From: a virus | Direction: 5' to 3' (one strand) | Virus record (IMG/VR): IMGVR_UViG_3300005856_000091 | Length of the DNA: 26,931 nucleotides | Shown here: positions 1-26,931 of the stretch, piece after piece | Layout: every line of letters starts with the position of its first letter | How positions within the stretch are numbered: position 1 is the first letter of the stretch | Notes under the pieces: generated by a model | Databases searched by the model: none | What the model was told of the DNA's origin: nothing | The model's input: only the letters and a program-made list of their open reading frames with translations | Program-made: the position numbers and the translations under genes

Positions 1-373
<373 letters not shown>

Positions 374-392
<19 letters not shown>

Positions 393-709
393 CATATAGG
401 TGTTCTCGGAGAACCCGCTATAATGTCCTTCATTAATCCAACTGTCATTGCTAAGCATATAATTGATTCTACGCACCTCGATGAAAGACCGTATGAAACA
501 AGCCACTCAGCTTCCTCAGCCTTTAGAAGCTTGCACCCCTCCCTGCCAAGCCTCTTTATACCCTCTTCTTTCAGATAACTCTCATCAAATCCATAGAAGC
601 ATTGAATGCCAAGCGATATGAATGACAACAGCTCTAGAACAGTGTAGTCCTCGTGGTGCTGAAAAGCTGTGTACATACACATCTGGTTAAGTGTTGAGTT
701 CTTAAGCAT
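374..709 (-). CDS. Hypothetical protein (111 aa)
   Basis: Fills the space between the MCP terminator and the IS end; plausible helical composition; stop lies 1 nt from the IS right end. Confidence 0.55.
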
Positions 710-714
710 GAGAA

Positions 715-750
715 AACAGTTTTGATAAAAGAAAAAAATGTTTTTCGGCT
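715..750 (-). terminator. T-rich terminator after the MCP operon (may also contain the promoter of 374..709)
   Basis: Minus strand reads AAAAACATTTTTTTCTTTT downstream of the MCP stop and two small hairpins (AATCG-acgc-CGATT, CAGC-agaga-GCTG). Confidence 0.5.
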
Positions 751-806
751 TTTTAATCGACGCCGATTATGCGGCTCATATCAGCAGAGAGCTGTTGCTA
801 GCTATG

Positions 807-1187
807 TTAGTAGTAGGCTGCTGTTGGAACCAATGCGTTAACTATTGCGTCAGCTACATCGCTTGGGCATCCAAGTGCTACAAACCTGTTCTTAACTCCT
901 TGGGATGCTGTTACTAGTGTTGCTCCACTGTGGCTGAATAGCATCTTTGTGAGCACTTCTCCAAGAGCTATACAAACGCCGTAGATGCCTGATGGAAGCC
1001 CCTTGTCTGCTAGTATAGCCTTTACTCTATCTATGTTTGCTCTAACAGCCGCAACAGAACCTTGGTATCTTGGAACCATTATTGTGTCGTGTATGGCTGT
1101 TAGCACTGCCTTGACATTGTCTCCAGAGTACTTTGTTGTGTACTTAGTTATTTGTTCTGAAAGTGTGTATCCAGCCATGAAGCTCAT
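807..1187 (-). CDS. Major capsid protein 2 (SIRV2-like fold)
   Basis: Paralog of the adjacent MCP (DRVKAILADKGLPSGIYGVCIALGEVL...GVKNRFVALG..DVADAIV); GGGGTGAG RBS 5 nt upstream. Confidence 0.8.
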   Translation of the reverse strand: MSFMAGYTLSEQITKYTTKYSGDNVKAVLTAIHDTIMVPRYQGSVAAVRANIDRVKAILADKGLPSGIYGVCIALGEVLTKMLFSHSGATLVTASQGVKNRFVALGCPSDVADAIVNALVPTAAYY

Positions 1188-1200
1188 ATCATCTCACCCC

Positions 1201-1557
1201 CTAGCTAACAACAAGTGTTGCTAACTTGTCTAGAACTGCAGGGTCAGCACCTTTTGCAATATACTCGTTTTTAACGCCAGCGATAACAGCATCTGGCAAC
1301 CTACCCTTAGTGGCTTTTGCAATTCTTAGAAGAGCCTCTGCAAACGCTATGTGAATACCCCACTTACCCTGTGGAACTCCGAGATCTATCAAAACCTCTC
1401 TAACCCTCTCAACAAGCATTCTGAATGGTGTTGCATAGTTGATGTACTTTGTTACAGCTATTTGCTGTGAAGCTGCATACCTAGTAGCTACTCTATCTGG
1501 CGATGTCTTGGCACTGAACATCTGAGCCATGTCTCCAGCAGACTTAGTTATAGGCAT
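1201..1557 (-). CDS. Major capsid protein 1 (SIRV2-like fold)
   Basis: Aligns by eye along its length to the SIRV2 MCP as I recall it: SP..VA....A.....F..V..VL...G....I...F...R......I.G.K..YI...ADP.VLD; GGTGAA RBS. Confidence 0.87.
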   Translation of the reverse strand: MPITKSAGDMAQMFSAKTSPDRVATRYAASQQIAVTKYINYATPFRMLVERVREVLIDLGVPQGKWGIHIAFAEALLRIAKATKGRLPDAVIAGVKNEYIAKGADPAVLDKLATLVVS

Positions 1558-1677
1558 ACCCTATTTCACCCACAACTATTGATAAAAACATATAGAGATA
1601 TTAACTTGTGAGCAACAACATATATTTTGAACCATATGTAAAAACGATGGAAACCCACTTTATAGGTGACCACTAAT

Positions 1678-2205
1678 ATGTCTTCACATAAAGATTCAAG
1701 TCAACAACATGTTTCTGTTTCAACAAAGCAAGTAAAAGATGTTGGAGAACTCATAGGGTCGAGAAAAGTTCTTGAACTGATGAAGCAAGCTGTGAAAGAG
1801 AACATAGCGTCAACAGCATACATAGTTTCAAGGATGTACATATATTCGCTTATTCTGCACGCTCTTAAGTACTTCGATTTCAAGCTGTCCTACGCACCAA
1901 TGTATGGTGTTAACATAGATATTTTAAAGGAGATTGTACCATTTGAGGACAGTTTCGAGGTTCGCATAAGGGTTGATATCAGAAACATAGATGTTAAAAG
2001 GCTTAAGAGTAACTGGAGACGTGTTTCTGCATCTATTAAGAAGACTGATGATGACTCTGTGAAGCTCATTATGAAGATCGGTCAGCATATATTTGTTGAG
2101 ACGTGGAAAGAGTTTGAGATGGAGCACATGTATGGCAAGGTTGATGAGCTAAAAGAATTTAAGGTTGTTAAGGAAGAGCAAATTAATGAAGGTGAAAACA
2201 GTTGA
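1678..2205 (+). CDS. Hypothetical protein (175 aa), first gene of the rightward operon
   Basis: Long ORF divergent from the MCPs; GGTGA RBS favours ATG 1678 over GTG 1666. Confidence 0.8.
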   Translation: MSSHKDSSQQHVSVSTKQVKDVGELIGSRKVLELMKQAVKENIASTAYIVSRMYIYSLILHALKYFDFKLSYAPMYGVNIDILKEIVPFEDSFEVRIRVDIRNIDVKRLKSNWRRVSASIKKTDDDSVKLIMKIGQHIFVETWKEFEMEHMYGKVDELKEFKVVKEEQINEGENS

Positions 2206-2345
2206 GTGTTCAGATAACTATAACCCTTCCTAAGCCGCTTTATGAAAGGCTTCTTAGGAGGTGTAATGAGGCTGGCATGACTTTAGATACGTGCATTGCT
2301 AGGGCTGTTATACACCTAGTTGAGCAGGAGGTGAAAAAGAGTTGA
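2202..2345 (+). CDS. Ribbon-helix-helix (CopG-like) DNA-binding protein, 47 aa; absent from the ORF track
   Basis: MSVQITITLPKPLYERLLRRCNEAGMTLDTCIARAVIHLVEQEVKKS has the RHH pattern; GGTGA RBS; TTGA overlaps with both neighbours. Confidence 0.8.
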   Translation: MSVQITITLPKPLYERLLRRCNEAGMTLDTCIARAVIHLVEQEVKKS

Positions 2346-2698
2346 GTATTGAGAGCTTCATCCAACTGCTTTCTAAGTACCTTGACATGCCTAGCGTTCA
2401 AAGCATTATGATAGCTCTTAGGATGGGTCAGGAGAGGTACAGCTCTGGAAAGATAACTGAGAGGGATGTTGATTCTGGTGCTAGGAAGCTGTGCAGAATG
2501 ATTAGCGGGACTCTTGGAACCGATGTATCTAGGCTGGAGTCTGAGATTGGCTCAGCTTTCAGCGATTGGTGTGTAAACACTGTTAAGATGATTGTAATGG
2601 GTTCCCTAGCTGGTTTAACAGCGTCATCAGCGATAGACCTGTTCAAACCCTCTGATGAATCTGAGGGCGGGAGGTCTAGGGAGACAAGGCTCCTCTAG
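2342..2698 (+). CDS. Hypothetical protein (118 aa)
   Basis: GGAGGTGA RBS, TTG start coupled to the upstream stop. Confidence 0.8.
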   Translation: MSIESFIQLLSKYLDMPSVQSIMIALRMGQERYSSGKITERDVDSGARKLCRMISGTLGTDVSRLESEIGSAFSDWCVNTVKMIVMGSLAGLTASSAIDLFKPSDESEGGRSRETRLL

Positions 2699-2708
2699 GG
2701 ATCAGGGG

Positions 2709-3752
2709 TTGAAGCTCATAGCCGTATACACATCTCAGAGGGCAGTATCTCTGCAGAAGGTTTCTAAGACTATATGCGATGTCATGGCATCTGATGACAT
2801 CATATGCGATTTTCTAAACCCATCTATACTAGATAAGCAGACCCTTAATCAGTTCGATTCATCACTCACTGTCATGCCGTTCGACCTTGCCCCATGCTTC
2901 AACTATTTCTATAACTATTGGAGGTGGAGATATGAGTTAAAGAAGCCATCAATATTCTATACAACAATAGAGGGCGATGTGCTTAACCCAAACATGTATG
3001 AATGGATAAAGAGGGATCTTGACTTTGTAGCTAACAGCAGGTATACTGAGTCTAAGCTGAGGAAAGGAGGCTACAAGGTGAGGGAGCTTATATACCACGG
3101 CATAGACCTCAACCTATACGACCCAAGCAAGTATGATGATGACGCTAAGAAGATTAGGGAGAGGCTTGGATTTTCACAGAACGACTTTGTTTTTCTATAC
3201 ATAGCATCTTCACATCCTAGGAAGTGCCATGACAAGGCTTCGAATGTTATGAGGATACTTGAGAAGAGGGATACATCAATAAAGCTAGTTGTTCTAACAG
3301 ATGAAAAAGCTGCTAGCTATTACCAAGGCATTGGCAACACAGTTGTTTTGACGGATTTTGGAAGCATTGACGAATCATCTATCCCAGCACTGTACAGAGC
3401 TGTTGATGCCTATGCACAGTTCTCATGCATAGAGGGGTTCGGCATGCCTGTTCTTGAGGCTCTTGCAATGGGTAAGCTAGTTGTTCATGTCAACTACATG
3501 CCTTTGACTGAGATCACAACACCTGATACAAGTGTTAGGGTTAAACCTGTTAAGAGGAAGCTTGTTGAGGGAGGTGGTTCAGCAATACTATACGAGCTGT
3601 ACGACTATGATTCATCTGATTTTGCAGAGGCAATGATAAAGGCTAAGCAACTTGTTCAGTCAGATCCATCTATTGTGGATAAGGCTAGGAAGAGGGCTCA
3701 GGAGTTCGATGCCCAAAAACTTTATAAGGGGTTTACCAAGTACTTTGTGTGA
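2709..3752 (+). CDS. GT-B (GT4-like) glycosyltransferase
   Basis: IYHGID, HPRKCHD, LYRAVDAYAQFSCIEGFGMPVLEALAMG motifs; TTG start at 2709 (MKLIAVYTSQ) avoids the long overlap of the 2655 start. Confidence 0.92.
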   Translation: MKLIAVYTSQRAVSLQKVSKTICDVMASDDIICDFLNPSILDKQTLNQFDSSLTVMPFDLAPCFNYFYNYWRWRYELKKPSIFYTTIEGDVLNPNMYEWIKRDLDFVANSRYTESKLRKGGYKVRELIYHGIDLNLYDPSKYDDDAKKIRERLGFSQNDFVFLYIASSHPRKCHDKASNVMRILEKRDTSIKLVVLTDEKAASYYQGIGNTVVLTDFGSIDESSIPALYRAVDAYAQFSCIEGFGMPVLEALAMGKLVVHVNYMPLTEITTPDTSVRVKPVKRKLVEGGGSAILYELYDYDSSDFAEAMIKAKQLVQSDPSIVDKARKRAQEFDAQKLYKGFTKYFV

Positions 3753-3763
3753 GGTTTTGAGAA

Positions 3764-4078
3764 ATGAGTTCAGCACCTGTACAACAGTTTCCACAGCCCC
3801 CGATGGCTCCGCAACCACCTCAGCAACAAGCTGTATCAGTTGCAGAGCTTCCTCCTGAGGTCAGGCTTTTGCTTGACCTATACAGCGAGTCTAACCACCT
3901 TGTGTTGCTGTGCATGGAGATTGATGATGAGGATATAAAGAGGAAGCCTGCTTTTGCAGAGCTTAGGGAGCAGTGCAAAATAGTGGGGAGGCTTGTTAGG
4001 GAGCTTGACAGGATTATTAGGAGGAGGGCTGAGGAGATAAGGAAGAGGCAGTCTCAACAGGCTCCGCAAATAATGTGA
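3764..4078 (+). CDS. Hypothetical coiled-coil protein with P/Q-rich N-terminus
   Basis: GAGG RBS, typical codon usage, followed by a T-rich tract. Confidence 0.8.
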   Translation: MSSAPVQQFPQPPMAPQPPQQQAVSVAELPPEVRLLLDLYSESNHLVLLCMEIDDEDIKRKPAFAELREQCKIVGRLVRELDRIIRRRAEEIRKRQSQQAPQIM

Positions 4079-4084
4079 TTATCT

Positions 4085-4140
4085 GATTAAATAAAAATAG
4101 TTTTTTAATCTTTAAACACTTCTCTAAATAGCTGAGGAGT
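4085..4140 (+). promoter_or_regulatory. Terminator/promoter junction upstream of the structural operon
   Basis: AAATAAAAATAGTTTTTTAATCTTTAAAC followed by GAGGAG RBS. Confidence 0.5.
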
Positions 4141-4144
4141 AGCT

Positions 4145-4411
4145 ATGTCATCAAATATTTTGTTGCCTCCAGTTATTATGGATGTTGATGGTTGTACTGT
4201 CTATATATGGAACGTGATTATAGCTACGAATGTTTTTGGTAAGAAGAGATACTTGGTTACTGCACAGGCAAAATGCTACGGTAAGCTATCTAAGCAGGCG
4301 TGCTTCGATGTATCTGATGAGGATGACCTTAGAAACGTTTTAAAGAAAGAGGTAGCCCTGTTCAAGTCAATAGTTTTGTCAGGTGCTCACGATGTCTATG
4401 CAGAGGGGTGA
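4145..4411 (+). CDS. Hypothetical protein (88 aa)
   Basis: GAGGAG RBS; overlaps the start of the giant ORF. Confidence 0.8.
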   Translation: MSSNILLPPVIMDVDGCTVYIWNVIIATNVFGKKRYLVTAQAKCYGKLSKQACFDVSDEDDLRNVLKKEVALFKSIVLSGAHDVYAEG

Positions 4412-7400
4412 AGAGGGAGAGTTTAGAATAGATGAGCTGTACATAGCTGCTGCAAAGGAGTTGATAGAATCTGTAGCAAGCAGCATTACATTGATTCATA
4501 GCTCAGGAGTTTATCAAATATCTTTTGATTCTATAAAACTTGAAGCACTTGCAAACGCCCTTAATGTATTTGGATGGACGGATCCAATTGGAGAGATTAA
4601 GAATTGGTTCTACGACAGGTTGAAAGAGATTGCTACGTTCTTCAGCAGCACTGTTGATGCAATAACGAAGCCCATAAAAGATGTTGTTAACAGTGTTTGG
4701 AGCTTTGTACAGGGAATACCAAATGCGGTTGTTAGCGGCGTCAAAGTTTTTATAGATACGCTTTCTAGCAGTGTTTCAAGCCTTGCTTCATCTGTGTCGA
4801 GCTATTTCACTCATGTTCTAAGCAAGCTCTCAGACATAGCATCATCAATATCGGCATCAATTTCATCAGCAGTTTCAAGCATTCTGCAGGGAGTTTTATC
4901 TGCTCTGTCAAGCGTTTCATCAACTATTTCAAGCGTTTTTCTAAGGCTGTGGGACTCGATACAGGTTATAGGTTCAAGCATATCTGATGCTTTTGGAAGG
5001 CTGTCAAGCATCTTATCATCTATACCGTCTGCAATTATTCAGGGTGTTCAATCACTGTTTGCACAGCTGTCATCATCTCTCCAAGGCATTGGTCAGAGCA
5101 TACTTGGGGCGTTACAGAGCTTTGCATCATCTATTCAGGGTGCTATACAGGGGGTAGTATCATCGCTATCCTATTTTGCTAGCCAGATATGGAATGGTAT
5201 ACAGAGCATTGGAATCTCTTTGGCTGGTGTTGCTGATAGGATTTGGAGCGGTCTGCAATCAGTTGGTCAAAGCGTTTTGGGTGCTTTGCAGAGCTTTGCT
5301 GGGATGGTGCAGAGTGCTATAAGTAGTGTTGCTGGTACTCTATCTGGTCTCATTTCAAGGGTTTGGGAAGGTCTTCAGTCAATAGGTTCAGCGGTATCGG
5401 GGTTCTTCAGCAGGGTGTGGGAAGGTATACAGAGCTTTGGCAAGATGGTTTCAGATTTCTTTGGAAGGATATGGGATGGTATCCAGAGCGGGTTGAAGTG
5501 GGTATGGGATCAGCTACAGGTATTCGGTAAATGGCTGTGGGACAGCATTCAGGGGGGTCTAAAATGGCTTTGGGACGCTCTAACATCTATTGGTTCAAAG
5601 ATTTGGGAGGGTCTTCAATGGTTTGGCAAATCTGTTTCTGACATGTTTATCAGGGTTTGGGACGGTCTTCAGGCAGTTGGTAAATTGGTTTTGAGCGGGG
5701 TAGAGGGTCTTGGAACAGCTATTCAAAACGCTTTATCAGCTATTCAGAGATTTATTGAATATGAGTTTAGCATTGTTGGTGGTGCTCTCTCAAGCTTTGG
5801 AAGGCTTGTTGTAGATGGCTTTACAAGGATTGGTCAATCTCTCTCTGACTTCGCCAAGATCTTCGACAAGTGGGCAACTACACTATATGGAGGTGTGCAG
5901 GCGATTGGAAGCGGATTCACACAGTTTCTACAGTATATCTCTAATCTGCCGAATGTGCTTCAGAGCATATTTGGAGGCATAGCTGACTTCTTTAAGAGGG
6001 TTGGTGAAGTGATAGCGGAGTTCGTTAGAAGCCCGCTTGAGTTTATAAAGAAGCACATTATTGAGCCTATTTGGGGAGGAATACAGTGGCTAGCTGGAAA
6101 GATGTGGGATGGGCTTCAGTGGATGTGGCAGAAAATAGTTGAGGGTGCTCAATGGCTTTGGGGTGCTCTTCAGCAAGCAGGTCAATGGATGCTTAACGCA
6201 ATTGCAGGAATAGCCAGTGCTATTCAAAACGCTTTTACTGGAATTGCTAATACTATATCTGGTGTTGGTAAAACTGCATATGAGTTTATTATAAACATGT
6301 TTATGAAGATTAAAGAATTGGTTTCTGAATCTATGCAAAAATATGTTAAAGGAGTTATATCAGAGTTTATGAGTGCTGTTGGCTGGGGTTCACCCCCTGG
6401 TTTAACTTCTGATAACTTTGTAAAGGCTTGGGGAACATCGCTTTTCTGGTCACTGCCTCTATATGCATTTGCATTAGCTGTCGAGATACCGATTAGGGGG
6501 GCTGCGTATGGGCTTCAGCAGTTGGGCAATAAATTAAGTGGTATGGATTGGAAGATTAGACTGTCTTTGAAGTTTCTTGGGGCTGGAGGAGACATAGAAT
6601 TCAACTTGGCTAAGGCTCTTGGCGATTCTCTTCAGAACTTTGGCAAAGAGATGATGAAGCATGCTGAAAAGTTCTATGAGCCGTTCTGGATGGGCATAGG
6701 TTTCTGGTTCGGCAGATATGCATCGACGCTTCTAATATATAATCTCAGGAACTTCATACCAATTGAGATGCCATCGTTTAGAGAGGCTGAGGAGCTGTGG
6801 AACAGGATAAGGTCAACTGCTCTAACATCTTTCAAGATTCCTGAGGACGTGGTTGGGAAGCCTGAGGACGCTGAGGATGTTATTATAAACTTCCTAAAGA
6901 TGAGGGGCTACAGTGACTATGTTATCAAGCTTGCGTTTGCAGATGAGAATGAGTTCTATCTGGAGATTGAGGACAGGTTTGGCGTTAAGAGGAAGATACC
7001 ACTGGCTGATGCGTGGAGAGTTCCGCCTCCAAGCGACATAATAACAATGATGATCAGAGATGTGATAATTGATCCTAAGTACTTTGCAGCAGTTATGAGG
7101 ATGCAGGGATTCAACAAGGACACATCTATACTGTACTACTACCTTCACTTCAGGTACCCGCCTCCTGAGAGGCTTGCTGAGTTCTATTGGCGTGGAATGG
7201 CAAGGGTTCTGTGGTTTGACAGGACATTGGAGGAGGAAGGTCTAAAGACATTCCTAGGGCTTGAAGCTATCAAAGCAACACCTCCTAGAAAGATAAATGA
7301 GAATCCAAACATATTGAATAACATGATTATGATGTACATGAAGTGGCACGACTATGCACCTTTCGCATGGCAACCAGGGTTCCCAACAGATAAGTCAATC

Positions 7401-10148
7401 ATGGTTGAGCTAATGGCTGACCTGCCAGACAAAGTTGATTTTCGATGGCTTACAAGGTACGGCATTATTGAGCACATGTCCTCCCTCGGAGTTAAGATGG
7501 ATACAACAATTGATGGTATTGTGTCTGCTATTCAGGGTGCTAAGGGTGATGAGCTTACCAAAAAGCAGGTGACGCCAGAGATTTCTCTAGATGTGTCTCT
7601 GCTTTCAAGGTTCCTCATAGCTAGGGGTATGCACCCGTATCTAGCTTCAATTGTTTCTGTTGCTGAATCCCATGTTATGCTAGCAGATGAGATGACTCTT
7701 CTCAGATCAGGGTTCCTATACCTGTACAGATGGGGAATGGCTAATGTTGACCAGCTTGAGCAGTTGATGAGCGGTCTATTCGTTATTAAGTTCACGACGG
7801 GATACATAGACACCGATGGAACTCCACACACATATACATATAACAAGCCTGTGTTCTGGCTACCTGCTGAGAGGAGGCTTCTGCAGTTGAGGGCAGCTAT
7901 GGATAGGTATTATGAGCTGTTCAGGGACTTTGTTAGGGAGGTTGAGAGGGGTGTTAGATCTCTAGCATTGCACACAAAGTCAACTGCTGAAGAGGTTAAG
8001 AAGTATGTTTCTCAACTTAATCTAGATAAGGAGACAAGCGAAGCTGTTAACAAGGCTCTTTCAAGCATTTCACAGGGGTTTGCAGAGGACTTGATAAAGA
8101 GATATGGAGGGGTGGTAACTGGGAGGCTTAGCGATGACATAGCTAAGATATCTGGGGTTAAGGTGTCTTTCACAGTTGATGATGTTTACATAGATTCTTG
8201 GATTAAGTCTGCAGAGCTTACTAGAACTATTGAGAGCAGGACTTGGATAAGGCACTACGCCACTAGGCTTGTTGCATGGATCCTATACAGAACTTCATAT
8301 GGTTGGACACCTGTTGAGAAGTTCAGCAACTTGACAGCGATTCTTCTTGCAAGGGGCTGGATAACTATTGAGGAGAAAGAGTTCCTTGATACAATAGCTA
8401 GCTGGGTCTATGGAATTGTTAGGAGGGAGATGATACCAACACCACTACAGCTAGCAACATTCTCAGAATACATGAAGGTATCGGATGACTTAATTGAAAA
8501 GGTTCTTGAAGAGCACAGGGTTCCTGATGATTATAGACAGCTATACAAGCAGTACATATCGTACAGGTTCATAAAAACTGATTTCAAGACATATATAAAC
8601 AGGGCTAGGAGAGCATATGTGCTTGGCATAATCAGTGATGCTGATTGGGGCAGTATTCTGAAGGAAGCTGTTGAGAAGTATGGCTTCAGAAATGAGGAGG
8701 TATCAATTATGCAGAGAATTGCAGATCTTGAGGAGCAGATGGAGAGCGTAAGGGTTTGGAGACCATCGCTAACAACAATCGCTACAATATCAGAAGTTGT
8801 ACCAATACCAGATGACGTAATGAACAAGATCTTTGCAAAGTTCAGGATAGACCCATTGATAGCCCCGTACGTAACTGAGTATGTTAAGAGGAGACCTCTG
8901 GTAGATGAGCTTAGGAGCCTTGTTAACGAGTACTACAGGATGAAGTACTACTCGGCTGTGTACAAGCAGACAATACCTCAAGACATTGAGCAGGCTGTCC
9001 AGAAATACATGCAGCTGTTTGGATTGACAGAGGAGGAGAGGGCTATCAGAGACCTTGTTGCAAAGATTAGGGAGACTGTAGAGATGTGGAGAGAGTCTGC
9101 AAGGGAGTACATACCAACACCATCTATGCTGGCAACAATTGCTGAGTATGTACCGTCACTAACAGATGAGATGATCAACAAAGTGCTGGAGGCTAGGAGG
9201 GTTCCACAGGAGTGGAGAGCTATATGGATGCAGTACATAAAGGCTAGGACTCTTGCTGATGAGGTTAGGACGCTTATAAACGCTTTCTATCGTATGAAGA
9301 GATATGCTATGCTATATGGATATGCTGTTCCTAAGGATGTTGAGAATACTGTGATTAAGTACGCTAAAATGATTGGCGTAACAGATGAGGAGAAGAGTAT
9401 AAGGGACTTGATTGCTGAGATCGAGGCTACTGTTGATAACTGGAGAGATCTTGCTAGAAGGGGAGAGAGCATACCAACTCTATCGCAGCTTGTTGTAATG
9501 GCTGAGTACATTAATGTACCTGTTGACTATGTTAAGAAGGTTCTTGAGGCTAGGAGGGTTGAGCATACATACGCAAATCTATGGCTTCAGTACCTCTATG
9601 CAAGGTCTATTTCTACAGAGGTTAACAGGGTTGTTAGAGCGTTTGAGGATCTATACATAAGGTTTGCTGTCCCAGAAGATGTTGTTAAACAAGTAACTTC
9701 GCTGATGGCTCAGGGTGGGTGGACTGAGCAGGAGCTTAAGATATTTGGCTTCGAGCTAGACCTTAGAAGAGCATACAGAGTTCTAACAATGATGATGCCG
9801 AGCATAAGGCAGTTCATTACAGATGCACAGTACTTGTCTAACTACGAGAAGCTTTTCCAAGACCTTCTACAGACATATGCAATAGATGCTGAGAAATATA
9901 AGAAGCAAGTTGACTACTACAAGAGGTTGCTGAAGAATAGGAGGCTTTGGAGACACTTCTCATGGTACAGAACACAGCTAACATATGCATTGATGTACGG
10001 CTCTATGACAGAGGATGAAATTAAGAAAAAGCTACAGCAGTTCGTTAACCTAGGGCTGATAGATGAAGATGAATTGAACGTAATAATTGATGGTATAAAG
10101 ATTAGGGCTGCTGCTTACGCTGCTTACAGGGCTTTGAGATATAGGTGA
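4392..10148 (+). CDS. Very large minor virion protein (~1920 aa) with tape-measure-like amphipathic repeats and ~115-aa C-terminal repeats
   Basis: Uninterrupted ORF; 11/18-residue W-spaced repeats in the N-terminal third; repeated IPTxSxLATxxEY...KVLEARRV units; AGGTG RBS favours ATG 4392 (GTG 4383 also possible). Confidence 0.85.
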   Translation: MSMQRGEEGEFRIDELYIAAAKELIESVASSITLIHSSGVYQISFDSIKLEALANALNVFGWTDPIGEIKNWFYDRLKEIATFFSSTVDAITKPIKDVVNSVWSFVQGIPNAVVSGVKVFIDTLSSSVSSLASSVSSYFTHVLSKLSDIASSISASISSAVSSILQGVLSALSSVSSTISSVFLRLWDSIQVIGSSISDAFGRLSSILSSIPSAIIQGVQSLFAQLSSSLQGIGQSILGALQSFASSIQGAIQGVVSSLSYFASQIWNGIQSIGISLAGVADRIWSGLQSVGQSVLGALQSFAGMVQSAISSVAGTLSGLISRVWEGLQSIGSAVSGFFSRVWEGIQSFGKMVSDFFGRIWDGIQSGLKWVWDQLQVFGKWLWDSIQGGLKWLWDALTSIGSKIWEGLQWFGKSVSDMFIRVWDGLQAVGKLVLSGVEGLGTAIQNALSAIQRFIEYEFSIVGGALSSFGRLVVDGFTRIGQSLSDFAKIFDKWATTLYGGVQAIGSGFTQFLQYISNLPNVLQSIFGGIADFFKRVGEVIAEFVRSPLEFIKKHIIEPIWGGIQWLAGKMWDGLQWMWQKIVEGAQWLWGALQQAGQWMLNAIAGIASAIQNAFTGIANTISGVGKTAYEFIINMFMKIKELVSESMQKYVKGVISEFMSAVGWGSPPGLTSDNFVKAWGTSLFWSLPLYAFALAVEIPIRGAAYGLQQLGNKLSGMDWKIRLSLKFLGAGGDIEFNLAKALGDSLQNFGKEMMKHAEKFYEPFWMGIGFWFGRYASTLLIYNLRNFIPIEMPSFREAEELWNRIRSTALTSFKIPEDVVGKPEDAEDVIINFLKMRGYSDYVIKLAFADENEFYLEIEDRFGVKRKIPLADAWRVPPPSDIITMMIRDVIIDPKYFAAVMRMQGFNKDTSILYYYLHFRYPPPERLAEFYWRGMARVLWFDRTLEEEGLKTFLGLEAIKATPPRKINENPNILNNMIMMYMKWHDYAPFAWQPGFPTDKSIMVELMADLPDKVDFRWLTRYGIIEHMSSLGVKMDTTIDGIVSAIQGAKGDELTKKQVTPEISLDVSLLSRFLIARGMHPYLASIVSVAESHVMLADEMTLLRSGFLYLYRWGMANVDQLEQLMSGLFVIKFTTGYIDTDGTPHTYTYNKPVFWLPAERRLLQLRAAMDRYYELFRDFVREVERGVRSLALHTKSTAEEVKKYVSQLNLDKETSEAVNKALSSISQGFAEDLIKRYGGVVTGRLSDDIAKISGVKVSFTVDDVYIDSWIKSAELTRTIESRTWIRHYATRLVAWILYRTSYGWTPVEKFSNLTAILLARGWITIEEKEFLDTIASWVYGIVRREMIPTPLQLATFSEYMKVSDDLIEKVLEEHRVPDDYRQLYKQYISYRFIKTDFKTYINRARRAYVLGIISDADWGSILKEAVEKYGFRNEEVSIMQRIADLEEQMESVRVWRPSLTTIATISEVVPIPDDVMNKIFAKFRIDPLIAPYVTEYVKRRPLVDELRSLVNEYYRMKYYSAVYKQTIPQDIEQAVQKYMQLFGLTEEERAIRDLVAKIRETVEMWRESAREYIPTPSMLATIAEYVPSLTDEMINKVLEARRVPQEWRAIWMQYIKARTLADEVRTLINAFYRMKRYAMLYGYAVPKDVENTVIKYAKMIGVTDEEKSIRDLIAEIEATVDNWRDLARRGESIPTLSQLVVMAEYINVPVDYVKKVLEARRVEHTYANLWLQYLYARSISTEVNRVVRAFEDLYIRFAVPEDVVKQVTSLMAQGGWTEQELKIFGFELDLRRAYRVLTMMMPSIRQFITDAQYLSNYEKLFQDLLQTYAIDAEKYKKQVDYYKRLLKNRRLWRHFSWYRTQLTYALMYGSMTEDEIKKKLQQFVNLGLIDEDELNVIIDGIKIRAAAYAAYRALRYR

Positions 10149-10205
10149 TAAACTTGACTAAAAATTTATTTCTCTTTTTAAACGATATTTAGTCAGGTGA
10201 TTTAA

Positions 10206-10394
10206 ATGTCCTCAACACATGTCAAGGATCAGAAGACTCAAACACCTCAGTTGCCTGACACTAGCGAGTTGCTTAAGAAGATGGACAGGGATTTGGAGGA
10301 GATGAGGAAGAGGTTTGAGCAGTTGATTAAGAAGATGGATGAGGATCTTGAGAGGATTAGAAAGCAGTCTGGTGGTTCAAGTGCAAAGCCTTAG
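10206..10394 (+). CDS. Small coiled-coil protein with an 18-aa tandem repeat
   Basis: ELLKKMDRDLEEMRKRF / EQLIKKMDEDLERIRKQ; AGGTGA RBS. Confidence 0.75.
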   Translation: MSSTHVKDQKTQTPQLPDTSELLKKMDRDLEEMRKRFEQLIKKMDEDLERIRKQSGGSSAKP

Positions 10395-11676
10395 CGATGT
10401 CGTTAGAAAGATTATTGAAGAGAAACAGAGGTATGCACAGAAAGTTGCGACTGAGGATGCTCTTCAGCAAAACGTTTTCGACATATATCTTTTTTCTGAT
10501 CAGATAGGCTTCCAGTTTGATCAGGTTATCCTAGACTCTATATTCACCTCATTAGTTGGCATCGCATTTTATGGTTTAAACCCTTCTGAGATACCCATCT
10601 TCAACCTGTGCTTCGATACAAGCCTTCCGTCTTCTGATGAATACGTTAGAGGTAAGATAATAAACGTTCAGAACATATCCTGCTTAGATAAGTACCCAGA
10701 GATCTCAACATATATCAATGAAGCTGTAAATGCTTTGAAGCCTAGCATGATACAGAAGTGTTACTGGGGCGTGTCAACATATGGAGATTGCTATGTTGAT
10801 CCATCTGTCGTTAGAGATTATTTGAGGTCAACAATGCTTAGAGTGTTCAAGATTCCTAGGGCTGAAGAAACTCAGAAGAAAATACACGACTCTTTCATTG
10901 CAAATCTAGATATGTTGCCTGACCCGATGAAGGCTGGATGGGAGATGAGCAACTACAGTTTTGAGGCAAAGATTAGGGATCCCTACTGGGACTATGCATG
11001 GTGGGATCTGAGTTTTTGGGCGGAGGAGGAATCATACATAGTTAACTATGAGAAAAACCCTGTTCCTGCTAACCCAGAGCATGCAATGGATGTTATGGTG
11101 GTGGCGTTCTGGGATCTTGGCATATGGGACTATAGCTTCTGGGCTGAGGAGACCCACAGCACTCCTGAAGGCATTGAAATGCTTGAAAAATTCGGCGATC
11201 TATATGATTCTGTTATGGCGATAGCTGACAAGATATCGTTCGAGGCTAAGTCAAGGTTGCTTACAACACCTCTAATTGTTGCTAATTACCAGACAGTTGA
11301 AGAGAGGAAGAACTGGTCAATTAGTAAGAGAGTTGATGAATTTGGATATTCAAAGGTATGGATATACACTATAAGAAATATTGTGAGGAGCATTGTTGGC
11401 GGTGTTCCCCCAGGTGTTTTCAGGGTGTATGAATCCGCTGCTATGAGCCTTGTGTCAAGAGTTGGTAGACAAGGTGGGTGGGGCTACGAAGCATTCAGGT
11501 CTATGGATATGGATACGTTCAGGAAGCAATGGATTGATGAGTGGAGCAACAAGGGGCTGGATCCAGACCTTCTCAGAAATATATTTGATGCAGTTATTAG
11601 AGAGGTTAAAACGTTTTCTGGCGAAAGATTTAAACAAAAGGTTCTGCGGCAAACTTTATATGGTGGTTTATTCTGA
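10381..11676 (+). CDS. Minor structural protein with W-D aromatic repeats and a C-terminal MCP-like domain
   Basis: YWDYAWWDLSFWAEE / FWDLGIWDYSFWAEE repeat; C-terminus aligns with MCP1; GGTGG RBS favours GTG 10381. Confidence 0.75.
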   Translation: MQSLSDVVRKIIEEKQRYAQKVATEDALQQNVFDIYLFSDQIGFQFDQVILDSIFTSLVGIAFYGLNPSEIPIFNLCFDTSLPSSDEYVRGKIINVQNISCLDKYPEISTYINEAVNALKPSMIQKCYWGVSTYGDCYVDPSVVRDYLRSTMLRVFKIPRAEETQKKIHDSFIANLDMLPDPMKAGWEMSNYSFEAKIRDPYWDYAWWDLSFWAEEESYIVNYEKNPVPANPEHAMDVMVVAFWDLGIWDYSFWAEETHSTPEGIEMLEKFGDLYDSVMAIADKISFEAKSRLLTTPLIVANYQTVEERKNWSISKRVDEFGYSKVWIYTIRNIVRSIVGGVPPGVFRVYESAAMSLVSRVGRQGGWGYEAFRSMDMDTFRKQWIDEWSNKGLDPDLLRNIFDAVIREVKTFSGERFKQKVLRQTLYGGLF

Positions 11677-11691
11677 ATAGAGGTGAGGGGA

Positions 11692-11949
11692 ATGCTGGAC
11701 ATGTGGTACGACCCTCCAACAAGAAACCCCAAAAAACCATTGGTGTGGATACTGTTCGACAGCTTTGTGATAGGGTTGTTGGCTTTTGCAGCTAGCCTGC
11801 CATACGATAGGATACCTACTCATCTAGACGTCTACATAGCTTTGAGGGCTTTCATATATTCGTTTGCTATGCAGCTCTTTGTTGAGTACGGGGTTAAGCC
11901 CTATTGGAGGAATAGGAAGAATAACGGTTGGGATGAGGGTGGTGAATAG
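11692..11949 (+). CDS. Small two-TM membrane protein (envelope or holin-like)
   Basis: Two hydrophobic segments and a charged C-tail; GAGGTGA RBS favours ATG 11692. Confidence 0.75.
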   Translation: MLDMWYDPPTRNPKKPLVWILFDSFVIGLLAFAASLPYDRIPTHLDVYIALRAFIYSFAMQLFVEYGVKPYWRNRKNNGWDEGGE

Positions 11950-12365
11950 TGGGGAAATATGATTCTCTATATCCAGCACCTGGGAGGATTCTAAGGAATT
12001 GGGGTGTTGGCGTAGTTGATGCATTGAACGAGCTAGCTACCTCAATAGATAACATTAAATCAGCGAGATTCAACCATGCAAAGCAGCTATTCACACTAAA
12101 TGCTATTGCTGAACAGTCTCTGTTTAGTGTCAAGGGTGCTGGGCTTGTTGTTGTTGAGCTTTCTGGTGATGGTGACGGGGTCTTCACTTTGAGGATATAT
12201 GTAGATGGGAGTATAGAGAATGAGTTCCCAACAAACAAGTCAGTAACAGAGTCATATGCATTTGACTCTAGCTTTGAGCTGAGGCTGTTTAACCCTGCTA
12301 GCACCTCTCAATCAGCATCATCTGAGACAATAAGGCTCAGAGGATTGGCTAGGTACACAGGTTAA
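11949..12365 (+). CDS. Putative virion protein (N-terminal helix, beta-sandwich C-terminus)
   Basis: Coupled to the upstream stop, GGTGGTGA RBS, beta-strand-rich pattern. Confidence 0.7.
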   Translation: MGKYDSLYPAPGRILRNWGVGVVDALNELATSIDNIKSARFNHAKQLFTLNAIAEQSLFSVKGAGLVVVELSGDGDGVFTLRIYVDGSIENEFPTNKSVTESYAFDSSFELRLFNPASTSQSASSETIRLRGLARYTG

Positions 12366-12371
12366 TCAGCT

Positions 12372-12866
12372 ATGAAGCTAAACCTTTGCTGTGGAGATGA
12401 TGTTAGGGAAGGGTATATAAACATCGATGTTAGAAAAACTAAGCATAATGTTTTGGTTCTTGACCTTGAGAAGGAACTGTTAAAGCCTTTCCCAAGCAAC
12501 TCAGCTGAAGAGGTAATAGCGAAGGATTGCATAGAGCATATTTCTTGGAGGAGGGTAGAGGACTTGTTAAGGGATATTCACAGAGTTCTAAAATGTAACG
12601 GAAGAGTCTATATACAAGTCCCAGACCTAGAGGCAATAACTAAGAAAGTTATTTTTAATCCTGACTTCTGTTTTGATATCTTGTGCGGGTGGAAGGCAAT
12701 ATCATACTTTGTATATGGGGGACAAGACTACGAATATAATTATCACAAATCAGGTTTTACAATTGGAACACTAAGAAGGTTGCTTGAGTCCATAGGATTT
12801 GTTGTTGATGATATTATGAATGATGGAGGCAGTAACATCATTACATATGCTAGGAAGAGGTGCTGA
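12372..12866 (+). CDS. Class I SAM-dependent methyltransferase
   Basis: KLNLCCG motif I, YINID, EEVIAKDCIEH, LKCNGRVYIQVPD. Confidence 0.9.
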   Translation: MKLNLCCGDDVREGYINIDVRKTKHNVLVLDLEKELLKPFPSNSAEEVIAKDCIEHISWRRVEDLLRDIHRVLKCNGRVYIQVPDLEAITKKVIFNPDFCFDILCGWKAISYFVYGGQDYEYNYHKSGFTIGTLRRLLESIGFVVDDIMNDGGSNIITYARKRC

Positions 12867-12871
12867 GTTTT

Positions 12872-14017
12872 ATGAACCCCATCCTCTATACATACCCATT
12901 GAACCACATTGTTAGCTTCACGATTGTGGGGAGGAAACATGTGGAGTACTTGAGGAGGCTTAGCATTGCAAAGGTTTATGAGATGGATGAGCTTGTCTTC
13001 CCAAATTTTGTTCCGTCAATAAGGTATGACGCTGTTATACACCCATTTCTGTTCATATGGGAGAGAGTTATAAGCAAAATAGGTAAGGCAACACCTCCAC
13101 AATTAAAGCACAAGGTTAGCAAGTATGTTGATGACTTCAAGAACCAATATGACCAAGTTGTAGCAGTTGATGTTTGCGACAGTGATAGGATAAGCGATTA
13201 CGCTGTGAACTTTCTGAACTATGCCGACAAAATTATTGTGCCAAGCAATTTCTGTGTAGAGGTATATAGGAGTAGCGGGGTCAAAAAACCTGTTTACAGG
13301 GTTCCTCATGGGGTAGATGCAGAGTGGTATACCACTAAAAACATTTGGGGTACAGAGCTTAGGGAGAAAGTAGGTGATTTGGTGAAAGCTGTTTATGAGT
13401 ATAAGGTTAAGAAGAATAAGAAGATTTTGCTTTTCTGGTTGTGGCACAGCCCCGAGAGGAAGGGGTTTGACGAGGTTCTCAAGGTTTACACAAGGCTAAT
13501 GAAAGAGCGAAACGATATTGTACTGGTTATGAAGGTTGCAACACTCCAATCATTCCTAGTTGCTCATTTGTCTCCCAACTACCCGTCTAAGCCTGAGGAT
13601 CTGGACATAAACTTTGTTGTTGGATGGCTAAGCGAATTCGATAAAATGGCTCTATACGACTTGGCGGACATAACATTGATGTTCAGTATTGGTGGAGGAT
13701 TCGAAATTAACACGTTAGAAAGCTTAGCGAGAGGAGTACCTGTAATAACATCTAATAAAGGGTCGTGGACTGACTATGTTCCACCATTTCTACAGGTTAA
13801 AGCTGGTGAAAGGGTGAAGGTTTTTGACAAGCACGATATTCATGTCGGCTACGGCTATAAGGTGGATGTTGAGGACGCCCTGAACAAGATTCATGATATC
13901 CTAGATAACTATGATGAGTACAAGGCGAGGACAGAGGAGTGGAGTAGTAAAGTATTGGCAAACGAGTATCGATGGGACATAATAGCACAAAAACTTGTTA
14001 AGGTTATACATTGTTGA
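12872..14017 (+). CDS. GT-B glycosyltransferase of the rudivirus/lipothrixvirus type
   Basis: N-terminal YxYPxxHxVSF motif, IIVPSNF, VPHGVD, ERKGFD, GGGFEINTLESLARGVPVI; GAGGTG RBS favours ATG 12872. Confidence 0.92.
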   Translation: MNPILYTYPLNHIVSFTIVGRKHVEYLRRLSIAKVYEMDELVFPNFVPSIRYDAVIHPFLFIWERVISKIGKATPPQLKHKVSKYVDDFKNQYDQVVAVDVCDSDRISDYAVNFLNYADKIIVPSNFCVEVYRSSGVKKPVYRVPHGVDAEWYTTKNIWGTELREKVGDLVKAVYEYKVKKNKKILLFWLWHSPERKGFDEVLKVYTRLMKERNDIVLVMKVATLQSFLVAHLSPNYPSKPEDLDINFVVGWLSEFDKMALYDLADITLMFSIGGGFEINTLESLARGVPVITSNKGSWTDYVPPFLQVKAGERVKVFDKHDIHVGYGYKVDVEDALNKIHDILDNYDEYKARTEEWSSKVLANEYRWDIIAQKLVKVIHC

Positions 14018-14026
14018 GGTGATTAA

Positions 14027-15340
14027 ATGCCTGACATAGTCTTAGATTACCACAGGCTCAAAACACCAATTGACCACCCAGACACTAGTGTAACAACCTC
14101 AAAAATTGCCAGTGGTGCTGTTACACCATCAAGAATTGGTACATTGTTATCTGAAGGCATTAACGCTGTAAACTGGTTTATTGCTACAGGACTAAATATT
14201 CTTCATCACGAGAATCCTGTCGCAGACCATACAATTACATTGCTTAACAAAACGCTCTCAGATTATTCAGCTATATACATATCGCGGGACAATATGAGGA
14301 TGTGGCACAGGAACCAGTACCCAACGTGGAGCTCCGGCTACACGCATGAGATGTTGACCGGTGCCTCGACAGCTGACCACAAGCTTGTCAAATGGGTTAC
14401 AGGCTCATCAACAACACTTGGATATGAGGCTGTTGACTTATCTGACTACCACTACCTCTACGGAATAGATATATCTGGCTCATCGTTTAAGTGCTACAGG
14501 GCATGGGTGACAGCAAAAACTATAAGTACTGCTACACCCAAGTTTACAGCAACGGATACAGCGTATGTAAGCGGATATATAGGTATAGGGTTTGTACGTG
14601 GCTACTATCCAATACCGTATGCTGTTCCAACATGGTTTACTGCCTTCTCCAAAGGTGTAGAGGCAGTAGCAGTCATGGAGTTTGGTATTGCGGGTAGTGG
14701 AACTCCTGACGACCCATACAGACCAGATTTCTCAAGCCAACTAGTAGATATACTATCCTTGCAGGGGTTGCCAAGCTTCCTCTACCGAGAAGCTAAGAAG
14801 TATCAAATGCTGAAAAAGAGGGGCTTTGAAGATGAAGAAATAGAGCTGTTGCTGGGCTACTTACCACAACGACTAGTTGATTTGAACACCGTTACTGGGG
14901 GTGCATTTGAGTTTCATCCTGATAAGGCTTCAACGGTTATAGTAACTGTTTTTGGCGATAACCCATACAAGCCCGGTGCTGTTGATAGGCAGAAGGCAAA
15001 GGTGAAGAGAGTTATTGAAGTTCCTAAGAACTATGGAGAAGCTGTTAGCCTATATAATCGGCTTAAGAAGGATTATCCTCATTGGCTTGCTGGTGTCCAC
15101 AACTGGTGCTACCAGATATTCGGCTTAGAGGAGTTTGACTGGCTTCAGAATGTTGATTTCTACTACGGTGAGCTTATTGAGCATAAGACTCATTATGACC
15201 AGCTCAAGATGGTGCCGGACTGGGAGATTAGGAACAGGTTGATGGAGCTCAGGGATAATATATCTAGAATGACTGTACTGACTGATGAGAGGGATAAGCA
15301 CCTTAGAAAGATTGATGAGATTCTTAGGAGGGGGTGGTGA
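14027..15340 (+). CDS. Putative adhesin / receptor-binding fibre protein
   Basis: N-terminal SVTTSKIASGAVT fibre-like motif, lectin-like beta domain ending ATDTAYVSGYIGIG, GSGTPDDPY motif, helical C-domain; GAGGTGA RBS. Confidence 0.6.
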   Translation: MPDIVLDYHRLKTPIDHPDTSVTTSKIASGAVTPSRIGTLLSEGINAVNWFIATGLNILHHENPVADHTITLLNKTLSDYSAIYISRDNMRMWHRNQYPTWSSGYTHEMLTGASTADHKLVKWVTGSSTTLGYEAVDLSDYHYLYGIDISGSSFKCYRAWVTAKTISTATPKFTATDTAYVSGYIGIGFVRGYYPIPYAVPTWFTAFSKGVEAVAVMEFGIAGSGTPDDPYRPDFSSQLVDILSLQGLPSFLYREAKKYQMLKKRGFEDEEIELLLGYLPQRLVDLNTVTGGAFEFHPDKASTVIVTVFGDNPYKPGAVDRQKAKVKRVIEVPKNYGEAVSLYNRLKKDYPHWLAGVHNWCYQIFGLEEFDWLQNVDFYYGELIEHKTHYDQLKMVPDWEIRNRLMELRDNISRMTVLTDERDKHLRKIDEILRRGW

Positions 15341-15343
15341 TAG

Positions 15344-15712
15344 GTGCCCGTAGTGGTAGCCTCCAAGACTAGGTACTCAGGAACTGTTTCTCCATCTGCT
15401 TTGAATACCGAGACTACCGTGGTTGAGATTGGTGCTCAAAGCGATGACTACATTGTTGAGGGCTGGATAGACCTAGGGGCTCTTGCGAGCGGTGATGCAG
15501 TTGTTATCAAGGTTTACGTAGCTGTTGATGGAGTCAACTACCGTACATATGCAACCGTGACATACAGTGGGGCTGTCTCCGACCCAATCATAAGGTTTCA
15601 CAGCATGCAGCTGCTGTACAACATGAAGTTCAAGGTAACCATTACTCAGACCTCAGGCACCCTCCGCTCCTTCCCCTACGGCTTCCTGCAAGAGGTGATG
15701 GGAACTGTATAA
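15344..15712 (+). CDS. Small all-beta putative virion protein
   Basis: 122 aa with alternating beta-strand pattern; in operon with the adhesin. Confidence 0.75.
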   Translation: MPVVVASKTRYSGTVSPSALNTETTVVEIGAQSDDYIVEGWIDLGALASGDAVVIKVYVAVDGVNYRTYATVTYSGAVSDPIIRFHSMQLLYNMKFKVTITQTSGTLRSFPYGFLQEVMGTV

Positions 15713-15725
15713 CGCTTTAAAACCC
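15711..15725 (+). promoter_or_regulatory. Archaeal BRE-TATA promoter
   Basis: AACGCTTTAAAACCC about 35 nt before ATG 15760; near-identical motif at 26745-26760 on the minus strand. Confidence 0.6.
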
Positions 15726-15759
15726 TGTTACAAAATAGAGTATATTAGGTGAATTTTAT

Positions 15760-16290
15760 ATGAAAGACGTGGTTAAAGGTACGTCCATAACAAAGGTCTG
15801 GATGTTCAGAGACCCTGATGGAGCTATTGAGAGGCTTGGAAAGAGTGGTGTACCAGCGGATAAGATACGTGAGATGTTTCCTGACAGGCTTGTAGATGTT
15901 AAGGAGGTTAAAGGAAATGTGTTTCTGAACGAGGGTATCCAGTTCATTTGGCAAGCAGTAACAGGGCAAACAGGATTAACATACTTCGGCTCAAACAGTT
16001 GCTTAGGTGTTGGCGATGGTACAGCTGCTGAGGCTGCAACTCAAACTGGTCTTCAGGGAACTAACAAGTACTACAAGCAAGTTGACTCGGGGTATCCACA
16101 GATATCAGGGACATCGGTGGTATTCCAAGCAACATTTGGATCAACTGAGGCGAATTTTAATTGGTTTGAATGGACAGTGGCAAACGGTTGTGGAGATACC
16201 TATGTCAACCTTAATAGGAAGTATGCTGTGATGGGCACTAAGCAATCTGGTGCTACGTGGATTCTTCAGGTGACGCTAACGATTAGCTAG
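15760..16290 (+). CDS. Structural protein resembling the fibre-anchoring domain of tailed phages
   Basis: NVFLNEG...LGVGDGTAAEAATQTGLQG...EANFNWFEWTVAN...NRK...TK.SG.TW.LQVTLTIS pattern; AGGTGA RBS. Confidence 0.6.
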   Translation: MKDVVKGTSITKVWMFRDPDGAIERLGKSGVPADKIREMFPDRLVDVKEVKGNVFLNEGIQFIWQAVTGQTGLTYFGSNSCLGVGDGTAAEAATQTGLQGTNKYYKQVDSGYPQISGTSVVFQATFGSTEANFNWFEWTVANGCGDTYVNLNRKYAVMGTKQSGATWILQVTLTIS

Positions 16291-16304
16291 TGCTGAGGAT
16301 GTGA

Positions 16305-16451
16305 ATGTCATATGTAACTGTATGTAACCAGAAACTCTTTTTTGTTGCCCCCCACTCCCTCGTTAAGCCTGAGAACCACAAGGCTTTGATACAGTCAATT
16401 TCCTGTGTTCTTCAACAGATTCAGCAGTTGCTAGCATCTGTAGGAGCTTAG
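16305..16451 (+). CDS. Small protein (48 aa); absent from the ORF track
   Basis: MSYVTVCNQKLFFVAPHSLVKPENHKALIQSISCVLQQIQQLLASVGA fills the gap; GAGGATGTGA RBS; resembles a motif in the next protein. Confidence 0.7.
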   Translation: MSYVTVCNQKLFFVAPHSLVKPENHKALIQSISCVLQQIQQLLASVGA

Positions 16452-16465
16452 CGGGGTAGTGGTTA

Positions 16466-19123
16466 GTGTCGTTCACATCAGCATTACCAACAAAGATACC
16501 GCTATTCGCTGGAGCCATTAAACGTATTTACCAATCTGATTATGCAAAAGGTTCAGATACATTCAAAATAATAATTAAATGGAGTGATTCAGCTAGGGGT
16601 TCTGAATCATTCAAACTATCTTTGAGGATTAGTGATAGTGGTAAGGGTTCTGATGTATTCAAACTAATGGTTGTTGTTTCTGACATTGGCAGATCATCGG
16701 AGTTGTACAGGCTACAACTTCTCACTTTAGATGTTGGTAGGGGTGCAGATTCATATAAGCTGGCTTTAAAGGTTCTTGATTCTGGTAAAGGATTTGAGTA
16801 CTTTGGTTCGTTTATAAGGGTTGCTGATTCTGCTAAAGGAATCGAGTCTCTATTGATAAAGTTGCGTGGCTCTGATAGTGGTTATGGATCCGAATCATTT
16901 AGACAAGTACTTAGGTTTGCTGATTCTGCTAAAGCGACAGATGTTTTTAGGCTGTCATTGTTGTCAGTTGATTATGGGAGAGGTGTAGATACGTATGGTG
17001 TATTGCTTAGATATGCTGATATTGGGAAGGGTTATGAAGCTTATAGTACAGCTCTGAGGGTTTCTGATAGTGGTTCGGGTATTGATATTGCAAAGATATT
17101 GATTAAAGCTGTTGAATATGGGAGTGGTTTGGATGTACATGCTGTAAAACTGCTGGTGTCTGATTATGGGAGTTGTAAAGAGGTGTTAAAGCTTTCTCTG
17201 ATAGGTGTAGATGTTGCAAGTTCTGTTGAAAAGTTTGGCGTGGTTTCAAATATCTTGTTATATGATAGAGGGTATGGTATTGAGAGTCACTCAATTCTTG
17301 GATTGATTGGTGATCGTGATAGCGGTAAAGGCTATGAGGTGTGGACATCTGTTGGCAGGATACCTGTGAGCGATTCTGCAAAGCTGATTGATATTGGCAC
17401 TATTAAGCTTTCCGTGACCGATTCTGCAAAATATTTTGACTCATTGCGATCTAGGTCATTTTTGTTCTCAGACTATGCTATTGGATTTGAACTTAGCATA
17501 CCTGCTAGGAAACCGATTAGAACTGTTGATGAATGTCTAAGCATTTTGAGAGGTATTATTCCTGAGATCGACTATAATAAGGAGGTTAGGAGCTACCACA
17601 TTAACTATCCTTTTGAGTGTGCTAATCTAGCTGTTGACCTTCTTGGAAGGGCTATTCAGAGGGTTATTGAGAAGGGTTTGTACAGAAAGAGATGGGGCGA
17701 CGTAGTATCATTAAAGGATGTTATTGAGCTGTATCAAGAGGCTCAGAGGTTTGTAAATGCCTATAGAATCCTCAAGTCGATGGACATACTTACACCTGAC
17801 CATGAGAACTTCCTCATAGAGATAATATACAATGTTTGGCAAGCTATTCAGAAGCTGAGCTGGGTAATAACGCAAACAGTTGGTATATCTGCTGAGGATT
17901 GGCTAAGTATCAGGGCTTGGTTAAAGCCTGAGGTTATGTACAGGGTATCACAAATTGATGTTGGTAGGGGGATTGAGAGGTACATAGCGTTTGTTAGAGG
18001 GGTTCTTGTTGCATCTTCATCAATTAGCCTTGAGGATGTTGCTAAGATAATCAGATCTGTGTCATTCGCAGTATCAGAGTCATTACAATTATCAGGCTAT
18101 TCATCTATATATACAATCTTTTCAGGGTATGACATTAGCAGAGGTTCGGATTCATATAGAGTGTCTATTTTTGTGCCTATCAAGCCAAGCTCATCAATTA
18201 GCCTTGAGGATGTTTCCCAAGTTATTCGCATTGTAAGCATAGTTGCATCTGATTCGTTACAGTTGATAGCATCAGCATCACCAACATTTATCTACTCGAT
18301 TAGGGTGCTTGACTCTGGATCTGGTAAGGAGTCATATAGTTTAAGTATCAAGGTCAATGTAATTGGCTTGAGCAACATATCAATGGCTGACAGCATTAGC
18401 TCAACAATTTCACGTGTTCTATCGCTTGCTGAAAGAATCTACATGAATTCAAGTGCACTAGTATCAGTTACTACGTCTATTTTGGGTGGAGATAGTGGTA
18501 GCGGCAAAGATTCGCATAGTATAAGCATTAGAGTTCCTATATCATCTGCTGTCTCAATTAGCTTGGCTGATAGCATAGGGATAACAGTATCACATGCTGT
18601 ATCAGTATATGACAGCATAATCATAACATCGAGTGCATCAGCATCTGTAAAAGCTGGTGCATCATCATCAGATAGCGGTAGAGGATATGATGTGCATAGT
18701 GTAATAGCTAGAACTGTAAGCTATGACACATCAAAAGGTGTTGATGTCTATACAATTACCGCAAAGGTTGTTCCGATTGATAGTGGTAGAGGATCGGAGA
18801 CATATGGCATCACAAGGATTATACCTGTTTCAGCATCTAGCAACATTGGATTGACTGATTCAATAAGCATAACTATAAAGCGTGTCATATCGTTATCAGA
18901 TAGCCTGAGCATAAGCTCAACACCGTCTCTAGTTGTTAAGGTTACAAAGACATCATCTGATAGCAGCAGGGGATCAGAGTCTTATGGTGTAACTAAGAGA
19001 GAGGGTGTAGCAGCATCAAGCACAATAAGCCTTGGTGACTCTGTGAGTGTGAAAGCAAAGCACAACATATCATTATCAGACAGCATTAGCATAAGCTCAG
19101 CAGCATCTGTTAATATAGCTTAA
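16466..19123 (+). CDS. Repeat-rich fibre-like protein (885 aa)
   Basis: About 20 N-terminal 16-aa SDxGxGx(D/E) repeats, central helical domain, C-terminal alternating SSISLxDS and DSGxGxESY repeats. Confidence 0.8.
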   Translation: MSFTSALPTKIPLFAGAIKRIYQSDYAKGSDTFKIIIKWSDSARGSESFKLSLRISDSGKGSDVFKLMVVVSDIGRSSELYRLQLLTLDVGRGADSYKLALKVLDSGKGFEYFGSFIRVADSAKGIESLLIKLRGSDSGYGSESFRQVLRFADSAKATDVFRLSLLSVDYGRGVDTYGVLLRYADIGKGYEAYSTALRVSDSGSGIDIAKILIKAVEYGSGLDVHAVKLLVSDYGSCKEVLKLSLIGVDVASSVEKFGVVSNILLYDRGYGIESHSILGLIGDRDSGKGYEVWTSVGRIPVSDSAKLIDIGTIKLSVTDSAKYFDSLRSRSFLFSDYAIGFELSIPARKPIRTVDECLSILRGIIPEIDYNKEVRSYHINYPFECANLAVDLLGRAIQRVIEKGLYRKRWGDVVSLKDVIELYQEAQRFVNAYRILKSMDILTPDHENFLIEIIYNVWQAIQKLSWVITQTVGISAEDWLSIRAWLKPEVMYRVSQIDVGRGIERYIAFVRGVLVASSSISLEDVAKIIRSVSFAVSESLQLSGYSSIYTIFSGYDISRGSDSYRVSIFVPIKPSSSISLEDVSQVIRIVSIVASDSLQLIASASPTFIYSIRVLDSGSGKESYSLSIKVNVIGLSNISMADSISSTISRVLSLAERIYMNSSALVSVTTSILGGDSGSGKDSHSISIRVPISSAVSISLADSIGITVSHAVSVYDSIIITSSASASVKAGASSSDSGRGYDVHSVIARTVSYDTSKGVDVYTITAKVVPIDSGRGSETYGITRIIPVSASSNIGLTDSISITIKRVISLSDSLSISSTPSLVVKVTKTSSDSSRGSESYGVTKREGVAASSTISLGDSVSVKAKHNISLSDSISISSAASVNIA
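18017..18214 (+). repeat. 24-nt exact direct repeat inside the fibre gene
   Basis: TCATCAATTAGCCTTGAGGATGTT at 18017-18040 and 18191-18214. Confidence 0.85.
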
Positions 19124-19159
19124 TAAATCTGTTTACTGCGTATTTTTTCAGGTGGGGTA

Positions 19160-19810
19160 ATGATCTGGATAAGAAAGTTACTCAAATTGATTTTGCAACA
19201 AGGCTTAACTGTCACGTTTACAGAGGATGAAGCTAGAAAGATAATTGACACAAGGCAGAGGCTTAGACAGTGGTACAACCTAGCATCACAAGGTGTTTTA
19301 GCTGAAACAATTGGTGTTGGACTCAAAGATGCTATCATGGACATTGCAGATGTTGCTAACAAGCTTTATGGGTGGTATGTCCCTCAATTCCAAGTAAGCA
19401 AAATTGCTTTAACTGATGCCGAATTAGAATCTGTCATCAATGATCTGAAGGCGAAGGGTGGTTTGGTTGCTTGGTTTCCGCTTGATAGTCAATACATCTC
19501 TACAAGTCTTGATGAGTTCAAGAAGATTATCTCATGGGACTGGACAGATCATCTACACTACGAAATAAACACATTTGATTGTGAAAACTTTGCATTCTAC
19601 TTTGCATCAAGGGTTGCAAGGATGTTTGGTATTAACACTGTTGGTATTGTGCTTGACTATAGCTCTGCTCATTCATATAACCTTGTCATTGTCAAGGATT
19701 CTCAGGGTGTTAGGTGGATGCTGTACGAGCCTCAACTAGATAGCTTGTTTACCTATGATCAGAGGGATCAAAGCTTTTATGCTATGAAACAGTATGTACT
19801 TCTGTTGTAG
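19160..19810 (+). CDS. Papain/transglutaminase-like cysteine protease domain protein
   Basis: FDCENFA, HSYN and YEPQLD motifs give a Cys-His-Glu triad like the agglutinin C-terminal protease domain; AGGTGGGG RBS. Confidence 0.7.
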   Translation: MIWIRKLLKLILQQGLTVTFTEDEARKIIDTRQRLRQWYNLASQGVLAETIGVGLKDAIMDIADVANKLYGWYVPQFQVSKIALTDAELESVINDLKAKGGLVAWFPLDSQYISTSLDEFKKIISWDWTDHLHYEINTFDCENFAFYFASRVARMFGINTVGIVLDYSSAHSYNLVIVKDSQGVRWMLYEPQLDSLFTYDQRDQSFYAMKQYVLLL

Positions 19811-19819
19811 GGTAAAAAC

Positions 19820-20611
19820 ATGGCTAATCTATCTTTACCTGTTCCAATAGGTTTTGATGTTAGGGGCGAGCTTGGAATAGGCGATACAAAGTCGTCTCTA
19901 CACGGATCACCTACAACAACTGTTAGACAACATGTTATATCTGCACTTGCTAATGGTACTAATCTTGGCACTATAAACAAGATTGTTCTTGTAGATACTG
20001 GAGGTACTGAGAGGGACTCAACAACATCTCTTAGCTACAGCATTAGCTATACAACTAATCAAGCAACATTAACAATTACATGTTCTATAAGCATCACTGC
20101 TGCATATACAATTTCGAAGGTCAGGTCATATAGCGGTACAAACCTATATTTCGAAACATCTCTATCAACAGCTATAAGCGTGGGGTCAGGTGACACTGCT
20201 AATGTTACTCTAAATATCACTATATCGTTCAGCGGTACACTAACATATGGTTCGATATCTGCATCGGCTAGTGCCACATACCCGACATACACTGTTTGCT
20301 ATAGAATTGCACAGGTTCTAAGCGGAGGCATTCAAGTTGGTAACTTGAAGATTGTATCTGTGTATTTCGATCTATACTACTCTGGGACAACAACTGAGAC
20401 AAGCAAGACTATTTCAACTACAAACACTGTGTCAGCTGATGGTCTATCTGTCACAATATCGTGTTCATGGACTGCTGATGCAGACTATGACCTTTGGTTT
20501 ATAGCTCCCACTCTGTATGATGGTAGCCGTGGATGGGGATATACATTATTAACAACAATTAGTGTGCCTAAGAACTCAACAGTTACATACAGTGAAAAGG
20601 TATCGGCATAA
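19820..20611 (+). CDS. Ser/Thr-rich beta-domain virion protein, probably two tandem domains
   Basis: Both halves share KIV...T...T.S...(L/V)TI(T/S)CS......Y...; end of the rightward structural operon. Confidence 0.7.
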   Translation: MANLSLPVPIGFDVRGELGIGDTKSSLHGSPTTTVRQHVISALANGTNLGTINKIVLVDTGGTERDSTTSLSYSISYTTNQATLTITCSISITAAYTISKVRSYSGTNLYFETSLSTAISVGSGDTANVTLNITISFSGTLTYGSISASASATYPTYTVCYRIAQVLSGGIQVGNLKIVSVYFDLYYSGTTTETSKTISTTNTVSADGLSVTISCSWTADADYDLWFIAPTLYDGSRGWGYTLLTTISVPKNSTVTYSEKVSA

Positions 20612-20917
20612 CTAGCCATTTAAATCAATACATATTTTTATCATTTCAAATAAAACATATATTGCTAGAATGACAAAGATAGCTGACGCCAGCAACTCAA
20701 CAACTGCTATAAGTAAGTGCTGTGTCGATTCATAGATATTTCTTAATGCTATAGACGTGCAGTTAACTATTTCTATCCCTCCGCAAAACGGTTTAAACCC
20801 TTTCTGAAGCTCTAAAGATTCTCTCATATGGTTAAATGAATCAACTGCGAAGTATATTGACAGAGCTACTAGAACAGCAAATACTGTTAGAACGGGTATC
20901 AATAGCTTGAGTTGCAT
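20612..20917 (-). CDS. Two-TM membrane protein
   Basis: Hydrophobic segments at both ends; AGGTGTGGTG RBS favours ATG 20917. Confidence 0.7.
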   Translation of the reverse strand: MQLKLLIPVLTVFAVLVALSIYFAVDSFNHMRESLELQKGFKPFCGGIEIVNCTSIALRNIYESTQHLLIAVVELLASAIFVILAIYVLFEMIKICIDLNG

Positions 20918-20927
20918 TACACCACAC

Positions 20928-21356
20928 CTATGTTTTTTCACATGGTATAAGGTTAGTTATGACTAGGTATAGAATGTAGAATGAAAGCGATATTATCATA
21001 ATCGTGTTATAAATGTTTAGATCCGCATAGATGTTTGGTGCCAGCCATAGTTTGAACTCTATCGGCTTTCCAAGAAGTATTGATAGAGAATACCATGTTA
21101 AGTGGTGTGTTGATAGAAGACCTAGTGGTGTAAGCAATATGAATAGTGTTGCCTGCAACAATGGTCTTTGCGGTGTTGGCATGACTATGAACTCGTAGCT
21201 AACAATCAAGGTGTAGAGCATCACTATAGCTGTCCATGTGAATGCCTTCACGCTCCAGTCATCTATGGCTGCATCTGTCAATCCAGTCATTATACCTGTC
21301 AAGGCTGCTAATCCATATGAGAATCTGTATTCGTGGTATGTGCACATCTCTATCAT
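20928..21356 (-). CDS. Multi-pass (about 4 TM) membrane protein
   Basis: Several hydrophobic 18-22 aa segments; GTGGTGTGA RBS-like upstream. Confidence 0.75.
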   Translation of the reverse strand: MIEMCTYHEYRFSYGLAALTGIMTGLTDAAIDDWSVKAFTWTAIVMLYTLIVSYEFIVMPTPQRPLLQATLFILLTPLGLLSTHHLTWYSLSILLGKPIEFKLWLAPNIYADLNIYNTIMIISLSFYILYLVITNLIPCEKT

Positions 21357-21438
21357 TTTGATTCACACCACAAACTTATTTATTCTATGAAAACTTATAA
21401 ACTTTTTTACATGTTACATATAACTGGTGATATATAAT
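21357..21438. promoter_or_regulatory. Divergent promoter region
   Basis: AT-rich gap between divergent genes with AAACTTATTTATT, AAAACTTATAAAC and TTTTTTACATGTTACATATAA. Confidence 0.55.
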
Positions 21439-21642
21439 TTGAAAGCACGTGAGCTTGTTGAGAAGTATGTGGATGAGGTTATGGCTAAGCAGAGGGAGGG
21501 CTATGTAAAGATTCACTACACAGATGTCATAGCTTCTACGAGGCTTGCTCCAACTGTTGCCATTAGGAGGCTTAGGGAGGTTTGCAAGGAGAAGGGAGGT
21601 GAGTACATATATGGGACATGCATAATATATGTAAAGATGTAG
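21439..21642 (+). CDS. Winged-helix-like DNA-binding protein
   Basis: VKIHYTDVIASTRLAPTVAIRRLREVCKEKGGEYIYGTCII fits an HTH followed by a wing; TTG 21439 (ATA 21427 less likely). Confidence 0.65.
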   Translation: MKARELVEKYVDEVMAKQREGYVKIHYTDVIASTRLAPTVAIRRLREVCKEKGGEYIYGTCIIYVKM

Positions 21643-21657
21643 GGGGGTGTATTTCAA

Positions 21658-22425
21658 ATGAGTAAGGCAGTCTCAAAGACATATCCATCTTCATTGGAGA
21701 TTCTAAGCAGAATTGATGTATCTGTCAAGGAGGGTAAGACAATTGGAGTCTATGGATTTAGCATGGTTGGCAAGTCAATTCTTTCAACAATTATTGCAAG
21801 GGATTTTGCTGGCGATAATGGGAACGCCATTGTCTTCGGCACAGAGAACCACTATGCTGATGAGGACTATAGGAATATGGTCTCAAAGTTCCTTCCGAAG
21901 AACCACTTCATAAACTACTGCAACAATTTGGAGACTCTGTATAAATATATGTATATAGTTAAAAAGAAGAGCTTCGAAGGCAAGGTGGTGCTGATCCTAG
22001 ACAGCTTGTCGTTCATAGCTATTCGTGAGACAGCTAGGTGGAATATGCAGGGGGTGTCAGAGCCAAGGGTCATAGCAGCCAGGGTTATTCCACAGCTCTA
22101 CACGGTTGCAGCGGCTTTCAAGGATCTTGTTGTTGAGAAGCGTGCTCTCGGCATAATGATTATGCATGCTGGTACAACTGCTGGTACTGGGAAGTTCAGG
22201 GGTATAACTGATCTAAGACCTTCTATGGCTGGAAGGGTTGCACACAGCCTAGACTACCTGATATTGATGGAGGCTGAGGGTGCTTCCCTTGACTCTCCAA
22301 GGAAGCTAACATTGGTTATGTCTAGGCTTAGCCCCGAGTCTGAGGGTAAGTCGGTTAGGTTCAGGTTTGCTGGTGATAGGGTAGAGCTGGTTGAGGAGGA
22401 AAAGAAGGATAAGGGTGAGGCGTAA
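21658..22425 (+). CDS. RecA-superfamily (RadA/RadB/KaiC-like) ATPase
   Basis: Walker A GFSMVGKS, Walker B LILDSLS, and MAGRVAHSLDYLILME...RKL resembling the RadA C-terminal region. Confidence 0.85.
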   Translation: MSKAVSKTYPSSLEILSRIDVSVKEGKTIGVYGFSMVGKSILSTIIARDFAGDNGNAIVFGTENHYADEDYRNMVSKFLPKNHFINYCNNLETLYKYMYIVKKKSFEGKVVLILDSLSFIAIRETARWNMQGVSEPRVIAARVIPQLYTVAAAFKDLVVEKRALGIMIMHAGTTAGTGKFRGITDLRPSMAGRVAHSLDYLILMEAEGASLDSPRKLTLVMSRLSPESEGKSVRFRFAGDRVELVEEEKKDKGEA

Positions 22426-22617
22426 ATGGTTGAGCCGTTTATTGAGCTAAGGCTTAAGCTGAAGTTAAAGACATATACAGAGGTAAAGTATTGGATGGGG
22501 GAGCTAGGCATTGAAAAGCCAGAGGAGCTAATAGAATACCTTCTGAAAGTGTTTAAAAAATGTAGAGAAGTCTATCTGAATATAAAAGAAATTTCAAGTT
22601 ATATGGAGGGGAGGTGA
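22426..22617 (+). CDS. RHH-like protein, paralog A
   Basis: N-terminal alternating strand then two helices; abuts the ATPase stop. Confidence 0.75.
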   Translation: MVEPFIELRLKLKLKTYTEVKYWMGELGIEKPEELIEYLLKVFKKCREVYLNIKEISSYMEGR

Positions 22618-22797
22618 ATGAGTGAGGAGTTTGTTGAGGTTAGGCTTAGGCTTAGGCGTGATGTCTATACAGAGATTAGGGAGTGGATGAGGGAGCTGGA
22701 CATCGAGGAAATAGAGGACTTTGTAAAGTACCTTTTAAATGTGCTTAAAACTGCGAGACATGTTTACCTTGAGCTGAAAGATGTTGTAAGATACTGA
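22618..22797 (+). CDS. RHH-like protein, paralog B (59 aa); absent from the ORF track
   Basis: MSEEFVEVRLRLRRDVYTEIREWMRELDIEEIEDFVKYLLNVLKTARHVYLELKDVVRY aligns without gaps to paralog A; GGAGGTGA RBS. Confidence 0.85.
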   Translation: MSEEFVEVRLRLRRDVYTEIREWMRELDIEEIEDFVKYLLNVLKTARHVYLELKDVVRY

Positions 22798-22811
22798 GGT
22801 GAGGAGAAGTT

Positions 22812-22889
22812 ATGGTCAATGAAAAGGCAACTGAAGCTATCGCTTCAATGGTTTCACTATATTCTGAGTTTGTGAGGAGAGGATTGTAA
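22812..22889 (+). CDS. Possible 25-aa peptide
   Basis: MVNEKATEAIASMVSLYSEFVRRGL with GAGGTGAGGAG RBS, fills the operon gap. Confidence 0.4.
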   Translation: MVNEKATEAIASMVSLYSEFVRRGL

Positions 22890-22907
22890 GTGAGGAGGTG
22901 AGCAGAT

Positions 22908-23207
22908 GTGGTTGCGGGGGAAGAGACTGTAAAAGAAAGGCAGTCAAGTGACTTGGTATTGGCAAGAGTATACAGCTTGCTTTTAGTGTACTTTGACCCG
23001 TACTACGACGCCGTGTTGGTGTACGACAAGATTACTAGTGCTTTATCTGATAATCAGAAGCGTGATAGGATAAGGAGCTGTTTAGACAGCTACTCTAGGG
23101 AAGAGGATCAGCTTTGGTGCATATTTAAGGAGGCTGGGGTTGAGGATATGTGGCTGAAGTACAAAAACGTGATTGGATCTAGGTCTTGCATAAAGAGTGC
23201 AAGGTGA
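22908..23207 (+). CDS. Hypothetical protein (99 aa)
   Basis: GGAGGTGA RBS; helical pattern. Confidence 0.75.
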   Translation: MVAGEETVKERQSSDLVLARVYSLLLVYFDPYYDAVLVYDKITSALSDNQKRDRIRSCLDSYSREEDQLWCIFKEAGVEDMWLKYKNVIGSRSCIKSAR

Positions 23208-23662
23208 TTGGAACGAGCAAGGAGAAGAAAATTATGTGTGAGGCTATTAGACATGTTGAGGGGTGGGCGAGTATGGTAGCTGTTCAGCTTCACTATATCG
23301 GGTTTGAGCTGAAGTACTTGGCTGCTTTGGTTAGGAAGATAATTGTGGACAGGTTTGGTAAGCCTGTTGGTGAGGGATGGATATGCGATGAAGAGTCAAA
23401 TGATTGCTACAAATATATAATGGTTTTCAGCTGTGTTGATGGAGATAGGGGCAAGTATGTTATGGTTTAGGTCGAGGAGAATGAGGAGTATGTGTTTTGG
23501 GTTTCAAGCTCGGTTCTAGATGAAAAGGATTTGCCAGTACGTGAAGATGGTGTACCTGTCCAGACAAGTCTGGAGCTTAGGGTTGTGGAGAGCAAGGATG
23601 AATCAAACATGTTTTTAGATTTTGTCGAAGAAATGGATTCCGAATTTGAGGTGGAGGATTAA
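23204..23662 (+). pseudogene. ORF interrupted by one in-frame TAG (23468-23470), acidic C-tail
   Basis: Frame continues for 63 codons after the TAG (VEENEEYVFWVSS...EEMDSEFEVED) to a TAA overlapping the next ATG. Confidence 0.65.
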
Positions 23663-23736
23663 TGAGTGGAACGAAGGTGCTTTAGGAGATGAAATAGGGT
23701 GAAAAGGAGGATAAGAAAGGGGGTGAAAGCAAGTGA
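23662..23736 (+). pseudogene. Short ORF with two in-frame TAGs (23683, 23695)
   Basis: Strong GAGGTGGAGG RBS; MSGTKVL*EMK*GEKEDKKGGESK ending in a TGA that overlaps the next GTG. Confidence 0.4.
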
Positions 23737-23816
23737 TAAGGTTCCAAAACCTGTTTAGGATAAGGAGTGAAAAACCTCCAGTAGATCAATTCTTTGTATT
23801 AATGGATAAGGTGTGA
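23733..23816 (+). CDS. Possible 27-aa peptide
   Basis: GGGGGTGA RBS; MIRFQNLFRIRSEKPPVDQFFVLMDKV. Confidence 0.4.
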   Translation: MIRFQNLFRIRSEKPPVDQFFVLMDKV

Positions 23817-23823
23817 GGCTGGT

Positions 23824-24165
23824 ATGAATGTTGAGCAACTTAGGAAGGCTCTTGATGAGCTGAGGAGTATGTTGCCAATGAGCGAGAAGGAATTTGGTAA
23901 GGTGTTCTTAAATAAAACTGGCTGTGTATGGTCTTAGGTTATAGGAGATGAAGAAACTGTTGAGAAGTATTCTAATATAGAGGATGTCCTCATCTACGTG
24001 TATAGAAACTATCAGATAGTGATAATGTGTGAAGATAATGACTTCGATCTAAGGCTGAGCTACTATATATTTATGTTAGGAAGTGTTGATGGCTATGTAA
24101 TTCATTTTGACTTTGACAAAATTGATTATATTGGGAATAAACGCAGAAATGTGGGTGAGAAGTGA
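23824..24165 (+). pseudogene. 113-codon ORF interrupted by one in-frame TAG (23935-23937)
   Basis: MNVEQLRKALDELRS...GCVWS*VIGDEETVEKY...RRNVGEK; stop directly abuts ATG 24166. Confidence 0.7.
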
Positions 24166-24753
24166 ATGAGTGACCCATTCATATGCTATGAACTGATTGA
24201 TATTGGTAGAAGGGCTAGGTTTGACAGGGATAGCTTCTCTGAGGTTGTTGACCACCTAGCTAAAGATCTAATGGCTTTGATAGACAAGGCGAGGAAAGAT
24301 AACGCAAGTGCATCGCTAGTTAATAGCATGGCGTTCATACACAGAATATTGTTGCAAATCAAGGAAGTCACAGCTAGCAATCTTGAACAGCTTGCGAAGT
24401 ACATAGATGACCTGATAAAATCAAGTGTATGCAGCTTAGAGAAGAGCGATGTTTGTACAGGAGATGAGCTTGCAAAGTTGATAGCTGAGCTTGGGTATAG
24501 AAGTGGTGCTATAGAGTGCTTCAAGAAGAACATTGTTGCCTGCAGGGATATAACAAACATGTTTATCAATGTTGAGGAGGGTGAGAGAATAGTTGAGGTA
24601 ATATATTATGACCCTATCTATGGCATTAAACGCACTAGTGTGCGGTATAAGAAAGGCAGAGAAAAGATTGGAGGAGCGTTCTACCCAGTTGTGCCAGCAG
24701 TTTATGAGAAGTGCCTAGGTATAAAGGTTGAGGTGGAGGGTGATAATAGATAG
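24166..24753 (+). CDS. Hypothetical protein (195 aa)
   Basis: GGGTGAG RBS, long ORF with typical codon usage. Confidence 0.85.
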   Translation: MSDPFICYELIDIGRRARFDRDSFSEVVDHLAKDLMALIDKARKDNASASLVNSMAFIHRILLQIKEVTASNLEQLAKYIDDLIKSSVCSLEKSDVCTGDELAKLIAELGYRSGAIECFKKNIVACRDITNMFINVEEGERIVEVIYYDPIYGIKRTSVRYKKGREKIGGAFYPVVPAVYEKCLGIKVEVEGDNR

Positions 24754-24769
24754 TTAGGTAGGTAAAGAA

Positions 24770-25075
24770 ATGGGCAAGAGGAAGCTGATACTAATACACC
24801 CAGGTGCGACAGTGAGCGGAATAGAGTGCATATGTTTCGACATTTTCTGCGATCCTAAAGAGCTTCCGCCGAGTCTAAGAGATGAGCTTAAAGGTGCTGG
24901 CTATGAGATGAAGAGCTGTAGATATGTTAAGATGCTTGGCGATGAAGATTACTTCATATCTATGGATCTTTGTCACTTATGGGATGATAACATGGCTATA
25001 CTTCTAATAGTGTTTGACCTTGTAAAGCTGGGGTTCGAAGTTAAGTACATTGATTCTGAGGGTAATATAGTGTAG
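24770..25075 (+). CDS. Hypothetical protein (101 aa)
   Basis: AGGTAGGT RBS-like, typical codon usage. Confidence 0.8.
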   Translation: MGKRKLILIHPGATVSGIECICFDIFCDPKELPPSLRDELKGAGYEMKSCRYVKMLGDEDYFISMDLCHLWDDNMAILLIVFDLVKLGFEVKYIDSEGNIV

Positions 25076-25078
25076 GTA

Positions 25079-25270
25079 GTGGCGAAGTGTATGGTGGTAG
25101 CACCTGAGCTTGGTATTGTATTTCTGATAACCTTTTTTGCAATGATTATTGCTTGGGCTGTGACTGCATCACCCTTGAAAAAGTGTGATGAGTACTGTGA
25201 TGAGGGGTCTAGGAAACTGATTTGCTTGCGTTACAAGCTTTTGGGTTACGTAGATTCATGCAATGGGTGA
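25079..25270 (+). CDS. Small single-TM protein with a Cys-rich C-terminus
   Basis: LGIVFLITFFAMIIAWAV hydrophobic segment; start may be ATG 25091. Confidence 0.6.
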   Translation: MAKCMVVAPELGIVFLITFFAMIIAWAVTASPLKKCDEYCDEGSRKLICLRYKLLGYVDSCNG

Positions 25271-25276
25271 CTGACT

Positions 25277-25531
25277 ATGGGGGCAAGTTGCAAGGTGAAA
25301 GAGTTGCAACTTCAAGTTGCTAACATCTATATTAGGGTGTGTGGAGATGATGCCGAGGTAGGCATATCGCCGCCATGGGACATCGTTGGAAGGCATGAGT
25401 ATATATTTATTGACAAAATTGATAGAGCTGTAGATGGCTTGAAACAGCTTGCAAAGGAAATCCTAATCGTGGTCGAGGAACTCGAAAAAATGGTTGGTAG
25501 AAGAGGTGGTTCAAATGAGCATCAAAGCTGA
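25277..25531 (+). CDS. Hypothetical protein (84 aa)
   Basis: GGGTGA RBS; beta-hairpin plus helix pattern. Confidence 0.75.
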   Translation: MGASCKVKELQLQVANIYIRVCGDDAEVGISPPWDIVGRHEYIFIDKIDRAVDGLKQLAKEILIVVEELEKMVGRRGGSNEHQS

Positions 25532-25599
25532 GAAATTGCTGATGCAATAGAAGAATATGTAAAGCAGCATTCATAGATCATGAAAAAATCAAATATTTT

Positions 25600-25782
25600 T
25601 TACAGATCCAGATATGTTAGCAGGTCTTTTACTATTTCCTCTGCTTTTTTGAGGTCTCCAGACTTAATCGCTAGATAGACTTCTACCAACTTATCCTTTA
25701 CCATTGCTTTAAAGCGAATTTTATCGGCAATTATAATGTCTATGGCTTCTCTGCATGTTTCTGATAGTTTTTCGTTTGTCAT
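25600..25782 (-). CDS. Small helical hypothetical protein (60 aa)
   Basis: GGATGAGGG RBS; last gene of the leftward terminal operon. Confidence 0.75.
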   Translation of the reverse strand: MTNEKLSETCREAIDIIIADKIRFKAMVKDKLVEVYLAIKSGDLKKAEEIVKDLLTYLDL

Positions 25783-25791
25783 TTTAATCCC

Positions 25792-26301
25792 TCATCCCTC
25801 CTCTGGCACCACAAATAGCGTTTTAATTTCATTTTCAGTCGGTACTAGTTGGCAAAACTCTACAAACTCTTTACATGCTAGAGTAGCTGTGAAGAGGTAG
25901 TCTGTCAGCATGTATCTTCTTAAGTTGACAAGCTTTGGAGCTATTTCAAACACAATTGTTTCTATTCTATAGTCTTTCTCTTTATACTTCTGCTTCAATT
26001 CTTTTCGAAGTTTGATTAGGCGGCAAAGATACTTTGCTTTGAAGTAATACAGCTTATTCTTTTGCTCAATCAGCGTATCAACTTCTTGCTCTGATGGAAT
26101 CAGCTCTTCAAACACATTGAACTCTCTAGAAGCTAGATACAGTGTGAATATGTAGTCAGCTAGATCCATAGCTCTTAAGTGTTGAAGCTTTGGAATAAGA
26201 TACAGGTCAATTATCTCAGCTATTCTCTCATCGTCACTATGCTGTTGCTTTAGCTGTGTTAGCTTAGCTATTTGAACAGCTTTGAACTTCTCCAGCTTCA
26301 C
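25792..26301 (-). CDS. Hypothetical protein made of two ~83-aa homologous domains
   Basis: PKLQHLRAMDLADYIFTLYLASREF..LIPSEQEV vs PKLVNLRRYMLTDYLFTATLACKEF..LVPTENEI. Confidence 0.85.
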   Translation of the reverse strand: MKLEKFKAVQIAKLTQLKQQHSDDERIAEIIDLYLIPKLQHLRAMDLADYIFTLYLASREFNVFEELIPSEQEVDTLIEQKNKLYYFKAKYLCRLIKLRKELKQKYKEKDYRIETIVFEIAPKLVNLRRYMLTDYLFTATLACKEFVEFCQLVPTENEIKTLFVVPEEG

Positions 26302-26714
26302 TGCACCCTCACCACAGCCCTGAAGCTAAACTCCTTGCTTTTGTTGCATGAGGGGCTTTCATGGACATACATCACCAGCTCCTTCCCCCTGTACTTCTCC
26401 AAGAACATTTGCATATCCATGATTTTATATTTATGTGCATTCTTATGACTAGAGTTATCAACCCACTCCCCATCGTCAATGTAACTACCATCACTATTCA
26501 ATAATATGCTCTTCCACTCCCTGCATGAACCCCAAGTATCGTGACTATATAGCACAACTTTCTTGACACCATCATATGAAGCAAACAGATATTTCTTTAC
26601 TTGGCTCGGTATTTCTTCAGGCTTTATGTTGTATCTTTTCTCTATCTTTACAATCTCGATAGTTATATCCCCTACTTGAACTTGATTTGATTGGGTTTGG
26701 ACTTGGCTTGACAT
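26298..26714 (-). CDS. Hypothetical protein (138 aa), first gene of the terminal operon
   Basis: GGTGA RBS and a clear TATA promoter upstream. Confidence 0.85.
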   Translation of the reverse strand: MSSQVQTQSNQVQVGDITIEIVKIEKRYNIKPEEIPSQVKKYLFASYDGVKKVVLYSHDTWGSCREWKSILLNSDGSYIDDGEWVDNSSHKNAHKYKIMDMQMFLEKYRGKELVMYVHESPSCNKSKEFSFRAVVRVQ

Positions 26715-26744
26715 GGGTTTTCACCGAATTATATATATGCACTC

Positions 26745-26760
26745 GGGGTTTAAAAGCGTT
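26745..26760 (-). promoter_or_regulatory. Archaeal BRE-TATA promoter
   Basis: Minus strand AACGCTTTTAAACCCC about 30 nt before the ATG at 26714. Confidence 0.7.
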
Positions 26761-26819
26761 TATGGAACTCGTTTAAGGCAGGTGCAACTAGCAAGTGCAA
26801 ATAGGTGAGCGGCTAGCTG

Positions 26820-26931
26820 TTTTGTCTGTTCTGTTTTTTTCGTCTCTTTTTCGTCTCTTTGCATATTTTTAGAGCGTTTTTTTGTTGTGTGTTTCTTGTC
26901 GGCAGCTTTGTTCTTCTCTTAGCAATGCCCC
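26820..26931. repeat. T-rich low-complexity non-coding end with a short tandem repeat
   Basis: TTTTTCGTCTCTTT repeated with period 11 at 26836-26860; strong T/A strand skew; no ORF. Confidence 0.6.

Follow-up and report, generated by a model that had tools for sequence, protein, structure and literature searches.

Two paralogous SIRV2-fold capsid proteins in a distinct, probably family-level adnavirus lineage with a predicted Desulfurococcales host

In this study, we analyzed a DNA stretch of 26,931 nts (hereafter the window), a partial metagenomic virus contig (IMG/VR record IMGVR_UViG_3300005856_000091) that occurs in both JGI and ENA assemblies, and found two adjacent paralogous genes, MCP1 and MCP2, whose products match adnaviral capsid proteins in profile and structure comparisons. 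The account we prefer, and regard as a whole as fairly probable, is that both proteins are major capsid proteins (MCPs) of a filamentous dsDNA virus of the realm Adnaviria, and that one MCP1 and one MCP2 would most likely form a heterodimeric capsomer coating the linear genome in the A-form. A rudivirus-like capsid gene would have been duplicated to give the pair, independently of that in Lipothrixviridae/Ungulaviridae, and the pair would define a distinct and probably family-level lineage of hot springs and marine hydrothermal sediments, of which this member would infect an Ignisphaera-like host of the order Desulfurococcales. Within this account, we show the paralogy and fold of the two proteins, their tandem conservation under purifying selection, the clade placement and the CRISPR targeting, and infer the formation of the heterodimer, the A-form of the DNA and the shape of the virion. 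What is new here is a distinct, probably family-level lineage with a conserved capsid gene pair and a specific host prediction.

Layout, paralogy and fold of the capsid gene pair

The two genes and their flanking elements are arranged in the window as follows:

807-1187, minus strand: MCP2, 126 aa, paralogous SIRV2-fold capsid protein by profile and AF2/Foldseek matches, second gene of the pair
1188-1200, minus strand: intercistronic spacer of 13 nts with a GGGGTGA Shine-Dalgarno motif, read directly from the sequence
1201-1557, minus strand: MCP1, 118 aa, SIRV2-fold major capsid protein by Pfam, profile and AF2/Foldseek matches, first gene of the pair
1558-1665, no strand assigned: AT-rich divergent intergenic region of 108 nts between MCP1 (minus strand) and the plus-strand structural block, putative promoter

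The 13-nt spacer with its Shine-Dalgarno motif, an oligo-T run 3' of the MCP2 stop codon (near 735-745) and the AT-rich region ahead of MCP1 suggest that the pair is one bicistronic unit, from which both genes would be transcribed together. A BLASTP comparison of MCP1 and MCP2 yielded 30% identity over 105 residues (E 2e-13), and their family profiles can be aligned from one end to the other (hhalign probability 99.7%, E 4e-25) with a shared core, RV..L.D.G.P.G..G..IA..E.L ... GVKN. This similarity is far above chance. A preliminary description of the sequence had reported adjacent, co-oriented paralogs of 118 and 126 aa with a common GVKN core, which proved correct in all particulars.

On its own, MCP1 matches the Pfam family PF12193 (Sulf_coat_C, 27.9 bits against a cut-off of 25.2) as well as AFV1 ORF132 and the PDB chains of SSRV1 and SIRV2; its best tblastn match in classified viruses covers 36 aa of AFV1 (ORF132). 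MCP2 as a single sequence gave no match in Pfam and no tblastn match in classified viruses. A profile of 11 MCP1 homologues (A1) matched SSRV1 (6wq0, E 7e-8) and SIRV2 (3j9x, E 5e-7), in addition to AFV1 ORF132 and SFV1, and a profile of 10 MCP2 homologues (A2) matched SIRV2 (3j9x, E 3e-9), SSRV1 (E 3e-7) and AFV1 ORF140 (E 1e-3). Three PDB entries (3j9x, 6wq0 and 5w7g) were matched by the profiles of both MCPs. The AF2 model of MCP1 (pLDDT 82.5) has a pair of long helices at the N-terminus and, after them, a bundle of three helices, and its first eight Foldseek matches in PDB are all adnaviral capsid proteins (TM ~0.6, probability 1.00). The model of MCP2 is weaker (pLDDT 66), with SIRV2 as its top Foldseek match. 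Both proteins are full length, and their N-terminal helices are present in the models.

By these profile and model comparisons, MCP1 and MCP2 are identified as SIRV2-fold adnaviral capsid proteins, the alpha-helical MCP type of Adnaviria being recognized by Pfam, profiles and Foldseek. The fold proposed earlier for both proteins is supported by the profile matches to SIRV2, SSRV1 and AFV1 chains and by the adnaviral top matches in Foldseek; structures without the SIRV2 helical bundle, the outcome that would have spoken against it, were not seen, and the AF2 models match adnaviral capsid proteins. In each protein, the long N-terminal helices would wrap the DNA, with a helical bundle at the C-terminus.

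Proposed composition of the capsomer

In 16 of 16 lineage loci examined, which span a GC content of 37 to 67%, the two types of gene occur in tandem on one strand, the MCP2-type gene directly after the MCP1-type gene at a distance of about 15-80 nts. Nei-Gojobori dN/dS values between the window and two relatives were 0.16-0.25 for MCP1 and 0.07-0.18 for MCP2; both genes are under purifying selection and neither is decaying, MCP2 being the more constrained. Because the tandem is conserved and both genes are under purifying selection, a heterodimeric capsomer is favored over a dead paralog. According to the ICTV profile, such capsomers occur in all non-rudiviral adnaviruses. As far as genes alone can tell, the two conserved MCP genes of the window argue against the single homodimeric MCP that is typical of Rudiviridae.

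A different reading, which we consider unlikely though deserving of attention, is that one of the two proteins alone builds a rudivirus-style homodimer capsid and that the other is an accessory or non-structural paralog like that of Hoswirudivirus. The best matches of both profiles are homodimeric rudiviral capsid proteins, and the closest solved relatives, SIRV2 and SSRV1, are homodimers; moreover, the MCP2 model reaches a pLDDT of just 66. In Hoswirudivirus (SSRV1, MRV1 and ARV3), a paralog, the MCP and then a glycosyltransferase (GT) follow one another in one orientation, with one small gene before the GT in SSRV1. The SSRV1 paralog, called a 'putative coat protein', has 108 aa and immediately precedes the MCP and GT of that virus. 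There is a weak match (E 2e-3) between an MCP2-type representative and the MRV1 paralog. This adjacent second coat paralog is reported to be absent from virions (PMC10848311, citing Wang et al. 2020). The window copies differ from it in several respects: both are full length and conserved, whereas the SSRV1 paralog is shorter and very divergent (branch length 2.16). An accessory role also fits poorly with the retention of the tandem in all 16 loci despite very different GC contents, and with strong purifying selection on both genes, in which MCP2 is the more conserved. The bicistronic layout with its strong Shine-Dalgarno motif would fit equimolar expression of two subunits. On balance, we prefer the heterodimeric capsomer.

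Place of the lineage among adnaviruses

An exhaustive profile search of 1.84 billion representatives recovered 108 relatives at E <= 1e-3; apart from members of the window's own subclade, all are at most 45% identical to MCP1. We built a careful maximum-likelihood tree of 61 sequences including named references (support given as UFboot/SH-aLRT). The window MCP1 lies inside a 17-row clade with support of 97/97. Rudiviral MCPs (SIRV2, SSRV1 and SIRV3) and metagenomic relatives with a single MCP make up another, distinct clade (97/95), so the window's MCP1 does not group with rudiviral MCPs. The AFV1 and SIFV pairs do not belong to the clade that unites rudiviral MCPs with the window's pair, a placement that implies separate duplications. 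MCP2-type sequences form a comb rather than one clade, which counts against settling the timing of the duplication. The fold family named in the preliminary description thus stands as adnaviral, but both profiles and tree place the proteins closer to rudiviral MCPs than to the lipothrixviral/ungulaviral heterodimer pair.

According to sample descriptions, the lineage loci come from New Zealand terrestrial hot springs and from Guaymas and Pescadero hydrothermal sediments. Four representative proteins could be traced only to contigs of about 1 kb. Among the representatives, several with lengths of 235-280 aa, including P0053 (258 aa), P0052 and P0132, contain one or two full capsid-protein stretches; these fused or extended forms resemble the 'fusion' capsid genes of a 2025 preprint (bioRxiv 10.1101/2025.08.23.671958). 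A central MCP2-type representative (P0040) has 26% identity (E 2e-3) to positions 4080-4340 of the MRV1 genome (MN876843.1), where it matches the second 'putative coat protein' and not the main MCP of MRV1. The hoswirudiviral paralog and the MCP2 type may be of common origin.

At the genome level, megablast of 25 kb, with 50,697 records of phages and archaeal viruses as the database, returned nothing but a 47-nt IS end, which is 98% identical to the ISDka2 end in HAV2. When the 37 window proteins were compared by tblastn with SIRV2, SIFV and partial SSRV1 and AFV1 sequences, few matches were obtained, and only three of the 37 (two glycosyltransferases and the giant fibre protein) match SIRV2 at the BLAST level, with 21-30% identity. 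No classified virus is close by megablast, tblastn or tree, in agreement with the earlier impression that the MCPs are only distantly like those of Sulfolobales viruses; high genome-wide identity to a classified rudivirus or lipothrixvirus was not found among the 50,697 records. The lack of a nucleotide match, the three matching proteins and the Desulfurococcales spacers described below also separate the window from Rudiviridae with their genome-wide relatedness and Sulfolobales hosts. With Lipothrixviridae/Ungulaviridae it shares no orthologous MCP1/MCP2 pair, the only direct match being the 36 aa of AFV1 ORF132.

The other genes that bear on the comparison are:

1-373, plus strand: 3' part of TnpB (IS200/605) and right end of the IS (Pfam Cas12f1-like_TNB, E 1.5e-20)
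2655-3752, plus strand: GT1, predicted capsid-linked glycosyltransferase, SIRV2 ORF335-like (Pfam Glycos_transf_1, E 9e-14)
4383-10148, plus strand: giant structural protein, 1921 aa, probably a terminal fibre (weak SIRV2 ORF1070 match)
10339-11676, plus strand: putative minor structural protein, 445 aa (conserved in L002, L006, C142 and IMG/VR relatives)
12372-12866, plus strand: SAM-dependent methyltransferase, 164 aa (Pfam Methyltransf_11, E 2e-6)
12860-14017, plus strand: GT2, glycosyltransferase, SIRV2 ORF356-like (Pfam Glycos_transf_1)

In tblastn, GT1, which adjoins the MCP pair in all relatives, aligns with the SIRV2 ORF335 region over 341 aa (25% identity). The C-terminal repeats of the giant protein weakly match the SIRV2 ORF1070 region (21% identity, E 9e-6), and its counterparts in relatives (1217-2208 aa) are kept downstream of GT1. 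The MCP1 profile weakly aligns with the C-terminus of the 445-aa protein (hhalign, E 0.007), GVPxG and KG.DP..L motifs being aligned, and this C-terminus is possibly capsid-like. Methyltransferase copies are 70-76% identical in related viral contigs of 52% and 67% GC. For GT2, the best classified matches are all in Rudiviridae (30-34% identity over the full length, E ~1e-44), followed by betalipothrixviruses; identity to SIRV2 ORF356 is 30% in tblastn. Synteny with relatives extends over the five listed genes from GT1 to GT2.

The likeness to Rudiviridae comprises the capsid fold, with rudiviral proteins (SIRV2, SSRV1; 3j9x, 6wq0) as the best profile matches for both MCPs, an ORF335-like GT adjacent to the MCPs, an ORF356-like GT, a P1070-like giant protein and a SAM methyltransferase, to which close relatives of the window add Hjc, a Cas4-like nuclease and an RHH regulator. 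The gene set, earlier called unusual, is instead largely rudivirus-like, though very distant. Differences from Rudiviridae include low MCP identity, a separate clade, two conserved MCPs in place of a single one, an Ignisphaera-like Desulfurococcales host instead of Sulfolobales and a giant protein nearly twice as long. With Ungulaviridae/Lipothrixviridae, the window shares two adjacent paralogous MCPs (AFV1 ORF132 and ORF140, SIFV0035 and 0036), and the AFV1 pair, like that of the window, is on the minus strand and divergent from a glycosyltransferase. Heterodimeric capsomers are proven in those families; their MCPs lie outside the clade of window and rudiviral MCPs.

Some calls for individual genes were revised. 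The ATPase once called RadA-like (21658-22425) shows similarity to ABC ATPases, restricted to their N-terminal P-loop part, and is ABC-type by these domain matches. A papain-like call was based on a Pfam Lectin_C_term match barely over threshold. The strongest family match of any non-enzymatic window gene is that of a 176-aa protein (15760-16290) to PHROG 23653 (unknown function, E 1.9e-41). As to a lipid envelope like that of Lipothrixviridae/Ungulaviridae, a crude count gave only four of the 37 proteins with a strongly hydrophobic segment, predicted as a membrane helix (11683-11949, 20612-20941, 20928-21356 and 25079-25270). The 88-aa ORF among these, with one N-terminal hydrophobic segment, is, by size and topology, a candidate pyramid egress protein like SIRV2 P98.

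Since the left end of the contig falls inside the TnpB gene, the genome is incomplete, which explains why terminal inverted repeats and a replication module are unseen in the window. Close relatives extend to 33 kb (JGI Ga0450854_000039) and 42.7 kb (Logan SRR12226570_3296), and the longer ones carry an additional replication and recombination block with a primase large-subunit-like protein, Hjc, a PD-(D/E)XK/Cas4-like nuclease, and RHH and HTH regulators. The TnpB element differs in site and orientation between the window and an 85%-related contig, L001 (L001:12723-13883). In the window it directly follows a 111-aa gene and is oriented against the MCPs; its position in L001 is four genes further along, in the orientation of the MCPs. 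It therefore seems that the IS inserted independently in sibling viruses.

Gene order varies within the lineage. The window has the MCP pair, GT, two small genes, the giant gene, a small gene and the minor structural protein gene. In the window subclade (window, L001 and L005), the MCP pair runs opposite to the glycosyltransferase block, with extra genes for proteins of 179 and 118 aa between them (window 807-3752). In L002 (7097-8960), L006 (2405-4267) and C142, the genes for MCP1, MCP2 and GT are co-oriented and contiguous. The last of these, C142 (JAPWTS010000004.1; L055-L057 of G287), is a contig of 52.9 kb and 67% GC binned with a Thermofilales MAG, and its region from about 19300 to 37500 has the same structural module as the window. 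Compared with the window, its methyltransferase is 70% identical and a 122-aa protein, duplicated in C142, is 78% identical, while its MCPs are only 33-34% identical. The high identity of the methyltransferase and the 122-aa protein despite a GC gap of 25 points suggests recent exchange between distant members of the lineage. A 5.8-kb contig in another MAG of the same class (G558:C12, L097) has 75% nucleotide identity to window positions 19206-20397 and 69% to 17270-18283, which cover fibre, lectin-like and 263-aa genes; it is probably part of a closer relative or a shared fibre module.

Metagenomic adnaviral lineages are numerous and include Ahmunviridae (PBV300) and Chiyouviridae (both ratified), Baiyanviruses and other Asgard-associated rods, Samediviridae and a pPolB-encoding group. 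In addition, Demeterviridae and Gaiaviridae have been proposed for Caldarchaeales-associated rod-shaped viruses (10.1101/2025.08.23.671958). Demeterviridae, Gaiaviridae, Ahmunviridae PBV300, Chiyouviridae and Baiyanviruses resemble the window as metagenomic, geothermal, rudivirus-like adnaviruses with an MCP beside a GT, an MCP-like minor structural protein, a giant protein and phage-tail-like proteins; their hosts differ throughout from that of the window. Chiyouviridae have non-adjacent MCP genes and a Bathyarchaeia host (PMC10848311), so that by description they are set apart from the window with its adjacent MCPs and Desulfurococcales host signal. Baiyanviruses have a single MCP.

The preprint bears directly on novelty, since the window could belong to one of its proposed families (Gaiaviridae, or a broadly drawn Demeterviridae), in which case the lineage would not be new. 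Such membership, and that in Gaiaviridae in particular, appears to us improbable, with a chance too large to neglect. The preprint describes an adjacent SIRV2-like capsid pair beside a GT, of which only one copy is possibly functional, a giant host-recognition protein, phage-tail-like proteins and a methyltransferase, and the New Zealand pool metagenome that yielded the Gaiaviridae exemplar is also the source of the relative L006. Its gene table for the Demeterviridae exemplar labels genes of 162 and 193 aa in the fibre region as 'tail fiber' and 'phage tail protein'. By that table, the exemplar has one 125-aa MCP and a divergent 219-aa MCP-like gene in the order MCP-GT-MSP-small-giant, a capsid gene set and order unlike those of the window. 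A single-MCP relative in our set (L120; MCP-GT-MSP-small-small-giant) does match this table. Whereas spacers link Demeterviridae to Caldarchaeales, those that match the window come from a Desulfurococcales MAG. Pattern scans of IMG/VR with lineage proteins (MCP1, the minor structural protein, GT, and rudivirus-like and other MCP1-type MCPs) did not retrieve the Gaiaviridae exemplar (IMGVR_UViG_3300020567_000363), and scans with lineage proteins did not retrieve the Demeterviridae exemplar either. Neither the window nor the contig names of its relatives appear in the supplement parts covered, a point of little weight. Based on gene content and one capsid tree, we therefore consider the window to be probably a distinct, family-level adnavirus lineage. 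The earlier suggestion of an undescribed genus or family holds as regards the classified families and is weakened by the proposal of Demeterviridae and Gaiaviridae.

Predicted host and significance

When 351 genomes from a single Thermoproteota class were searched at the DNA level, two short stretches matching the window almost perfectly turned up on the same contig, JAPWUB010000016.1 ('MAG: Desulfurococcales archaeon isolate RSNS17'). This contig contains a CRISPR array of 67 repeats (repeat GAAACTCCCAAAAGGGAGTAGAAAG) beside RAMP-family genes, and five of its 66 spacers match the window, with 44/44, 43/44, 38/40, 36/37 and 31/33 aligned bases:

1926-1969, no strand assigned: protospacer 1, spacer sp5, 43/44, preceded by CCC
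7146-7189, no strand assigned: protospacer 2, spacer sp60, 44/44, preceded by CCT
13442-13481, no strand assigned: protospacer 3, spacer sp29, 38/40, preceded by CCT
21093-21125, no strand assigned: protospacer 4, spacer sp42, 31/33 aligned of a 45-nt spacer, preceded by CCA
26501-26537, no strand assigned: protospacer 5, spacer sp39, 36/37 aligned of a 41-nt spacer, no CCN in register

CCN, the usual PAM of crenarchaeal type I systems, immediately precedes four of these five protospacers. One RSNS17 spacer also matches two relatives of the window. An identical repeat is present in four Ignisphaera sp. MAGs, one Desulfurococcaceae MAG and one Thermoproteota MAG, and the non-array part of the spacer contig has a GC content of 40.8%, compared with 41.9% in the virus. 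A phylum-wide sample of 400 Thermoproteota genomes gave no convincing spacer; those described came from the class-level search. GTDB folds the Ignisphaera/Desulfurococcales group into Sulfolobales, so whether the host is called non-Sulfolobales depends on the taxonomy used. Under the NCBI taxonomy, which places Ignisphaera in Desulfurococcales, the non-Sulfolobales host first suspected is supported by five spacers from a Desulfurococcales MAG whose repeat is common to Ignisphaera MAGs.

Two other approaches to the host were set aside. The closest relatives of the TnpB are found in MAGs of Caldisphaera, Methanomethylicota, Desulfurococcaceae and Archaeoglobi, and are uninformative because they are only 59-80% identical and spread over several groups. 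Binning is unreliable, related contigs being found in Thermofilales as well as Desulfurococcales/Desulfurococcaceae MAGs. A more distant methyltransferase match lies in an Archaeoglobales MAG. The spacers also bear on a cellular origin of the pair, as chromosomal DNA-coating relatives of an adnaviral capsid protein, which is extremely improbable: five CRISPR spacers with PAMs target the contig, the genes lie inside a conserved block of rudivirus-like structural genes, no cellular housekeeping gene was found among the 37 window ORFs, and an MCP1-profile pattern scan of 185,579 species genomes gave no relative, the viral contigs in MAGs emerging later via DNA search.

The ICTV-listed hosts of adnaviruses are Sulfolobales, Thermoproteales, Bathyarchaeales and Syntropharchaeia, and the ICTV profile of Adnaviria lists no Desulfurococcales (Ignisphaera-like) host; the CRISPR link adds Desulfurococcales to these. 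The practical value is modest, one more metagenomic family where many are appearing. The predicted host also directs isolation attempts to a genus that can be cultivated. If true, this would be the first adnavirus linked to Ignisphaera-like Desulfurococcales.

The SIRV2-type capsid fold defines Adnaviria, in which the evolution of homodimeric versus heterodimeric capsomers is still debated. The capsid pair of this lineage clusters with rudiviral, not lipothrixviral, MCPs, and is in tandem wherever examined (16/16). We tentatively propose, as a possibility rather than an expectation, that this is a family-level, rudivirus-related lineage which has turned a separate capsid duplication into an obligate heterodimeric capsomer, perhaps in a non-enveloped, rigid virion. 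To our knowledge, a heterodimeric capsomer in such a virion has not yet been seen in Adnaviria, the known heterodimer viruses all being enveloped. The lineage may thus serve as a natural test of whether heterodimers have arisen more than once and whether a heterodimer always goes with an envelope.

Follow-up and report, generated by a model that had tools for sequence, protein, structure and literature searches.

ORF445 and its genomic surroundings

The window analysed here is the whole 26,931-nt stretch of IMG/VR record IMGVR_UViG_3300005856_000091, from a filamentous archaeal virus, and all coordinates refer to it (Table 1). It carries adjacent genes for two major capsid proteins (MCPs), both on the minus strand, whose products are related to each other (BLASTP 30% identity, E 2e-13; HHalign of the two families, 99.6%). 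The lineage is that of a two-MCP, lipothrixvirus-like filamentous archaeal virus. The protein studied, ORF445, has an ambiguous start: ATG 10339 gives 445 aa, and GTG 10381, the choice of gene callers and of most ORF445 homologs, gives 431 aa. Residue numbers are counted from the ATG throughout.

Table 1 Features of the window discussed in the text.
Feature	Coordinates	Strand	Description and basis
MCP2	807..1187	-	126 aa; paralog of MCP1
MCP1	1201..1557	-	118 aa; Pfam Sulf_coat_C 2.8e-6; AFV1 ORF132 (5w7g_B) E 4e-4
Giant P1070-like protein	4383..10148	+	1921 aa; two genes upstream of ORF445; phrog_7334 E 5e-36
Small upstream ORF	10206..10394	+	62 aa; overlaps ORF445 start; position kept in related loci
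ORF445	10339..11676	+	445 aa; homolog of rudiviral minor structural protein (MCP-like MSP), from profile comparison; ORF list and family
Two repeats WDxxxWDxSxWAEE	10978..11160	+	ORF445 residues 214-232 and 256-274; aromatic/acidic
MCP-like domain	11206..11613	+	ORF445 residues ~290-425; AF2 fold, structural ranking, HHalign, conservation
Basic C-terminal helix	11599..11673	+	ORF445 residues 421-445; charge across family, AF2 helix (predicted)
Small downstream ORF	11683..11949	+	88 aa; hydrophobic stretch; directly downstream of ORF445; position kept

The giant protein is related to a known component of rudiviral virion ends. Its C-terminal part matches phrog_7334 to the end of the 1078-position profile, and BLASTP with the protein finds SIRV8 ORF42 (E 6e-9), SIRV1 ORF1070 (E 1e-5) and SIFV0056 (E 4e-9); P1070 is the terminal-fibre protein of rudiviruses (PMC10541130). 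The N-terminal repeats of the giant protein are tape-measure-like, and match numerous PHROG families of tape-measure proteins (E as low as 5e-35). In close relatives the gene order is giant protein, an ORF of 52-63 aa, the ORF445 homolog and an ORF of 83-88 aa. Genes of 52-63 aa lie directly upstream of the homolog in contigs L001, L002, L003, L006, L008 and L009, while genes of 83-85 aa lie directly downstream of it in L001-L005, L008 and L009. The two small ORFs that flank ORF445 in the window may be its partners.

Genes for an MCP, a glycosyltransferase, a minor structural protein (MSP) and a giant P1070-like protein occur together as a module in the window, in SIRV1 and in contigs L016 and L017, and the glycosyltransferases of the window match rudiviral ones. 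Placement of the ORF445-type gene in the structural module was also seen in L001-L003, and the divergent family members P0114 and P0072 are encoded inside modules of MCP (PF12193), glycosyltransferase, MSP and giant protein.

Other parts of the window differ between related loci. A block comprising a 138-aa ORF, a methyltransferase and a glycosyltransferase (12372-14017, plus strand) lies downstream of ORF445 here and upstream of its homolog in L008, indicating a rearranged module. Beside the capsid genes, positions 1-312 (plus strand) encode the C-terminal zinc-ribbon part of a TnpB/OrfB-like transposon protein; in L001-L003, a 112-aa minus-strand gene upstream of MCP2 takes the place of this fragment. 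Downstream of an 885-aa repeat protein, a 216-aa protein (19160-19810, plus strand) matches Pfam Lectin_C_term (PF18022) at 2.4e-6, as does its homolog in L001, and is a possible carbohydrate-binding adsorption protein.

An MCP-like domain at the C-terminus of ORF445

A sequence-only reading of the window had proposed that a capsid-protein-like domain is fused to the C-terminus of this minor protein, on the strength of a by-eye alignment with MCP1. The peptides it quoted are present where it placed them, both in MCP1 and in ORF445, where IRNIVRSIV occupies residues 345-353 (nt 11371-11397), GVPPG residues 355-359 (nt 11401-11415) and KGLDPDLL residues 405-412 (nt 11551-11574), all on the plus strand. 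Direct searches gave no sign of the relationship. Pairwise BLASTP of the ORF445 C-terminus against MCP1 and MCP2 offered no support (E 2.1 and 0.31), and neither ORF445 nor MCP1 had a tblastn match among 50,697 records of phages and archaeal viruses. A Pfam scan of ORF445 found no family at E <= 0.1, leaving the curated MCP models (PF12193 Sulf_coat_C and PF21660 MCP_C) unmatched, and PF12193 was likewise matched by 0 of 88 ORF445 family members. A PHROG scan of ORF445 found no family, phrog_7238 included, and no meaningful match to PDB sequences came from phmmer or from profile searches, whether ORF445 or its family was the query.

Comparisons of profiles with profiles gave a different picture. 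Starting from 18 close homologs of ORF445, an exhaustive HMM search yielded 116 cluster representatives (clusters at 50% identity), and 64 MCP homologs, most of them with PF12193, were gathered for comparison. Shallow alignments (13 vs 12 sequences) already produced the register seen by eye, at an HHalign probability of 40-47% (P 2e-4). With 104 C-terminal domains against 66 MCPs, the probability was 92.5% (P 4.7e-7, score 42.5, 81 columns); MCP1 residues 34-116 lay opposite ORF445 residues 331-419, so that GVPQG of MCP1 paired with GVPPG, and KGADPAVL with KGLDPDLL. Reversed alignments reached probabilities of 0.1-0.2%, 60 column shuffles gave scores of 10.2 +/- 2.0 (maximum 16.1), and 60 shuffles in 7-column blocks gave 15.8 +/- 3.1 (maximum 33.7). 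The by-eye alignment was thus recovered in the same register, with shuffled controls scoring far lower.

The domain was also linked to MCPs of known structure. When a domain HMM was run against all six-frame ORFs of AFV1, the best two matches were the solved MCPs ORF132 (E 4e-4) and ORF140 (E 6e-4), the latter spanning HMM positions 33-135, nearly the full domain. When the domain was compared with single sequences, HHalign gave only low probabilities (SIRV1 MCP 0.2%, AFV1 ORF132 6%, AFV1 ORF140 30%); the signal requires profiles on both sides, or the domain-HMM search. Of the two capsid proteins of the window, MCP1 was much the closer to the domain in sequence: HHalign gave 91% against the MCP1 family and only 4% against the MCP2 family. 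At the profile level, the domain is a remote homolog of bona fide MCPs.

The C-terminal location of the domain is as the sequence-only reading had it, whereas its extent is not: that reading began the domain at position 11330, and the conserved module begins at about residue 290-300 (nt ~11206). In nearly all of the 116 representatives the domain makes up the C-terminal third of the 431/445-aa protein. Its arm-like N-terminal part carries the family motif R..T.....NY...E......S.R and is followed by a helical bundle whose motifs in ORF445 are Y364, A367, W381-G382, W398, W402, G406-L407 and L412. Of these positions, Y364, A367, W398, W402, G406, L407 and L412 are near-invariant across the family, with W398, W402, G406 and L407 conserved at 95-99%. 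Upstream of the domain, the WDxxxWDxSxWAEE repeats are kept in close homologs and only loosely in the consensus of the wider family.

The SIRV2-fold MCPs of Adnaviria (AFV1 ORF132/ORF140, SIRV2, SSRV1 and SFV1; PF12193) resemble the domain in combining an arm-like part with a helical bundle, as predicted for ORF445, and in possessing the in-register turns GVPxG and KGxDPxxL. They differ in being free proteins of 120-140 aa that form the main component of the virion, whereas the domain forms the last third of a longer chain of 445 aa. Furthermore, the Trp motifs W381, W398 and W402 are specific to the ORF445 family and absent from MCPs. The arm-like part carries less positive charge than the arms of true MCPs (+1.3 vs +3.6), which makes DNA wrapping in the manner of an MCP doubtful, and the domain is extended by a basic C-terminal helix. 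This helix has a mean net charge of +4.1 and 27% K+R among 93 family members (+4 in ORF445), and in the domain model it is part of a single long helix at residues 120-153 of 156. MCPs are without it, and MCP1 ends where the alignment ends.

Structure prediction was informative for the domain. The full-length AF2 model of ORF445 (13 sequences) was poor (pLDDT 52), with low confidence in the W-D repeat region, and its only compact Foldseek matches were AFV1 ORF140 and ORF132. AF2 modelling of residues 290-445 from an 88-sequence alignment gave a pLDDT of 92.2 and a pTM of 0.81. When this model was compared with the PDB using Foldseek, the top three matches were AFV1 ORF140 chains (E 0.03-0.13, probability 0.99-1.0), with AFV1 ORF132 and the SIRV2 and SIRV-YNP coat proteins lower in the list. 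The model was also aligned, using VIA-align, to all 48,161 PDB representative chains without Foldseek pre-selection. Ranks 1-6 were all adnaviral MCPs (Z 10.8-8.0), namely 3fbz_A at rank 1 (Z 10.8, rmsd 4.1, 101 aligned), SSRV1 6wq0_A (Z 9.6, 113 aligned, model 1-133), 3fbl (Z 9.2), 5w7g_B and 3f2e (both Z 8.4) and SFV1 6d5f_a (Z 8.0, 127 aligned). The first unrelated chain had a Z of 7.3, and the SIFV and PFV2 MCPs fell below it (Z 6.6 and 6.5). Sequence identity within the structural alignments was 9-17%.

Since Z values of 8-11 can be reached by helical-bundle arrangement alone, the case for the fold rests on the exclusive ranking together with its agreement with the sequence profiles. The matches to MCPs in their virion state reach into the N-terminal part of the model, so that the module resembles a whole MCP, beyond its bundle. 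The predicted fold is the alpha-helical fold of MCPs, with an N-terminal arm and a C-terminal helical bundle. Neither a low-probability profile alignment nor a fold unlike that of MCPs was therefore obtained, and the proposed fusion of an MCP-like domain to the C-terminus of a minor protein is backed by both lines of analysis. The C-terminal third of ORF445 is a diverged duplicate of a SIRV2-fold MCP, extended by a basic helix.

Stand-alone, MCP-sized versions of the domain were considered as evolutionary intermediates, and two contigs were examined. Neither was accepted: the short form P0123 is truncated at the end of its contig (L014), and the short form P0107 (contig L015) lies on a 1.1-kb contig of 1.35x coverage.

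Relationship to the rudiviral minor structural protein

The domain HMM matched the C-termini of SIRV1 ORF510 (E 1.4e-7) and SIRV8 ORF38 (466 aa; E 5e-8), and these were the only significant ORFs in their genomes. In full-length comparison, the ORF445 family against these two proteins alone gave an HHalign probability of 94.5% (E 8e-8, 210 columns), which rose to 99.9% over 377 columns when bridging metagenome members were added. Seven more distant members of the family also matched phrog_7238 (best E 1e-7). By these profile comparisons, ORF445 as a whole protein is a homolog of SIRV1 ORF510, a minor structural protein of rudiviruses. The similarity is remote, with no BLAST or PHROG match from ORF445 itself. 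The two proteins are nonetheless of the same length class (430-510 aa), are homologous across the middle region and the C-terminal domain, have the C-terminal signature W..W...GL in common, and have genes that lie in the same module, alongside those for an MCP, a glycosyltransferase and a giant P1070-like protein. They differ in that the aromatic/acidic W-D repeats are specific to close relatives of ORF445, unlike the rudiviral MSP, and in that the window virus has two MCPs (heterodimer type), whereas rudiviruses and Baiyanviruses have a single MCP.

An MCP-like domain in this rudiviral protein has already been described. PMC13700489 (2026) states that the minor structural protein Q8QL30 of rudiviruses, ahmunviruses and Baiyanviruses holds an MCP-like domain ('MCP-like MSP'); we infer that Q8QL30 is SIRV1 ORF510 from where its accession falls, in the SIRV1 record, relative to that of the glycosyltransferase Q8QL34 (ORF335). 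In the same paper, and with reference to Vestergaard 2008, the rudiviral homolog is called a minor structural protein and is said to be present in purified virions at low copy number. A fusion of an MCP with a jelly-roll is mentioned there as well. The kind of feature seen in ORF445 is thus already published. The present analysis extends it to a lipothrixvirus-like lineage with two MCPs, shows that the family is large (116 clusters at 50% identity), puts numbers on the relationship to MCPs at the sequence level, and adds the MCP1-like character of the domain together with its conserved basic tail.

The family does not seem to extend to every two-MCP virus. Run against AFV1 (L013), the domain HMM matched only the two MCPs and no ORF445 homolog, and in SIFV (L012) no ORF was significant. 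These cultured two-MCP viruses seem, from the HMM searches, to be without an ORF445-type minor protein; as they too need filament ends, such a protein is no universal terminator.

Several family members have unusual architectures. When 88 members were scanned, LAGLIDADG_3 (2e-9) and Intein_splicing (4e-5) were each matched by one member, and one member of the family appears to be intein-bearing. The metagenomic protein P0086 (790 aa, domain at residues 653-785) matches phrog_85 with residues 298-407, probably via an intein shared with that family. Another metagenomic protein, P0115 (184 aa), joins an HTH_17/excisionase-like N-terminus to the C-terminal half of the MCP-like domain, and is either a real DNA-binding fusion, or an artefact of assembly or gene calling, or a fragment.

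A proposed place for ORF445 at the filament end

The DNA wrapped by adnaviral MCP dimers is in the A form. MCPs with the SIRV2 fold are dimers that wrap DNA, and the terminal structures of adnaviral virions are built of minor structural proteins (PMC12282232). Against this background, we consider it probable that ORF445 is an MCP-derived minor structural protein that takes or abuts an MCP position at low copy, most plausibly at the filament end. Its incorporation into virions is suggested by homology to a protein reported as structural. Its position at filament ends, in contact with MCPs, is inferred from that homology, from the P1070-like gene two genes upstream, and from the composition of terminal structures. 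In mechanistic terms, the MCP-like domain would allow ORF445, at low copy number, to occupy the place of an MCP in the nucleoprotein helix or to lie against one; the likeliest site would be the filament end, the point at which the lattice has to finish and the terminal structures are joined on. The basic tail would be in contact with DNA or with an acidic partner, and the terminal apparatus, for example the neighbouring P1070-like giant protein, would be reached through the N-terminal ~290 residues. The sequence-only reading had the domain joining the MCP helix so as to nucleate or cap it, with the W-D repeat region binding the terminal structure; a capping or nucleating role is plausible. A complex prediction for the C-terminal domain with MCP2 gave a score of 0.00, but was run without controls and counts neither for nor against binding.

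The same homology evidence (HHalign, AFV1 HMM matches and structural ranking) would also fit an MCP-like domain that works off the virion, as part of an assembly factor, chaperone or regulator that binds free MCP or nascent nucleoprotein by capsid mimicry and, for example, seeds or limits polymerisation. A second MCP paralog, one left out of virions, can occur in rudiviruses (PMC10541130), so that proteins with the MCP fold need not be structural, and the two conserved small ORFs on either side of the ORF445 gene would suit such a function. We nevertheless regard a role off the virion as unlikely, given that the rudiviral homolog is called a minor structural protein in PMC13700489 (citing Vestergaard 2008) and that the ORF445 gene lies in the structural module, by the P1070-like gene.

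The domain might instead bind the genome ends itself, with a homodimer wrapping terminal DNA like an MCP capsomer and the basic helix adding contacts, so as to protect or mark the termini with no docking onto MCPs. The DNA-wrapping dimers of SIRV2-fold MCPs (PMC12282232), the conservation of the basic tail in 93 family members and the joining of a half-domain to an HTH_17/excisionase-like N-terminus in P0115 are all consistent with this possibility. However, MCP arms are far more basic than the arm-like region, and P0115 might be only a fragment or a product of misassembly; we judge direct binding of genome ends to be quite improbable. Finally, a convergent or chance likeness, in which a generic helical bundle with few common motifs has no MCP ancestry, would account for the empty pairwise BLAST searches, the 9-17% identity in structural alignments, Z values of 8-11 that are unexceptional for helical proteins and Foldseek E values of 0.03 or worse, but it is already disfavoured and deserves very little credence, because three independent lines (profile-profile comparison with shuffles, AFV1 HMM matches and structural ranks 1-6) converge on the same family and register, and because, in the contigs examined, an ORF445-type protein was found only where such MCPs are also carried.

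The preferred reading, that of an MCP-derived minor structural protein at the filament end, has a parallel in the vertex- or end-specific capsid paralogs of other viruses, such as phage T4, where gp24, a diverged copy of the capsid protein gp23, occupies special lattice positions (cited in PMC9894754). This likeness is one of analogy only, as the T4 proteins have another fold and symmetry and a special-position role for ORF445 is only proposed. A more specific form of the preferred reading, which we offer tentatively as a possibility, would make the MSP the helix-terminating or helix-starting capsomer of rod-shaped adnaviruses. In the last heterodimer, MCP2 would be paired with the MCP1-like domain in place of MCP1, with the basic tail clamped onto the terminal DNA and the N-terminal part recruiting the P1070-like protein.

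The ICTV profile describes virion ends as made of minor proteins that are specific to the genus, and names the MCP as the only gene that the whole realm has in common (PMC12282232). If true, a capsomer of this kind would give the realm another hallmark gene of wide distribution and would explain in concrete terms how the filaments end. Since the core idea is already in print, and since AFV1 and SIFV are apparently without the protein, the gain is incremental. The question that ORF445 touches is how filamentous viruses of archaea begin and end their helical nucleocapsids and fix to them the terminal structures that recognise the host. A diverged capsid copy joined to an adaptor region, conserved from rudiviruses to the two-MCP lineage and consistently encoded beside the P1070-like gene, is an obvious candidate for the joint between lattice and terminus.

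Follow-up and report, generated by a model that had tools for sequence, protein, structure and literature searches.

Stepwise decay of an accessory gene block as the very probable origin of clustered in-frame TAG codons in a putative filamentous archaeal virus from hot springs

Dispensable accessory genes and reassigned stop codons have both been described in viruses. The rudivirus SIRV2 carries 25 accessory, non-essential genes out of 54, and many of these are located near the genome termini (PMC11065993). In the stop-recoded phages, structural and lysis genes are rich in the reassigned stop codon, which no longer serves as a terminator, and suppressor tRNAs have been acquired (bioRxiv 10.1101/2021.08.26.457843). 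A 26,931-nt stretch of DNA, which is one entire JGI/IMG metagenomic contig (hereafter the window), was analysed here with reference to these systems. Four in-frame TAG codons of the window are confined to 962 nt (23204-24165), for which the first-pass annotation of the sequence had proposed conditional readthrough or recoding, a mutagenic host defence, or ordinary pseudogenisation or assembly error. The comparison with related contigs indicated that the locus very probably reflects an accessory, dispensable gene block that is turning into pseudogenes step by step in one lineage, by deletions and G:C-to-T:A nonsense changes.

The window, its relatives and the four TAG codons

The plus-strand ORFs of the window encode glycosyltransferases, a 1,921-aa repeat protein and fibre-like proteins. 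A 118-aa protein encoded at 1201-1557 on the minus strand matched weakly with the AFV1 capsid protein ORF132 (PDB 5w7g, E = 4e-4) and still more weakly with the rudivirus coat proteins 6wq0 and 3j9x, while the same kind of search with the paralog of this capsid-like protein gave no match. The weak capsid match suggests that the window belongs to a filamentous, Ligamenvirales-like archaeal virus of a hot-spring group; one of the related contigs (IMG 3300005860) originates from Washburn Spring, Yellowstone (PMC7380581).

Related loci are denoted by L numbers. Three contigs were nearly identical to the window, namely L001 (IMG 3300025360), L002 (ENA ERZ27249336) and L018 (JGI20127J14776), with overlaps of 13.7 kb for L001 and 13.0 kb for L002. 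The metagenome scan gave at least three loci, L018 being among the matches listed. No real match was found when window 21600-25600 was searched by blastn, and the first and third ORFs of the block (ORF1 and ORF3) by tblastn, against 50,697 phage records, and the IMG/VR scans using ORF1 and ORF3 did not find any relatives.

Two side observations were made on these sequences. The very strong G-over-C skew of the coding strand reaches its window maximum at 22000-25000 (0.34-0.49 per kb), and the accessory genes of this region are rich in Glu, Lys and Gly codons and very poor in C. In L012, positions 478-2052 encode a 524-aa homolog of the 176-aa virion or fibre-attachment protein of the window. 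Its extra ~348 aa form an in-frame insert which has Cys as the first residue and Gly-Asn as the last, is followed by Ser, and matched LAGLIDADG_3 (E = 8.8e-6) and, weakly, Hint and intein-splicing families in Pfam. The insert looks like an intein with a homing endonuclease in a structural gene of a filamentous archaeal virus, and the window (15760-16290) carries the intein-free allele.

The sequence and its translation agreed on the four in-frame TAGs at 23468-70, 23683-85, 23695-97 and 23935-37, each followed by a G. In ORF1 the affected codon is 79, in a mini-frame (23662..23736) codons 8 and 12, and in ORF3 codon 38. The coupled junctions which had been described for the read-through frames, TAATG at 23660-64 and TGAATG at 24163-68, are both present. 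The features of the block, all on the plus strand, are as follows.

23234..23662, plus strand: ORF1, accessory gene of 142 codons from ATG to TAA, with a nonsense codon at 79
23468..23470, plus strand: TAG from GAG (Glu) by G-to-T, a segregating allele, from the homologs and L001, L002 and L018
23662..23736, plus strand: 24-codon scar of a 225-227-aa gene, from blastn and DNA alignment against L013, L012, L003 and L010
23733..23816, plus strand: 27-codon stump of a 109-aa gene, its translation being the N-terminus of the L010 109-aa protein
23824..24165, plus strand: ORF3, accessory gene of 113 codons, broken at codon 38
23935..23937, plus strand: TAG from GAG (Glu) by G-to-T, with TAG in the window, L001, L002 and L018
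24014, plus strand: C-to-A change private to the window, CCG (Pro) to CAG (Gln); this Pro is invariant in intact ORF3 homologs and the gene was already dead

The alignment of homologs, proposed earlier as the way to the ancestral codon and the mutation type, yielded GAG at 23468, GAG at 23683, TCG at 23695 and GAG at 23935. All four TAGs are therefore G:C-to-T:A transversions, three being G-to-T (GAG to TAG) and one C-to-A (TCG to TAG), and no C-to-T or G-to-A change is among them. The first reading, that Trp (TGG) or Gln (CAG) would fit the protein context, was contradicted by the homologs, which have Glu, Glu, Ser and Glu at the TAG positions; TGG-to-TAG and CAG-to-TAG account for 0/4. Among the contigs compared, the in-frame TAGs of these genes occur in the window lineage only, and the window, L001, L002 and L018 agree on those at 23683, 23695 and 23935. 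The events are thus of the same type as had been noted, all G:C-to-T:A with this class modestly over-represented in the block, though not of the types which had been proposed.

Deletion scars, a broken ORF3 and a segregating allele in ORF1

Of the three neighbouring ORFs described as broken by TAG, ORF1 and ORF3 were found to be so. The middle one is a deletion remnant of the 225-aa gene. It consists of the start codon and two further codons fused in frame to the C-terminal ~25 codons, an in-frame deletion of ~600 bp having removed ~200 codons of the 225-227-aa gene in the window lineage. The blastn alignment reflects this gap, as window 23200-23670 corresponds to L013 1848-2318 and window 23670-23746 to L013 2918-3006. 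The 225/227-aa gene is intact in L003, L010, L012, L013 and L014. Within the scar, the TAG at 23683 aligns to GAG (G-to-T) and that at 23695 to TCG (C-to-A). The middle ORF (23662..23736) is not a gene. Next to it, window 23721-23814 matches L010 1629-1722 at 81%; the 109-aa gene is intact in L010, and its upstream 96-aa neighbour in L010 is wholly absent from the window.

Closely spaced changes were also observed in the block. Three G:C-to-T:A changes fall inside 20 nt of the scar (23683-23702), and an adjacent double substitution, GC to TA, changes Ala to Tyr at 24127-24128 in ORF3. The three scar changes and the doublet at 24127-28 could be multi-nucleotide mutation events.

ORF3 was found intact in seven homologous copies from five lineages, with lengths of 113-127 aa. 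The site of its TAG at 23935 reads GAG in all 7/7 intact copies (L007, L008, L010, L012, L013, L014 and L015), and the 37-aa truncated product was recorded from 4 contigs. The window lineage carries 12 private changes in ORF3, comprising 8 nonsynonymous, 3 synonymous and 1 nonsense, compared to 1-4 per intact lineage (n = 5); this difference indicates relaxed selection. Several of the changes strike residues which are invariant elsewhere, such as Pro64, as would be seen in a dead gene. The predicted structure of ORF3 (pLDDT 49) was too poor to use.

ORF1 showed a different history. It is present in every related contig examined, and the protein search gave at least 8 intact homologs of 130-153 aa with 80-88% identity, having Glu at the TAG position in most, Val in one and Asp in one. 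The full 142-aa ORF1 is encoded by a 99.985%-identical contig. The codon at 23468 is GAG in L001 and L002 and TAG in L018, an independent contig. The private changes of ORF1 in the window lineage are 5 nonsynonymous and 6 synonymous in addition to the recent nonsense change, a pattern which shows that ORF1 was constrained by purifying selection until that change. In the clade comprising the window, L012 and L013 the gene start has moved; the ancestral ATG is now ACG and the new ATG (23234) is a former Arg codon eight codons downstream of the ancestral start; in other relatives ORF1 begins with Met-Ser-Lys-Glu-Lys-Lys at the ancestral ATG. An alternative GTG start lies at 23204, overlapping the upstream stop. 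The AlphaFold model of ORF1 (mean pLDDT 63.8) consists of two helices followed by a four-stranded sheet and gave no match in the PDB at E <= 0.001. Neither Pfam nor PHROGs assigned ORF1, ORF3 or the 225-aa protein to a family, the only matches being sub-threshold ones such as MazG-like (E = 0.058).

The haplotypes revealed the order of the two recent changes. Over 13.7 kb the window differs from L001/L002 at two positions only, with G at 23468 and C at 24014 in those contigs. L018, which starts 3 nt before 23468, has T at 23468 and C at 24014 and agrees with the window at all other positions over 3,195 nt. At 23468/24014, L001 and L002 hence have the haplotype (G,C), L018 has (T,C) and the window has (T,A), and it follows that the G-to-T at 23468 came first and the C-to-A at 24014 later. 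Because of L018 and these haplotypes, the TAG of ORF1 is regarded as a real segregating allele and not as an assembly error. As a separate observation, the end of L018 lies 3 nt upstream of the polymorphic 23468 (L018 1-6 = window 23465-23470); an assembly-graph branch would produce a contig break beside this site if both alleles coexist in the sample.

The block, composed of small genes, is situated near the right end of the window, and its gene content varies among the relatives. The 225-aa gene is missing in L009 and L015 and ORF3 in L003 and L009. In L007 60-1881 ORF3 comes first, followed by a 188-aa gene, a 146-aa gene and then ORF1, which places ORF1 downstream of ORF3, opposite to the arrangement of the window. 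Such variable content is typical of accessory genes that would be dispensable.

Origin of the TAG codons and competing explanations

Stepwise pseudogenisation of the accessory block is very probably the correct explanation. Direct observation covers the ancestral codons, the deletions, the polymorphism, the role of TAG as a true stop and the relaxed pattern of substitution in ORF3, and the marks of pseudogenes in the block are intact orthologs together with a lineage-specific lesion, relaxed selection (in ORF3) and accompanying deletions. The dispensability of the genes, and the loss of function of the truncated products, are judged from the sequence comparison and appear probable. The older events, common to four assemblies, are the in-frame deletion of ~600 bp that took ~200 codons of the 225-aa gene, and the loss of the 96-aa gene and of most of the 109-aa gene. 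Also old are two nonsense changes within the remaining scar (GAG to TAG and TCG to TAG) and the knockout of ORF3 by GAG to TAG at codon 38, after which mostly amino-acid-changing substitutions would have accumulated in this gene. The GAG to TAG change at codon 79 of ORF1 is recent and still polymorphic in the population, and the latest step would be the Pro to Gln change in the dead ORF3. Throughout the block, TAG would end translation as elsewhere in the genome. The earlier suggestion of ordinary pseudogenisation or assembly error is thus borne out in its first part; the second part is unlikely, three TAGs being present in four assemblies and the fourth in two.

The chance expectation was calculated for this decay. 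In the three genes in their intact form (L013), 4.2-5.1% of random substitutions make a stop. The one-step nonsense paths lead to TAG in 47-51%, and 39-42% of these have G as the next base. GAG is the dominant Glu codon, making up 7% of accessory-gene codons, and is followed by G in 16/33 cases. The shared TAG plus G appearance arises because GAG is heavily used, half of the time with G next, and G-to-T turns GAGG into TAGG. Among 29 lineage-derived substitutions in 23204-24165, 1.2-1.5 nonsense changes are expected and 4 were seen (P(>=4) = 0.035-0.063); the probability that all four are TAG is ~0.05-0.07, and that all four share one same next base ~0.03, all of these tests being post hoc and two of the four events sitting in already dead DNA. 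The view that four such events are hard to attribute to random decay was therefore weakened, as the excess over chance is small at P(>=4) = 0.035-0.063 and post hoc, and the TAG pattern is not regarded as demanding a special mechanism.

Adaptive loss is an unlikely alternative. Here the knockouts would have been favoured, for example through escape from a host defence which senses these proteins, or through loss of a linked module after its first member. The nonsense count slightly over the neutral expectation, the three neighbouring genes struck independently, and the location of the only two recent SNPs of 13.7 kb in the block are all in line with it. ORF1 is otherwise conserved in all relatives and its nonsense allele occurs also in a second assembly (L018); since ORF1 is present in every relative and was under purifying selection before the nonsense change, its loss may not be neutral. 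However, the numbers are small and the tests post hoc, and relaxed constraint alone speeds fixation in dead genes. The scar TAGs could not be selected as knockouts because the 225-aa gene had already been deleted. The searches of Pfam and PHROGs and the PDB comparison of the ORF1 model gave no function and no link to defence.

A locally raised rate of G:C-to-T:A mutation, with the stops as a by-product, was weighed next and is likewise held to be improbable; the candidates are 8-oxoG-type miscoding and an error-prone repair patch. All four TAGs and the SNP at 24014 belong to this class, which makes up 12/29 of the changes in the block compared to 11/72 elsewhere on the same lineage (p = 0.008) and to 15% of the private 4-fold-degenerate and nonsynonymous changes across the virus group (p = 0.0009 against the block). 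The GC to TA doublet at 24127-28 and the three changes within 20 nt at 23683-23702 point in the same direction. Both differences between the window and L001/L002 over 13.7 kb are of this class and lie inside the 962-nt block (naive P = 0.005). Once the four ascertained TAG sites are removed, however, the share becomes 8/25, with p = 0.084 for the same lineage and 0.042 for the virus group. The derived-substitution density of the block (2.8-3.6%) is not above that of the downstream accessory region (4.4-5.3%). G-to-T and C-to-A are about equally frequent per base when the threefold excess of G over C on the strand is allowed for, and hence there is no strand signature. To our knowledge, no targeted system yields G:C-to-T:A changes. 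The excess may be due to chance, to a local process prone to G-to-T, or to the raw mutational spectrum becoming visible where DNA is unconstrained, and is taken as a weak lead. As one combined claim, positive selection inactivating ORF1, the 225-aa gene and ORF3 (e.g. for defence escape) and/or local G:C-to-T:A-biased mutation is considered unlikely. Each of the two could be a refinement of the decay reading.

Conditional amber readthrough or TAG recoding, by which the accessory genes would be kept expressed, is very improbable. A sense TAG restores the frames with their ancestral coupled junctions, and three of the four TAGs align to Glu. Against this, TAG acts as a true, conserved stop codon in the present virus group. 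It ends 8/32 of the plus-strand ORFs tabulated for the window, 4 of them as TAGG, so that TAGG is equally common at genuine stops, and it terminates 2-7 genes in each of five related loci. Homologous stops interchange between TAG and TGA; for the 216-aa gene the window has TAG where L012 has TGA, and the 71-aa gene is closed by TAG in three loci and by TGA in four. When TAG is translated as sense, the TAG-ended genes at 19808, 21640 and 25073 become fused to the next in-frame gene. A search with ARAGORN gave no tRNA for either the window or 8 related loci, although the complete virus genome may extend beyond the contig. The residues aligned with the four TAGs are E, E, S and E, with one Ser among them, and two of the codons lie in the scar which lacks ~200 codons. 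Beyond its TAG, ORF3 is under relaxed selection, including the change of an invariant Pro, and genomes which do not otherwise differ carry either the GAG or the TAG allele. The local recoding that had been suggested is accordingly left without support, in view of the conserved terminator, the TAG/TGA swaps, the absence of a tRNA in the contigs searched, the two amino acids, the scar and the unconstrained ORF3. The contrast which had been drawn with about 20 kb of core genes free of internal TAG is circular, because an ORF by definition contains no stop, and TAG terminates the 8/32 ORFs mentioned above, 4 as TAGG.

Other candidate sites and motifs were also considered. The TAG junctions at 19808-19822 and 21640-21660 were rejected as readthrough sites, as the homologs have TGA there, and the junction at 25073-25081 was rejected as a conserved TAG behind a conserved C-terminus. 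TAGG was rejected as a special motif, since it ranks 97th/256 among the window tetramers, TAGA is commoner and GAGG ranks 3rd.

A deaminase footprint (C-to-T or G-to-A), or a sequencing or assembly error, is scarcely credible, since the ancestral GAG and TCG leave no transition among the four and nothing speaks for a deaminase, while three TAGs recur unchanged in four assemblies drawn from JGI and ENA data sets, and L018 carries the fourth as well. In favour of an error, the two window-private differences from L001/L002 are of the G-to-T/C-to-A type, and G-to-T and C-to-A are classic oxidative library artefacts. Mutagenesis of the deaminase type (C-to-T or GG-to-AG) was refuted by the ancestral codons, which make all the changes transversions.

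Comparison with known systems

The locus resembles the hypermutation by APOBEC-like deaminases in its clustered, one-class substitutions which make stops, but deaminase footprints consist of C-to-T/G-to-A transitions, whereas every event here is a G:C-to-T:A transversion. Oxidised guanine (8-oxoG) has G:C-to-T:A as its mutational signature. The class of all four TAGs and of 12/29 derived changes is the same as this signature; in contrast to it, there is no per-base strand bias, the overall rate is not raised and the enrichment is weak after ascertainment correction. We know of no mechanism for the local targeting of 8-oxoG-type mutation.

The result is mainly negative, as one candidate of stop-codon recoding or defence-driven editing in an archaeal virus is removed. 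Such cases can be settled from public metagenomes alone by means of the ancestral codons, the deletion scars, a segregating allele and TAG as a conserved terminator. The assemblies, with their three haplotypes, document the stepwise loss of the accessory block in a natural virus population of hot springs. ORF1, the 225-aa gene and ORF3 are flagged as putatively dispensable accessory genes and are possible anti-defence candidates. If selected loss and/or local mutation bias were true, the block would record, in a natural population of an uncultured archaeal virus, gene loss that is selected and still under way.

With the stop-recoded phages (bioRxiv 10.1101/2021.08.26.457843) the locus shares the in-frame TAGs and the frames which are restored if TAG is sense, whereas here TAG terminates conserved genes, only decaying genes contain in-frame TAGs, and the tRNA search of the window and the related loci was negative. 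The closest likeness is to the accessory genes of the Ligamenvirales as described for SIRV2 (PMC11065993), which are also small, fast-evolving and near one end of the linear genome, and whose presence varies among relatives; removal through deletions and point knockouts is likewise common to both. In contrast to SIRV2, the present lineage is an uncultured one from hot springs, distant from the Sulfolobales viruses (capsid match E = 4e-4), and its block is judged dispensable by comparison. The present block very probably belongs with such decaying accessory genes.
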